Assembly (NCBI GenBank): GCA_964447125.1
Contig: CAYUSL010000001.1
Coordinates: 1-55,250 of the forward strand
Direction of reading: 5' to 3'
Length of the DNA stretch: 55,250 bases
DNA from: an uncultured bacterium
GTDB lineage: Bacteria > JADJOY01
Position numbers and translations under genes: made by a program. The notes under the pieces were generated by a model. The model searched no databases. It worked only from the letters and a program-made list of their open reading frames with translations, and had not been told where the DNA came from. This document shows, piece by piece, positions 1-55,250 of this stretch (position 1 is its first letter; every line of letters begins with the position of its first letter).

Positions 1-832
1 TCATCAGGCTGAGCGCGAGCATGCGCGGCAAGACCAGGAACTCGATGGGATCGAGGCCCATGGTGGTGAGGGCGTCGATCTCCTCGGTGACCTTCATGGT
101 GCCGAGCTGCGCGGCGAACGCGGCGCCGGTGCGGCCTGCCATGATGATCGCGGTCATCATCGCCGCCATCTCGCGGGCCATGGCGATCGCCACCAGGTTG
201 GCGACGTAGATCGAGGCGCCGAATAGCTCGAGCTGAACGGCGCCCACGAATGCCATGATGAGCCCGACCAAGAAGCTGATGAGGGTGACGATCGGCAGCG
301 CTTGCGCACCGCATTCCTGAACCACGAGCCAAAAGTCGGAGCTCCGGAAGCGCGCCCGAAATCGCAGAAATCGCGAGACGGCGATGGTCGCCTCGCCGAC
401 GAAGCGCACGAACACCAGTGCGCCGTCGAGAGCGCTCAGCGTGGCCATGCCGACGCGCTCGAGCCACGGCGCGCGGCGCGACGTCGCGCGTGCGCCTTGC
501 TTCTCCGGCACCGCTTCGGCGAGGGCCAGCAGGCGATTGACACCGTCGGGCAAGCCGCCGCGGTCGAGTGACAGCGTCCGTGTCCGCGCCAGCTCCTCGA
601 CGCGCGCCAGGAAGGTGAGGACGGTGGTGTCCCACGCCGCCAGTGCGCTCGAGTCGAAGGCGATGCGGCGAGTGGGAATGCGCGCCGCCTCGGCGAGCAC
701 CGATTCCGCGCTGGGGCGCGGCGCAGCGAGCTGCCAGCGACCCGTGAGCCGGACGAGCAACGTTCCGTGCTCGGGTCGCTCGAACGAGATCGCTGCGGCG
801 TCGCTAGCGGGGGGCTGCGGTTGCTCGGGCAT
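1..832 (-). CDS. mlaE: MlaE/Ttg2B-family ABC transporter permease with an N-terminal STAS-like domain (partial; C-terminus runs off the left edge)
   Basis: Hand-translated minus-strand frame, open at the window edge and therefore absent from the ORF track. ATG at 832-830 gives MPEQPQPPASD... and continues ...MAREMAAMMTAIIMAGRTGAAFAAQLGTMKVTEEIDALTTMGLDPIEFLVLPRMLALSLM. The G-R-x-G-A-x-x-A-A-x-L-G-x-M-x-V-x-E-E-I-D-A-L string is the hallmark MlaE permease motif. Confidence 0.7.
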   Translation of the reverse strand, partial: MPEQPQPPASDAAAISFERPEHGTLLVRLTGRWQLAAPRPSAESVLAEAARIPTRRIAFDSSALAAWDTTVLTFLARVEELARTRTLSLDRGGLPDGVNRLLALAEAVPEKQGARATSRRAPWLERVGMATLSALDGALVFVRFVGEATIAVSRFLRFRARFRSSDFWLVVQECGAQALPIVTLISFLVGLIMAFVGAVQLELFGASIYVANLVAIAMAREMAAMMTAIIMAGRTGAAFAAQLGTMKVTEEIDALTTMGLDPIEFLVLPRMLALSLM

Positions 833-1011
833 GGGCGCGCAAGACTAACAGGCGTGCAGCGCCCGTTCTCATCTGCGCACGAAGGGGATCGCTCAGGTCC
901 TTGGCGCTGCGTGGGTTCCGGGCACGGGCTCGCCTAGGTGACCCGGGAAATCGGTCGAGTCGATGATGCCGCTTGCCTCGCCAACCGTCCTCGATCGGTG
1001 ACGTGTCGTGG

Positions 1012-1043
1012 CGTAACTCAGTGACACGAATCACAGAGTTACG
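1012..1043. promoter_or_regulatory. Candidate CRP/FNR-family operator nested in an 8-bp perfect inverted repeat
   Basis: CGTAACTC (1012-1019) and GAGTTACG (1036-1043) are perfect inverted arms. Between them, aGTGA-cacgaa-TCACa (1020-1035) matches TGTGA-N6-TCACA at 9 of 10 positions. It lies about 210 nt upstream of actC1 in a 400-bp intergenic region. Confidence 0.35.
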
Positions 1044-1061
1044 GTTTCGTATCTCTTTTTC

Positions 1062-1090
1062 TTGACCGTGGTGCTGCCCATTGGTAATGT
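1062..1090 (+). promoter_or_regulatory. Candidate sigma70-type promoter for the actC1 operon
   Basis: TTGACC (1062-1067), a 17-nt spacer, then TAATGT (1085-1090). It sits in a locally AT-richer patch downstream of the CRP/FNR-like box. Confidence 0.35.
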
Positions 1091-1246
1091 CGCGCTGATT
1101 CCAGGCCATCTCGATGCCGAGCGCGAGCACCTCGGCGCCATTCATCCCCGATGCTTGGGGGACGGTTACGGATCGAGAGGTCGGTCGCGTCGCGGAGATC
1201 GAGCACCAACGGCGAATAGGCAGAGCGGACCACGTCGCGTGTCTGG

Positions 1247-2668
1247 TTGCGAATGAGCCACGTCATTCCACACGTTCCGACGGACAACGTCTACTTCGAC
1301 CCTGTCGATGGGCGTGCGCCGCTCATCCTCGGCACCAACGATTTTCATTCCATCACCGAAGCGGTTGCCGCGCCGATCGAGAATCGTGCGCCGTTCGGCT
1401 GGTGGGTTTGTCTGGCGGTGGCACTCGGGCTGCTGGCCGTGTTCGGCCTCTCCATTGCCTGGCTCTTCTGGGAGGGGGTGGGGATCTGGGGCGTGATGGT
1501 CCCGGTGGGTTGGGGCTTCGCGATCGTCAACTTCGTCTTCTGGGTCGGAATCGGCCACGCAGGAACCCTGATCTCGGCCGTTCTTTTCTTGTTTCGGCAG
1601 CATTGGCGGACGTCGATCAACCGCTCCGCGGAAGCCATGACGCTGTTCGCCGTCATGTGCGCGCTGGTGTTTCCGGGAATCCACGTCGGCCGCGTGTGGG
1701 TGGCGTACTGGATGTTTCCGCTGCCCAATCAGATGGGTATGTGGCCGAATTTCCGGAGCCCGCTGCTGTGGGACGTGTTCGCCGTGAGCGTCTACGGCAC
1801 CGTCTCGGCGCTCTTCTGGTACGTGGGCCTCGTCCCGGACTTGGCTACGTTTCGTGATCGCGCCACCACCAAGGTCCGCAAGATCGCGTACGGAGTGTTT
1901 GCGCTGGGCTGGCGCGGCTCGGCGCGCCATTGGCAGCACTACGAGTCTGCGTACCTGATCCTGGCCGCGCTCGCGACGCCGCTGGTGCTCTCTGTCCACT
2001 CGATCGTGTCGATGGACTTCGCCGTGTCGCAGCTCCCCGGCTGGCACACGACGATCTTCCCGCCCTACTTCGTGGCGGGTGCGATCTTCTCCGGCTTCGC
2101 GATGGTGACCACGCTGATGCTCATCACGCGCGTCGCCTTCAAGCTCGAGCACATCGTGACCATGCGTCACCTCGAGAACATGGCGAAGATCATGCTGCTG
2201 ACCGGCTCGCTGGTCGGCTACGCGTACGGCATGGAGTTTTTCATCGCCTGGTTCAGCGGCTCTCCGTACGAGCAGTTCATCTTCATCAATCGCGCCTTCG
2301 GCCCGTACAAGTGGGCCTACTGGATCATGATCTCCTGCAACGTGCTGTCGCCGCAGGTCTTCTGGTTCAAGAAGCTGCGCACCAGCGTACCGGTGCTGTT
2401 CGTCATGTCGATCACGATCAACATCGGGATGTGGTTCGAGCGTTTCGTGATCGTGGCGTCGTCGCTACACCGCGACTTCCTGCCGTCGAGCTGGGGCTAC
2501 TACACGCCCACGTTCTGGGACTTCGCGACGCTCGCGGGCAGTTTCGGGCTCTTCTTCACGATGTTCTGCCTGTTCGTACGCTTCCTGCCGATGGTCGCGA
2601 CAGCCGAGGTCAAGACCGTGATGCCGGCGGCGCACGTGCACCTCGGCGACGGCCGAGGAGGGCACTGA
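1247..2668 (+). CDS. actC: Alternative complex III subunit ActC (NrfD/PsrC-like polytopic quinol-interacting subunit), copy 1
   Basis: 473-aa ORF that aligns along its full length with the actC of the complete act operon at 31024. Shared strings include [44 protein letters not shown] and [11 protein letters not shown]. The ORF-track start at 1247 is TTG; an in-frame ATG at 1253 is an alternative. Confidence 0.85.
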
Positions 2669-2669
2669 G

Positions 2670-3233
2670 ATGGGGCTGCTCGCGCCATCGCTGCCCGAAG
2701 GCGAGCATTTCGGCGTGCTCGCCGAGCTGCGCTCGCCCCAGGCGCTGGTGGACGCATGCGAGCAAGTGCGTGATGCCGGCTACACACGCTGGGACGCGCA
2801 CACGCCGTTCCCGATCCACGGTCTCGATCGTGCCATGGGGCTGCGGCGCTCCCGGTTGCCGTTCGTGGTGCTCGCGCTCGGCCTGACCGGCGCGGCGGCC
2901 GCGCTCTTGATGCAATGGTGGATGAGCGTCGTCGACTACCCGATCGTGTACAGCGGCAAGCCCTATTTCAGTTGGCCGGCCTTCATCCCGATCGTCTTCG
3001 AGCTGGGGGTGCTTTTCGCTGCGTTCGCTGCGGTATTCGGCATGTTCGGCTTCAATCAGCTTCCCATGCTCTTCCATCCGCTCTTTCACGCCGACCGATT
3101 CGCGCGGGCGAGCGACGACGGCTTCTTCATCTCGATCGAGTCCTGGGACCCACGCTTCGATCCGCACCGCACGGCGGAGTTTCTGCGGGGGCTCGGGGCA
3201 ACGCACGTCGAGCTCGTGCCGCGCCGCGTGTGA
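2670..3233 (+). CDS. actD: ACIII subunit ActD (DUF3341-like membrane subunit), copy 1
   Basis: 187 aa, starting 1 nt after the actC1 stop. It is homologous to the ORF at 32435 (shared: ..A...GY...DA.(T/S)P(F/Y)PI..L..A.G, SWPAFIP..FE..VLFAAFAAVFGM). Position and size match actD. Confidence 0.8.
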   Translation: MGLLAPSLPEGEHFGVLAELRSPQALVDACEQVRDAGYTRWDAHTPFPIHGLDRAMGLRRSRLPFVVLALGLTGAAAALLMQWWMSVVDYPIVYSGKPYFSWPAFIPIVFELGVLFAAFAAVFGMFGFNQLPMLFHPLFHADRFARASDDGFFISIESWDPRFDPHRTAEFLRGLGATHVELVPRRV

Positions 3234-3276
3234 CGGTGCGTGGTCGAGTGGCGAGAAGCCGAGGAAACCGCAACTC

Positions 3277-4485
3277 GTGAGCACTGGAGTGCAATCCTTT
3301 CGGGCTGATCGCGTGTCGATCCCTGCCGGCAACGCCTGGGGGCGGTTGCCCGGCATCGGCCTCGGTGTGTTTCTGGTCGGTCTCGTGGCCTCGCTGGCGC
3401 TCGGACGCGGCGATCTGCGGCAGCTCCACTTCTCTTGGCTCGTCGCGTTCCTCTATTTCCTGAGCATCGCGTTGGGTGCGCTTTTCTTCGTGCTGATCCA
3501 CTACATCGCGAAGGCGGGGTGGAGCACGGCCGTGCGCCGCATCGCCGAGAACGCGATGGGCACGCTGCCGCTCTTCGCGGCACTCGTCGTGCCGGTCGTG
3601 ATCGGGATGTCCGAGCTCTTTCCATGGACGGACGCCGAGGTGGTCGCGAAGGACCCGGTACTGCTTTCCAAGCAGCCGTATCTGAACTCGCCGTTCTTCC
3701 TCGGGCGTCTCGCCTTTTATCTGGTCGTGTGGAGCGGGCTGGCGCTCTACTTCGGTCTCGCCTCGCGGCGCCAGGATTCGACCGGCGATCACGCGATCAC
3801 GCGCCGTCTGCAGATGGCCGCGGCGCCGGGGCTCTTCCTGTTCGCGGTCTCGATCACGTTCGCGGCGATCGACTGGATCATGTCGCTCGATCCGCACTGG
3901 TATTCGACGATCTTCGGCCTCTACTACTTCGCTGGTGCGGTGGTGGCGGCCCACGCGTTCATCGCCATCGTCACCGTCGGCTTGCACCGTAGCGGGCTGG
4001 TCACGGGGGTGTTCACCACCGACCACTTTCACGATCTGGGCAAGTTGCTGCACGGATTCACGGTGTTCTGGACCTACATCGGCTTTTCGCAATTCTTTCT
4101 CATTTGGTACGCGAACATCCCGGAAGAGACGATCTGGTTTCGTCACCGGCTGATGGGCTCGTGGAAGTCCGTCACCATCGCCCTCGCCTTCGGTCATTTC
4201 GTGATTCCATTCTTCGCGATCATGGCGCGCACCGTGAAGCGCAACCCCACGCTGCTTCGGCTGGGTGCGATCTGGATGCTGGCGATGCACTACCTGGATC
4301 TCTACTGGCTCGTCATGCCGAACCTGCACGAACACGGATTCGCACCGACCCTGCTCGATCTCGCCACCTGGCTCGCCGTCGGTGGTGCGTTCGTGGCGAC
4401 TTTCGGATTCAATCTGACCCGCGCGGCACTCGTTCCGATCCGAGATCCGCGTTTGCCCGAGTCTTTGAGCTACGAAAATGCGTGA
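3277..4485 (+). CDS. actF: ACIII subunit ActF (second NrfD-like membrane subunit), copy 1
   Basis: 402 aa with a GTG start. It is homologous to the actF at 33590 (shared: AA(I/V)DW(I/V)MSL(D/E)PHW(Y/F)STIFG, HFHDL(G/A)KLL, Q(F/Y)(F/L)(L/I)IW(Y/S)(A/G)N(I/L)PEE). It follows actD1 directly with a 43-nt gap and no actE between them. Confidence 0.8.
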   Translation: MSTGVQSFRADRVSIPAGNAWGRLPGIGLGVFLVGLVASLALGRGDLRQLHFSWLVAFLYFLSIALGALFFVLIHYIAKAGWSTAVRRIAENAMGTLPLFAALVVPVVIGMSELFPWTDAEVVAKDPVLLSKQPYLNSPFFLGRLAFYLVVWSGLALYFGLASRRQDSTGDHAITRRLQMAAAPGLFLFAVSITFAAIDWIMSLDPHWYSTIFGLYYFAGAVVAAHAFIAIVTVGLHRSGLVTGVFTTDHFHDLGKLLHGFTVFWTYIGFSQFFLIWYANIPEETIWFRHRLMGSWKSVTIALAFGHFVIPFFAIMARTVKRNPTLLRLGAIWMLAMHYLDLYWLVMPNLHEHGFAPTLLDLATWLAVGGAFVATFGFNLTRAALVPIRDPRLPESLSYENA

Positions 4486-4519
4486 ATCTCAACGCTCGAT
4501 CCGAGGAGGAACATCCATC

Positions 4520-5233
4520 ATGGTGCGTACGCGCGTTCTCGGCATGGTTGCAGCCGCTCAATCGTTGTGCGTCGGTGTCGCTCTCGCCGGCACCATCCAA
4601 GGATCGGTGAGCTACTCCGGAGCCGTCCCCAATCTCAAGCCGGTGTCGATGGACGCAGACCCGACCTGCGCAGCGAAGCATTCGAGCCCGGTGCCCAACG
4701 ACATTCTCGTGCTCGGTGACGCGAACGCGCTCGGCAACGTAGCCGTGAGTGTCGAGTCCGGCCTGCCCGCAGGGAAGACATACCCCGCACCCGCCGGTGC
4801 CGCGGAGATCGACCAGGACGGCTGCATGTACTCTCCCCACGTGCTGGGAATTCAGATGGGCCAAGCACTGAAGTTCAAGAATACCGATGCGATCCTTCAC
4901 AACGTTCACGCGTTGCCGCAGCTCAACAAGGAATTCAACCTGGCGATGCCGGGCAACGTGAAGGAGAAAGAAGCTAGTTTCCCCAAGGAAGAAGGCTTCT
5001 TCAAAGTGAAATGTGACGTGCATCCGTGGATGAACGCCTACGTGCGCGTTTACGCTCATCCTTATTTCAGCGTCACGGCCAAGGATGGCAAGTTCAAGAT
5101 CGAGAACGTGCCCGCCGGAACCTACGAGCTCAGCGCCTGGCACGAGAAGCTCGGCACCCAGAAGCAGTCGGTCACCATCGCCGAGGGCGAGACGAAGAAC
5201 CTCACGTTCACGTTCAGCGCGCCGGGTAAGTGA
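4520..5233 (+). CDS. Secreted type-1 copper (cupredoxin) protein with an amicyanin-like ligand loop, flanked by carboxypeptidase-regulatory-like beta-sandwich segments
   Basis: ATG at 4520 is preceded by GAGGAGGA (4503-4510). Signal-peptide-like N-terminus MVRTRVLGMVAAAQSLCVGVALAG. Copper ligand motifs are ILHNVHAL (compare amicyanin MPHNVHFV) and KCDVHPWM (compare amicyanin HCTPHPFM, C-x2-H-P-x-M). The C-terminal segment GKFKIENVPAGTYELSAWHEKLG is CarboxypepD_reg-like. Confidence 0.7.
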   Translation: MVRTRVLGMVAAAQSLCVGVALAGTIQGSVSYSGAVPNLKPVSMDADPTCAAKHSSPVPNDILVLGDANALGNVAVSVESGLPAGKTYPAPAGAAEIDQDGCMYSPHVLGIQMGQALKFKNTDAILHNVHALPQLNKEFNLAMPGNVKEKEASFPKEEGFFKVKCDVHPWMNAYVRVYAHPYFSVTAKDGKFKIENVPAGTYELSAWHEKLGTQKQSVTIAEGETKNLTFTFSAPGK

Positions 5234-5338
5234 CACGCGTCCAGGGCGGGGGCGACGCGTGACGCTCACGCGGCGCGCTGGGCTTGCTGGTCGTCGAAAC
5301 ATTCCTCGATCGCCACGTTTGAAGGGGAGAAGCGCCTG

Positions 5339-7111
5339 ATGAGCTCGTCGCATGGGCACCAAGGGAGTGCGGGCGGTGGTCACGGCGATGCCGAGCACCA
5401 CGAGCTCGGGTTCTGGCGGAAGTACGTCTTCTCCACGGACCACAAGGTGATCGGAATCCAGTACGGGCTCACGGCGCTGACGTTCCTGTTCTTCGGCTTC
5501 TGCTTGATGATGCTGATGCGGTGGCAGCTCGCCTTTCCGGGAAAGCCGCTGCCCTTCGGGCTCGGCAAGCTCTTCAGCGATGCGGTGATGCCGGGCGGGG
5601 CGATGGCGCCGGACTTCTACAACCAGCTCGGCGCCATGCACGGAACCATCATGGTGTTCCTCGGCGTGGTGCCGCTGGGTGTCGGCGCGTTCGGCAACTT
5701 CGTGCTGCCGCTGCAGATCGGCGCGCCGGACATGGCGTTCCCGCGCATCAACATGGCCAGCTACTGGGTCTATGCAATGGGCGGCATCGTCATGCTGGCG
5801 AGCTTCTTCCTCCCCGGTGGTGCGGCGCAGTCCGGCTGGACGTCGTATCCGCCGCTCTCCGACATTTCGCCGGGCCAGACGTCGTGGCTCGTGGGAATGA
5901 TCTTTCTCATCACCTCGTCCTTGCTCGGCTCGATCAACTTCATCGTCACCACGATTCAGCTCCGTGCCAAGGGCCTCACGTTCATGCGCTTGCCGTTCTT
6001 CGTGTGGGCGCAGCTCGTGACGGCCTTCCTATTGTTGCTCGCGTTTCCGCCGCTCGAGGCCGCCGGCATCCTCCAGCTCATGGACCGCGTGGCGGGAACG
6101 AGCTTCTTCCTGCCGAGCGGGCTGGTCGTGAGCGGCAAGATGCTGAACGTGAGTGGCGGTGGAAGCCCGCTGCTCTGGCAGCATCTCTTCTGGTTCTTGG
6201 CTCACCCCGAGGTTTACGTGTTGATCCTTCCGGCGATGGGGATCGTCGCGGAGGTCGTCGCGAACAACACGCGCAAGCCGCTCTGGGGCTATCGAGCGAT
6301 GGTGTATGCGGTGATCTTCCTCGGGTTCATGTCGTTCGTGGTGTGGGCGCATCACATGTTCATCACGGGCATGGGGAGCGTGATGGCGGCCTTCTTCCAG
6401 ACCACCACGATGATCATCTCGATCCCTTCGGTGATCGTGTTGACGGCCTTCTTCGTGTCGCTGTGGGGCGGCTCGATCCGCTTCACCACCCCGATGCTCT
6501 TCGCGCTCGCGTTCCTGCCGATGTTCGGAATCGGTGGGCTCACGGGATTGCCGCTGGGCTTGTCGTTTCCGGACATTCACCTGCACGACACGCTCTACGT
6601 CATCGGTCACTTTCACTACGTGGTGGCGCCGGGAACGATCTTCGCGTTGTTCGCAGGCGTCTACTACTGGTTCCCGAAGGCAACCGGCCGGCGCATGAGC
6701 GAGTCGCTCGGCAAGCTGCACTTCTGGCCGTCATTCGTGTTCATGAATGGCATCTTCTTCCCCATGTTCATCCAGGGGCTGGCCGGCATGTCCCGCCGGA
6801 TGGCGGACGGTGGCGAGACGTACGCGCACGTGGCCCACTACCTGTATCTGAACAAGGTGATGTCGTTTTCCGCCTGGGGGCTCGCGCTTTCCCAGATCCC
6901 ATTCATGATCAATCTCGCGAAGAGCATTCGCGGTGGCGAAAAGGTTTCCGACAACCCGTGGGATGCAACGACGCTCGAATGGGCGGCTCCATCGCCGCCG
7001 CCCCACGGAAACTTCTTGACCCTTCCCGAGGCGCATCGCGGCCCTTACGAGTACAGCGCGCCGGGACGCAAGACCGATTTCTTCCCGCAATTCGACCCGG
7101 CAAGGGGGTGA
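5339..7111 (+). CDS. ctaD: Heme-copper oxidase subunit I, A1-type (D-channel Glu present)
   Basis: 590 aa, with the RBS GAAGGGGAGAAG upstream. Motifs: WFLAHPEVYVLILPAMG (the HPEV glutamate marks the A1 type), VWAHHMF (CuB HH), GHFHYV (heme a/a3 His pair) and DMAFPR. Confidence 0.9.
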   Translation: MSSSHGHQGSAGGGHGDAEHHELGFWRKYVFSTDHKVIGIQYGLTALTFLFFGFCLMMLMRWQLAFPGKPLPFGLGKLFSDAVMPGGAMAPDFYNQLGAMHGTIMVFLGVVPLGVGAFGNFVLPLQIGAPDMAFPRINMASYWVYAMGGIVMLASFFLPGGAAQSGWTSYPPLSDISPGQTSWLVGMIFLITSSLLGSINFIVTTIQLRAKGLTFMRLPFFVWAQLVTAFLLLLAFPPLEAAGILQLMDRVAGTSFFLPSGLVVSGKMLNVSGGGSPLLWQHLFWFLAHPEVYVLILPAMGIVAEVVANNTRKPLWGYRAMVYAVIFLGFMSFVVWAHHMFITGMGSVMAAFFQTTTMIISIPSVIVLTAFFVSLWGGSIRFTTPMLFALAFLPMFGIGGLTGLPLGLSFPDIHLHDTLYVIGHFHYVVAPGTIFALFAGVYYWFPKATGRRMSESLGKLHFWPSFVFMNGIFFPMFIQGLAGMSRRMADGGETYAHVAHYLYLNKVMSFSAWGLALSQIPFMINLAKSIRGGEKVSDNPWDATTLEWAAPSPPPHGNFLTLPEAHRGPYEYSAPGRKTDFFPQFDPARG

Positions 7112-7117
7112 GCGAGC

Positions 7118-7708
7118 ATGCAGATCCCGTACACCGTCGAGCCCCGGCCGGATACCGGGCTGACGAATGGGAAGATCGGTATCTGGCTCTTCCTCGCGTC
7201 CGAGGTGATGCTCTTCGGCGGCCTGTTCGCGGCTTACATCATGCTGCGCGTGGGAGCCTCGGAATGGCCGGCCGGCAGGACGATCCTGAACATCAAGATG
7301 GCGTTCACCAACACGCTGGTGCTGATCAGCTCCAGCATCACGGTGGTGTTGGCCTGGGCGTCCCTGGTGCGTCGTGATCTCGGTGGTTTTCGACGCTGGA
7401 TGGGAATCACGATCCTCTGCGGTTGCATCTTCCTGGTCATCAAGTACTTCGAGTACACGACCAAGTTTCACCACGGTCTCTATCCACGCACGAATACCTT
7501 CCTCGCGATCTACTTCACGCTGACTGGCCTACACGGCTTGCACGTGATCGGGGGGATGGCGGTCAACTCGTACCTGCTGGGGCCGGGATCGAAGCTCTTC
7601 GCGACCGATCCCCAGTGGTTCACGAATCGGGTCGAGAACGCGGGGCTCTTCTGGCACCTGGTCGACTTGGTTTGGATCTTCCTGTTTCCAGTTCTCTACC
7701 TGCTCTGA
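7118..7708 (+). CDS. ctaE: Cytochrome c oxidase subunit III
   Basis: 196 aa, 6 nt after the subunit I stop. It shows FL.SEVMLFGGLFAAY, TG.HG.HV.GG and [14 protein letters not shown], all typical of subunit III. It is paralogous to the ORF at 38757. Confidence 0.85.
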   Translation: MQIPYTVEPRPDTGLTNGKIGIWLFLASEVMLFGGLFAAYIMLRVGASEWPAGRTILNIKMAFTNTLVLISSSITVVLAWASLVRRDLGGFRRWMGITILCGCIFLVIKYFEYTTKFHHGLYPRTNTFLAIYFTLTGLHGLHVIGGMAVNSYLLGPGSKLFATDPQWFTNRVENAGLFWHLVDLVWIFLFPVLYLL

Positions 7709-7724
7709 TCTCAGGGGAGGCGAC

Positions 7725-8105
7725 ATGAGCGCGAACCACGCCGTCGACCACCACGCAGCCGATCTCGACAAGCACGTTCGCGCGGCGCTGATCGTCTTCG
7801 GGACCTTGTTGGTGCTCACCATCGTGACCGTCGTCGTGGCGGAGCTCGATCTGCCGAAACGCGAAGCGATCGCGCTCGCGCTCGTGATCGCCACCGTGAA
7901 AGGCTCGTTGGTCGCCGCCTATTTCATGCACTTGCTATCCGAGCGCAAGGTCATCTTCGCCGTGCTGGGGCTGACGTTCGCGTTCTTCGCGGTCTTGCTC
8001 TTGACGCCCACAGCCACCTCCATCACGGACCACGTCGGCAAGCTGGTTCATCCGGACAAGGTCGCGCAACCGGCTGGCGAGCACGCCGCACACGCGGAAC
8101 ACTGA
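7725..8105 (+). CDS. Prokaryotic cytochrome c oxidase subunit IV family protein
   Basis: 126 aa with 3 predicted helices. The ATVKGSLVAAYFMHL motif (K-x-x-L-V-x-x-x-F-M-H) characterises the bacterial subunit IV (COX4_pro) family. It is paralogous to the ORF at 39423. Confidence 0.7.
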   Translation: MSANHAVDHHAADLDKHVRAALIVFGTLLVLTIVTVVVAELDLPKREAIALALVIATVKGSLVAAYFMHLLSERKVIFAVLGLTFAFFAVLLLTPTATSITDHVGKLVHPDKVAQPAGEHAAHAEH

Positions 8106-8113
8106 GCGTCGCC

Positions 8114-8317
8114 GTGAACCTGAAAGGCTTCCACGTGGTGTTCATCGTCGTCGCCACGCTCACCGTGCTCGGCTTCGGTGCCTGGGGCATCTCGGTGGGA
8201 CGCAGCACGAGCGACGCTGGAATGACCTTGCTCGGTGGAGTGTCCGCCGCGGCAGGTGTGGCCCTGTTGGCGTACGGTGGCTGGTTCCTGCGAAAGCTGC
8301 GAGGTGGGTTGTCGTGA
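8114..8317 (+). CDS. Small two-helix membrane protein, function unknown
   Basis: 67 aa, GTG start, two hydrophobic spans (VVFIVVATLTVLGFGAWGI and LLGGVSAAAGVALLAYGGWFL). It is packed between oxidase genes and overlaps the next ORF by 4 nt. Confidence 0.4.
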   Translation: MNLKGFHVVFIVVATLTVLGFGAWGISVGRSTSDAGMTLLGGVSAAAGVALLAYGGWFLRKLRGGLS

Positions 8318-8592
8318 ACCTCGTGCGCAGGCACCTCTCGATCGGGCTGGTCGCCGCTTTCCTGGTGGTGGCCGGTGCGACCGCGTCGTGGGCTTGCCCG
8401 GCCTGCTACGCCGAGGCCGAGGGGCCACTCATCGACGCCGCGCGGGTGGGCGCCTGGCTCCTGATCGGCGTGGTGGCGTCGATGTGGCTCGGGTTTCTCA
8501 CGTTCTTCGTCTATTTGGCGCGGCGAGCGCGGCGGTTCGCCGCTGAGCCGGTCGGGCAAGCGATGGTGGCGGCAGGCGAGGGCGCGGCCTAG
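8314..8592 (+). CDS. Small membrane protein with an exposed CPAC (CxxC) motif, function unknown
   Basis: 92 aa, GTG start. It has an N-terminal hydrophobic segment, then WACPACYAEAEG, then a second helix and a basic tail. It overlaps the preceding small ORF by 4 nt and lies 17 nt upstream of subunit II. Confidence 0.45.
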   Translation: MNLVRRHLSIGLVAAFLVVAGATASWACPACYAEAEGPLIDAARVGAWLLIGVVASMWLGFLTFFVYLARRARRFAAEPVGQAMVAAGEGAA

Positions 8593-8609
8593 ATCGCGCG
8601 GAGGATCGG

Positions 8610-9413
8610 ATGCACGAGTGGCTGTCTCTACCGGAGCTCGCGTCCGAGCATGGTGCGAAAGTCGATCAAGTCATCAGCTACGTCCACGTGCTGATGGCGA
8701 TTCTGTTCGTGGGATGGGGAGCGTTCTTCGTCTACACGCTCATCCGCTTTCGCGCCAGTGCCAATCCGAAGGCCGATTACGTCGGCGTGACGGGCCACAA
8801 GAACACGTATCTGGAAGTCGCGGTGGCGCTGGTCGAAGCCGTGTTGTTGATCGGGTTCTCGATACCCCTGTGGTCGGTGCGGGTGGACAAGTTCCCCGCG
8901 GAGAAAGAGGCCGTGGTGGTTCGCGCGGTAGCGGAGCAGTTCGCCTGGAACTTCCACTACCCTGGCGCCGACGGGGTGTTCGGCCACACCGATCCCCGTT
9001 TCGTCGATGCGCAGACCAACCCCGTCGGCCTCGACCCAGACGATCCGCACGGCAAGGACGACATCACCACGGTGAATCAGCTTCATCTGCCGGTGAACAA
9101 GCCGGCGATCGTTCGGCTCAGCAGCAAGGACGTCATCCACAGCTTCGCGCTCTGGGAGATGCGCGTGAAGCAGGATGCGGTTCCCGGGATCGAGTCTCCG
9201 CTCTGGTTCGAGCCGACGGTGACCACCGAGGAGATGCGCAAACGTACGGGCGATCCCAAGTTCACGTACGAGATCGGTTGCGCCCAGCTCTGCGGGCTCG
9301 GCCACTACCGCATGCGCGGCTTCGTCACGATCGACGACTCGGCGGGCTTCGATCACTGGCTCGCGGAGCAGGCACCAAAGCCTGGTGAAGGCGGCGACGA
9401 ATTCTGGGGTTGA
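8610..9413 (+). CDS. ctaC: Cytochrome c oxidase subunit II (CuA) without a fused cytochrome c domain
   Basis: 267 aa with a GGAGGA RBS. It has two N-terminal helices and the CuA ligands VIHSF ... CAQLCGLGHYRM (H, C-x3-C-x3-H-x2-M). No CxxCH motif is present. Confidence 0.85.
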   Translation: MHEWLSLPELASEHGAKVDQVISYVHVLMAILFVGWGAFFVYTLIRFRASANPKADYVGVTGHKNTYLEVAVALVEAVLLIGFSIPLWSVRVDKFPAEKEAVVVRAVAEQFAWNFHYPGADGVFGHTDPRFVDAQTNPVGLDPDDPHGKDDITTVNQLHLPVNKPAIVRLSSKDVIHSFALWEMRVKQDAVPGIESPLWFEPTVTTEEMRKRTGDPKFTYEIGCAQLCGLGHYRMRGFVTIDDSAGFDHWLAEQAPKPGEGGDEFWG

Positions 9414-9458
9414 GCGGAACGCGTCCGTCGGTGCTTCGCAGGGGCGTGGTTTGCCGCG

Positions 9459-10832
9459 TCACGAGCGCTCGGAGCGTCCGAACACCCGGCTCGCCGGCAT
9501 GCGTGAGCGGATGTCGGCGAGGGTGCGCTCGTCGATCACGGTGATGCCCCGCTCGCGACAGTGCGTCTCGACGTTGCGCATCACCATCCCGCGCACGAAC
9601 GCCGGTATCTGTTTCATGCGCTCGAGCGCGGCCGGCTCCCAGCGCAACGCCGGGGCGGGAAGCTCTCCGTAGCCTTCGTCCCGGCGTGCGAGCGCGGCGA
9701 CGTGACGGAAGCGTCCCACCTCGTGATCGCAGAGTGGATCTGCCGCGCGGTAGTCGCCGGTCACCCCGTACGCGCGCGCCCGGCAACCGCCACAGGCCGC
9801 AGCCAGCTCACAGTCCCCGCACCGACCTCCGAGCGCGGTCCGGACTCGAATTCCCTTGAACAGCTCGGAGCTGCGCCAGACGTCCACCAGCGCGTCGTGA
9901 CGCAGGTTTCCGGCGAACACGGGCAAGTACGGGCATGGAGTGACGTCGCCGTTGGGACGGATTCCGAGATAGTGCGTTCCGGCCGGGCAGCCGCCGGCTC
10001 CGCCGGTATAGGTGCGTGGCAAGGCTGCGTCGGGATCGTGGGCGAGGGCGGTGCGCACGTGATGAGGTGCGCATTTCGCGTTGACCAGCATCTTCCCTTC
10101 GAATCGACGCTGTAGCTGGTGGAGACGCTCGAGCACGGTGTCGTACGTCGCGGGGTCGAGATCGGACACGTATTCGCCGCGGCCCGTGGGCACGAGGAAG
10201 TAGAGGTTCCAGACCTTGGCGCCGAGTCCATCGTGAGCCAACGCCGCGATCGCTTCGAGTGAGTCGACGTTGTGGCGCGCGACGGTGGTCTGCACCAGGA
10301 ACGGCAGACCCACGGAAGCCAGGATTCGCGCTCCCTCGACGGTGTTGGCGAAAGCGCCGCGCACGTTGCGAAACGCGTCGTGGCTGGTTGCGTCGGTGGC
10401 GTCGAGTGACAGGGCGAGACCGCGCGCGCCGCTCGCGGCGAGACGTGTGGCCACGTTCTCGGTGATCCGCACGCCGTTCGTTCCGACCACGACCCAGAGC
10501 CCGCGACTTGCGGCGTGCGCCACGATCTCCAGGATGTCGCGACGCAAGAGCGGCTCGCCGCCGGTCAAGATCGTCACGCACTCGGGCGCGAGCTGGGCGA
10601 TCTGGTCGGCGACCGCGAAGCATTCCGCCGTGGTGAGCTCGCTGCGGTCCGCGAACGCTTCGCTGGCGACGAGCGGGTTCGGTCCCGCATCGAGATAGCA
10701 GTGCTCGCAGGCCAGATTGCAGCGGTACGTGAGATTCCAGGACACCACGTACGGCCGCTCGAAGGCCGCCCCCGGCTCCATGGGGAGCGCGAGCGCCATG
10801 CCGGCTTCGAGCGTGCGGTTGGACGGCATCAT
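9459..10832 (-). CDS. Radical SAM/SPASM enzyme, AhbD/NirJ-like, with a C-terminal PCP_red (BchB C-terminal-like) domain
   Basis: 457 aa. Motifs: CNLACEHC (CxxxCxxC) within SWNLTYRCNLACEHCYLD; a SPASM-like Cys cluster GCPAG..PNGDVTPCPYL...CGDCELAAACGGCRARAY; and the C-terminal LRWEPAALERMKQIPAFVRGMVMRNVETHCRERGITVIDERTL, which matches the W..EA...L..IP.FVRG..R...E..A...G pattern of PCP_red. Confidence 0.85.
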   Translation of the reverse strand: MMPSNRTLEAGMALALPMEPGAAFERPYVVSWNLTYRCNLACEHCYLDAGPNPLVASEAFADRSELTTAECFAVADQIAQLAPECVTILTGGEPLLRRDILEIVAHAASRGLWVVVGTNGVRITENVATRLAASGARGLALSLDATDATSHDAFRNVRGAFANTVEGARILASVGLPFLVQTTVARHNVDSLEAIAALAHDGLGAKVWNLYFLVPTGRGEYVSDLDPATYDTVLERLHQLQRRFEGKMLVNAKCAPHHVRTALAHDPDAALPRTYTGGAGGCPAGTHYLGIRPNGDVTPCPYLPVFAGNLRHDALVDVWRSSELFKGIRVRTALGGRCGDCELAAACGGCRARAYGVTGDYRAADPLCDHEVGRFRHVAALARRDEGYGELPAPALRWEPAALERMKQIPAFVRGMVMRNVETHCRERGITVIDERTLADIRSRMPASRVFGRSERS

Positions 10833-10839
10833 GCAGCTC

Positions 10840-11283
10840 TCACATGCCGAAGAAATCCTTGGCCTCGTCCATCACGCGCTCGTCGATGCTGGCGTAGCCG
10901 CGTTCGCGGGCGAAGCGCTCGACGCCGGTGCGCGCCATCGGTCGCGCGAACGACGGCACGTTCTCGAGCCGGCGCTCGGCCTCCGAGGTCCACGTGAGCG
11001 CACCCGATGCTTCCGCGCTCGGTGAGCGTGGTTCGCCCTCGCCGCGCGCCAGGCCTGCGATGGGACATTTCGACGCCGCCGACTGGGCCGGTGGCGCATC
11101 ACCCGCGGGAGCGACGTTCACGCCCAGCGAGCCCACGACTTGGGTTTCGAACGGGTTCGTGAGCATCGCCATCTCGTAGCCGCACGTGGGACACGCGTAG
11201 ACGAGCGTGAGCGAGCCGCGGTCGGGGGGCTTGGTCTCGATCAGCCGCATCGGCGAGTCGCAAGGAACGCACAGGAACTTCAT
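10840..11283 (-). CDS. Zinc-ribbon protein with a C-terminal PCP_red domain
   Basis: 147 aa. N-terminal CVPC...CPTC (a four-Cys ribbon). C-terminal LTWTSEAERRLENVPSFARPMARTGVERFARERGYASIDERVMDEAKDFF. ATGA overlap with the upstream Mrp gene. Confidence 0.7.
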   Translation of the reverse strand: MKFLCVPCDSPMRLIETKPPDRGSLTLVYACPTCGYEMAMLTNPFETQVVGSLGVNVAPAGDAPPAQSAASKCPIAGLARGEGEPRSPSAEASGALTWTSEAERRLENVPSFARPMARTGVERFARERGYASIDERVMDEAKDFFGM

Positions 11284-12155
11284 GGGGCCTCCTCGAGTGC
11301 AGCGACGACACGATCGACGATGGCCGTCGTGGCGACGGCGGAAGGTAGTGCCGGCGGCGCGAACACCGACTCGCCGCGATCGCAGCGCGCAGCCAGCGCG
11401 GGATCGAACGGAATGCGGCCCAGCAAGGGCGTGCCGAGCATGCCGGCATCGTCACTGGGAAAGAGCGGCTGCACCTTGTCGCACTCGCTGCAGTGGTAGC
11501 CGCTCATGTTTTCGACGTAGCCGAGGATGCGATTGGGGGTCTTCGCGAGCGCCGCCAACGATCGCGCAACCACGCCACGCGCCAACGCGCTGGGAACGGT
11601 GACCAGCACGAACTGTACGGCTGGGCCGAGAAAATCTGCGTACTGCACGGCGCGCTCCGCGCCTGGCGGGAGGTCCACCACGAGCTCGTCCAGCTCCCCC
11701 CACGCGACCGTGCCCAGCAGCTCCTCGAGCAGCGTGAACTCGCGCGTGGCGCGCCACGTGTGCATCTCGCCCCGAGCCACGGAGTCGAACTGCAGCTCTT
11801 CGCCCTCGGGCACCAGCGCCCCGATGGACACCACGCCGATCCCGCTCGCGGTCCTGGGCAACGCGACGCGACCCTCGTCGGTGGGGATGAGCGGCCGCAA
11901 GCCGAGCCCCGTGAGGCGCGCTTGGCTGGGGCCGTTGAGGTCGGCATCGAGGATGGCGACGCGACGTCCCGTGTTGCTCAGGCCCGCCGCGAGCTGGGTC
12001 GCGACGGTGCTCTTTCCCACGCCGCCCTTTCCGGATGCGATGGCGAGCACGTGCCGGACGCTGCCGAGATTGCGGGCGCGCCGCTCGCGAATCGCGCGGA
12101 CCTGTCCGAGGACGTCCGAGCCGCCGTCGCCGACGATGTCGTGATAGCTCTTCAT
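11280..12155 (-). CDS. apbC: Mrp/NBP35 (ApbC) family Fe-S cluster carrier ATPase
   Basis: 291 aa. It has the deviant Walker A IASGKGGVGKST, ILDADLNGPS, and a CxxC in ENMSGYHCSECDK, typical of Mrp/NBP35 proteins. Confidence 0.85.
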   Translation of the reverse strand: MKSYHDIVGDGGSDVLGQVRAIRERRARNLGSVRHVLAIASGKGGVGKSTVATQLAAGLSNTGRRVAILDADLNGPSQARLTGLGLRPLIPTDEGRVALPRTASGIGVVSIGALVPEGEELQFDSVARGEMHTWRATREFTLLEELLGTVAWGELDELVVDLPPGAERAVQYADFLGPAVQFVLVTVPSALARGVVARSLAALAKTPNRILGYVENMSGYHCSECDKVQPLFPSDDAGMLGTPLLGRIPFDPALAARCDRGESVFAPPALPSAVATTAIVDRVVAALEEAP

Positions 12156-12170
12156 GCGTGTGCCGCGAGG

Positions 12171-13016
12171 CTACCCGGCGCTCACGTCGAGCGAGAACCG
12201 CGTCCATTCGCGCGTCACCCGAAAACCGATTCCGGTGAGGGTTTCGATGGGGAGCTCGTCGCGTCCGAGCCGCGGAATCCGGAGCCAGCGTGCACCGAGG
12301 CTCGCGAGCGTCGCCAGCAGCGGTGTCACGGCGGCCGAATCTCCGGGTGCGCCGAGGGCCGCGATGGAGATCTCCTCGCCCGACACGCTCGTCTCGTACA
12401 GGCAGAAGGCCTCGACGCGATCGGAGTGGATCGCCAAGGCCTGAAGTTGCGGCGCGCGGCGGGCCAGTGCTTCGGGTGCTCGCATCCACGACTCCCGGGA
12501 TCCCATGCTGCACGTCCTCGAAAGCTCGTCGAAGCCGACGGGAGCGGCGAGCTCGGGGAGGTGTCCCTCTTCTGCGCGCATGGCGTCGCCATCGAGGACG
12601 AGGTCCACGAGCGTCCCAGTCGCGCCGAATCCGCAGGCGGTGAGCAGCGCCCGGGTGGCCTGGTCGCGGGAGTCGATCTCCATCGTCAGGCGCGGCGGCC
12701 CCAAAATCGCGAGCTTTCGCGCGAGCGATTCGAGAAGGTGGCGCGCGTGTCCGCGGCGTCGCTGCGCGGGGTGCACGCCCAGGGCGAGGATGCAGGTTTC
12801 CGCCGCTCGCTTGGCTGCGAGCAAGACGCCGATGGGGCCGCGCTCGTCGAAGGCCAGCATCGAGCTCGACGTCCAGAAATCGACGAGACGGCCGCGCCGC
12901 TTCAGCACTTCGGGCTCGAGGGGGGGCAGGCCTGGGATCTGCGATGCCAGGCAGTCGTTGTACGCGTGCGCGAGCGCGCCGACGTCGTCGGTCCGGCAGA
13001 ACCGGTAGCCGGGCAT
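12171..13016 (-). CDS. GNAT-family N-acetyltransferase (possibly a tandem GNAT fold)
   Basis: 281 aa. It shows the acetyl-CoA motif A-like LALGVHPAQRRRGHARHLLESL. Its size is compatible with two GNAT lobes. Confidence 0.65.
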   Translation of the reverse strand: MPGYRFCRTDDVGALAHAYNDCLASQIPGLPPLEPEVLKRRGRLVDFWTSSSMLAFDERGPIGVLLAAKRAAETCILALGVHPAQRRRGHARHLLESLARKLAILGPPRLTMEIDSRDQATRALLTACGFGATGTLVDLVLDGDAMRAEEGHLPELAAPVGFDELSRTCSMGSRESWMRAPEALARRAPQLQALAIHSDRVEAFCLYETSVSGEEISIAALGAPGDSAAVTPLLATLASLGARWLRIPRLGRDELPIETLTGIGFRVTREWTRFSLDVSAG

Positions 13017-13062
13017 CGTGGCGTGGGCTAGAGCGGGCGGCGCGCTGCGATGGCGATGCGGG

Positions 13063-15117
13063 TCAGTCGCTGGCGCCAGGGCTGCCCTGTCGCATCGCGT
13101 GCAGCGCGCCCATGATGCCCACCTCGTTGAGGGGCGCGGCTGCAGCGCCCGACAGGCCGGCTGCGGTCGACGGCGCCACCGTGGCGGCGCGACGGGCGGC
13201 CTCGGGATTCGCGGCGTAGCCCTGGATCATCTCCGCCATCGCCTGGCGGCTCGCGGCGATCGCTTCCTCGGTCAGCACCAGGTCGATCACCACGCTGTTC
13301 CGCTCTTCCGCGAGCGCCTCGATCCGTTCCTGCGTCTTGCTTCGCATGAAACCCGCAGGGACGCGGAACAGGCGCTGCACCGCGTCCTCCGTCCATTTTC
13401 GCGTCGAGAAGAGCGGGTTCTTCTTGTCGTCGCGCGCCACGAGCTTCTTGCCGTCATCGAGCGTCAGCGCCTCGTCTCGGCTCGAAGATCCGTTCGGCTC
13501 GCGATCGCCGAGCTCGATCGGCGTTCCCAGCTCGTCCTCGATGATGCTGCGCGCGAGCTCCAGCGTCACGGTATTGAGCCGCTTGAGCCGCACCGACTTC
13601 TCGATTCGGGCTTTGGTGCGGCGGCGTTGGTACGGCTCCTTGAGCGTCCACAGCGCACGTTTGGCATCCTGAGTCCAGGTGAGCGAGCGTCCGTCGTAGG
13701 TGGTCTCGCTCTCCGCACCGCCTTCCATGCGGATGATCTCGGCCACCTGTGCTGCGCTGATCCGATCGAACACGCTGGAGCCGCACACGGCACACTTCGC
13801 TGGCTCCTCTTCGGTCGCGGTCACGCCGCAGCTCCGGCAGATCGCCACCGCGTGATCCTTGGCGCGCTCGAGGACCAACGCCTCCGCGAACTTGGTGGTC
13901 GCCTCGGCGGTGGCCTTGGGCATGTACCGATCCATGGCCTCGTCGAGAAGCGAGCTGGTGATGACGCTGTGGCCCTGCTCGACGGCGAGGCGGTAGATCG
14001 CGGTGCGCGCGATGCCCTGCACGAGTGGCGGGACGTTCTTCATGCGCCCTTCCGCTTCCGGCGTCCAGCGGATGGTCTCCTCGGCCTTCACGTCGAGCTC
14101 GGGATGCTCGAGGCGCGTGGTGAGCAGCACGTTGCAAGGCGCCTGGCGCAGCATGTTTTCCGTGTTGCTGCCGAGCGCACGCTCGTCGGCGCCGCTGTGC
14201 ACGCCGATGCGGCCGAGCACCAGGAGCCACGGACGAGTCTTGCGCACGTGATCCAGCAGTTTCTGGAATGCCTTGCCGTCGAGCAGGGTGCGGGTGATCT
14301 CGAAACCCGCGGCGTGGGCCATGTGCTCGGCGACCTTGAGGTGCGACTCGTAGATCTGCGCCAGGCCGGTGTCGATGATCTCTTCGTGGAGCTGGTTCTG
14401 CTCCTCGAAACGAAACACCTTCGCCGCCTTCTCGGTGAGAACGTCGACCACGCTGGCGAAGACCGAGTAGTGCAGGTAGGGATCGTAGACGGCCACGGCT
14501 TCGACCTGCTTGCCGAGCTGCTTCGCCAGGTCGATGGCCGTCATCAGCGCCCCGAAGGATTGGGGGCTGCCGTCGATCCCCACCAGGATCGTGTCGCTCG
14601 TCTGCGCGCGGGTTCCGTCTTTCTCCGGCACGTCCTTGATGACGAGCACGTCGCGCGCCGTGCCACGCACCACGCGCTCGCACACCGACCCGATCTGGCT
14701 GTCGCGCACGCGTCCCAGGCCCAGCGCGCCGAGGACGATCAGGCCGTAGTCGTGCGCTTCGATGTCGCGCAGCAGCTCGACCGAGTGCTTGCCGTCCATC
14801 ATGCGCGGCTCGAACGGAAGCCCGGCCTCGGCGCAGACCTCGGCCATCGGAGCGAGGTAGCTGTCGGAGATGAGCTTGAGGCCCATCGTGATCAAGCTGT
14901 CGTGAATCTTGCGTTGGCGATCGAGCTCGTTCTCCTCGAGGTACTCCTCGGGAAGCGTGAACTCCATCTGTTTGAAGCGATAGTCGTGCATGCGCGCGGC
15001 ATAGACGTGGCAGCCCACCATCCTGCTCGTGAATGCCTTGCCGAGCGCGACACCGAGTGCAATCGCCTCGTTCGAGTGGGGCGAGTTGTCCACCGGTACG
15101 TAGATCGTGTCGTACAT
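13063..15117 (-). CDS. Tandem universal-stress-protein (USP) domains fused to three PCP_red domains and a zinc ribbon
   Basis: The start is trimmed from the 824-aa ORF to the ATG at 15117 (MYDTIYVPVDNSPHS), which has GGAGGG 5 nt upstream and lies downstream of the 15153 stop of the upstream gene. USP signatures appear twice (IYVPVDNS...GLIVLGALG...VLVIK and ILVGIDGS...LLVLGRIG...NVLL). PCP_red-like repeats are IRWTPEAEGRMKNVPPLVQGIARTAIYRLAVEQGHSVI, LTWTQDAKRALWTLKEPYQRRRTKARIEKSVRLKRLNTV and RKWTEDAVQRLFRVPAGFMRSKTQERIEALAEERNSVVI. The zinc ribbon is CRSCG-x12-CAVCG. Confidence 0.8.
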   Translation of the reverse strand: MYDTIYVPVDNSPHSNEAIALGVALGKAFTSRMVGCHVYAARMHDYRFKQMEFTLPEEYLEENELDRQRKIHDSLITMGLKLISDSYLAPMAEVCAEAGLPFEPRMMDGKHSVELLRDIEAHDYGLIVLGALGLGRVRDSQIGSVCERVVRGTARDVLVIKDVPEKDGTRAQTSDTILVGIDGSPQSFGALMTAIDLAKQLGKQVEAVAVYDPYLHYSVFASVVDVLTEKAAKVFRFEEQNQLHEEIIDTGLAQIYESHLKVAEHMAHAAGFEITRTLLDGKAFQKLLDHVRKTRPWLLVLGRIGVHSGADERALGSNTENMLRQAPCNVLLTTRLEHPELDVKAEETIRWTPEAEGRMKNVPPLVQGIARTAIYRLAVEQGHSVITSSLLDEAMDRYMPKATAEATTKFAEALVLERAKDHAVAICRSCGVTATEEEPAKCAVCGSSVFDRISAAQVAEIIRMEGGAESETTYDGRSLTWTQDAKRALWTLKEPYQRRRTKARIEKSVRLKRLNTVTLELARSIIEDELGTPIELGDREPNGSSSRDEALTLDDGKKLVARDDKKNPLFSTRKWTEDAVQRLFRVPAGFMRSKTQERIEALAEERNSVVIDLVLTEEAIAASRQAMAEMIQGYAANPEAARRAATVAPSTAAGLSGAAAAPLNEVGIMGALHAMRQGSPGASD

Positions 15118-15152
15118 GAACCCTCCGAACCCTTGCGCACGCACGCGCCGGT

Positions 15153-16829
15153 TCACACCGTGCTGCGGCGTCGCCGCGCCACCGCGATCACCACCAGCTC
15201 GACTGCGAGAACCGAGCCCGCCGCCTTCGCCATCGGACCAAGCGGAGACTCGTGGGCGCCCGCTTCCACGTAGAGGTAATACCAGGCTGTGAGCCCACGC
15301 TTGTTGCCGCGCTCTCGATTGAACCCGTCCCAGACGCTGAACGCGACCGGCGTGAACTTGCCTTCCTCGAGATGGGCGCCTCCGCGACTGCGCAGGGGAC
15401 GGACGAACGTCACCGTCCAGCGGCCCTTCTCGTATTGCTTCGTAACCTGCAGGTCGCCGCTGCCCTGGGGTTCCAGTGCTTCGTATCCCTTGCCCACGAA
15501 TTGCAGCGGCTTCGAGTGGGCGAGGTCTACGAACCAAAGGTCGACTGCATGCCCCGAGTCGCCGAAGATGAAATACGGGCGTCGGATGCTGGTCTCTGCG
15601 TCGAGCGGAAACTGGATCGCCACCGCATCCGAGAACTCGGTCTCGGGAGTCTGGGCCGCCGCGCTCGGCTGAGACTCGCCTTCGCCCCAGAAGTCGTCGC
15701 CGCCCGACGCCGGTTTCGTTGCCGCGGGAGCATCTGCGGCCTCGTCGCCCCAGATGTCACCAGATTCCGCGCTGCTGGCCTTGGCTTGCCCGCCGAAAGG
15801 ATCGTCCTTCCAATCCGGGACCTTCAGCGCTGGATCGTTCTTGCCGCTGGTCTCGGCGCGCATGTCGCTCCAACGCAGACGCACGGCCAGATCGGTGCCG
15901 TTGTGGACCGCCGTCACCTCGATCCCGTTGCAGGACGGATGGAACTCGCGCCCAGGTTGGGAGATCTGGCCGGCCACCGGAAAGAACGCGGGCTCGGCTG
16001 CGGCGAAGAGCTCGTCGGCCTTCGCGAGGTCGAGCTCGCCCGTGATGCGCGCGACGCGTGCCAGGTTGGAGTAGTTGGGCTGCTCGCGCCCGGAGAGCGA
16101 CGCGATGAAATCGACGAGCTGCCAACGCTGCTCTTCGCTCAACGCCTCCTGGAATGCCGGCATCGGCGTCCCGGTGAGGCCGGTGGTGATGGCGCGAAAG
16201 ATGTCGGCGCGCGTCGCGCCGCCGCGGAACGTCCAGGGCCGTTCGAGGTTGGCGGGATGGAGGTGGTTCCCCCAGTCGTCCTTGAGGGTCGGTGCGGACG
16301 GGCCGTCGCCGCGCCCCTCCACGCCGTGGCAGCGCGCACAGCCGGTGTCGGCGTAGAGCTGCTTGCCCTGCTCGGCACGCTCTTTCGAGAACGCCGGCGG
16401 CGCGGGCAACGAAACGGGATCCGAATTCGACTCGGCGTCGGCGAAGCGCGGTGAAAAACTCTTCACGTAGAAGGCGAGCGAACGAACCTCGTCCTCCTTG
16501 AAGCTCGGCCAGGCGGGCATGGTGCTGTAGGGCATCCCGTGGCGGATGATTCGCTCCAGGTCCGCTGTGGTCGGCACCGTGCCGCCGGGTGTGCTGCGGA
16601 TCTTGAACTTGCCCTTGGTGAAGTCGCGTGGCTTGGGCTTGAGATGGGCTGCGGCGACCCCTTCGCCATCTCCCTTCTCGCCGTGGCATTGGCTGCAGTA
16701 CTTGTCGTAAAGCTGCTTGCCGGCGTCCCGCTGCGCCGGCGTTCCGAGATCCGGCGTCGCGGCCGCGGCGAGGCGTAGCCCCGCAACCAGGCTGAGGCCA
16801 CAGAGTGCCGAGACACGCAGCGCTTTCAT
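15153..16829 (-). CDS. Diheme cytochrome c fused to an ethylbenzene-dehydrogenase gamma/DOMON-like (EB_dh) domain, with a C-terminal membrane anchor
   Basis: The start is trimmed to the ATG at 16829 (MKALRVSALCGLSLVAG, a signal peptide), which overlaps the upstream stop as ATGA. Heme motifs are CSQCHGEKGDGEG and CARCHGVEGRGDG. The C-terminal region ...VDLWFVDL...GRWTVTFVRPL...FSVWDG...ERGN.RGLT.WYYLYVE is typical of the EB_dh heme-b domain. The terminal hydrophobic helix is SVLAVELVVIAVARRRR. Confidence 0.75.
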   Translation of the reverse strand: MKALRVSALCGLSLVAGLRLAAAATPDLGTPAQRDAGKQLYDKYCSQCHGEKGDGEGVAAAHLKPKPRDFTKGKFKIRSTPGGTVPTTADLERIIRHGMPYSTMPAWPSFKEDEVRSLAFYVKSFSPRFADAESNSDPVSLPAPPAFSKERAEQGKQLYADTGCARCHGVEGRGDGPSAPTLKDDWGNHLHPANLERPWTFRGGATRADIFRAITTGLTGTPMPAFQEALSEEQRWQLVDFIASLSGREQPNYSNLARVARITGELDLAKADELFAAAEPAFFPVAGQISQPGREFHPSCNGIEVTAVHNGTDLAVRLRWSDMRAETSGKNDPALKVPDWKDDPFGGQAKASSAESGDIWGDEAADAPAATKPASGGDDFWGEGESQPSAAAQTPETEFSDAVAIQFPLDAETSIRRPYFIFGDSGHAVDLWFVDLAHSKPLQFVGKGYEALEPQGSGDLQVTKQYEKGRWTVTFVRPLRSRGGAHLEEGKFTPVAFSVWDGFNRERGNKRGLTAWYYLYVEAGAHESPLGPMAKAAGSVLAVELVVIAVARRRRSTV

Positions 16830-17647
16830 TCTTTGGCGCCGTGCTCTTCGAGAGCTCTGGGTTTCATGCCGGTGAAGTCGTACAGAAAGAGGAGGGCTTC
16901 CCACATCTCGTCGTTGCTCAGGAACTTCTCCCAGGGCGGCATCGCCGAGTCCCCAGGCCCGCCCTCGTCGGGCATGCCCGGACCACCCTTCGAGACGCGC
17001 CAGAAGAAAAAGGACGACTGAAAGTTGGGTAGCACGTTGGGGTCGGTGAAGTTGGTCGGGAGTGGGTTGAAGCCGTGTGCGAAGACTCCATCACCGCCCA
17101 GACCGTCCCCGTGACAATAGAAGCAGTTTTGATAGTACACGGTTCGGCCGCTGGTTAGGTGGCGCTGATACGCCTCGGGCTCCGTGTCCTTGAGGTGGCG
17201 AAAGGGGTTTTCGGTCTTGATCAGATCGACCGCAGCGTCGTGAACGGTGATGCTGGTCGGTGGCGAGGGGTGGATCGTCCGGGCGAAGAACGGTGCCTCG
17301 ACCGGCGCCGTCCGGCTTCGATACACGTCGTAGGCGACGAACGCGGGAATCGCCAGCGTCACCAGCGCCAACGCGGGTGTGTAGCGGGGCTCGGTGAGGA
17401 GCTTGCCGATCGGGCCGACCACCGCTTCGGTCCGATCGCGGGAGCTGAACGCGTAGATGAAGAGCGCGAGCGTGGTGATCGACAGGTAGATTTGGACGGC
17501 CGAGGCGGGAACCGGTGTGCTGAACGCCCAATTCACGAACACGAACACCGAGAGCCAGCAGGCCCCCAGCCAAACGAGAAGCGCGGGTTTTGCAAACCGC
17601 AGAGCGAGCAGCACCGCGACGATGCCGGCGATGACGATGAAATTCAC
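16826..17647 (-). CDS. Polytopic membrane domain fused to a class-I monoheme cytochrome c
   Basis: 273 aa, GTG start. It has 3-4 N-terminal helices, then NCFYCHGDGLGGDG (CxxCH), and SAMPPWEKFLSNDEMWEALLFLYDF (the Met ligand region). Confidence 0.75.
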   Translation of the reverse strand: MNFIVIAGIVAVLLALRFAKPALLVWLGACWLSVFVFVNWAFSTPVPASAVQIYLSITTLALFIYAFSSRDRTEAVVGPIGKLLTEPRYTPALALVTLAIPAFVAYDVYRSRTAPVEAPFFARTIHPSPPTSITVHDAAVDLIKTENPFRHLKDTEPEAYQRHLTSGRTVYYQNCFYCHGDGLGGDGVFAHGFNPLPTNFTDPNVLPNFQSSFFFWRVSKGGPGMPDEGGPGDSAMPPWEKFLSNDEMWEALLFLYDFTGMKPRALEEHGAKE

Positions 17648-17689
17648 GGGGCGTGCTCTCGGTCCTTCGTCGTTGCGACTCGCAGCTGG

Positions 17690-18181
17690 TCAGTCCGCCT
17701 TCGATCGGTGCTTGTGCGTGGTCTTGAGCGTCACGTTGGGCGTGCCGCCCTGGCTCTGAAGCCAGGCCATGACGGCGAGGATTTCTTCGTCCGTGAGGCC
17801 GATTGGCGGCTTGTTGATGGTCGGCATGCCTTTGTTGAAGCCGGGCACGATGTAGGCATCCGGCTCGTAGAGCGATTCGGAGAAGTAGTCGATGTCGCTG
17901 TAGCCCGGCTTGCGCGTCTTGGCGCGTTCGCCGACACCTTGCAGATCGGGATAGCGGAGCGCACCCGTCTTGCCGATGGTGTGACAGGTCAGGCACATGC
18001 CTTTGTCGTGGGCGATCTCGTCGCCGATCTTCACGAGATCGGCGGTGGTCATGTCCTTGGTGATCTTCACGTCCGCTGGTGGCTGAAGTTCCTTCTGCGG
18101 CACGAGCTGCCCGACGTACGTGTAGAAACCCGTCGTTGCCACCACCAAGACCAGCACGTTGACCACCGGCGGCACCTTCAC
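17690..18181 (-). CDS. Membrane-anchored monoheme cytochrome c
   Basis: 163 aa. The GTG start overlaps the cydA-like stop as GTGA. It has one N-terminal helix, CLTCH, and a downstream GMP (Met ligand candidate) ... EEILAVMAWL. Confidence 0.75.
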   Translation of the reverse strand: MKVPPVVNVLVLVVATTGFYTYVGQLVPQKELQPPADVKITKDMTTADLVKIGDEIAHDKGMCLTCHTIGKTGALRYPDLQGVGERAKTRKPGYSDIDYFSESLYEPDAYIVPGFNKGMPTINKPPIGLTDEEILAVMAWLQSQGGTPNVTLKTTHKHRSKAD

Positions 18182-20037
18182 GCGGCACCTCCGTGGGGGC
18201 CGTGCCCGGTGCCGCCCTCACGGTTTCCCCAATCGGGGGCGTGCGAGAGGCTCGCGAGCCAGAACACCATGCCGATCAGCGCAAAGAAGATCAGCACGGT
18301 GACCGATACGACCTTGGTCGCGAAACCGAGTGTCGGGGTGAAGGCGTCGACCGAGGTGTCGCGGATGACACCATAGACGTGCCAGTGCTGGCGCAGACCG
18401 GAGCGCACGTAGCCCATGAGCCCCATGAGCCACGTGAACGTGACCGCGATGAAGATCAGGATGTATTGAGAGAGCGGGGGCATGCGCCCCCAGCGCGTCT
18501 CACCCGTCGACTGCGCACCGCGATAGAGCGGCACGTCGATGACGGTGATGCTCACCATTGCCGCCAACACCGCGAGCACCTGGTACGCCGAGTAGCCGAT
18601 TCGCACCTTCGCTTCGACGAAATAGCCGTGAATGCCGAAGAAGATCACCCACGCGGCAGCGGCGAAGAAGAGCGCGAATTGGATGAGGTTTGCCGTGGTC
18701 GCCCACGGTTGCACCGAGCGCTTTCCGCTGCGCCTGTAGAGCAGGAAGCTCATGAACGTCGTCAGGATGAGGATGTTCACCGCAGTGTTCTTCGCCGACA
18801 TCACGCCGAGGAAGCCGAGCATCGGATGCGTCGATCCGCGCATCGCCTTCACTTCCGACGCCGTGGAGATGATCGAGCGGGGCGTGGCCCACACCGCGAA
18901 GCACAGCGCGATCGTGATGAGCAGGTACTTGATGAATTTCTGGAACGGCTGCGCGCCCTCGATTCGTCCCATGCCCAGCCACAGATAGGCGTTGGCTGCG
19001 AGGAACAAGTTGCCGATGAGCACCGCCTGGATGATGAAGAGCCATGAGAACGCTCCGCCCATCATCATGATGCCGAGTGCCTGGTTGAAGCCGTAGATCT
19101 CGCGCGCCAGGTAGTAACCGGCGAAGGGCAGAGGCAGGAACGCCAGGATGGCCACGAAGTTGCCGATGTAGCCCATCCAGTCGTAATGGGCGCGCTCTTC
19201 GTCGGTCTTGGCTCCCAGGTATTGGAACGCCGCATACGCCGCCGCGACCGAACCGCCGAACGCGACGTTGGCGATGAGGCGGTGAACGTTGATGGGCATC
19301 CAGGTGAAGTTCATCGCGGCTTCCATCACGTTCAACACCGCGCCGGAGTCGGAAACGCCGGCGGGCGACATCATGAACGAGACCCACGAGTTCGCGATGA
19401 ACATGATCGCGGTGCCCACCAGGTTGAGGCCCACGCCGAGGCCGATGTGCACCAGCGGATGAAACTTTCCCCAGCCGTAGTAGTAGCTGTAGAGGAAGAA
19501 CGCTTCCGCGAAGAAGAGCCCGACGTAAGGCGCGAAGGTCGGGCTGAAGACGCTCATCAAGTAAGTCGTGAACTTCGGATAGAGCGCGATCAGCAGGAAC
19601 GTCAGCATCGCGCCGAAGGTGGCGGTGATCGAGAACGACACCGACAAGAGCTTCGTGAACTCGTACGCGAGCCGGTCGTAACGTGTGTCCTTGGTGGCGT
19701 AGCCGATGATCTCGATGATGATCGCGAACATCGGCACCGCGAGCACGAACGCGGCGAAGAGCAGGTGAAGCTGCGCTGCCACCCACACGGCGACTCGGCT
19801 GCCGACCACCGGGAACTTGCGGTACTCGACTTCCTTGTAAGGCGTGGCCTTGGCGTCGGCCGCTTGCTTCTGGGCGAGGTCGTGCTCGGCTTGCTGGCGC
19901 GGCGTCGTCGCCTCGCTGAGGCCGCGCGTCGGTGGGTGGTAGGCGCGGTGCTCGAGCTGCATCCAGACGCCCACGAGCGAGCCGAGCCCGAGCACCACGG
20001 CGATCACCGCCATCGGCACGAGCACGCGAGGCTTCAC
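18178..20037 (-). CDS. Cytochrome bd superfamily subunit-I-like (CydA-like) protein, about 14 helices, no Q-loop-sized insert
   Basis: The start is trimmed to the GTG at 20037, which has GGAGAG 3 nt upstream and overlaps the actE1 stop as GTGA; the ATG at 20013 is an alternative. The segment VWVAAQLHLLFAAFVLAVPMFAIIIEIIGY...LLSVSFSITATFGAMLTF...YVGLFFAEAFFLYSYYYGWGKF...NVHRLIANVAFGGSVAAAYAAFQYL is colinear with CydA helices 1-5. It includes the helix-1 His and helix-5 His positions and a Glu aligned with E. coli E107. No hydrophilic stretch longer than about 30 aa occurs after helix 1. Confidence 0.75.
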   Translation of the reverse strand: MKPRVLVPMAVIAVVLGLGSLVGVWMQLEHRAYHPPTRGLSEATTPRQQAEHDLAQKQAADAKATPYKEVEYRKFPVVGSRVAVWVAAQLHLLFAAFVLAVPMFAIIIEIIGYATKDTRYDRLAYEFTKLLSVSFSITATFGAMLTFLLIALYPKFTTYLMSVFSPTFAPYVGLFFAEAFFLYSYYYGWGKFHPLVHIGLGVGLNLVGTAIMFIANSWVSFMMSPAGVSDSGAVLNVMEAAMNFTWMPINVHRLIANVAFGGSVAAAYAAFQYLGAKTDEERAHYDWMGYIGNFVAILAFLPLPFAGYYLAREIYGFNQALGIMMMGGAFSWLFIIQAVLIGNLFLAANAYLWLGMGRIEGAQPFQKFIKYLLITIALCFAVWATPRSIISTASEVKAMRGSTHPMLGFLGVMSAKNTAVNILILTTFMSFLLYRRSGKRSVQPWATTANLIQFALFFAAAAWVIFFGIHGYFVEAKVRIGYSAYQVLAVLAAMVSITVIDVPLYRGAQSTGETRWGRMPPLSQYILIFIAVTFTWLMGLMGYVRSGLRQHWHVYGVIRDTSVDAFTPTLGFATKVVSVTVLIFFALIGMVFWLASLSHAPDWGNREGGTGHGPHGGAA

Positions 20038-20633
20038 GGGCTCTCCTGGCGCTCGAGCTCGCGCACGAAGGCAACGATCGCCCAGCGGTCTTGGGTCGGC
20101 ACGGGCCAGCGGTAGGACGGCATCAGCCCCGAACCGTTCGTGATCACGTCGAAGAGCTGACCGTCCGGCATGTTCACGATCTTGTCGGAGTGCATGCTGG
20201 GCGTCGGCACGTTTCCGCGCTCGTAGAGAATGCCTTTGCCCGTGCCGCGGCTGTCGTGGCACGGCGCGCAGTAGATCGCGAAGCGATCGCGCCCGCGTGC
20301 AACGACCGTGGCGTCGTTGCCGATCGGGTTGGTCGCGACGAAGGCACCGCCGACGTCCTTACCCGTGTGGATCGTGGGATTCACGTGCAGCTCGCCACGG
20401 GCGATTGTCCCAGGCACGGGTGGGCGCATCGTTCCGCCGTCGTAAAAGAAGGCACTCTCGGACTGGGGGTCGTAGCGCGGCTGATAATCCATGCTGGGAT
20501 TCAGGTGGATCGGCTCCCGGCTCGAGGTGCAGCCGCGCGCGCAGCCGCTCGAGGCCAGCGCCAGCGACGCGACGCCGAGGCAGGTGGCGATCCACGCGCA
20601 CCGGCGTCGCAAGGTGAGTTGCTCTCGGCGCAT
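20034..20633 (-). CDS. actE: ACIII subunit ActE (lipoprotein monoheme cytochrome c), copy 1
   Basis: The start is trimmed to the ATG at 20633, 4 nt after the actB1 stop. It has the lipobox LASSGC and CAPCH. It aligns with the actE at 32961 (RF.IYC.PCHD..G.GKG... FDVI..G.G.MP.Y...P..DRWAI.A). Confidence 0.8.
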   Translation of the reverse strand: MRREQLTLRRRCAWIATCLGVASLALASSGCARGCTSSREPIHLNPSMDYQPRYDPQSESAFFYDGGTMRPPVPGTIARGELHVNPTIHTGKDVGGAFVATNPIGNDATVVARGRDRFAIYCAPCHDSRGTGKGILYERGNVPTPSMHSDKIVNMPDGQLFDVITNGSGLMPSYRWPVPTQDRWAIVAFVRELERQESP

Positions 20634-20637
20634 GCGC

Positions 20638-23600
20638 TCAGGCCTTGTCGAGATCCGGATTGGGATTCCGGATGCGCGCGAGGTACGAGGTGCGCGGCTT
20701 GGTGTTGAGCTCGGCGAGCAGGTCGTAGTTGCGCGGGCTGGTCTTCGCGACGGCGACGCGGCTCTTCGGGTCGCGGATGTCGCCGAACTCGATCGCGCGC
20801 GCAGGGCAAGCCTGCTGGCAGGCCGTGCGGACGTCACCGTCGGCGAGCGCCCGGTTCTCGAGCTTCGCCTGTTGCCGGCCGGCGCTGATTCGCTGCAGAC
20901 AGTACGTGCATTTTTCCATCACGCCGCGTGCCCGAACCGTGACGTTCGGATTCATCGCCATCTTCAGCGTTTCGGGCGTGTCTTTGGTGAAGTTGTAATA
21001 GTTGAAGCGCCGCACCTTGTACGGACAGTTGTTCGAGCAATAACGCGTACCGATGCAGCGGTTGTAGACCATGGCGTTGAGGCCGTGATCGTCGTGCACG
21101 GTCGCAGCCACCGGACACACCTGCTCGCAAGGCGCGTTCTCGCATTGCATGCAGGGAATGGGCTGGACGACCATCGCTTCCGGGTCGTCGGGATCGCCGC
21201 GGAAGTAGCGGTCGACGCGGATCCAATGCAGCTCGCGACCTCGGCGCACTTGGTCGCGGCCGACTGCAGGGATGTTGTTCTCCGCCTGGCACGCCGTGAC
21301 GCAGGCGTTGCAGCCGGTACAGACGTTCAAGTCGATGGTCATGCCCCATTGGGGGCCGTCCGCGTACGCGCGCTCCTGCCACAACGATTCCAGCGGCGGG
21401 TGCTCGACCATCTCCTTGGCGAACTCGGGCTCGTGCTGGAACTCCGCGAGGGTCGCCTCGCGAATCAACGTGGGGACACGTCGATCGCGTTCCTTCGCAC
21501 CGAGCTCGTCGATGATCCAATGATCCTGGGTGATGGCCAGCTCTGCGGTGCGGCTCAGTCGCTCGATTCGCGCTGAAGCCGCTCCCGCCAGGGTCTTCGT
21601 GGTTCGCAGGCGATACGCATCGGCCCCGACCATCGATCCGACCCGCCCGGCGGCCTCGCGGCCGTAACCGAGCGCGATCGTGACGGTGTGCTCGGCCTGA
21701 CCCGGGCTGATCACCACGGGGATCTCGATCTTCGCGTCGCCGACGGCGATGACCACCAGGTCTTCGTCGGTCACGCCCAATGCGCGTGCCGTTGCATAGC
21801 TCAGGAGTGCGGCGTTGCCCCAAGTGAGCTTGGTGGTCAGGTCGGGTAGCTCTTGCAGCCAAGAGATGTTGGCGAATCGGCCGTCGTAGACGGTGAACGA
21901 CGGCACGAACGTCAGCTCGATCGCTTCTGCCGTGGGCGGAGGAAGCGAGTCCGTGAGCGTTGCCGGCGCGGCGGCTCCTGCAGGAAGCGACTCGAGCTCG
22001 TTGGCAGTCGCGCTCGCTTCGAGCAGGCCGTCGTGCAGCACCCGTTCCCAGCGCGAATCGAGCTCGGAGTCGCCGAGGATGCCGCGCCAGGTTTCGCGCA
22101 CGAGGTCGTAGCCACTCGTGAGCTCCGCCTTTGCTGGGTCGGCGGCGAACGCGCCGAGCAGCTCGGCGACGGAACGGGCGCCGTGCAGCGGCAGCACGAG
22201 CGGCTGCACCACGCTGAGCGTGCCGTCGGCTGCGGCCGCGTCACCCCAGCTCTCCAGGAAATGAGCGAGCGGCAGGTGCCAGTGGGCGAGGGCTGACGTC
22301 TCGTCGACTTTCGCGCCAGCACGAATACACGTGGTCACTTTGGCGACGGCCTTCGTGAAGTCGAGGTCGCTCGGGGCGTCGTACGCGGGATTCCCGCCGA
22401 GGATCACGAGCGTGGAGACCTCACCCGACTGGATCGCCGAGACCAGCGCCGTCAGCTCGCCGAGCACCGAACGCGCGGCATGCCGGGGTGCCCTGTGGGT
22501 GAGCGTGGTTCCGAGATTGCCGAGGGCGGCGTTGATCGCGAGCACCCACGCATGGACGGCCGGTGGTAGATGGGCGCCAGCCACGACCACGCTGCGTCCG
22601 CGATTCGCCAGCAGATCTTTCGCCGCAGCAGCGATCCAACGTGCATCGACGTCTTCGCCTGAAACAGCCGGTGCCCCGAGACCAAGCTCGCGCGCCAGCA
22701 GTGCGACGACCGCAGGCATGCGACCGCGGCGCAATCGCAAGCGATGATCGGCGAGGCCGCCGGTGGCTGTGAAAGAGCTTTCGACGACGTAGAGCCGGTT
22801 GAGGTCCGGGGCGCTCGAGGTCTCGTGGTCCGTGGCGGGCAACACAGCGCGCCGGGCCGCGAAACCACCGGTGTTGCGCACCGTTTCGAGATCGGTGCCG
22901 AACGGATCGGCGTCGATGGCCACCACCACTCGGGCGCGTTGGTAATCGACGAGCGCTTCGAGCGCGCGCCCCGTGACGGCGGCGACTGCGCTCCGCTGGT
23001 GCTCGTCGCTGAGCGGCTCGTAGGTCGCCCAGCGCGCTCGCGGATAGACCTCGAGGAAGCGCGTCCGCAGGCGCGCGAGCGTCGGCGACGTGAATGGCTC
23101 GCCCAGCACTGCGAGGCCCGCGCCCTCGCTGGCACGCAGCGATGCCGCTTGGCTGCGCCAGAACCCGTCGAAATCCGTCCAGCTCGAGGGCGCACCGCTC
23201 TTGCGCACCGGACCGGCGCGATCGGGATCGTAGAGATCGTAGATTGCGGCCTGCATCCACGCGCTCGAAGCGCCGCGGGTCGCTGGATGCAGCTCGTTCC
23301 CTTCGATCTTGGTGGGCCGCCCCTCGTGGCTCTCGACGACCAGCCCGTAGGCACTCCTGCCGAACGGCATGGTGGTGGCGTAGCGGCGTGGCACGCCGGG
23401 CAGGATCTCTTCCGGCGGCTTGACGTACGGAACGATCTTTTCGAGTGGGCGGCGACACGCGGTCAGCCCCGCGATCGAGAGCGTCGCTCCCGTGAGCCCG
23501 AGCATGTGCCGTCGCGAGACGACGTCGGGCGGTGAATCAGCTCCCGCTGGAAACTCGGGCGAAGCCGCGCTCTCTGCGCCGCGTGAGGATTCGAGTGCCG

Positions 23601-23652
23601 CGACGCTGCGCCAGTAGGCGGCGCTTCGCGCGGGGCCTGGTGAGCTCGTCAT
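20638..23652 (-). CDS. actB: ACIII subunit ActB (molybdopterin-oxidoreductase-like domain plus Fe-S ferredoxin domain), copy 1
   Basis: About 1004 aa. The ATG at 23652 overlaps the actA1 stop as ATGA, the same arrangement as in copy 2. It has the Tat-like SRRHMLGLTGATLSIAGLTAC. Fe-S motifs are CTGCNACVTACQAEN, CMQCENAPCEQVCP, CIGTRYCSNNCPYKVRRFN, CTYCLQRI and ACQQACP. It is colinear with the ActB at 27970. Confidence 0.9.
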   Translation of the reverse strand: MTSSPGPARSAAYWRSVAALESSRGAESAASPEFPAGADSPPDVVSRRHMLGLTGATLSIAGLTACRRPLEKIVPYVKPPEEILPGVPRRYATTMPFGRSAYGLVVESHEGRPTKIEGNELHPATRGASSAWMQAAIYDLYDPDRAGPVRKSGAPSSWTDFDGFWRSQAASLRASEGAGLAVLGEPFTSPTLARLRTRFLEVYPRARWATYEPLSDEHQRSAVAAVTGRALEALVDYQRARVVVAIDADPFGTDLETVRNTGGFAARRAVLPATDHETSSAPDLNRLYVVESSFTATGGLADHRLRLRRGRMPAVVALLARELGLGAPAVSGEDVDARWIAAAAKDLLANRGRSVVVAGAHLPPAVHAWVLAINAALGNLGTTLTHRAPRHAARSVLGELTALVSAIQSGEVSTLVILGGNPAYDAPSDLDFTKAVAKVTTCIRAGAKVDETSALAHWHLPLAHFLESWGDAAAADGTLSVVQPLVLPLHGARSVAELLGAFAADPAKAELTSGYDLVRETWRGILGDSELDSRWERVLHDGLLEASATANELESLPAGAAAPATLTDSLPPPTAEAIELTFVPSFTVYDGRFANISWLQELPDLTTKLTWGNAALLSYATARALGVTDEDLVVIAVGDAKIEIPVVISPGQAEHTVTIALGYGREAAGRVGSMVGADAYRLRTTKTLAGAASARIERLSRTAELAITQDHWIIDELGAKERDRRVPTLIREATLAEFQHEPEFAKEMVEHPPLESLWQERAYADGPQWGMTIDLNVCTGCNACVTACQAENNIPAVGRDQVRRGRELHWIRVDRYFRGDPDDPEAMVVQPIPCMQCENAPCEQVCPVAATVHDDHGLNAMVYNRCIGTRYCSNNCPYKVRRFNYYNFTKDTPETLKMAMNPNVTVRARGVMEKCTYCLQRISAGRQQAKLENRALADGDVRTACQQACPARAIEFGDIRDPKSRVAVAKTSPRNYDLLAELNTKPRTSYLARIRNPNPDLDKA

Positions 23653-24311
23653 CGATGGCACCCCGAGCAGTCGACGGGAGGCTCTAGGTGCTTCTCGGCG
23701 ATGATCCGTTCGCCGGCGCTGCGCTGATCAGGCGGCGCCTGCCAGCGCATGTTCGTCACCTGCTCGGTAGGACGCAGGTGTGGCGCTGGATCGCGATGGC
23801 AGTCGAGGCACCAACTCATGCTGAGAGGCTCGGCTTGCGTGACGACCTCCATCTGATCGACGCGACCGTGGCATTCGACGCAGCCGACACCTGCGCGCAC
23901 GTGCATTGCGTGATGGAAGAACGCGAAGTCCGGCAGGTTGTGCACGCGCACCCACTGCATGGGCTGGCCGGATGCGTAGCTGGCACGGATGGGCGCCAGA
24001 AGCGCGCTATCGCGTTTCACCACCGCGTGGCAGTTCATGCAGACCTGCGTGGGTGGAACGTTCGCAACCGCCGATCGCTCGACCGACGCGTGACAGTACT
24101 TGCAGTCGATGCCGAGATCGCCGGCGTGCAAGCGATGACTGTACGGGACCGGCTGTCGGGGGGCGAAGCCGACGTCCGTGTAACGCGGCGAGAAGTAGTA
24201 CCAGACGACGCCGATGATCAGGGTCGTGGCGACGAGACCACCGGCCGCCAATGCCAGCGCGGCTCGATTGCTCGATTCCGGAAACACCTGCGCCAAGCGC
24301 TCGACCCCCAA
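23649..24311 (-). CDS. actA: ACIII subunit ActA (membrane-anchored pentaheme cytochrome c), copy 1
   Basis: Five CxxCH motifs (CKYCH, CMNCH, CVECH, CLDCH, CSGCH) and one N-terminal helix. The ORF-track start at 24311 is TTG. A TTG at 24296 would give MAQVF..., parallel to the MAQIF... of copy 2, so the start is uncertain. Confidence 0.85.
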   Translation of the reverse strand: MGVERLAQVFPESSNRAALALAAGGLVATTLIIGVVWYYFSPRYTDVGFAPRQPVPYSHRLHAGDLGIDCKYCHASVERSAVANVPPTQVCMNCHAVVKRDSALLAPIRASYASGQPMQWVRVHNLPDFAFFHHAMHVRAGVGCVECHGRVDQMEVVTQAEPLSMSWCLDCHRDPAPHLRPTEQVTNMRWQAPPDQRSAGERIIAEKHLEPPVDCSGCHR

Positions 24312-24402
24312 TCCAGACGATGTTCGAACGAATCGCGACCGTGCGTTGCCGGCCCTCCCGGGCCCTACTAGACTCGCGAGGTGATTCGAGGTGCGTGTTG
24401 TC

Positions 24403-24418
24403 TGTGATGAAGATCACT
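24403..24418. promoter_or_regulatory. Candidate CRP/FNR-family binding site upstream of actA1, in the divergent intergenic region
   Basis: TGTGA-tgaaga-TCACt matches TGTGA-N6-TCACA at 9 of 10 positions. Its core, GTGAT-gaag-ATCAC, is a perfect 5-4-5 palindrome that also fits the FNR core TGAT-N4-ATCA. It lies about 90-110 nt upstream of the actA1 start candidates. Confidence 0.4.
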
Positions 24419-24576
24419 CAACGACGAATGGGCCGCGAGTGTAGAGCCGCTCGGGAGCGCAGGTCAACTCTGAGTTCACCATCTCGTAACGTTCACCTGT
24501 CGACGAGCAGGCACCGAACCGTAACTGACGACAAAACGAGCGCGCACTCACGCTGCGCGCAGATGGCGAGCGTTGG

Positions 24577-24888
24577 ATGACATCTGCGTCCGTGCGCACG
24601 GGGGAAGAGGCGACGCTCGCTGCGGCGCAGGTTCGCTTCGTGCAGCGTGCATTGCGTCGAAAACAGCTCTTCTTGGCGCTGAGCGTGATCGGCGTCGTCG
24701 TCGGCGTGGGGCTCACGGTGCTCTACACGGTGCTGCGCGTGCGCAACCCGCACTTCGAGATCGGCGCCCGCGCCGTGATCGTCGTTTTGGTGTTGCTCAA
24801 CGCTCGCCAGAATCTGCGTCAGTACCGCTACGCCGAGGTCCTCGAAAAGGCGTTCGGGACGCGCCCGGACGATCTGCGCGCGGCATGA
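24577..24888 (+). CDS. Small two-helix membrane protein, function unknown
   Basis: 103 aa with hydrophobic spans LFLALSVIGVVVGVGLTVLYTVL and ARAVIVVLVLL. Its stop overlaps the SCO1 start as ATGA. Confidence 0.45.
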   Translation: MTSASVRTGEEATLAAAQVRFVQRALRRKQLFLALSVIGVVVGVGLTVLYTVLRVRNPHFEIGARAVIVVLVLLNARQNLRQYRYAEVLEKAFGTRPDDLRAA

Positions 24889-25532
24889 CGGATCCGACTC
24901 CGCGCTCGGGGGCTTTTCTCGATCGCAGGTTTTTCGTCGCGGCGTTCATCATCGGTGCCGTCTCGTTGACGGCAATTCGGCCGTTGTTGAGGCGTGCTCC
25001 CGAGCCACTGCCGGTTCTCGGCGAGGTTCCGGCGTTTCGCTTCCTCGACTCGGATGGCCAGCCCTTTGGATCTGCTGATCTCGCGGCGCAGGTCTACGTG
25101 GTCAACTTCTTCTTCACCACGTGCCCGTCGATCTGCCCCGCGCTGATGCAATCGATGGCGGAGCTCGATCGGCGTTACCAGCGCAACCACGTCGAGGGGG
25201 TCCGCCTGGTGAGCATCTCGGTGGATCCCGAACGGGACACCCCCGAAGCGCTGCGCGAGTATGCGAAGAAGATCGGTGCAGCGACGCCGCGGTGGCGGCT
25301 GCTCACCGGCGAACGGCACGCGATCGTCGATTTCGCCGAACATGGGTTGCGCGTGCCCGTGGGTGAGACACCCGTGGGAGCCAGTGAGCCGTTCGAGATT
25401 GCGCATACGGGTCGCTTCGTGCTGGTTGATTCGCGCGGCCGAGTTCGCGGCTATTACGAGCGTTCGGACGAATGGGGAATGGACGAGATTTTCGAGCGAT
25501 CTCGGCAACTTCTCGACGAACGAACGCGCTGA
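24885..25532 (+). CDS. SCO1/SenC-family copper chaperone / thiol-disulfide protein
   Basis: The start is trimmed to the ATG at 24885 (MTDPTPRS...). It has an N-terminal helix, NFFFTTCPSICP (the CxxxC of SCO proteins), ISVDPERDTP and a conserved His in IAHTGRFVLVD. Confidence 0.8.
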   Translation: MTDPTPRSGAFLDRRFFVAAFIIGAVSLTAIRPLLRRAPEPLPVLGEVPAFRFLDSDGQPFGSADLAAQVYVVNFFFTTCPSICPALMQSMAELDRRYQRNHVEGVRLVSISVDPERDTPEALREYAKKIGAATPRWRLLTGERHAIVDFAEHGLRVPVGETPVGASEPFEIAHTGRFVLVDSRGRVRGYYERSDEWGMDEIFERSRQLLDERTR

Positions 25533-25556
25533 CTCGAGGGCCGGATCCAAGCCGAG

Positions 25557-26990
25557 GTGGCCAGCGTGGGAGAAGCGCGGAGCGCGCGCCCCGCCAGCGA
25601 GGGAGGCTGTGCCGTGGACGTCGACGTCCTCATCGTCGGCGGTGGCATCAGTGGGCTCGCCGCGGCATTCGAGCTGGCTGAGGCGGAGCCCGCTCCCGAC
25701 TTCCTGGTGCTCGAAGCCGCGGATCGCATCGGCGGCCAGATCCAGTCGAAGTTGGTCGATGGATGCTTGCTCGAAGCTGGGCCCGACACGCTTCTCGCAG
25801 CGAAGCCGCACGGGGTACGGCTTTGCGAGCGCCTCGGCCTGACGGAGGAGCTTCGCTTCTTCTCACCGCCCCGCGTTCCGATCGAGATCCAGCACCGGGG
25901 GAAGCTCACGCCACTGCCGGCCGGCTTCGCGCTGTTTGCGCCCACGCGATGGGCACCGGTGATCCGCTCGCCACTTTTCTCCGTACCCGGAATCATACGG
26001 ATGGCCGTCGAGCGTTTCGTTCCACCGCGTCGAGTCGATCACGGGGACGAGAGTCTCACCTCGTTCGTCACGCGTCGCTTCGGGCGGGAGATGCACGAGC
26101 GCATCGTCGAGCCGATCGTCGCCGGGCTGCTGCTGGCGGACGCCGACCGCCTGAGCGTGAGGGCGGCATTACCTCGGTTTCTGGAGCTCGAGCGGGTGCA
26201 CGGAAGCGTCTCCCGCGGCGTGTCGCGCAACGTCGCCCCACTGGGGCGGGGCGCGTACCTGCAGGGCGGCATGAGCCGACTCGTGGAGGCGCTGGTTGAA
26301 CGGCTCGGCACCGGCCGTCTTCGGACGTCGGCCAGCGTTCAGTCCCTGGCACGCCACTCGCTCGGCGCCTACGAGGTTCGCCTGCGCGATGATTCGAGAA
26401 TTCGCGCAAGATCCATCATTCTCGCGTGCCCCGCGTACGCTGCTGCGCCGCTGGTCGCTCCGCTCGCAGGCGGTTTGCGTGACGAGCTGCAATCGCTCCG
26501 CTACGCGGCGTGTGCGACGGTGAATCTGATCTACGCAGCGGGCGTCGTTCGCAGCGTTCCACTGAGCTCGGGCTTCTTCGTCCCGCGTGCCGAACGCAGC
26601 GCGCTGCTCGGGGGTACGTTCGTCAGCACGAAGTTCGAGGGGCGTGCACCGAGTGACCGCGTGCTCGTACGTGCATTCCTCGGCGGCGCGGGGCGTCGGA
26701 GCGACGTGCTCGATGGCAACGATGCCGTGCTCGCGGGCCGCGCACACGCAGCGCTCGCCTCGTTGATCGACATCGAGGCCAACCCGTTGGCGCAGTACGT
26801 CCACCGATACCCGCATGCAATGCCTCAATTCGATGTCGGACATCTCGACTGGATCGAGCGGACGCTTCGCGCTGCGGCAGCGCTCGAGGGCGTGCATCTG
26901 GCAGGCGGCTGCGTCGGTGCAGTGGGCATTCCGGACTGCATCGCAGCTGGTGCGGCTGCTGCCCGGGGCGTCCTCGCTGCAGCAACCTGA
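25557..26990 (+). CDS. hemY: Protoporphyrinogen/coproporphyrinogen oxidase (HemY-type FAD enzyme)
   Basis: It has the dinucleotide-binding VLIVGGGISGLAAAFEL, LEA.DRIGG and GP.T motifs, and a C-terminal LAG....GVGIPDCI. A more likely start is the GTG at 25614, which has GGGAGG 7 nt upstream. Confidence 0.8.
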   Translation: MASVGEARSARPASEGGCAVDVDVLIVGGGISGLAAAFELAEAEPAPDFLVLEAADRIGGQIQSKLVDGCLLEAGPDTLLAAKPHGVRLCERLGLTEELRFFSPPRVPIEIQHRGKLTPLPAGFALFAPTRWAPVIRSPLFSVPGIIRMAVERFVPPRRVDHGDESLTSFVTRRFGREMHERIVEPIVAGLLLADADRLSVRAALPRFLELERVHGSVSRGVSRNVAPLGRGAYLQGGMSRLVEALVERLGTGRLRTSASVQSLARHSLGAYEVRLRDDSRIRARSIILACPAYAAAPLVAPLAGGLRDELQSLRYAACATVNLIYAAGVVRSVPLSSGFFVPRAERSALLGGTFVSTKFEGRAPSDRVLVRAFLGGAGRRSDVLDGNDAVLAGRAHAALASLIDIEANPLAQYVHRYPHAMPQFDVGHLDWIERTLRAAAALEGVHLAGGCVGAVGIPDCIAAGAAAARGVLAAAT

Positions 26991-27204
26991 ATCCGCGCGT
27001 GTCGTCCTCGCTGGACGGGGCGCGGAGGGGTCGATGAGGATGGGGTGGGGCGAGGCGCTCTTCACGTCCCTCGGTGGTTCCACGTGCGGCGATCGTGGCT
27101 GAGTTGACACAGCGCGTTGTTTGGCGATACACGCCTCGAAGTCAGCGACACAAGTGTGACCCACGTTACGGATTTGCCGCTGCGGCTGGGAGAAACTCAC
27201 ACAG

Positions 27205-27233
27205 TTGATTTCATCATGTGCACGATGTATACT
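27205..27233 (+). promoter_or_regulatory. Candidate sigma70-type promoter of the complete act-caa3 operon
   Basis: TTGATT (27205-27210), a 17-nt spacer, then TATACT (27228-27233). It lies in a conspicuously AT-rich patch about 90 nt upstream of actA2. Confidence 0.4.
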
Positions 27234-27248
27234 GTATACATTCGTGCA
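27219..27248. promoter_or_regulatory. Candidate operator: a 17-bp perfect palindrome with extended arms, overlapping the -10 element
   Basis: ATGTATAC-T-GTATACAT (27225-27241) is a perfect 8-1-8 palindrome. The flanking TGCACG (27219-27224) and CGTGCA (27243-27248) extend it to 30 bp with one bulged T. Confidence 0.45.
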
Positions 27249-27307
27249 TTGTGTTGGTGATTCCTTTGTAAATTCAAGTGGTTGTCGACGCTTGAAGCGT
27301 TCGACGA

Positions 27308-27973
27308 GTGTCCAAGGGACCGATGGCCCAGATTTTTCACCGGAGCACCAACACTCTCGCCCGCGCGTCGATTTTCGGCGCCGGGCTGGTCGTGGCGGGC
27401 ATCTTTGCGCTCGGTTACGCGTTTCAGCGTTCGTCCTACGTCACCGGCGTGAACATCCCGCGTCATCAGCCCGTACCGTTCAGTCACCAACACCACGTTC
27501 AAGGTGTGGGGTTGGATTGCCGGTACTGTCACACCTCGGTTGAGGAGTCCTCCTTTGCCGGGATTCCGCCAACCCAGACTTGCATGAACTGTCACTCGCA
27601 GATCTGGACCGAAGCTCCGATTCTCGAGCCCGTGCGGCAGAGTTGGAGGTCGGGGCAGCCGCTCGAGTGGGTGCGTGTCAACGACCTGGCTGATTTCGTC
27701 TACTTTCCGCACAGCGTTCACGTCGCCAAGGGTGTGGCCTGTGTGACGTGCCACGGTCGCGTCGACAAGATGGCGCTCACCTGGAAAGCCAACTCGCTCT
27801 ATATGGAGTGGTGTCTCGGCTGCCACCGGGACCCGGCGAAGTATCTGAGTCCGGCGGACGCGGTGTTCCGCATGGACGCCGAGCCGCCCGACGATCAGGA
27901 AGCGCTCGGACGCGAACTGATGAAGCGCAACCAAGTTCACACCCGAACCGACTGCTCGACGTGTCACCGATGA
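27308..27973 (+). CDS. actA: ACIII subunit ActA (pentaheme cytochrome c), copy 2
   Basis: Motifs CRYCH, CMNCH, CVTCH, CLGCH and CSTCH, plus one N-terminal helix. The GTG at 27308 is the ORF-track start. The ATG at 27323, with AAGGGA upstream, is probably the real start. Confidence 0.9.
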   Translation: MSKGPMAQIFHRSTNTLARASIFGAGLVVAGIFALGYAFQRSSYVTGVNIPRHQPVPFSHQHHVQGVGLDCRYCHTSVEESSFAGIPPTQTCMNCHSQIWTEAPILEPVRQSWRSGQPLEWVRVNDLADFVYFPHSVHVAKGVACVTCHGRVDKMALTWKANSLYMEWCLGCHRDPAKYLSPADAVFRMDAEPPDDQEALGRELMKRNQVHTRTDCSTCHR

Positions 27974-30900
27974 ACGAGATCACGGCAAGCGATCGCGCTA
28001 CGCGCTGGGAAATCGCGACGCTCCGCGAGCGTCTGCGTGGGCTCGAAGGCCGTCGCTTCTGGCGCGGGTTGGATGAGCTCGCCGAGGCGCCTGAGTTCAC
28101 CGAGATGCTCACGCGTGAGTTCCCGGATCGCGCAGACGAGTGGCTGGACCCGGTGAGTCGACGCCGATTCGTCCACATCATGGGCGCGTCTTTCGCCTTC
28201 GCCGGGCTCACGGCCTGCTCGGGTCCCAAGACCGGCAAGATTCTGCCGTACGTCAAGCAGCCCGAGCAGCTCGTCCTGGGCAAGCCTCTGTACTATGCGA
28301 CTGCGCTCACTCTCGGCGGTGTCGCCACGGGCGTGCTCGTCGAGAGCCACGAGGGGCGGCCGACCAAGGTCGAGGGCAACCCGGACCACCCGGCGAATCT
28401 CGGCTCGAGTGACGTCTTCATGCAGGCGTCGGTCCTCGAGTTGTTCGATCCGGACCGCTCGAAGACGGTCACGTTCCGCGGCGAGATCCATGGCTATTCG
28501 GATTTCGTCACCGCGATGCGCGACATGTTTGCGGTGCAGAAGGTCAAGGCTGGCGCCGGTCTGCGGATTCTCACGGGGAACGTCAGCTCGCCCACGCTCG
28601 GTGCTCAGCTCGAGGCTGTGCTCGCGGAGTTGCCGCTCGCGCGCTGGCATCAGTGGGAGGCCGTCGCGAACCGCGACGCAGCGCGCGCGGCCTCGCTCGC
28701 GGTGTTTGGTCGCGACGTTGCGCCGCTCTTCCGATTCGAGAAGGCGGATGTGGTGGTGTCGCTGGATGCCGACTTCCTCGGATCGGGCGCGAATCACATC
28801 CGTCATGCGCGGGACTTCGGCGCACGCCGCACGCCTGCCATCGGTGAAGGGCACGGACACGAGACAGCTGGCGCCCACGCGCTCAATCGGCTCTACGTGT
28901 TCGAGAGCATGCCGAGCTCGACCGGCTCGGTTGCCGATCACCGCTGGCGAGTGCGGTCTTCGGATGTCGCCGCCGTCGGGCAGGCGTTGGCCGGGGCGCT
29001 CGGTGTCGCCGGCGTGACGAGCGTCGGGCTGCCGGAGGGCGTCGCGCCTGCGCAGATCGCGGCGCTCGCTGCCGATCTTCGCAGCCACAAGGGGCGCGCG
29101 GTGGTCGTGGCGGGCGAGGCTCAGCCAGCGTACGTTCATGCGCTCGCGCACCTCATCAACGACGCCCTCGGCGCGGCGGGCAACGTCGTCGACTACATCG
29201 ACCCGCCCTCGGTGCGCTCCGAGGACCACGGTCAGTCGATCTCCGAGCTGGTGGCCGACATGCGTGCCGGCAAGGTCGACGTCGTGCTGCTTCTCGGCGG
29301 CAACCCGGTGGTCGATGCCCCGAGTGACTTGGCGTTCAAGGAAGCGCTCGACAAGGTCGCTCTTCGCGTTCATGCGGGTCTCTATCAGGACGAGACTGCG
29401 CAGCGTTGCCACTGGCACGTGCCGGCCACGCACGATCTCGAGGCGTGGAGCGATGCGCGCGCTTGGGACGGGACGATCTCGATCGTGCAGCCGCTGATCG
29501 AGCCGATCTACGGCGGCAAGAGTCTGCACGAGGTGCTGGGTGTGTTGAGCGCCAAGCCGACGCGACCGGGGCTGGAGACCGTGAAGGAGCATTGGGCCGC
29601 GCAGTTCGGCGTCGAGGTCGACTCTGCGTGGCGGCGCGCCCTTCACGACGGCTTCGTCGCGGGCTCGGCTCGCACGCCGGTCGCGGTTGCGGTTCAGGGC
29701 GGGTGGGCGGCCTCGCTTCGTGTCCCCGCGAAATCCGACGGCGTCGAGGTGGTGCTGCGGCCCGATCCGTCCGTTTTCGACGGTCGATTCGCGAACAACG
29801 GCTGGCTCCAGGAGCTGCCGCGTCCCATGACCAAGCTTGTTTGGGACAACGCCGTGCTCGTGAGCCCTGCCACCGCAGAGAAGCTCGGTGTCGAGAACGA
29901 GGTCGTCGTCGAGATCCGGGTTGCTGAGCGGTCGGTGCGCGGTCCGGTCTGGATCGTGCCGGGTCACGCGGACGGGTCGGCCACGGTTCATCTCGGCTAC
30001 GGCCGCGTGCGCGCTGGGCGCGTGGGTAGCGACGTCGGCTTCGATGCGTATCCGATCCGCACCGTTGCGGCTCCGTGGGTCGTGACCAACGCGAGCATCA
30101 GCAAGACCGGCGGGCATTACCAACTGGTGAAAACCCATGGGCATCACCAGATGGAGGGCCGCGCGCTGGTTCGCTTCGCGTCCGCCGAGGAATACGCGAA
30201 GAACCCGCACTTCGCGCACGAGGGCCACGAGGAAGAAGCGATCAGCATGTACCCGGAGCATCCCTACGACCGCTATTCGTGGGGGCTTGCGATCAACCTC
30301 TCTTCGTGCATCGGCTGCAACGCTTGCACGATCGCATGTGTTGCCGAGAACAACATCCCGGTCGTCGGTAAGGAGCAGGTCCGCCGCGGTCGCGAGATGC
30401 ACTGGATCCGCGTCGATCGCTACTTCGAGGGCGATCTCGACGATCCCGTCGTGTGGCACCAACCCGTGCCTTGCATGCAGTGCGAGAACGCACCATGCGA
30501 GCAGGTCTGCCCGGTGGCCGCGACCGCACACTCCAGCGAAGGCCTGAACGACATGGCGTACAACCGCTGCGTCGGCACTCGTTACTGCTCGAACAACTGC
30601 CCCTACAAGGTTCGTCGCTTCAACTTTCTCGCATACTCGGACTTCGCCACGGAGAGTCTCAAGCTCGCGCGCAATCCGGACGTCACCGTCCGTAGCCGTG
30701 GCGTGATGGAGAAGTGCACGTATTGCGTGCAGCGCATCAACACGGCGCGAAACGAGGCCGAACGCCAGGGACGCGCGATCCGCGATGGCGAGATCGTGAC
30801 CGCGTGCCAGCAAGCTTGCCCCACACAGGCGATCGCCTTCGGAAATCTCAACGACCGCGCGTCGCGCATCGTCCAGGCGAAAGCGGATCCACGCAACTAC

Positions 30901-30993
30901 GGCATCCTCGCCGAGCTGAACACGCGGCCGCGGACCACGTACTTGGCCGCCGTGCGCAACCCCAACCCCGCTCTCGGAAGCGAGCACGGCTGA
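27970..30993 (+). CDS. actB: ACIII subunit ActB, copy 2
   Basis: The ATG at 27970 overlaps the actA2 stop as ATGA. The longer 1081-aa ORF extension lies inside actA2 and was discarded. It has the Tat-like SRRRFVHIMGASFAFAGLTAC and the Fe-S motifs CIGCNACTIACVAEN, CMQCENAPCEQVCP, CVGTRYCSNNCPYKVRRFN, CTYCVQRI and ACQQACP. Confidence 0.9.
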   Translation: MNEITASDRATRWEIATLRERLRGLEGRRFWRGLDELAEAPEFTEMLTREFPDRADEWLDPVSRRRFVHIMGASFAFAGLTACSGPKTGKILPYVKQPEQLVLGKPLYYATALTLGGVATGVLVESHEGRPTKVEGNPDHPANLGSSDVFMQASVLELFDPDRSKTVTFRGEIHGYSDFVTAMRDMFAVQKVKAGAGLRILTGNVSSPTLGAQLEAVLAELPLARWHQWEAVANRDAARAASLAVFGRDVAPLFRFEKADVVVSLDADFLGSGANHIRHARDFGARRTPAIGEGHGHETAGAHALNRLYVFESMPSSTGSVADHRWRVRSSDVAAVGQALAGALGVAGVTSVGLPEGVAPAQIAALAADLRSHKGRAVVVAGEAQPAYVHALAHLINDALGAAGNVVDYIDPPSVRSEDHGQSISELVADMRAGKVDVVLLLGGNPVVDAPSDLAFKEALDKVALRVHAGLYQDETAQRCHWHVPATHDLEAWSDARAWDGTISIVQPLIEPIYGGKSLHEVLGVLSAKPTRPGLETVKEHWAAQFGVEVDSAWRRALHDGFVAGSARTPVAVAVQGGWAASLRVPAKSDGVEVVLRPDPSVFDGRFANNGWLQELPRPMTKLVWDNAVLVSPATAEKLGVENEVVVEIRVAERSVRGPVWIVPGHADGSATVHLGYGRVRAGRVGSDVGFDAYPIRTVAAPWVVTNASISKTGGHYQLVKTHGHHQMEGRALVRFASAEEYAKNPHFAHEGHEEEAISMYPEHPYDRYSWGLAINLSSCIGCNACTIACVAENNIPVVGKEQVRRGREMHWIRVDRYFEGDLDDPVVWHQPVPCMQCENAPCEQVCPVAATAHSSEGLNDMAYNRCVGTRYCSNNCPYKVRRFNFLAYSDFATESLKLARNPDVTVRSRGVMEKCTYCVQRINTARNEAERQGRAIRDGEIVTACQQACPTQAIAFGNLNDRASRIVQAKADPRNYGILAELNTRPRTTYLAAVRNPNPALGSEHG

Positions 30994-31023
30994 CGGGCGC
31001 ACGCCGCCGAGTGAGCACGCGAG

Positions 31024-32434
<1,411 letters not shown>

Positions 32435-32445
<11 letters not shown>

Positions 32446-32977
32446 GCAGCCGCTTCACGGGCTGATGGTGGAGTTCGCGGACCCGGCGGACGTGGTGCGC
32501 GCGGCGCACGCAGCCTACGAGGCCGGCTACCGCAAGATGGACGCGTATTCGCCGTATCCGATCGAGGAGCTGGCGGAGGCGCTGGGTCGCCACAAGCGTG
32601 GCCGCCTCCCCATTCTCGTCCTTCTCGGTGGCATCACGGGGCTCGTCGGTGGACTCGCGCTCGAGTATTACGCCTCGGTCATCTCCTACCCACTCAACAT
32701 CGGCGGTCGTCCGTTCGCGAGCTGGCCGGCGTTCATCCCGCCGGCATTCGAAACCACGGTGCTGTTCGCGGCATTCGCAGCAGTCTTCGGGATGATCGCG
32801 CTCAACGGCCTGCCCATGCCTTACCACCCGGTCTTCAACGTTCCCGAGTTCGCGCTGGCGAGTCGCGACCGCTTTTTCCTCTGCATCGAGGCTGCTGATC
32901 CGAGGTTCGAGCGTGGCTCCACTCGGCAATTCCTCGAGACTCTCGATCCCAAGGCTATCTATGAAGTCGACCAGTGA
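32435..32977 (+). CDS. actD: ACIII subunit ActD, copy 2
   Basis: 180 aa. It overlaps the actC2 end by 11 nt and is homologous to the ORF at 2670. Confidence 0.85.
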
Positions 32978-33593
32978 CCCCCGAGCGCGCGTCGCGTTGC
33001 TGGTGACGCTGGCTCTCGTCGTCGGCTGCCGTCAGCGGATGGCGGATCAACCCGCGCCGCGGCCGCTCACGCCGAGCGATTTCTTCGCCGACGGCCAAGC
33101 CAGTCGCCCCCTGGTGGAGGGGGCCGTAGCGCGCGGTGACCTCAACGAGGACGAAGCCCTCTACACGGGCAAGAGCGGCGGCCAGCTCGTGGAAGCGTTT
33201 CCCATGGTCGTCACCCGCGAGATGCTGGAGCGGGGACACGAGCGTTTCGACATCTACTGTTCGCCGTGCCACGACCGCGTAGGCGAAGGCAAAGGCGTAG
33301 TCGTCCAGCGTGGATATGCCCAGCCGCCGTCGTTCCATTCGTCTCGGCTGCGAGAGGCGCGGCCGGGCTACGTGTTCGACGTGATCAGCCACGGCTTCGG
33401 TCGAATGCCCGCGTACGGTCCACAGATTCCGGTGCACGATCGCTGGGCGATCGCTGCCTACCTCAAGGCATTGCAGCGCAGCCAGAACGCCAAGGTCGAG
33501 GACGTCCCCGCGAGTGAGCGCACCGCGCTACTCGATGCGCCCAAGGCTGCGGACACCGCGGCGGGGGCCTCCGCACACGGGGAACATCGATGA
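32961..33593 (+). CDS. actE: ACIII subunit ActE (lipoprotein monoheme cytochrome c), copy 2
   Basis: The start is trimmed to the ATG at 32961 (MKSTSDPRARVALLVTLALVVGC, with a lipobox). It has CSPCH and MPAY, and lies between actD2 and actF2 as in described act operons. Confidence 0.85.
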   Translation: MKSTSDPRARVALLVTLALVVGCRQRMADQPAPRPLTPSDFFADGQASRPLVEGAVARGDLNEDEALYTGKSGGQLVEAFPMVVTREMLERGHERFDIYCSPCHDRVGEGKGVVVQRGYAQPPSFHSSRLREARPGYVFDVISHGFGRMPAYGPQIPVHDRWAIAAYLKALQRSQNAKVEDVPASERTALLDAPKAADTAAGASAHGEHR

Positions 33594-34789
33594 GCCCGGC
33601 CGAACTGGCACGTTTGGGTGAGTTGCGCGCTCCTGCGGCATGGGCAGACAAGCGGCGATTCGCCCTCATCGTCGGCGCCGTCGCAACGGCGCTGATGGCA
33701 GTAGGCTTTTTCTTGAACCCCGAGCAGTTCTTGCGTTCGTGGTTGCTCGGCTGGGTTTTTTGGGTCGGGCTTGGCCTTGGTTGCCTCGGCCTCCTGATGC
33801 TTCAGTACCTGACCGGTGGAGCGTGGGGTGTGATGATTCGTCGGCTCCTCGAGGCCGGCACTCGCACGATCTGGTTGCTCGCAATTTTGGGGCTGCCGGT
33901 GTTCGCGGGCGTGAAGACGTTGTACGTCTGGTCCCATCCGGATCCGAACGATCAGGTGCTGATGGCGAAGGTTGGCTACCTGAACGTGCCGTTTTTCCTG
34001 GCGCGAGTGGTGCTCTATTTTGGTTTCTGGCTCGGGCTCGCCGGGCTGCTGAACAAATGGTCGACAAATCTCGACCACGCCGCTGCGGACTACGCCACCG
34101 AGAAGAAGATCAAGACGCTTTCCGGACCCGGTCTCGCGCTGTTCGTGCTTTCTATTGCATTCGCGGCGGTGGACTGGGTCATGTCGCTCGAACCGCACTG
34201 GTTCTCGACGATCTTCGGGCTGCTGTGGCTCATATGTCTGGTGCTGACGGCGCATTCGTTCACGATCGCCGTTCTCTACTTCCTCACGCAGCACGGCGGG
34301 CCACTGGGCGCGGTCGTGAATCGCCACCATTTCCACGATCTCGCGAAGTTGCTCTTCGCGTTCGTGATGGTCTGGGCTTACTTCGCGTTCTCGCAGTACC
34401 TGATCATCTGGAGCGGGAACCTGCCCGAAGAGATCACTTGGTATGTGACGCGTCTTCACCACGGTTGGCAGTGGTTCGGCCTCAGCCTCGTGGTGTTTCA
34501 GTTCGCGGTTCCGTTTCTACTGCTCATGCCCCGTAGCTTCAACTTCAACGCAGCGCTGGTATTGAAGATCGCCGGGCTGATCTTGTTCATGCGTCTGGTC
34601 GATCTGTTCTGGCTGACTGCACCCGCATTCCATCCCAAGGCGCTCTCGATTCATTGGATGGATCTCGTGGCGCCCGTGGCGGTTGGTGGCTGGTGGGTGT
34701 CGGAGTACCTGCGGCAGCTCGCCATGCGGCCGCTCTTGATGGTCGGGACCTCGGGTCTCGAGGAGGCGCTCCAGCATGGCGGGCACTGA
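33590..34789 (+). CDS. actF: ACIII subunit ActF, copy 2
   Basis: 399 aa, polytopic, with an ATGA overlap with actE2. It is homologous to the ORF at 3277. Confidence 0.85.
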   Translation: MSPAELARLGELRAPAAWADKRRFALIVGAVATALMAVGFFLNPEQFLRSWLLGWVFWVGLGLGCLGLLMLQYLTGGAWGVMIRRLLEAGTRTIWLLAILGLPVFAGVKTLYVWSHPDPNDQVLMAKVGYLNVPFFLARVVLYFGFWLGLAGLLNKWSTNLDHAAADYATEKKIKTLSGPGLALFVLSIAFAAVDWVMSLEPHWFSTIFGLLWLICLVLTAHSFTIAVLYFLTQHGGPLGAVVNRHHFHDLAKLLFAFVMVWAYFAFSQYLIIWSGNLPEEITWYVTRLHHGWQWFGLSLVVFQFAVPFLLLMPRSFNFNAALVLKIAGLILFMRLVDLFWLTAPAFHPKALSIHWMDLVAPVAVGGWWVSEYLRQLAMRPLLMVGTSGLEEALQHGGH

Positions 34790-35270
34790 GCATACGGGCG
34801 CCACTACGACGTACGAAGAGCGCGACGTAGCCGTCCGGCCCGTGGCGATCATCACGGGTGCGATTCTGGTTGCGGGCTTCCTGGTGATGATTCCGGTGAA
34901 GCTTCTGTTCAGCTATTTCCACGACCGCGAGCAGGCGCGCCAGGCGGAGCCGGTGTCGGTGACGCGCGGCGAGGCGCCGGAGGTGGTGCCGGCGCCACGT
35001 CTCGAGCCGAAGATCGGCGAGACACTCGCGGCGCTGCGTGCCCACGAGCGCGAGCAGCTCGGCTCTTACGGCTGGGTGGACAAGTCGGCGGGGGTTGTGC
35101 GCATTCCGATCGGCCGCGCGATCGAGGTCGTCGCAGCGGAAGGGCTTCCGGCGCGCCCGGAGGCGAAACCATACGTTCGTTTCGAGCTCACGAATCGCGG
35201 CTCGGACGGTGCTGGTGGATCGGACTCGCGAGCATCGGTCGCCGCTGAACAGAAGGCGGGCCACGAATGA
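34776..35270 (+). CDS. Single-helix membrane protein in the ActG position (identity uncertain)
   Basis: 164 aa with one helix (VAIITGAILVAGFLVMIPVKLLF) and a conserved-looking GVVRIPIGRAIE segment. It overlaps both neighbours. No copy-1 counterpart was seen. Confidence 0.5.
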   Translation: MAGTEHTGATTTYEERDVAVRPVAIITGAILVAGFLVMIPVKLLFSYFHDREQARQAEPVSVTRGEAPEVVPAPRLEPKIGETLAALRAHEREQLGSYGWVDKSAGVVRIPIGRAIEVVAAEGLPARPEAKPYVRFELTNRGSDGAGGSDSRASVAAEQKAGHE

Positions 35271-36121
35271 AGTCGCGATGTTCGTGGATCGCACCGTGGC
35301 TGGTAGCCGCGGTCGCTGGATCGGCCTCGGCAGCTACGGCGAGTGATCCGGTCGCCAGCCACCTGCCAAAGTCGCTCGAGGGTGTCACGTTCGAGCAGCG
35401 TCTGAGTCAGCAGTTGCCGCTGGACACCACGTTCACGGATGAATCGGGCACCGTGCGTCCACTCCGGGACTACATGCGTGGCAAGCCGGTGATCCTGACG
35501 CTCAACTACTTCGAGTGCCCGATGCTCTGTACCGTCGAGCTCAACGGCCTGGTTTCGGCGCTCAAGCCGCTCGAGCTCGCGGTGGGAAACGAGTTCGACA
35601 TCGTGACCGTGAGCTTCAATCCTGCGGAAGGGCCGGCGCTCGCGGAACAGAAGAAGGCTGAATACCTGAAGAGCTACGGGCGGCCGGAGGCGGCCGACGG
35701 CTGGCATTTTCTGACGGGTTCGGCAGAGTCGATCCGCGCGTTGACCGAGTCGGTAGGCTTCCACTACCGGTACGACGACGAGACGAAGCAGTTCGCGCAT
35801 GCAGCGGGTGTCGTGGTTCTCACCCCGGACGGCCGTGCGTCGCGCTATTTCTTCGGCGTCGAGTTCGCGCCGCGCGATCTGAAGCTCGCGTTGATCGAGT
35901 CGTCACAAGGAAAGATCGGCACTTTCGTCGATCGGGTTTTATTGTTCTGCTTCCACTATGACCCCGCCGAGGCGAAGTACGGCATCGCGGCGCTCAACCT
36001 CGTGCGTGCAGGTGGCGCGGTCACGGTGATAGGCCTCGTGGCGTTCGTCGTTCTCGGCAGCCGTGGCGACTCCTCGCGCCCGGTTCACCCGACGTCACGG
36101 GAGGTGACCCATGGGGTCTAA
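35267..36121 (+). CDS. SCO-family copper chaperone with a C-terminal membrane extension
   Basis: 284 aa with a signal peptide, LNYFECPMLCT (CxxxC), VSFNP, and a C-terminal helix VTVIGLVAFVVLG. Confidence 0.8.
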   Translation: MKSRCSWIAPWLVAAVAGSASAATASDPVASHLPKSLEGVTFEQRLSQQLPLDTTFTDESGTVRPLRDYMRGKPVILTLNYFECPMLCTVELNGLVSALKPLELAVGNEFDIVTVSFNPAEGPALAEQKKAEYLKSYGRPEAADGWHFLTGSAESIRALTESVGFHYRYDDETKQFAHAAGVVVLTPDGRASRYFFGVEFAPRDLKLALIESSQGKIGTFVDRVLLFCFHYDPAEAKYGIAALNLVRAGGAVTVIGLVAFVVLGSRGDSSRPVHPTSREVTHGV

Positions 36122-37111
36122 CGTCCCGTTGTTCCCGGAGGCGGCGTCTTCGGTCGCGCTCCGAGTCGATGCGCTCTTCTTCTTCTGGCTCGCGATCGCG
36201 CTGTTTTTCGGCGTGCTGATATTCGTGCTGGTGCCGGTTCTGGCGATCAAGTACCGACGCACGCCGGACAACATCACGCCACCGCCGTTGCACGGCTCGA
36301 CGCCGCTCGAAATCGGCTGGACGGTTGCGCCGTTCATACTCGCCCTCGTGCTCTTCGGCTGGGGGGCGGTGGTGTTCTTTCACATCTATCGCCCTCCCAA
36401 CGACACCATGAACGTGGATGTGGTGGGCAAGCGCTGGATGTGGAAGCTGCAGCACGCGAACGGAAAGCGCGAGATCAACGAGCTGCACGTTCCGCTCGGC
36501 CGCGCGGTCAAGCTGCGCATGACGTCCGAGGACGTGATCCACAGCTTCTACGTGCCAGCGTTCCGAGTGAAGACCGACGTTCTGCCCGGTCGTTACACCA
36601 CGCTTTGGTTCCGCGCCACCAAGCCCGGCCGTTATCACCTGTTCTGCGCCGAGTACTGCGGCACGGAGCACTCGAAGATGGGTGGGTGGGTCGAAGTGAT
36701 GCAGCCGGAAGACTTCCAACGTTGGCTCGCGGGCGGCGGTGGCGCGCCCGGGCAAGCGCAGGTGTCGCCGGTGGCGGCGGGCGCCGCGCTCTTCACGAAG
36801 TTCGCCTGTGCGAGCTGCCATCGACAGCCCGGGCCGGGTGAGCCGCCGGCCCTCGGACCGAATCTGAAAGGCGTGTTCGGGCATCCGGTGAAGCTGAAGA
36901 GTGGCGATACGGTGGTCGCCGACGAGGCATACATCCGCCGCTCGATCCTCGAGCCGCTCGCGGACGTCGTGGAGGGCTTCAATCCGGTGATGCCCACCTT
37001 CAAGGGCCAAGTGGACGAAGAGCAGCTCTTGGCCTTGATCGAGTACGTGAAGTCGCTGAAAGCACCGGAGGCTGATGGCGCCGGCACGGCAGCAGCGGCA
37101 GGAGCTGCGCC

Positions 37112-37115
<4 letters not shown>
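36111..37115 (+). CDS. ctaC: caa3-type cytochrome c oxidase subunit II with a fused cytochrome c domain
   Basis: 334 aa with the RBS GGGAGGTGA. CuA ligands are VIHSF ... [12 protein letters not shown]. The C-terminal domain carries CASCH and MP.F. Confidence 0.9.
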
Positions 37116-38752
<1,637 letters not shown>

Positions 38753-38756
38753 CGCG

Positions 38757-39410
38757 ATGACCACCCACGCGCCGGGCGGCCACCCCGTCGCCCATCAGTT
38801 CGCGAGCGCACGGCAGCAACGCGAGGCCGCCACCCTCGGCATGTGGTTCTTCCTGGTCCAGGAAGTGCTCTTCTTCGGTGGACTGTTCGCGACCTACGCC
38901 GTTTATCGGTTCCGCTTCCCCGAAGGGTGGGCGGAAGCGAGCCGCGAGCTCAACGTCGTCCTGGGCGGCATCAACACGGCAGTCCTCATCATGAGCTCGC
39001 TGACGATGGCGCTGGCCGTTCACGGCGCGCAGACCAGCAATCGTCGCGCACAGGTCCTATCGCTGATCGCAACCATCGTGCTGGGCTCGGCGTTCCTGGT
39101 GATCAAGGGCTTCGAGTACCACCACAAATGGGTCGAGCACCTGATCCCGGGACCGCACTTCCAGTTCCACGGTCCCGAGGCGCCGCACGCGAGGATCTTC
39201 TTTGCGGTCTACTTCGCCATGACGGGGATGCACGCGTTCCACATGGTGATCGGCATCGGTCTGCTCCTTTGGCTGCTCAAGAACGCTGCGAAGGGCGTCT
39301 ACACCGCCGCGTACAACACGCCGGTGGAAAACGTCGGGCTCTACTGGCACTTCGTCGACATCGTCTGGATCTTCCTCTTTCCCTTGCTCTATCTCGTGCA
39401 TCGTCACTGA
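38757..39410 (+). CDS. ctaE: Cytochrome c oxidase subunit III
   Basis: The ATG at 38757 lies just after the subunit I stop; the ORF-track TTG at 38745 would overlap it. Motifs: [19 protein letters not shown]...G and [18 protein letters not shown]. Confidence 0.85.
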
Positions 39411-39422
39411 CGAGGTCATCCC

Positions 39423-39755
39423 GTGTCCGAGGCGCATTACACGACGTCGCACGACGACGATCACGCGAGCGGTCACGTCGGGTCGCTCAAGGTCTACTTC
39501 GCGATCTTCGGCGCGCTACTCTTGGGCACGGCGATCACCGTCGCCGCCGCATATCACGACTTTGGTGCGCTCGGCCTGCCGATCGCGATGCTCATCGCGA
39601 TCGTGAAGGCGACGCTCGTCGTGCTCTTCTTCATGCATGTGAAATACGAGATGCCGCTGGTGAAGGCGATGGTGCCCATGGCCATCGCTTTCCTGCTCGT
39701 GCTCTTCGGTTTCGTGTTCTCGGACTACGTGGGGCGTACCTTTCCGCTCTGGTGA
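39423..39755 (+). CDS. Prokaryotic cytochrome c oxidase subunit IV family protein
   Basis: 110 aa, GTG start, 3 helices, with the IVKATLVVLFFMHV motif. Confidence 0.7.
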   Translation: MSEAHYTTSHDDDHASGHVGSLKVYFAIFGALLLGTAITVAAAYHDFGALGLPIAMLIAIVKATLVVLFFMHVKYEMPLVKAMVPMAIAFLLVLFGFVFSDYVGRTFPLW

Positions 39756-39761
39756 CCGTGC

Positions 39762-40376
39762 TCACCCGAAATCGGATCGGGTGATGGGAACGTACCGGGG
39801 CTGGGCCGCGACTCGCGATAGCCACGCGCGGATGTGAGGGTAGGGCGTGAGCTCGAAGCTGCCCTCGTCGGCGACGTGGGTGTACGCGTAGAGCGCCACG
39901 TCCGCAATCGAGTAGCGTTCGCCCACGAAGTAAGTGCGGCCGTCGAGGTGGCGCTCCATCACTCCGAGCGCGGCGTAGCCCTTCTCGAGCTTCTCCGGTA
40001 GTTGAGCACGACGCTGGTCGTCGAGCCCAAAGACGTGTAGCCACGCGCGCGCCACGGCGACGTAGGGCTCGTGGCTGTACTGCTCGAAGAACATCCACTG
40101 CAGCACTTCGGCGCGCTCGAAGGGATCGGCCGGCAGGAAGGGCGTTCCATCGGCGAAATACCAGAGGATCGCGTTCGACTCCGCGAGGCGACGGCCATCC
40201 CCGAGGTCGACTGCCGGGATTCGGCCGTTGGGATTGATCGCCAGGAAGTCGGGCGTGCGCGTCTCGCCCTTCACGATGTCTTTCTGCACCAGGCGGAACG
40301 GTATCTCGAGCTGGTGGAGCAGCAGCCTGACTTTGTAGCCGTTGCCCGAGGGGAGATAGTCGTAGAGCGTGATCAT
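39762..40376 (-). CDS. Glutathione S-transferase
   Basis: Only the C-terminal 204 aa of the 577-aa ORF look protein-like. They start at the ATG at 40376: MITLYDYLPSGNGYKVRLLL..., NPNGRIPA, ESNAIL.Y, and a C-terminal helical domain with SIADVALYAY. Confidence 0.8.
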   Translation of the reverse strand: MITLYDYLPSGNGYKVRLLLHQLEIPFRLVQKDIVKGETRTPDFLAINPNGRIPAVDLGDGRRLAESNAILWYFADGTPFLPADPFERAEVLQWMFFEQYSHEPYVAVARAWLHVFGLDDQRRAQLPEKLEKGYAALGVMERHLDGRTYFVGERYSIADVALYAYTHVADEGSFELTPYPHIRAWLSRVAAQPRYVPITRSDFG

Positions 40377-40438
40377 GTCGGGCCTTCGTCCGCGTCGCGA
40401 ATTCCGCGTCCAGTGTGAGCTGCGTGCTGCCGTTGCCG

Positions 40439-41917
40439 TCAGGTACGGGGAGTGGGGAGGCTCAGAATACAGTGCTCCCACGCACCCAGCTCGACGTGCA
40501 GGGTGGCGGTCTCGGCGATCGCACCGCGCAGGGCACCGGTGGCGAGATCGACGACGGCTTGCCGTCCGGCAGCGTGCAGGTCGTCGCGGCGCAACTCGAT
40601 CGTGGCGCTGGCGGGCTCGGCCGACCAGTTGATCACGACGGCAACCACCTCGTCGTCGGCGCGCCAGCGCCACGCGAGAATCGGTGACTCGCCTCCTGAA
40701 TGCGCCGCCTCTTCGTTGGTGACGAGCAGCGACCAGGTCCCGCTGGTGAACGCCGCACCGCGCGTGACCGCGAGCAACTCGCGCACGAAATGCCCTTCCT
40801 CCGCTGCCTCGCCTGCTTCGGAGGCGCGCGCCAGATGGATGGGTGCGCGCAAGCTGGCACCCTCGAGCTGACCGTCGTGGACGAGGGCCATACCGGGGAG
40901 CGTGAGCATCACGACGGTCGCGGCGCGGGCGCGATCGCGTCCGAACGCGGCCAGCGCCCGTTCCTCGTCGTGGTTTTCGACGAAATGCACGCCACGCGAG
41001 AGCCAGGAGCGCGCGGCGCCGAGATGGGTGCGAAGCGCGCTCAGACGATCGGCCAGGAGCAGGTCGTAGACCGTCTTGTCGTAGGCGAAATCGAACCCGA
41101 GCTCGAGCAGCTCGGGCTCGAGGCCCCAGTACGCTTCGGCGAGAAGCATCGTGCCCGAGGATCGCTTGCGAACCCGCCCAATGAGCTCGGACCAAAGCTC
41201 GGCCTGCGCTGGCGCCCCGACGGGAAGCAGCTCGCCCCAAGCGCGCGCCACGACGCGGTTGAGGCCGAGCATCGCCAGGTCCACGCGCACCCCGTCCGCC
41301 AGCTCGGCGACGTGGGTGAGATTGCTCTCCAGTGCGGCGCGTGCGTCGGCGTTCGTGTAGTCCACTTGGACGGTGTCCCGCCAGGGCGGGAAATTCGGGT
41401 CGCGCCCGTGGGCAAAGTGCGCTCCGCCGGGCCCCTCGAAGAACCAGTCGGGGTGCTCGACGACCTCCCGGTCGCTCCCGCGTAGCAGCCGCCATGGGTG
41501 CGTCGTGAGCCAGCGATGGTCCGCCCCCAGATGATTGGGGACGAAGTCGAGGACCAAGCGCAGGCCGAGGCGGTTGAGCTGAGCGCGCAGCTTCGCGATC
41601 TCACCTTCGTCGCCGAGGCCCGGTGCGATCGAGTAGTCGTGAATCGCGTAGGGCGAGCCGAGGATGTCGTCGTCGCACAGATCCGGCAGAACCTCGGCCC
41701 AGCGACGTCGGTCGGGTGAGGTGAGGGCGAGTGCTCGCGAGGCGGGACTGCGCTTCCACACGCCCATCACCCAAACCAGTCCGAAGCCCAGCGCGACGAG
41801 CTCGCTCCAGACCTCGTCGGGCACGGTGGCGAGCGTGAGGGACCGGCCGATCCTGAGCGACTGTCGGTGCAACCACGCGGGCGCGTGAAGCTCGTAGATT
41901 CTGGGCTGAGAACGCAT
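40439..41917 (-). CDS. GH13 (alpha-amylase family) glycoside hydrolase
   Basis: It has RLVLDFVPNH (alpha-amylase conserved region I) and DGVRVDLA (region II-like). The start is tentatively the ATG at 41917 (MRSQPRIYELH); the upstream part of the 525-aa ORF is Arg/Ala-rich and unconvincing. Confidence 0.65.
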   Translation of the reverse strand: MRSQPRIYELHAPAWLHRQSLRIGRSLTLATVPDEVWSELVALGFGLVWVMGVWKRSPASRALALTSPDRRRWAEVLPDLCDDDILGSPYAIHDYSIAPGLGDEGEIAKLRAQLNRLGLRLVLDFVPNHLGADHRWLTTHPWRLLRGSDREVVEHPDWFFEGPGGAHFAHGRDPNFPPWRDTVQVDYTNADARAALESNLTHVAELADGVRVDLAMLGLNRVVARAWGELLPVGAPAQAELWSELIGRVRKRSSGTMLLAEAYWGLEPELLELGFDFAYDKTVYDLLLADRLSALRTHLGAARSWLSRGVHFVENHDEERALAAFGRDRARAATVVMLTLPGMALVHDGQLEGASLRAPIHLARASEAGEAAEEGHFVRELLAVTRGAAFTSGTWSLLVTNEEAAHSGGESPILAWRWRADDEVVAVVINWSAEPASATIELRRDDLHAAGRQAVVDLATGALRGAIAETATLHVELGAWEHCILSLPTPRT

Positions 41918-42262
41918 GCTTCGCTCCGAGTTTGTCGCGCGTTCGTTTCGCGGCGCAGGTTGCCGACACCCGGCACCACGGTGGGCCGTCGCGTCGGCTG
42001 CGACCACCGCTGTCACGTGGTGGCGAGGCGCCGCTCCGAAGCGTGGCTCGCACGGCTCGACTCGTCATCCCCGGCGCCTGCGACGCCGCGTCTCACGGGT
42101 GCGAAGCGCTTCGCGGAAAGGCTCGCATCGCGAGGCATGTTCGCGCCACCTTCGCCGCGCCGACCTCGGGTGCGCCGTTGCCCGCGCTCCGCTACGAGCT
42201 GCGGCTGGAAGGCTCGCTTCAGTTGGGCGCGGTGCGAAGCGAACGGGTAGATTCGCGCGGTC

Positions 42263-42982
42263 ATGCCCGGGGTGCTCGATCTGACCGACGGCCTCGCCCA
42301 CGCAGGCCTGGACCTCGCCGCCACGTTCGTGGTGCAGCGTTACAACGACCAGGTCGCGACTCGCCATCGACTGCCCGAGTTCGGTCACGCGCGGACCCAG
42401 GGGTTGGTCGTCGGGAACTCTCGCGAGCTTTGGGCACCCTTCCTCCACTCGCTGGCGCACGATTCGCGCGGGCTTCGTTCGCTTCATCCCCTCGACCGTT
42501 ACGTCGAGGTCACGATTCGTGAGGCGCTCGCAGGGCTCGGCGTCCGCCATCAGGTCCGCTGGGCTCATGCCCGGTTGTCTCGTCCGGTGGCGATCCAGCG
42601 CGCCGCATACGTGGCCGGTCTGGCGCTGCCTGCGCCGTGCCGGTTGGCGATCCATCCGCGCTTCGGGCTTTGGATCGGTCTGCGCGCCGCCATCGCGTTC
42701 GATTGCCCGTGGGACGACGGGCTGCCAACGTCACCGCCTACCCGGGCTCACCCTTGCGACGGTTGCGACCGCCCATGCGTGGCAGCATTCGAGCATGCCG
42801 TGCTGGCGACCGAAGGGCAGAGTGGATGCGACGCTTCCGGGTGGCTCGCGGTCCGTGAGGCCTGCCCTCTCGCATCCGATCAGCGCTACGACGAGGGGCA
42901 GATCCGCTACCACTACACCAAGGATCGGGCGGTGCTGCGCGAAGCCGTAGCCTCCCTTCGTCCTTCGACATTCGTTCGTTGA
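42263..42982 (+). CDS. MMACHC (CblC)-like protein, tentative
   Basis: 239 aa. FVVQRYN, LVVGNSRELWAPFL and IHPRFGLWIGLRAAIAF resemble the MMACHC strings as I recall them (..QVGWYN.., IHPRFGGWFAIRGVVL). A Cys-rich segment CDGCDRPC follows. This assignment is from memory only. Confidence 0.4.
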   Translation: MPGVLDLTDGLAHAGLDLAATFVVQRYNDQVATRHRLPEFGHARTQGLVVGNSRELWAPFLHSLAHDSRGLRSLHPLDRYVEVTIREALAGLGVRHQVRWAHARLSRPVAIQRAAYVAGLALPAPCRLAIHPRFGLWIGLRAAIAFDCPWDDGLPTSPPTRAHPCDGCDRPCVAAFEHAVLATEGQSGCDASGWLAVREACPLASDQRYDEGQIRYHYTKDRAVLREAVASLRPSTFVR

Positions 42983-43135
42983 CGCGCTGCGGCGCGGCTC
43001 AATATCTTGGCCACTGAACGCCGTTCGCTCGTCCGCTCGGGAACGGCTCGCCTTCCGCAACCCCATCTCGATCGTTCCGGGTCCGCCGTGCACGAGCACG
43101 GCCACCGTCGCGGCCCGCACGAGAGAGGAGCCATC

Positions 43136-45556
43136 ATGAAGCGAGAGATCCGCAAGGTCGCCGTGCTGGGCTCGGGTGTCATGGGCAGCGCCATCGCTGC
43201 CCACCTGGCGAACGCCGGCATCCCGTCGCTCCTGCTCGACATCGTTCCGAAGGCGCCCGACCCGGCCGAGGAGAAGGCGGGTCTCACGCTTCAATCGAAG
43301 GCGGTGCGCAACCGCTTTGCGCGCGTCGCGCTCGAGAACGCGGCCAAGGCGAAGCCGGCGCCGTTCTTCGACAACGCTCTCGGGTCGCTGATCGAGATCG
43401 GCAACTTCGACGACGACTTCGCGCGCATCGGCGAGTGCGACTGGATCGTCGAGGTGGTGGTCGAGAACCTCGAGATCAAGAAGCAGGTGATGTCGCGGAT
43501 CGCCGAGCACCGAAAGCCCGGCTCGATCGTCAGCTCGAACACCAGCGGCATCCCCATCGGCGCGATGAGTGCCCACTGCCCGAAGGAGTTCCGCGAGAAC
43601 TTCCTCGGCACGCACTTCTTCAACCCGGTCCGCTACATGAAGCTCCTCGAGATCATCCCCGGGCCGGACACGCTGCCCGAGGTGCTCTCGTTCATGAGCG
43701 AGTTCGGCGAGCGCGTCCTCGGCAAGGGGATCGTGCGCTGCAAGGACACTCCCAACTTCGTCGCGAATCGCATCGGCGTGTTCGGCATGCTGCGCACCAT
43801 GCACCTGATGGAGGAGCTCAAGTACACGATCGACGAGGTCGACGCGATCACCGGACCGCCCATGGCGCACCCGCGCTCGGCGTCGTTCCGCACCGGCGAC
43901 CTGGCCGGCGTCGACACCCTCGTGCACGTCTGCGACAACGTGTTTGCGAGCGTGCCCAACGACGAGATGCGCGACACCTTCAAGGTGCCCGAGTTCGTGC
44001 GTGCGATGGTCGCGGCGAAGCGCCTCGGCGACAAGACCGGCGGCGGCTTCTACAAGAAGGGCAAGAGCCCCACGGGCGAGCGCCAGAACCTGACGCTCGA
44101 TCCCGCGAGCGGCGAGTACAAGCCCTCGGAGAAGATCAAGATCGACTCGCTGGGCGTCGCCAAGAACCTGGATAGCGCCGCCGATCGCCTGAAGAACACG
44201 GTCTACGCCGAGGACCGCGCAGGCGCTTTCGCGTGGCCGCTGATGCGCGACACGCTGGTGTATTCGGCGAATCGCGTCCCCGAGATCGCCGACTCGCTCT
44301 CCGAGCTCGACCGCGCGATGCGCTGGGGCTTCAACTGGGACTTGGGTCCGTTCGAGTCGTGGGACGCGATCGGTGTCGAGGAATCCGTCGCGAGGATGCA
44401 GGCCGAGAAGGTGAAGGTTCCATCGTGGGTCGAGCAGATGCTCGCCGCGGGCAAGAAGACCTTCTACGTCCGCAAGGACGGCGTGCGCTGCGTCTACGAT
44501 CCGGCGAAGAAGGACTACGTCGCCGAGACCGTGCACCCCAGGGTGATTCTGCTGCCGTCGCTCAAGGAACGCAGCAAGACCATCAAGGAGAATTCGTCGG
44601 CCTCGCTGATCGACCTCGGCGACGGGGTCGCATGCCTCGAGTTCCACTCCAAGATGAACGCGGTGGATGCCGACCTCATCGCGCTGCTCTCCGAGGGCAT
44701 CGACTACGTCGCGGCCAACGGCGAGGGGCTGGTCATCGCCAACCACGATCCGCAGGCCTTCAGCGCGGGCGCCAACCTGATGCTCATCTACATGGCGGCT
44801 CAGCAGCAGATGTGGGCCGACATCGAGAAGCTCTCGGGCGAGTTCCAGCAGGCCAACATGAAGCTCAAGACCGCGCCCAAGCCGGTGGTGGTCGCACCAG
44901 CCGGTCTGGCGCTCGGCGGCGGTGCCGAGATCGTGCTGCACGGGCCGAAGGTCCGCGCCCACGGCGAGCTCTATTGCGGTCTGGTGGAAGTGGGCGTTGG
45001 CCTGATTCCCGGGGCCGGCGGCTGCAAGGAGCTGGCGGTGCGCGCCACCCAGGGTCTGCCGCAGGGCGGCATGGTGGCCGTCGATCCGGCGCCGTTCATC
45101 GCACGCGCCTTCGAGGCGATCGCGATGGCGAAGGTATCGATGAGTGCCGTGGAGGCCCGCAACTCGGGCTTCCTGCGGGTGAGCGACGGCATCACGCTCA
45201 ATCGAGATCACCTCATCCAGGACGCGAAGGACGAGGTGCTGCACATGGCGCGCATGGGCTATTGCCCGGCGCAGCCGCGCGCCGACGTGGTGGTGGGTGG
45301 CGAGCCGGTGTGCGCCGCGCTGGTGGCGGCGGTGCAGGGTATGAAGCGCAGCGGCTTCGTGAGCGACCACGACGTGAAGATCGCCTCGAAGATCGCGTAC
45401 GTGATCACGGGCGGTCCGGTGGCCGCGGGCACCAAGGTCAGCGAGCAGTACCTTCTCGACCTCGAGCGCGAGGCGTTCCTGAGCCTGGTCGGCGAGGCCA
45501 AGTCGCAGGAGCGAATCCAGCACATGCTGCTCAAGGGAAAGCCGCTCCGGAACTGA
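43136..45556 (+). CDS. Multifunctional 3-hydroxyacyl-CoA dehydrogenase / enoyl-CoA hydratase (FadN/FadB-like)
   Basis: The start is trimmed to the ATG at 43136 (RBS GAGAGAGGAG). It has the N-terminal NAD fold VAVLGSGVMGSAIAAHLANAG, NTSG and FFNP motifs, and a C-terminal crotonase-like region with GGG.E. Confidence 0.85.
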   Translation: MKREIRKVAVLGSGVMGSAIAAHLANAGIPSLLLDIVPKAPDPAEEKAGLTLQSKAVRNRFARVALENAAKAKPAPFFDNALGSLIEIGNFDDDFARIGECDWIVEVVVENLEIKKQVMSRIAEHRKPGSIVSSNTSGIPIGAMSAHCPKEFRENFLGTHFFNPVRYMKLLEIIPGPDTLPEVLSFMSEFGERVLGKGIVRCKDTPNFVANRIGVFGMLRTMHLMEELKYTIDEVDAITGPPMAHPRSASFRTGDLAGVDTLVHVCDNVFASVPNDEMRDTFKVPEFVRAMVAAKRLGDKTGGGFYKKGKSPTGERQNLTLDPASGEYKPSEKIKIDSLGVAKNLDSAADRLKNTVYAEDRAGAFAWPLMRDTLVYSANRVPEIADSLSELDRAMRWGFNWDLGPFESWDAIGVEESVARMQAEKVKVPSWVEQMLAAGKKTFYVRKDGVRCVYDPAKKDYVAETVHPRVILLPSLKERSKTIKENSSASLIDLGDGVACLEFHSKMNAVDADLIALLSEGIDYVAANGEGLVIANHDPQAFSAGANLMLIYMAAQQQMWADIEKLSGEFQQANMKLKTAPKPVVVAPAGLALGGGAEIVLHGPKVRAHGELYCGLVEVGVGLIPGAGGCKELAVRATQGLPQGGMVAVDPAPFIARAFEAIAMAKVSMSAVEARNSGFLRVSDGITLNRDHLIQDAKDEVLHMARMGYCPAQPRADVVVGGEPVCAALVAAVQGMKRSGFVSDHDVKIASKIAYVITGGPVAAGTKVSEQYLLDLEREAFLSLVGEAKSQERIQHMLLKGKPLRN

Positions 45557-45658
45557 TCCGGTGCCGATGCTCAACGACGACGAATGAGCGAACACCGTTT
45601 GTGAACGGCTCGCGCCGGAGGCGCGACGGCGAGCAGAGCGAGCCGACTTGGGGTGGAG

Positions 45659-45708
45659 CCCCGCAAAAATCGCGCTTCTTGCGGGGCGGGGGGCTGGAAT
45701 AGCCCCCC
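45659..45708. other. Two tandem GC-rich hairpins in the fadN-like/thiolase intergenic region
   Basis: CCCCGCAA (45659-45666) pairs with TTGCGGGG (45679-45686) across a 12-nt loop. GGGGGGCT (45688-45695) pairs with AGCCCCCC (45701-45708) across a 5-nt loop. No U-tract follows either stem. Confidence 0.4.
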
Positions 45709-45742
45709 GGAGAAATCACTCGAGACGATCCAGGAGGACGCC

Positions 45743-46924
45743 ATGGAAGATGCAGTGATCGTGTCGTCGGTTCGCACCGCGGTCGGAAAGGCACCACGCG
45801 GAACGCTGCGCTACACCCGTCCGGACGACATGGGTGGCACCGCCATCAAGGCTGCGCTGGAACGCGCGCCCGGCGTCGCTGCCGAAGAGATCGGCGACGT
45901 GGTGATGGGCTGCGCCATGCCGGAAGGCGAGCAGGGCATGAACGTGGCGCGGGTCGCCGCGACCCTCGGCGGCCTGCCCAACAGCGTGCCCGCGTACACC
46001 GTGAACCGCTTCTGCAGCTCGGGGCTCCAGGCGATTGCCATCGCCGCCGAGCGCATCATGATCGGCGCGGACAGCGCCGCGATCGGTGGCGGGCTGGAGT
46101 CGATGAGCCTGGTGCCGATGGGTGGCAACAAGATCGTGCCCAACCCCAAGCTCGTCGAGACCTATCCCGACGTGTACATCGGCATGGGTCACACCGCCGA
46201 GGCGGTGGCGCAGCGTTTCGAGGTGAGCCGCCGCGAGCAGGACGAGTTCGCCGTGACCAGCCACCAGAAGGCGGCGGCGGCGATCGCGGCCGGCAAGTTC
46301 AAGGACGAGATCGTGCCTCTCGACGCGAAGGTCTACACCGTCGGCAAGGACGGCCGCCCCGCGAGCGCCACCAAGGTGTTCGATACCGACGAGGGTGTGC
46401 GGGCCGACACCAGCCTCGACGGTCTCTCCAAGCTGCGCCCGGCGTTCCACCCGGCCGGCAGCGTGACCGCCGGTAACTCCTCGCAGACCAGCGACGGCGC
46501 CGCAGCGAGCGTGCTGGTTTCGGCGAAGCGCGCCAAGCAACTCAAGCTCGCGCCGCTCGGCATCTACCGCGCGTTCGCGGTGGCGGGCTGCGACCCCGAC
46601 ATCATGGGCATCGGCCCCGCGCTCGCGATCCCCAAGCTCCTCGAGAAGGCCGGTGTGAAGCTCGAGGACATCGATCTCTTCGAGATCAACGAGGCGTTCG
46701 CGTCGCAAGCCGTGTACGTGGTGCGCAAGCTCGGCATCGATCCCGCCAAGGTGAACGTGAACGGCGGCGCCATCGCCCTCGGCCACCCGCTCGGCTGCAC
46801 CGGCGCCAAGCTCACCGCCACGCTGCTTCACGAGATGGGCCGCCGCAAGGCGCGCTACGGGATCGTGAGCATGTGCATCGGCGGCGGCATGGGCGCTGCG
46901 GGACTCTTCGAGCGTCCAGCCTGA
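45743..46924 (+). CDS. fadA: Acetyl-CoA C-acyltransferase (thiolase)
   Basis: ATG at 45743 with the RBS AGGAGGA. Motifs: VIVSSVRTAVGKA, NRFCSSGLQA (active-site Cys), NEAFA and GGAIALGHPLGCTGA. Confidence 0.9.
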   Translation: MEDAVIVSSVRTAVGKAPRGTLRYTRPDDMGGTAIKAALERAPGVAAEEIGDVVMGCAMPEGEQGMNVARVAATLGGLPNSVPAYTVNRFCSSGLQAIAIAAERIMIGADSAAIGGGLESMSLVPMGGNKIVPNPKLVETYPDVYIGMGHTAEAVAQRFEVSRREQDEFAVTSHQKAAAAIAAGKFKDEIVPLDAKVYTVGKDGRPASATKVFDTDEGVRADTSLDGLSKLRPAFHPAGSVTAGNSSQTSDGAAASVLVSAKRAKQLKLAPLGIYRAFAVAGCDPDIMGIGPALAIPKLLEKAGVKLEDIDLFEINEAFASQAVYVVRKLGIDPAKVNVNGGAIALGHPLGCTGAKLTATLLHEMGRRKARYGIVSMCIGGGMGAAGLFERPA

Positions 46925-47141
46925 TCCGCCGATCCACTGCCGGGTGAGCGTCTCGTCGCTCGCCGGCTCGCCCCTGGGCTTCATCGCCCAGGGGCGTTTT
47001 CACGTGTGTGGCCTGCGTCGGACACCTGGCGCGCGAGGTGGGCCTACATGGCCCGCTGGGCTGCGGTACGGCGATTGCTCTTCGTCGGCGGCGTCGAGAC
47101 GGATCTCGACTCCCGACACCTGCCACCTGCGAGCTTTCGAC

Positions 47142-48293
47142 ATGGACTGTGAGCGAGCTCGGATCTCGTCGTCCCTTCACCGTTTCGCCGCTTCGCCGCG
47201 CGTACTCCTCATCCTCGGATGTGTAGTGGGTACCGTTCTCGGAGCGTGCACGAGCCAAAAACCCCAATCGCCGCAGGCGATTGAGTCGCATTCGCCTGGC
47301 GCTCGCCAGGGCGAGTCGGCGCTCGAACGGCCGTCGTCTGGCGGCGTCGAAGACGCCCGTGCGCGCGTGCAGGCGTTGCTCGCGTCGCGCAGCACGCCAG
47401 TCGGCACCAGCGACTACGCCGTCGGCCCGGGTGATGTCCTCAAGATCGCCGTATTCGACGTGCCCGAGCTCGACCGCACGGCAAGAGTTGCCGAGTCGGG
47501 CGAGATCACCTTGCCCTTGATCGGCAGCGTCGAGGTTGCTGGTCTCACGGTCCAAGGCGTTCACGATCGCCTCACCGCACTGCTCGGTCACCGCTTCGTG
47601 GTGGACCCGCAGGTCGATGTCCGAGTCGAGACCTTCGCCAGCCAGCGCGTGGCCGTGATGGGGCGCGTGGAAAAGCCCGGGGTCTATTCGCTTTCGCGCT
47701 CCGCGAGTCGGATCGTCGACCTCGTCGGTCAAGCGGGAGGCGTGTCCGCACAAGCGGCTCGACGCATCGAGCTCTATCCCGTGGAAGAACGCCCGGCGGC
47801 GCGCGGCGCGACGAGCGAAGCGGTGGCCGGCAAGGATGCGACGCTGGCGGCGCTGCGAGGCCGCAAGCCGATCGTGATCGATCTCTTCGATCTGATGAAT
47901 CTCTCCGATCCCGTCTCGACGCTGGCACTGCGTGACGGAGACGTCGTGTTCGTTCCCGATCAAGGGAATTTCTTCGTCGGTGGCGAGGTCAAACGGCCCG
48001 GGAAATACGGGCTGTCGGAAACCTCCACGCTGATCACCGCCATCGCCGAAGCGGGCGGCCTCGGCGACTTCCCCATCAGCGACGACGTTCTTCTCGTGCG
48101 CCATCCGAACGGCGCCGACAAGATCACGATGTCGCTCGACTTCGACTCCATCACCACGGGCGCCAGCCCCGACGTCGCCATCGAGGAAGGCGATCAGGTG
48201 ATCGTGCAGCGCAGCATGCTGCGCGCCGGCCTGTCGAAGGTCGTCGAGACGATGGGGCGCTTCATCGGCGTGGGTCTGTCCGCTCCGCTCTGA
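47142..48293 (+). CDS. wza: Polysaccharide export outer-membrane lipoprotein (Wza-like: Poly_export plus SLBB domains)
   Basis: The start is trimmed to the ATG at 47142, with the lipobox LGAC. Motifs: Y.VGPGDVL.I.V...PEL......V...G.I.LPLIG.V.V.GLT and SLBB-like V.V.G.V..PG.Y. Confidence 0.75.
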   Translation: MDCERARISSSLHRFAASPRVLLILGCVVGTVLGACTSQKPQSPQAIESHSPGARQGESALERPSSGGVEDARARVQALLASRSTPVGTSDYAVGPGDVLKIAVFDVPELDRTARVAESGEITLPLIGSVEVAGLTVQGVHDRLTALLGHRFVVDPQVDVRVETFASQRVAVMGRVEKPGVYSLSRSASRIVDLVGQAGGVSAQAARRIELYPVEERPAARGATSEAVAGKDATLAALRGRKPIVIDLFDLMNLSDPVSTLALRDGDVVFVPDQGNFFVGGEVKRPGKYGLSETSTLITAIAEAGGLGDFPISDDVLLVRHPNGADKITMSLDFDSITTGASPDVAIEEGDQVIVQRSMLRAGLSKVVETMGRFIGVGLSAPL

Positions 48294-48822
48294 CAGGTTG
48301 CCGAAGGCTCGCGCGAGCGAGCCCCTCGAGAGCCCCCGACGTCGTTTCCTCGGGAGTCGAACCAGACGCCGCTTCTCGAAGCGCGCCGTGATCGAACGGC
48401 CGTGCGACAAGCCGCCTGTGTCGTGGGTATGCACCGCGCACGCTGCGGCTGCGCCGCGGCTGGGCTCGCGTCCCTCGAGGCGCGTTCGGAAACGCTCGCG
48501 CGCGTGGTTTCCGTTGCGCCACGCGATCCGTGACCAGGTCGTAACGACCTGCCGCATGGGTCGAATTGGCCAGGCGCCAGTGCCGCGAGGCGCGCTCGCT
48601 CGCGAGACCAGTCCGCACGTGCGCCGCCAGGCGCGCGAACGAGCAGGCGGGGCACGTGGCGATATGCCCGACTCGTCACGCGATTTGCGACGCACTCGGT
48701 GCGCGGCCAATGAATGGGATCCCAATCATCGGAGATCGGTGGTGCGTGCAGGCACGACCGTTGCACTTCGGCCAGCGCACAACCGGATCTGCTGGCTTCC
48801 ACTCGAACGAGGAGCATTACTC

Positions 48823-49431
48823 ATGACGACGCTGCGGCGCCGACAGGCCCTCTCCATCTTCATCGCTGTGGCAGCGCTTACGCAGCGCCTGGTCGCACCG
48901 TCGATCTCGCAAGCCAGTGCGGCAGCGCTCGGCATCGCGGGAACGGTGCGCGCCGACGCCGGTAGCGCCCTCGTCGGTACCGTGGTCGGACTCATCGACT
49001 CGGAGACGGGTACGCTCGCCGCGAAGACCGCCACCGGGAAGTTCGGCGAGTACCGATTCGAGTCGGTACGTCCCGGCCGCTACCGCCTCGCCGTCGCCGA
49101 GTCCTCGTTCTCTTCGGCGAGCTACGTCGCAACGCTCGCCGCGGCTCACGGCGGAGAGACGCGGGTGGACTGGACGCTCCATTCGGCGAATGCGCCTCAG
49201 CAGGATCCGCACGACTCGATCGCGCAGAGCTCGACCACGGTCGCCGGCGTCGTCGCGCACCCCGAGCCCAGCACCGCGCTAGCGCAGCCCGCGTTCGTCG
49301 CCGACGTCCCCACGTGGGTGCTCGCGACGGCTGCGACGGGCGGCGTCGCTGGCGCCACGCTCGGATCGCTCTGTCTCACGGGGACCGCGATCTGCGAGGA
49401 AGACAAGCCGGTCGCAAGCCCACAGCAATGA
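48823..49431 (+). CDS. Secreted carboxypeptidase-regulatory-like domain protein with a C-terminal hydrophobic segment
   Basis: ATG at 48823 with the RBS GAGGAG. It has a signal peptide, GIAGTVRADAGSALVGTVVGLIDSETG...GEYRFESVRPGRYRLAV, and a C-terminal VPTWVLATAATGGVAGATLGSLCL. Confidence 0.5.
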   Translation: MTTLRRRQALSIFIAVAALTQRLVAPSISQASAAALGIAGTVRADAGSALVGTVVGLIDSETGTLAAKTATGKFGEYRFESVRPGRYRLAVAESSFSSASYVATLAAAHGGETRVDWTLHSANAPQQDPHDSIAQSSTTVAGVVAHPEPSTALAQPAFVADVPTWVLATAATGGVAGATLGSLCLTGTAICEEDKPVASPQQ

Positions 49432-49506
49432 CGCTCTCACGCCGCGTCGCGCGAGCGATCGCCCGCGTCACGTGCTGCGCACCATCTCGATCGAAGGGAA
49501 TCGATC

Positions 49507-51960
49507 ATGTCCAACGCACGGCCCGAAGGCGGACGCGACGACGGCACAGCGCCGATCCAGCTCGCGCGCACCATCGTCGATGGCCAAGTCGTGAGCGTGG
49601 TGCAAGCCACGTCACCGCTCGGCTATGGAGGCTATCCCGCCGGTGTCTACGCACCCCATCCTTTCGAGCAGCCCGGCGCCGCCATCGGATTGCGCGAGCT
49701 GCTGGCGCTGTTGCGCGGCCAGCGACGATTGATCTTCGCCGTCTTCGGCGCGGTCACGCTCGCGACGGTGCTCTACGTCGTGACGCGCACGCCGCTCTAC
49801 ACCGCGGGGGTGACCGTTCAGATCGACCGCGACAACCCCAACATTCTCACGTTCGAGGACGTCGTTCCCGGCCAGAAGGGATACGTTGGCCCGTACGACG
49901 AATACTCACAGACGCAGTTTTCCATCCTGAGAAGCCGCGTGCTGGCCGCGCGCGTGATCCACAAGCTCGGCCTCGAGGACGAGCCGGCGCTCGCGAGCGC
50001 GAGCGGACGACTGTCGCTCACCCGCGCAGTGGGCAGCTTCGCGCGCGCGATGCGCTCGTGGCTCGCCGCGAGTGGCGCGCCCACCGATCCCGACTCCGTG
50101 GAATCGGTCGAGGACGCAGCCACGTCCGGTGCCGAGTCCGGCACGCTGGGAGTCGACGCGCACCTCGTCGATCGCTACCTCGATGCGCTGGAAGTGAAGC
50201 CGGTACGCAACACGCGGCTCGTGCGCATCGCGTTCACGACGCCGGTGCCGGCGCTCAGCGCCCGCGTCGCCGATGGGATCGCCGACGGCTACAAGGCCTA
50301 CTCGCTCGAGACGAAGCTCGCGCTTTCCGTGGAGGGACGCGATTTCCTCGAGCGGCAGCTTCACGATCTGGAGGAGCGTTTGCGCACGGCCGAAGCGGCG
50401 CTCGCGGCCTATCGCGAGGAGCACCAGTTGGTGTCGCTGGAAGCAGGGGAGAATCCGACCATTCAGGAGATGCAGCATCTCAACCAGTTGCTCACCGAGG
50501 CGGTGGCCGAGCGCATCCAGAAGCAATCGCAGTTCGACCTGGTCCGCACCGGCGGCAAGGACTCGCTACCGGCAGTTCTCGCGAGCCCGCTGATCGTCGA
50601 GCTCAAGCAGCGCCGCGCCGAGCTCGAGCGCGAGTACGCCCGCCTCCAGAAGAAGTACCTGCCGGACTATCCGCAGATGGTGCAGCTTCGCTCGCAGGTC
50701 GACGAGGCGCGCGCCAGCTTGGGACAAGAGATGGGCCGCATCGCGCGTGGCGTGGAGCGCGAGTTCCTCGCGGCGCAGCAACGCGAGGCCGCCTTGCGTG
50801 AGCAGGTGAAGCGGAGCGAGCAAGAGGCGCTGGCGCAGAAGTCCGACTCCGTCGAGTACTCGTTGCTCAAGCGCGAGGTCGATCTCAACCGCTCGATCCA
50901 CGATTCGCTTCTGCAGCGCATGAAGGAGATGACGGTCGCTGCGGGCCTCAAGACGGGCAACATCCGCGTGGTCGATCCGGCCGAGGTGCCGAGCGTGCCG
51001 TCGGCGCCACGCCGGCTACGGTCGCTCGCCATGGGCATGTTGCTGGGGCTGCTGCTCGGAATCACCGCGGCGCTGACCCGCGCAGCGCTCGACAACTCGA
51101 TTCGCACGCCTGCGGCGGCATCGCGGGCGCTCGGCCTGCGCACGCTGGCGCTGGTGCCGAGCATGCGCGAGCCCGATTGGGCGCCTGGGCGGGTCCGGCA
51201 GCGTGCGGCCAAAGTGCTGGGGGCGCATCGCGGCGCGCCGCACCGACCGCGCCCGGGGGAGGCGCCGGGCATCGAGCTCGTCACGCTCGCGTCCGACCCG
51301 ACACCGGGATCGGAGGCGTACCGGATCTTCCGCACCGCGCTGATGTTGCTCAAGATGGATCCCGCCCCGCGCCGGATCCTGTTCACCAGCAGCGTCGCCG
51401 GCGAAGGCAAGACCTCGACGGCGATCAACACCTGCATCTCGCTCGCACAGGCGGGCAAGACGGTGGCCTTGGTGGACGCCGACCTCCGGTGTCCGCGGGT
51501 ACATCGCGTGGCCGGGTTGTCGAGCAAGATCGGCCTCAGCACCTACCTGCAATCGGAGTCGAGTCTCGCGGTGGCCGGCGCGACGGCGCTTCACAGGAAT
51601 CTCTGGGTGATGCCGGCTGGCCCGATCCCCGCGAATCCTTCCGAGCTGCTCAGCACCGATCGCATGCACGACGCGATCGCCGAGCTCTCGCTGCGCTTCG
51701 ACTACGTGGTCGTCGATTCGGGGCCGACCTTGCCGGTGCCGGACGCGCTGGTGCTGTCGCGTCTCGTCGATGGCGTGGTGTTGGTGGTCGATTCGTCGCG
51801 CACCGCGCGCGAGCTGGTACAGGCCGCGCGCGAGCGCCTGGATCAAGCCGGCGCGAACCTGCTGGGCGTGGTGCTGAATCAGGTGGACGCGCGTTACGGC
51901 TACGGCGCGCAGGCGTATCGCGGCTACCAGGCCTACGGCGCGCGCGCGACGGCGGCTTGA
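49507..51960 (+). CDS. wzc: Polysaccharide co-polymerase / BY-type tyrosine autokinase (Wzc/GumC-like)
   Basis: 817 aa. It has an N-terminal Wzz-like region with a helix and a long coiled-coil periplasmic part. The C-terminal kinase carries the Walker A SSVAGEGKTSTAIN, VDADLR, and a Tyr-rich tail YGYGAQAYRGYQAYG. Confidence 0.85.
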   Translation: MSNARPEGGRDDGTAPIQLARTIVDGQVVSVVQATSPLGYGGYPAGVYAPHPFEQPGAAIGLRELLALLRGQRRLIFAVFGAVTLATVLYVVTRTPLYTAGVTVQIDRDNPNILTFEDVVPGQKGYVGPYDEYSQTQFSILRSRVLAARVIHKLGLEDEPALASASGRLSLTRAVGSFARAMRSWLAASGAPTDPDSVESVEDAATSGAESGTLGVDAHLVDRYLDALEVKPVRNTRLVRIAFTTPVPALSARVADGIADGYKAYSLETKLALSVEGRDFLERQLHDLEERLRTAEAALAAYREEHQLVSLEAGENPTIQEMQHLNQLLTEAVAERIQKQSQFDLVRTGGKDSLPAVLASPLIVELKQRRAELEREYARLQKKYLPDYPQMVQLRSQVDEARASLGQEMGRIARGVEREFLAAQQREAALREQVKRSEQEALAQKSDSVEYSLLKREVDLNRSIHDSLLQRMKEMTVAAGLKTGNIRVVDPAEVPSVPSAPRRLRSLAMGMLLGLLLGITAALTRAALDNSIRTPAAASRALGLRTLALVPSMREPDWAPGRVRQRAAKVLGAHRGAPHRPRPGEAPGIELVTLASDPTPGSEAYRIFRTALMLLKMDPAPRRILFTSSVAGEGKTSTAINTCISLAQAGKTVALVDADLRCPRVHRVAGLSSKIGLSTYLQSESSLAVAGATALHRNLWVMPAGPIPANPSELLSTDRMHDAIAELSLRFDYVVVDSGPTLPVPDALVLSRLVDGVVLVVDSSRTARELVQAARERLDQAGANLLGVVLNQVDARYGYGAQAYRGYQAYGARATAA

Positions 51961-51993
51961 ACCGTTCGGGGAGCGACGAGCGGAGCGTGTGCC

Positions 51994-54180
51994 ATGCGAG
52001 TCGCCGCGGCGCTACCTCTCGACGGTTCCGTCGATTGCGAGACCGCCCGCGCCCGACTCGCGGCGTGGGCGCTCGGAGTCCGCACCACGGCGCTCGTGGC
52101 GCTTCAACTCGTCGGCTACGCCGCATTCTTGGTCTTCCAGCTCGGCGCGGCATCGACCCTCGGCGCCGCGCGCTACGGCGCGCTCGCGCATGCGCTCGCG
52201 TTCGGGTCGTTCGTCGCGCTGGCGGGCGTGTTCGGCAGCGACCGCGTCCTGGTTCGTGAGCTCGCGCAGCGGCCGCTCGGTGCGGCGCGCGCGGCGTGGG
52301 TGCGCGCGGCGCTCGCGCAGCGCGCGCTGTTGGCGTTTCCCGCAGCGGTGCTCGTCGGCGGCGTGTTGGCGCGAACCGCGTCCGCAACGGGGCTGGCGCT
52401 ACCCGTGGTCGCGTTCTACGTGCTACAGGCGCTCGACCTGGCGAGCGTCTTCGACACGGGCCGATCCGCGTGGCTTCACGTCGCCGGCTTTGCGGCTCGG
52501 AACGTGCTGCTGCTGGCGCTCTTCGGCGTCGCCACGGCATCCGGGGCGATCTCGCCTGCGTCGGTCGCGTGGCTGATGGTGTTTGCCAACGCGGCGTTCT
52601 GGTCGCTCCAAGTCGTGCTGGCCGTGCGTCGCGGGTGGCTCGTGGCGGGACGCGCGGACTGGTCGCTGGTCGCGCGGCTGCTTCGGCTTTCGTGGCCGCT
52701 CGCACTCGCCGGTGCCGCCGTTCAGCTCTACCAGCAGCTTCCGATCTTGATCCTCGGTTGGGTCGAGGCGGGGGCGACGACTGGACGCTACGCGATCGCG
52801 TCTCAGCTCGTGTTCGCATTGCTCGGGCTCGTCGGGCTCGCGTACCGGCTGATTCTTCCCGAGCTGGCGGTGCTCGCTCGCGAGTCCCGAGCGGAGGCGT
52901 GGCGGCGGACTTGGAGCGTGTCGGCAGCGATGTTCGCTGCGTCGACGCTCATCGCGCTCGCGGCATGGGCACTCGGGCCGGTCGTGGTTGCGAGGGTGAA
53001 GCCCGAGTACGCGGCGGCACTCGAGTCGTTCCGGGTCTTGTTGCTGGCGGTGCCAGTGGTGGCGTGTGGCAGCGTCTTCGGGAACGCATTCCTGGCGCTC
53101 GGCGAGATCCGGAGCTTCGTGATCCCGATCGGATGCGGCGCCGGTGTGAGCCTGATCGCGTCGCTCGCGCTGATCCCGAGCTGCGGTGCGCGCGGTGCCG
53201 CCTACGCGCTGGTGCTGGCTCAAGCGGTGGTGGTGAGCGCGAGCGTGGTGGCGTTCTCTCGCTCGCGTCCGGGGGGTGTCGCGCGCGGAGCGCGAGTGCC
53301 GGCTGCAGCGAAGCGAGACGTCGCGCCGGAGCTCGGCGAGTGCAGGCTCGTCGAGCTCGACGACGCGAATCCCAATCACCGTCGTCATCTTGCACGGTAC
53401 GCGTTCGCGGGGCGGCGGCTCGGCGCCGGGCTGGTGGTCGATGCTGCCTGTGGCACCGGCTACGGCATGCGCGCGCTCGCAGATGGCGACGCAGCGCGCC
53501 GCGTAGTGGGCCTCGACCTGTCGGCTGCTGCGCTCGCTCACGCTCGCGGCGGCGCCGGGAGCGACGCGGCGCAACATCACGTGGCTGCCGACGTGGCGGC
53601 GCTGCCGCTCGCGGACCGCTCGGTGGACGCGCTGGTGAGCTTCGAGACCATCGAGCACGTCGCCGACGCGGCCTCGTTTCTCGTGGAGGTGACGCGCGTT
53701 CTCAAGGACGACGGGACCTGCGTCGTGAGCACTCCCAACCGGCGCTTCTCGAGCCCTTGGCGAGCTCGCGGCTCGCCGCGAAATCCGTTCCATGCCACCG
53801 AATGGTTCCCGGACGAGTTTTTCACGCTGCTCGAACGGCACTTCGGTCGGGTCGAGCGTCTCGGTCAGGTGCCCATTCGAGCGCTGCGATGGCACGCCGC
53901 ACGTTGTTTCGCCCGCGGCTGGCTCGACGCGACCTTTGCACGGCCCGTGCACCGGGCGATCGCGAATCCCAGCTTGCGACGCGCGTTGCGGCAGGTCTAT
54001 CGCGGCCTCGTCGGGGCTGATCCGGCGATCGTCGGTCCCGGCGGCCCGCGACTCGGGCGTGCGGTGGATCCTCGCGAGCTCGCCGTTGGCGCGCTGCCGC
54101 CGGGCTCCGAGCCGCTGGTGATGGTGGCGGTGTGCAGCGAGCCGCGTCGAAGGCCGATGGTCGGGAAGTTGGACCCGTGA
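51994..54180 (+). CDS. Fusion of a Wzx-like (PST/MOP) polysaccharide flippase with a class-I SAM-dependent methyltransferase
   Basis: 728 aa. The first ~430 aa are polytopic and include LLRLSWPLALAGAAVQLYQQLPILILGW..G...GRYAIA. The C-terminal ~270 aa carry VVDAACGTGYG (SAM motif I) and VSFETIEHV. Confidence 0.7.
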   Translation: MRVAAALPLDGSVDCETARARLAAWALGVRTTALVALQLVGYAAFLVFQLGAASTLGAARYGALAHALAFGSFVALAGVFGSDRVLVRELAQRPLGAARAAWVRAALAQRALLAFPAAVLVGGVLARTASATGLALPVVAFYVLQALDLASVFDTGRSAWLHVAGFAARNVLLLALFGVATASGAISPASVAWLMVFANAAFWSLQVVLAVRRGWLVAGRADWSLVARLLRLSWPLALAGAAVQLYQQLPILILGWVEAGATTGRYAIASQLVFALLGLVGLAYRLILPELAVLARESRAEAWRRTWSVSAAMFAASTLIALAAWALGPVVVARVKPEYAAALESFRVLLLAVPVVACGSVFGNAFLALGEIRSFVIPIGCGAGVSLIASLALIPSCGARGAAYALVLAQAVVVSASVVAFSRSRPGGVARGARVPAAAKRDVAPELGECRLVELDDANPNHRRHLARYAFAGRRLGAGLVVDAACGTGYGMRALADGDAARRVVGLDLSAAALAHARGGAGSDAAQHHVAADVAALPLADRSVDALVSFETIEHVADAASFLVEVTRVLKDDGTCVVSTPNRRFSSPWRARGSPRNPFHATEWFPDEFFTLLERHFGRVERLGQVPIRALRWHAARCFARGWLDATFARPVHRAIANPSLRRALRQVYRGLVGADPAIVGPGGPRLGRAVDPRELAVGALPPGSEPLVMVAVCSEPRRRPMVGKLDP

Positions 54181-55250
54181 AGGTGCTCTTGATGCCCGTG
54201 GCGGTGACGCAGGCACCGCTCTACCTTGCTCTCGCGGAGGCGTTGCGAGCGGCCGGGCACGACGCGGACTTGCTGCCGATCTTCCCGCGCACGGAGCGCT
54301 TCCTGGTCCGGCGTGGAGCGTCGTGTCTGGATTTTGCGAACCGCTACCGCGCGCTCTACCGCCGTGGTGCGATGGCATCGCCTCGCGAGCTCGATGCGCT
54401 GGCGAGCTTCGAGCTGCGCATCGCGCAGCCGGAGGTGCGACCACGCCTGGCTGTTGCCTGCGCGGCGGCGAGTGCCTTCTTCGCTGCGCTGCAGTCTCGC
54501 GGTGGGTACCAACGGCTCGTGCTCAACAACGGCTCCGGATTCCTGTGCGGCGCCGCCAAGCGCGAGCTCGAAGCCAGAGGGCTCGAGCAGGTGTGGCACA
54601 CGGAGGCCGGCTTCCTGCCGAACACGCTGGTGCTCGATCCCTCGGGGGTGAATCGGCGCGGATTGCTCATGGATCTCGCCACCGACGCGCTGCCTGATCC
54701 CGAGCCGGATACGGCGGCTTACTTGGAGGTGCTGCTCGCGGGACGGGTGGGTGCGCGGCCGTGGGCTTTCGTGCTGGACTCGTGGGCGAGTCACGCGAGC
54801 TCGCTGGCGATGCTTCGCGAAGAGCTGGCGATCATCAACGGCCGCACTCGCTGGCAGATCGCACGCCAGTTCGTCGTACCGAAGCTGGCGGCGCGATTTC
54901 GTGCTCGTGAGCGCGCGGAGCCGAGCGCGCTCGGCCCTTACGTGTTCCTACCGCTGCAGGTTCACGACGATACGCAGGTGCTCGTGAACAGCGAGCGCAT
55001 CCGCGACATGGCTACGCTGGTGCGCACCGTCGCAGCGGCGTTGCCCGACGGGCTGCATCTGGTCGTGAAGCCGCACCCGATGGACCGAGGCCGGAGTGAT
55101 TCGCACGCTGTGGCTCGTGCGCTGGCGGCCCTCGGCGAGCGGGCGGTGCTGGTCCACGACGTCCCCTCGATGGAGCTCGTGCGACGTGCACGCGCCGTGG
55201 TCACGCTCAACTCGACGGTCGGATTCGAGGGGCTGCTCCACGGCCGACCC
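54177..55250 (+). CDS. Capsule polysaccharide biosynthesis (KpsC/KpsS, Capsule_synth family)-like protein (partial; runs off the right edge)
   Basis: Hand-translated open frame, not in the ORF track. The GTG at 54177 overlaps the upstream stop as GTGA; the ATG at 54192 is an alternative. It contains YVFLPLQVHDDTQV, LVVKPHP and VVTLNSTVGFEGLLHGRP, typical of Capsule_synth proteins. Confidence 0.6.
   Translation, partial: MKVLLMPVAVTQAPLYLALAEALRAAGHDADLLPIFPRTERFLVRRGASCLDFANRYRALYRRGAMASPRELDALASFELRIAQPEVRPRLAVACAAASAFFAALQSRGGYQRLVLNNGSGFLCGAAKRELEARGLEQVWHTEAGFLPNTLVLDPSGVNRRGLLMDLATDALPDPEPDTAAYLEVLLAGRVGARPWAFVLDSWASHASSLAMLREELAIINGRTRWQIARQFVVPKLAARFRARERAEPSALGPYVFLPLQVHDDTQVLVNSERIRDMATLVRTVAAALPDGLHLVVKPHPMDRGRSDSHAVARALAALGERAVLVHDVPSMELVRRARAVVTLNSTVGFEGLLHGRP

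What the first reader, a model, noticed from the sequence alone, without database searches (positions are those of the whole stretch)
18178..20037. CydA-like protein with about 14 helices, no Q-loop-sized insert, no CydB, and flanked on both sides by c-type cytochromes
**Observed.**
- Helices 1-5 are colinear with CydA.
- The helix-1 His is present in AAQLHLLF.
- A Glu lies in FFAEAFF, where E. coli CydA has E107. The position aligned to E99 appears to be Pro.
- The helix-5 His is present in NVHRLIANV.
- After helix 6, the next helix follows within about 15 residues.
- No hydrophilic stretch longer than about 30 aa exists downstream of helix 1. Quinol-oxidising CydA proteins carry a long periplasmic Q-loop between helices 6 and 7.
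- The protein also has an extra N-terminal helix with a ~50-aa polar linker.
- Four or five additional C-terminal helices include a His cluster (RQHWHVYG).
- The downstream gene is a cytochrome c, not cydB.

**Inferred.**
- The electron donor is probably not quinol. It is more likely the neighbouring c-type hemes or the ActABE module.
- The extra helices may substitute for CydB.
- From memory, CydB-less bd-like proteins of about 14 helices have been proposed as oxidases in Nitrospira genomes.
- Also from memory, phylogenomic surveys of the bd superfamily report families that lack the quinol site.
- I cannot tell whether an ActAB-linked member has been described.
Basis: partly seen in the sequence, partly recalled or inferred. 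Interest (0 to 1): 0.8.

Follow-up and report, generated by a model that had tools for sequence, protein, structure and literature searches.

The report
Quinol-site-less bd-like oxidase wired to ActABE
This gene encodes a membrane protein of the known but never purified "bd-like" (OR-N2) branch of the cytochrome bd oxidases, and here, as in many related Acidobacteriota genomes, it sits in one operon with spare copies of three alternative complex III subunits, a pairing I could not find described.

Summary
Window 20037..18178 (-) encodes a 619-aa CydA homologue. Only its N-terminal half matches the CydA Pfam model. It has about 14 helices, no Q-loop, no CxxCH motif and no cydB partner, and cytochrome c genes overlap both of its ends.

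It is not a new kind of protein. Residue signature and spacing place it in the OR-N2 subfamily of Murali et al. 2021, the 14-helix "bd-like oxidase" of Nitrospira and Nitrospina. Its architecture was already described in 2013. The downstream genes (two monohaem cytochromes c, then a dihaem c fused to an EbdC-like domain) match the published OR-N2 operon.

What looks undescribed is upstream. Dedicated paralogues of ActA, ActB and ActE (42-46% identical to the canonical ACIII in the same window) precede the gene, with no NrfD-type ActC/ActF. About 90% of the 80 best related loci keep this order.

The best reading is a cytochrome-c-fed O2-reducing membrane subunit of a multihaem/FeS complex. O2 reduction is inferred, not shown.

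One correction: the "extra C-terminal helices" are internal insertions, and RQHWHVYG corresponds to CydA's GRQPW loop.

Novelty: new variant of a known kind. Interest is moderate.

The parts
18178..20037 (-). OR-N2-type cytochrome bd-like protein (CydA homologue), 619 aa, about 14 TM. Candidate haem and channel residues: H91, Y171, E178, H197, H252, M413/N417, S546, W552, H553.
   Evidence: Pfam PF01654 over residues 80-314. PDB CydA sequence hits. AF2 pLDDT 89.3 with Foldseek top 10 all CydA. Signature and spacing equal the OR-N2 reference. Residue conservation.
23649..24311 (-). ActA' : membrane-anchored pentahaem cytochrome c, paralogue of ACIII ActA
   Evidence: Five CxxCH motifs. 45% identity to the canonical ActA at 27308..27973. 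Pfam multihaem families. QrcA-like in NCBIfam. Conserved upstream of the bd-like gene and closer to this copy than to canonical ActA in 54 of 55 loci.
20638..23661 (-). ActB' : TAT-exported molybdopterin-like plus four-cluster FeS protein, paralogue of ACIII ActB
   Evidence: PDB 6f0k_B (R. marinus ACIII subunit B) at E 4.6e-271. 46% identity over the full length to canonical ActB, with all Cys motifs kept. TIGR04519 TAT signal, QrcB/QrcC-like. Orthologous set in 66 of 68 loci.
20034..20633 (-). ActE' : monohaem cytochrome c with an N-terminal Cys (ActE is lipid-anchored in ACIII), paralogue of ACIII ActE. Its stop overlaps the bd-like start (GTGA).
   Evidence: One CAPCH motif and an ATG at 20633, 4 nt after the ActB' stop. 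42% identity to canonical ActE. Present directly upstream in about 90% of loci with enough flank. An ActE'-bd-like fusion exists in P0109.
17690..18181 (-). cyc1: N-terminally anchored monohaem cytochrome c. Its start overlaps the bd-like stop.
   Evidence: CLTCH motif. Pfam Cytochrom_C. Conserved in all loci with flank. Fused to the bd-like protein in P0121, 41% identity.
16826..17647 (-). cyc2: four-TM domain plus C-terminal monohaem cytochrome c
   Evidence: CFYCH motif. Four hydrophobic segments. Pfam Cytochrome_CBB3. Conserved synteny. No similarity to ActD.
15153..16829 (-). Dihaem cytochrome c fused to an EbdC-like (EB_dh) domain, with a signal peptide and a C-terminal TM helix
   Evidence: Two CxxCH motifs. 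Pfam EB_dh at 2.3e-18. TIGR03477 DMSO_red_II_gam. PDB 6h5l_B at 5e-53 and 2ivf_C at 7e-13. The EbdC Met108 equivalent is Phe and the Lys201 equivalent is variable.
13063..15117 (-). USP x2 + PCP_red x2 protein, a conserved neighbour (possible regulator or accessory)
   Evidence: Pfam Usp and PCP_red. Conserved after the EbdC-like gene in most loci. Start at 15117.
9459..13016 (-). Accessory genes often conserved downstream: GNAT, Mrp/NUBPL FeS-transfer ATPase, small PCP_red protein, AhbD/NirJ2-like radical SAM-SPASM-PCP_red
   Evidence: Pfam and NCBIfam hits. Found in 30-60 of the 80 loci, depending on the gene.

Best explanation
The gene encodes the membrane catalytic subunit of an OR-N2-type "cytochrome bd-like" complex. 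This is the same kind as Nitrospira NIDE0901 and, by gene content, Manganitrophus TO_1.

**What is shown**
- The protein keeps the CydA four-helix core.
- It keeps His91, the ligand of the O2-side haem (E. coli H19).
- It keeps the His252/Met413 pair, the low-spin haem b558 ligands (H186/M393).
- It keeps part of the proton path: Glu178 (E107) and His197 (H126).
- The quinol-oxidising Q-loop is replaced by hydrophobic helices.
- There is no CydB.

**What is inferred**
- Electrons do not come from quinol at this subunit.
- That operon carries ten c-haems in all and the four FeS clusters of ActB'.
- O2 is reduced at the His91 haem.

**The ActA'B'E' set**
- In this lineage the operon has a dedicated copy of the periplasmic ActA-ActB-ActE wire of alternative complex III, without the quinol-binding ActC/ActF subunits.
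- Most likely this wire couples the complex to an upstream donor.
- Candidate donors are the canonical ACIII membrane module encoded nearby, another cytochrome c, or an unidentified quinol site.

Family, architecture and operon are shown. O2 reduction, the identity of the donor and the physical assembly are inferred.
For: **Family**
- PF01654 scores above its cut-off on the N-terminal half only.
- CydA is the best match by sequence and by structure. Foldseek's top 10 hits are all CydA, E 5e-10 to 6e-7, from a model with pLDDT 89.3.

**OR-N2 assignment**
- Every signature position of Murali Table S6 is matched: H, Y, E, Y, Y, H, H, M/N, S, W.
- The spacings H186eq-M393eq 161, M-N 4, N-S 129 and S-W 6 are identical to the OR-N2 reference and differ from OR-N1.
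- Identity is 46% to fragment P0235, which matches 7 of the OR-N2 reference positions in exact numbering. Identity is 35% to P0164, which matches 7 of the OR-N1 reference positions.
[quoted passage not shown] That is exactly what lies downstream here.

**No quinol site and no partner**
- TM6 ends at residue 300 and the next helix starts at 303.
- No CydB or CydA' was found in the window or within 10 kb in 80 loci.

**Selection**
- Mean column identity is 77% over 84 homologues.
- 565 GTDB species genomes encode a relative.

**Operon**
- Start and stop codons overlap or lie 4 nt apart across ActB'-ActE'-bdl-cyc1 and across cyc2-EbdC-like.
- The gene order ActA'-ActB'-ActE'-bdl-cyc1-cyc2-EbdC-like-USP is kept in nearly all loci with enough flank.
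- The Act' genes form an orthologous set distinct from canonical ActABE.

**Cytochrome c as partner**
- P0121 is a natural fusion of bd-like + cyc1-like + a second cytochrome c.
- P0109 is an ActE'-bd-like fusion.

**Literature**
- OR-N enzymes are proposed to be cytochrome-c-oxidising O2 reductases (PMC10839748; PMC12342949).
- TO_1 (bd-like + two cytochromes c + a periplasmic cytochrome b) was the most highly expressed terminal oxidase complex in Manganitrophus.
Against: - No OR-N enzyme has been purified or assayed. No paper in the searchable library reports it.
- Two residues tied to the di-haem O2 site in canonical enzymes are replaced: E99 by Tyr171 and E445 by Ser546. A third haem is therefore uncertain.
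- Homologous bd-like genes occur in the strict anaerobe Kuenenia (PMC3578206), so O2 reduction is not guaranteed.
- ActB' without ActC has no known way to receive electrons from quinol. The role of ActA'B'E' is therefore conjecture.
- About 10% of related loci lack the dedicated Act' set and sit behind a canonical ACIII-caa3 cluster instead.
- The EbdC-like domain lacks the Met/Lys haem b ligands of EbdC, so one link of the proposed wire may not carry haem.
- The host already has two haem-copper oxidases in this window.
Confidence: 0.6

Rival explanations
1. The bd-like protein does not reduce O2. It is the membrane, quinone-interacting partner that replaces ActC/ActF for the ActA'B'E' arm. 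The operon then encodes a variant alternative complex III (quinol:cytochrome c oxidoreductase, or its reverse). The inserted helices would provide a new quinone site.
For: - ActA'B'E' are conserved with the gene, and no NrfD-type subunit is in the operon.
- Lucker et al. 2013 raised this possibility for bd-like proteins, noting homologues in anaerobic Kuenenia.
- E99 and E445 are replaced.
- Related OR-N2 genes sit beside Rieske/cytochrome b genes in other lineages. That shows a recurrent link to complex-III-type modules.
Against: - No Q-loop or known quinol residues.
- No detectable similarity of the protein to ActC: hhalign probability 0.4%.
- His91 and the E107/H126-equivalent channel residues, which serve the O2 site in CydA, stay nearly invariant.
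- About 10% of loci lack the Act' genes yet keep bdl-cyc1-cyc2-EbdC-like.
Confidence: 0.17
2. The operon encodes a self-contained quinol:O2 supercomplex. A new quinol site, at the bd-like insert helices, the 4-TM domain of cyc2 or their interface with ActB', feeds the FeS and haem wire. The same bd-like subunit then reduces O2.
For: - All seven products are membrane-anchored or exported.
- ACIII forms supercomplexes with oxidases in other bacteria, and oxidase genes commonly follow act genes (PMC12342949).
- The [3Fe-4S]-type Cys motifs of ActB are kept.
Against: - No sequence evidence for any quinol site.
- It rests on a site nobody has seen.
- Canonical ACIII copies with ActC exist in the same window and could supply electrons through cytochrome c.
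Confidence: 0.12
3. The complex reduces or detoxifies something other than O2 at the His91 haem, for example NO, H2O2 or another periplasmic oxidant. It would be a stress-response system rather than a respiratory oxidase.
For: - Canonical bd oxidases also act in NO and peroxide defence (discussed in PMC10839748).
- A universal-stress-protein gene is a conserved neighbour.
- The active-site residues E99 and E445 are changed.
Against: - There is no positive evidence for any alternative substrate.
- The size and conservation of the electron-transfer apparatus suggest a main respiratory route.
Confidence: 0.08
4. It is an ordinary cytochrome bd ubiquinol oxidase subunit I, as public annotation calls it.
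For: Source names for homologues read "cytochrome ubiquinol oxidase subunit I" or "cytochrome bd-type quinol oxidase subunit 1". There is a Pfam PF01654 hit.
Against: - The Pfam match stops at profile position 237 of 418.
- No Q-loop.
- 14-15 helices instead of 9.
- E99 and E445 are replaced.
- No cydB in the window or in 80 loci.
Confidence: 0.02

Closest known systems
OR-N2 subfamily of the cytochrome bd superfamily (Murali, Gennis & Hemp 2021). This is the Nitrospira defluvii NIDE0901-type "bd-like oxidase". By gene content it also matches Ca. Manganitrophus TO_1.
   Same: - About 14 helices, with the Q-loop replaced by membrane helices.
- Signature H/Y/E/Y/Y/H/H/M-N/S/W with identical spacing.
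- No adjacent CydB or CydA'.
- An operon with two cytochromes c and an EbdC-like subunit.
   Different: - The host is Acidobacteriota-like, not Nitrospirota. Identity to Nitrospirota representatives is only about 35-46%.
- The operon is extended upstream by ActA'B'E'.
- The EbdC-like domain is fused to a dihaem cytochrome c and lacks the Met/Lys ligands.
- The organism also has haem-copper oxidases.
Canonical cytochrome bd quinol oxidase CydAB(X) (qOR1-3; E. coli, Geobacillus and Mycobacterium structures)
   Same: - The fold of the first six helices.
- The H19, H186/M393, E107 and H126 equivalents.
- The GRQPW-like loop before the last helix.
   Different: - No Q-loop or quinol site, and no CydB.
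- An extra N-terminal helix and four to five inserted helices.
- E99 is Tyr and E445 is Ser.
- The proposed donor is cytochrome c, not quinol.
Alternative complex III (ActABCDEF), often clustered with an oxidase. This includes ACIII(actABCDE)+OR-N5 in Nitrospirales and TO_3 in Manganitrophus.
   Same: - Pentahaem ActA, ActB with four FeS motifs and a TAT signal, and monohaem ActE.
- An oxidase-type gene follows directly downstream.
   Different: - The NrfD-type quinol and proton subunits ActC/ActF, and ActD, are absent from this operon.
- The partner is a single OR-N2 protein rather than an OR-N5a/b pair or a haem-copper oxidase.
- The Act' genes are a separate orthologous lineage.
OR-C family (CydA with fused C-terminal haem c domains)
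   Same: - No quinol site, with cytochrome c as the presumed donor.
- Some relatives of this protein carry fused cytochrome c domains.
   Different: - This protein has no CxxCH, about 14 rather than 8 helices, and OR-N-type signature residues.

Membership tests
Cytochrome bd superfamily (CydA fold) | Significant match to the CydA sequence model | tested here: met
   PF01654 at 79.4 bits against a cut-off of 26.2, residues 80-314. 55 of 65 family members also match.
Cytochrome bd superfamily (CydA fold) | Structural similarity to solved CydA | tested here: met
   AF2 model with pLDDT 89.3. Foldseek's top 10 PDB hits are all CydA, E 5e-10 to 6e-7, TM (target) 0.51-0.58.
Cytochrome bd superfamily (CydA fold) | Conserved His ligand of the active-site haem (E. 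coli H19) | tested here: met
   His91, invariant in 84 close homologues and present in 32 of 39 distant ones.
Canonical quinol-oxidising cytochrome bd (qOR, CydAB) | Periplasmic Q-loop / quinol site between TM6 and TM7 | tested here: not met
   Helix 279-300 is followed by a helix from residue 303. The Pfam match ends at profile 237 of 418.
Canonical quinol-oxidising cytochrome bd (qOR, CydAB) | Adjacent cydB (subunit II) | tested here: not met
   The operon genes are all accounted for. No further TM-rich ORF in the window is unassigned. No second CydA-like hit in 80 loci.
Canonical quinol-oxidising cytochrome bd (qOR, CydAB) | Glu at the E99 and E445 positions | tested here: not met
   Tyr171 and Ser546.
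OR-N2 subfamily (Murali et al. 2021) | About 14 TM helices with no quinol site | tested here: met
   14-15 long helices in the AF2 model. The hydropathy scan of the 619-aa protein gave 17 overlapping peak windows that merge into about 11 separate hydrophobic regions, so the helix count rests on the model.
OR-N2 subfamily (Murali et al. 2021) | Table S6 signature: H19=H, E99=Y, E107=E, F114/F116=Y/Y, H126=H, H186=H, M393=M(+N), E445=S, W=W | tested here: met
   H91, Y171, E178, Y185, Y187, H197, H252, M413/N417, S546, W552. The spacings 161/4/129/6 are identical to the reference. OR-N1 differs: Gly at E107 and a spacing of 178.
OR-N2 subfamily (Murali et al. 2021) | Operon with several cytochromes c and an EbdC homologue | tested here: met
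   cyc1, cyc2 and the dihaem c + EB_dh domain lie directly downstream and are conserved.
OR-N2 subfamily (Murali et al. 2021) | Placement inside the OR-N2 clade with the authors' tree or HMMs | not tested
   The reference sequences and HMMs were not available. Indirect evidence only: 46% identity to P0235, which matches 7 OR-N2 reference positions in exact numbering, against 35% to the OR-N1-like P0164.
OR-N2 subfamily (Murali et al. 2021) | O2 reductase activity with a non-quinol donor | not testable with these tools
   No biochemical data exist for any OR-N member in the searched literature.
OR-C family | CxxCH haem c motif(s) within the CydA polypeptide | tested here: not met
   No C..CH motif in the 619-aa protein.
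Alternative complex III (operon level) | ActA pentahaem, ActB FeS/molybdopterin-like, ActE monohaem | tested here: met
   Five CxxCH motifs. 6f0k_B at E 4.6e-271. 45/46/42% identity to the canonical ActA/B/E of the window.
Alternative complex III (operon level) | NrfD-type quinol-oxidising ActC (and ActF), plus ActD | tested here: not met
   No NrfD-like ORF lies between 24311 and 13063. bd-like against ActC gives hhalign probability 0.4%. cyc2 against ActD shows no similarity.

The most novel reading that the evidence does not exclude
ActA'B'E' plus the OR-N2 protein, cyc1, cyc2 and the EbdC-like subunit form one membrane supercomplex. In it the periplasmic arm of alternative complex III has been re-mounted on a bd-type membrane subunit in place of the NrfD-type ActC/ActF.

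This would be either a self-contained quinol:O2 oxidoreductase with an unrecognised quinol site, or a wire that lets the FeS chain of ActB feed a bd-type O2 site. Either way it would be a third way of building an ACIII-oxidase machine, and it would be widespread in soil Acidobacteriota.
Probability: 0.25. Interest if true: 0.75.

Novelty: new variant of a known kind. Interest (0 to 1): 0.5.

Why it matters
OR-N "bd-like" proteins are thought to be the main terminal oxidases of Nitrospira, Nitrospina and Manganitrophus, organisms central to nitrification and manganese oxidation. Yet nobody has shown what they do or who donates electrons to them.

This locus shows three things about the same module:
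- It is abundant and strongly conserved outside the nitrifiers: 565 species genomes, mostly Acidobacteriota.
- It works without a second CydA-like subunit.
- In most of these genomes it is tied to a dedicated ActA-ActB-ActE set that lacks any quinol-binding subunit.

That gives concrete, testable partners for the enzyme. It also offers aerobic heterotroph hosts that may be easier to grow than nitrifiers. Finally, it corrects a widespread annotation error, since these genes are labelled "cytochrome ubiquinol oxidase subunit I".

Tried and rejected
1. **First AF2 run.** With 84 close homologues (70-79% identity) it gave a poor model (pLDDT 60.8). It was replaced by a run on a diverse alignment.
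2. **TM0 and the Act' genes.** I tested whether the extra N-terminal helix and linker correlate with presence of ActA'B'E'. They do not. A hydrophobic N-terminal segment is also present in the loci that lack them.
3. **Insert helices and ActC.** I tested whether the inserted helices are NrfD/ActC-like. hhalign probability was 0.4%.
4. **cyc2 and ActD.** I tested whether the 4-TM domain of cyc2 is ActD-like. There is no similarity.
5. **EbdC-like domain as cytochrome b.** I assumed it would be a periplasmic cytochrome b as in Nitrospirota TO_1. The pairwise alignments put Phe at EbdC Met108 and a variable K/R at Lys201, so I do not count a haem b there.
6. **Gene contexts of distant representatives.** P0150, P0160, P0164 and P0121 were on short contigs or were orphan genes and added little. 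P0131 showed an OR-N1-like + Rieske + cytochrome b context.
7. **Exact-numbering search for reference sequences.** It gave only a 281-aa OR-N2-like fragment and one OR-N1-like protein, so no proper tree was built.
8. **Literature searches.** Searches for an ActAB-only + bd-like cluster, or for any structural or biochemical study of bd-like oxidases, found nothing. The library lacks most subscription journals and does not hold figures, so Figure 1 of Murali et al. could not be inspected.
9. **Model coordinates.** Haem-ligand geometry and the position of the extra helices relative to CydB could not be measured.

Full report
**1. What is there**

The finding's coordinates hold a real gene on the minus strand, 20037..18178, 619 aa. 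It has a GTG start preceded by an AGGAG-like motif, and the start overlaps the stop of the upstream gene (GTGA). The product is identical to a deposited NCBI protein (P0001).

Pfam's CydA model (PF01654) matches well above threshold, at 79.4 bits against a cut-off of 26.2. The match covers only residues 80-314, which is model positions 2-237 of 418. PDB sequence search gives CydA chains, 9r2g_A at 3e-11 and 5doq_A at 5e-9, over the same N-terminal part.

A first AF2 model from close homologues was poor. A second one, from 65 sequences spanning 27-74% identity, is confident: pLDDT 89.3 and pTM 0.85. Foldseek's ten best PDB matches to it are all CydA, with E values from 5e-10 to 6e-7. CydB chains come far behind.

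**2.

- His91 (AAQLHLLF), Glu178 (FFAEAFF) and His252 (NVHRLIANV) are present and invariant in the close family. They are largely conserved in distant relatives.
- The model has an N-terminal helix (3-30) and a 50-aa linker, followed by six CydA-like helices ending at residue 300.
- The next helix starts at residue 303, so no Q-loop exists.
- The longest polar stretch after helix 1 is about 29 aa.
- The protein has no CxxCH motif.
- No cydB or second cydA-like gene exists in the window. All 11 TM-rich ORFs were identified. None was found within 10 kb in 80 related loci.
- Cytochrome c genes abut both ends.

Two details need correction.

- The E99-equivalent is Tyr171, not Pro170. This follows from the Geobacillus alignment and from Table S6.
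- The extra helices are not a C-terminal add-on. The RQHWHVYG motif sits in the loop before the last helix and corresponds to the GRQPW loop of CydA TM8-TM9. The S546/W552 spacing equals the OR-N2 reference S563/W569.
- By parity and position, helix 413-436 (Met413 at its start) is the TM7 equivalent.
- Helices 521-548 and 570-597 are the TM8 and TM9 equivalents.
- The additional helices lie between TM6 and TM7 (303-326, 331-356, plus a short hydrophobic helix at ~363-383) and between TM7 and TM8 (446-471, 476-504).

**3. Which family**

The architecture is already in the literature. Lucker et al. 2013 (PMC3578206) describe bd-like oxidases with 14 helices, conserved N-terminal haem ligands, membrane helices in place of the Q-loop, and no quinol-binding residues.

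Murali, Gennis and Hemp 2021 (bioRxiv 10.1101/2021.01.16.426971) divide the superfamily into qOR, OR-C and OR-N. OR-N1 and OR-N2 have 14 helices. [quoted passage not shown] All OR-N2 signature positions of their Table S6 are matched here: H91, Y171, E178, Y185, Y187, H197, H252, M413/N417, S546 and W552. The inter-residue spacings in the C-terminal two-thirds (161, 4, 129, 6) are identical to the OR-N2 reference. They differ from OR-N1, which also has Gly at the E107 position.

The protein is 46% identical to a fragment (P0235) that matches 7 OR-N2 reference positions in exact numbering. It is 35% identical to an OR-N1-like protein, P0164.

I therefore file it as an OR-N2 member. The caveat is that I could not run the authors' HMMs or tree.

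**4. The operon**

Reading 5' to 3' on the minus strand, the genes are as follows.

- ActA' (24311..23649): five CxxCH motifs.
- ActB' (23661..20638): TAT signal, molybdopterin-like domain, four FeS Cys motifs.
- ActE' (20633..20034): one CxxCH.
- The bd-like gene (20037..18178).
- cyc1 (18181..17690): N-terminal anchor, one CxxCH.
- cyc2 (17647..16826): four TM helices, one CxxCH.
- A dihaem cytochrome c fused to an EB_dh/EbdC-like domain with a C-terminal TM helix (16829..15153).
- A USP/PCP_red protein (15117..13063).

Starts and stops overlap or lie 4 nt apart for ActB'-ActE'-bdl-cyc1 and for cyc2-EbdC-like, so the genes look translationally coupled.

ActA', ActB' and ActE' are 45%, 46% and 42% identical to the canonical ActA, ActB and ActE of a complete ActABCDEF-SCO1-CoxBAC cluster. 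That cluster lies on the other strand of the same window, at 27308..39410. ActB' matches Rhodothermus ACIII subunit B at E 4.6e-271.

No NrfD-type gene (ActC/ActF) and no ActD lie in the bd-like operon.

**5. Conservation elsewhere**

- 7649 protein clusters match at E <= 1e-5. The best 120 are all 71% identical or more.
- 565 GTDB species genomes encode a relative.
- Among the 80 best loci, most are labelled Acidobacteriota (Vicinamibacteria, Thermoanaerobaculia, Polarisedimenticolia, Holophagae). A few are labelled Binatia, and a few carry other labels.
- In these 80 loci the order ActA'-ActB'-ActE'-bdl-cyc1-cyc2-EbdC-like-USP is kept wherever the contig is long enough.
- The upstream Act genes score higher against this window's Act' copies than against its canonical copies in 66 of 68 (ActB), 54 of 55 (ActA) and 70 of 74 (ActE) cases. 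They are therefore a separate, co-inherited orthologous set.
- Seven loci lack them. In four of these (L032, L055, L073, L075) the bd-like cluster directly follows a canonical ActB-C-E-F/CoxA cluster on the same strand.
- In a more distant relative (P0131, 48% identity) the neighbours are a second bd-like gene, a Rieske protein and a cytochrome b. This is the Nitrospirota-type arrangement.

The OR-N2 module is thus repeatedly paired with a complex-III-type module. The ActA'B'E'-only pairing is the common acidobacterial form.

I found papers describing ACIII(actABCDE)+OR-N5 in Nitrospirales (PMC12342949) and TO_3 in Manganitrophus. I found none describing ActA/B/E without ActC next to OR-N2. 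The search cannot see figures or most subscription journals.

**6. How it most likely works**

*Shown:*
- A CydA core with the H19, H186/M393, E107 and H126 equivalents.
- Loss of the quinol site.
- Loss of E99 and E445.
- No CydB.
- A tightly conserved operon of membrane-anchored c-type cytochromes and an FeS protein.

*Supporting physical association with cytochrome c:*
- A 56%-identical relative (P0121, 889 aa) is a natural fusion of the bd-like protein with a cyc1-like domain (41% identity) and a second cytochrome c domain.
- Three of 65 family members carry Cytochrom_C domains.
- One record (P0109) fuses ActE' to the bd-like protein. That could be a frameshift at the GTGA overlap.

*Inferred:*
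- Electrons enter the low-spin haem (His252/Met413) from periplasmic c-haems.
- O2 is reduced at the His91 haem.
- ActA'B'E' connect this module to an upstream donor.

Where ActB' gets electrons without ActC is unknown. The options are the rivals listed: the bd-like subunit as a quinone-interacting ActC substitute, an unrecognised quinol site, or sharing of the canonical ActC/F module.

The EbdC-like domain probably does not ligate haem b as EbdC does. It has Phe at Met108, in a conserved PYFIFGD motif, and a variable K/R at Lys201.

No OR-N enzyme has been characterised biochemically in the literature I could search. O2 reduction therefore remains a hypothesis. Homologues in anaerobic Kuenenia are a warning.

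**7. Verdict**

- The protein is a new member of a known, uncharacterised kind.
- The conserved ActA'B'E'-OR-N2 operon without ActC/F looks like an undescribed variant.
- Interest is moderate (0.5). It is not surprising as a protein. It is useful as a widely distributed, well-defined gene set for testing what OR-N enzymes do.

Noticed in passing
window 9459..15117 (-): Downstream of the operon, often conserved in related loci, lie five genes. They are a USP x2 + PCP_red x2 protein, a GNAT, an Mrp/NUBPL FeS-transfer ATPase, a small PCP_red protein, and an AhbD/NirJ2-like radical SAM-SPASM protein with a C-terminal PCP_red domain (TIGR04545 at 293 bits, below its cut-off of 500). Three proteins carry the tetrapyrrole-binding PCP_red domain next to a haem-rich operon. 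This hints at O2-independent haem supply or haem modification for the complex.
   Followed up: partly
window 15153..16037 (-), EB_dh domain of the dihaem c protein: The EbdC haem b ligands are not kept. Met108 aligns to Phe in a PYFIFGD motif conserved in 70 loci, and Lys201 aligns to a variable K/R. The "periplasmic cytochrome b" assumed for Nitrospirota TO_1 may not bind haem the same way here.
   Followed up: partly
window 16090..16730 (-), dihaem c part of the same protein: Residues 60-272 match PDB 6h5l_B ("Conserved hypothetical cytochrome protein") at E 5e-53. This is much stronger than any other cytochrome c hit.
   Followed up: no
window 1220..9413 (+) and 24573..39410 (+): The window is a respiratory island.
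- At the left end: an NrfD/ActC-like gene and an ActF-like gene, then COX1, COX3, COX4_pro and a COX2-like gene.
- In the middle: SCO1 and HemY.
- Further right: a complete ActABCDEF-SCO1-CoxBAC cluster, divergent from the bd-like operon.
   Followed up: partly
P0121 (L085) and P0109: Natural fusions exist. P0121 is bd-like + cyc1-like + a second cytochrome c (889 aa). P0109 is ActE' + bd-like (824 aa), a single record that could be a frameshift at the overlapping stop/start.
   Followed up: partly
L032, L055, L073, L075 (also L031, L045, L053): A minority of related loci lack the dedicated ActA'B'E'. In four of them the bd-like cluster follows a canonical ActB-C-E-F/CoxA cluster on the same strand.
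   Followed up: partly
bd-like protein residues 404-405, 416, 553: His404-Pro405, Lys416 and His553 are conserved across distant OR-N relatives but have no assigned role in canonical CydA. They lie in periplasmic loops near the Met413 and S546/W552 positions. They are candidates for extra haem or metal ligands.
   Followed up: no
public annotation of homologues: Homologues are widely named "cytochrome ubiquinol oxidase subunit I" or "cytochrome bd-type quinol oxidase subunit 1". This is misleading for a protein without a quinol site or CydB. NCBIfam has no model for the family.
   Followed up: yes
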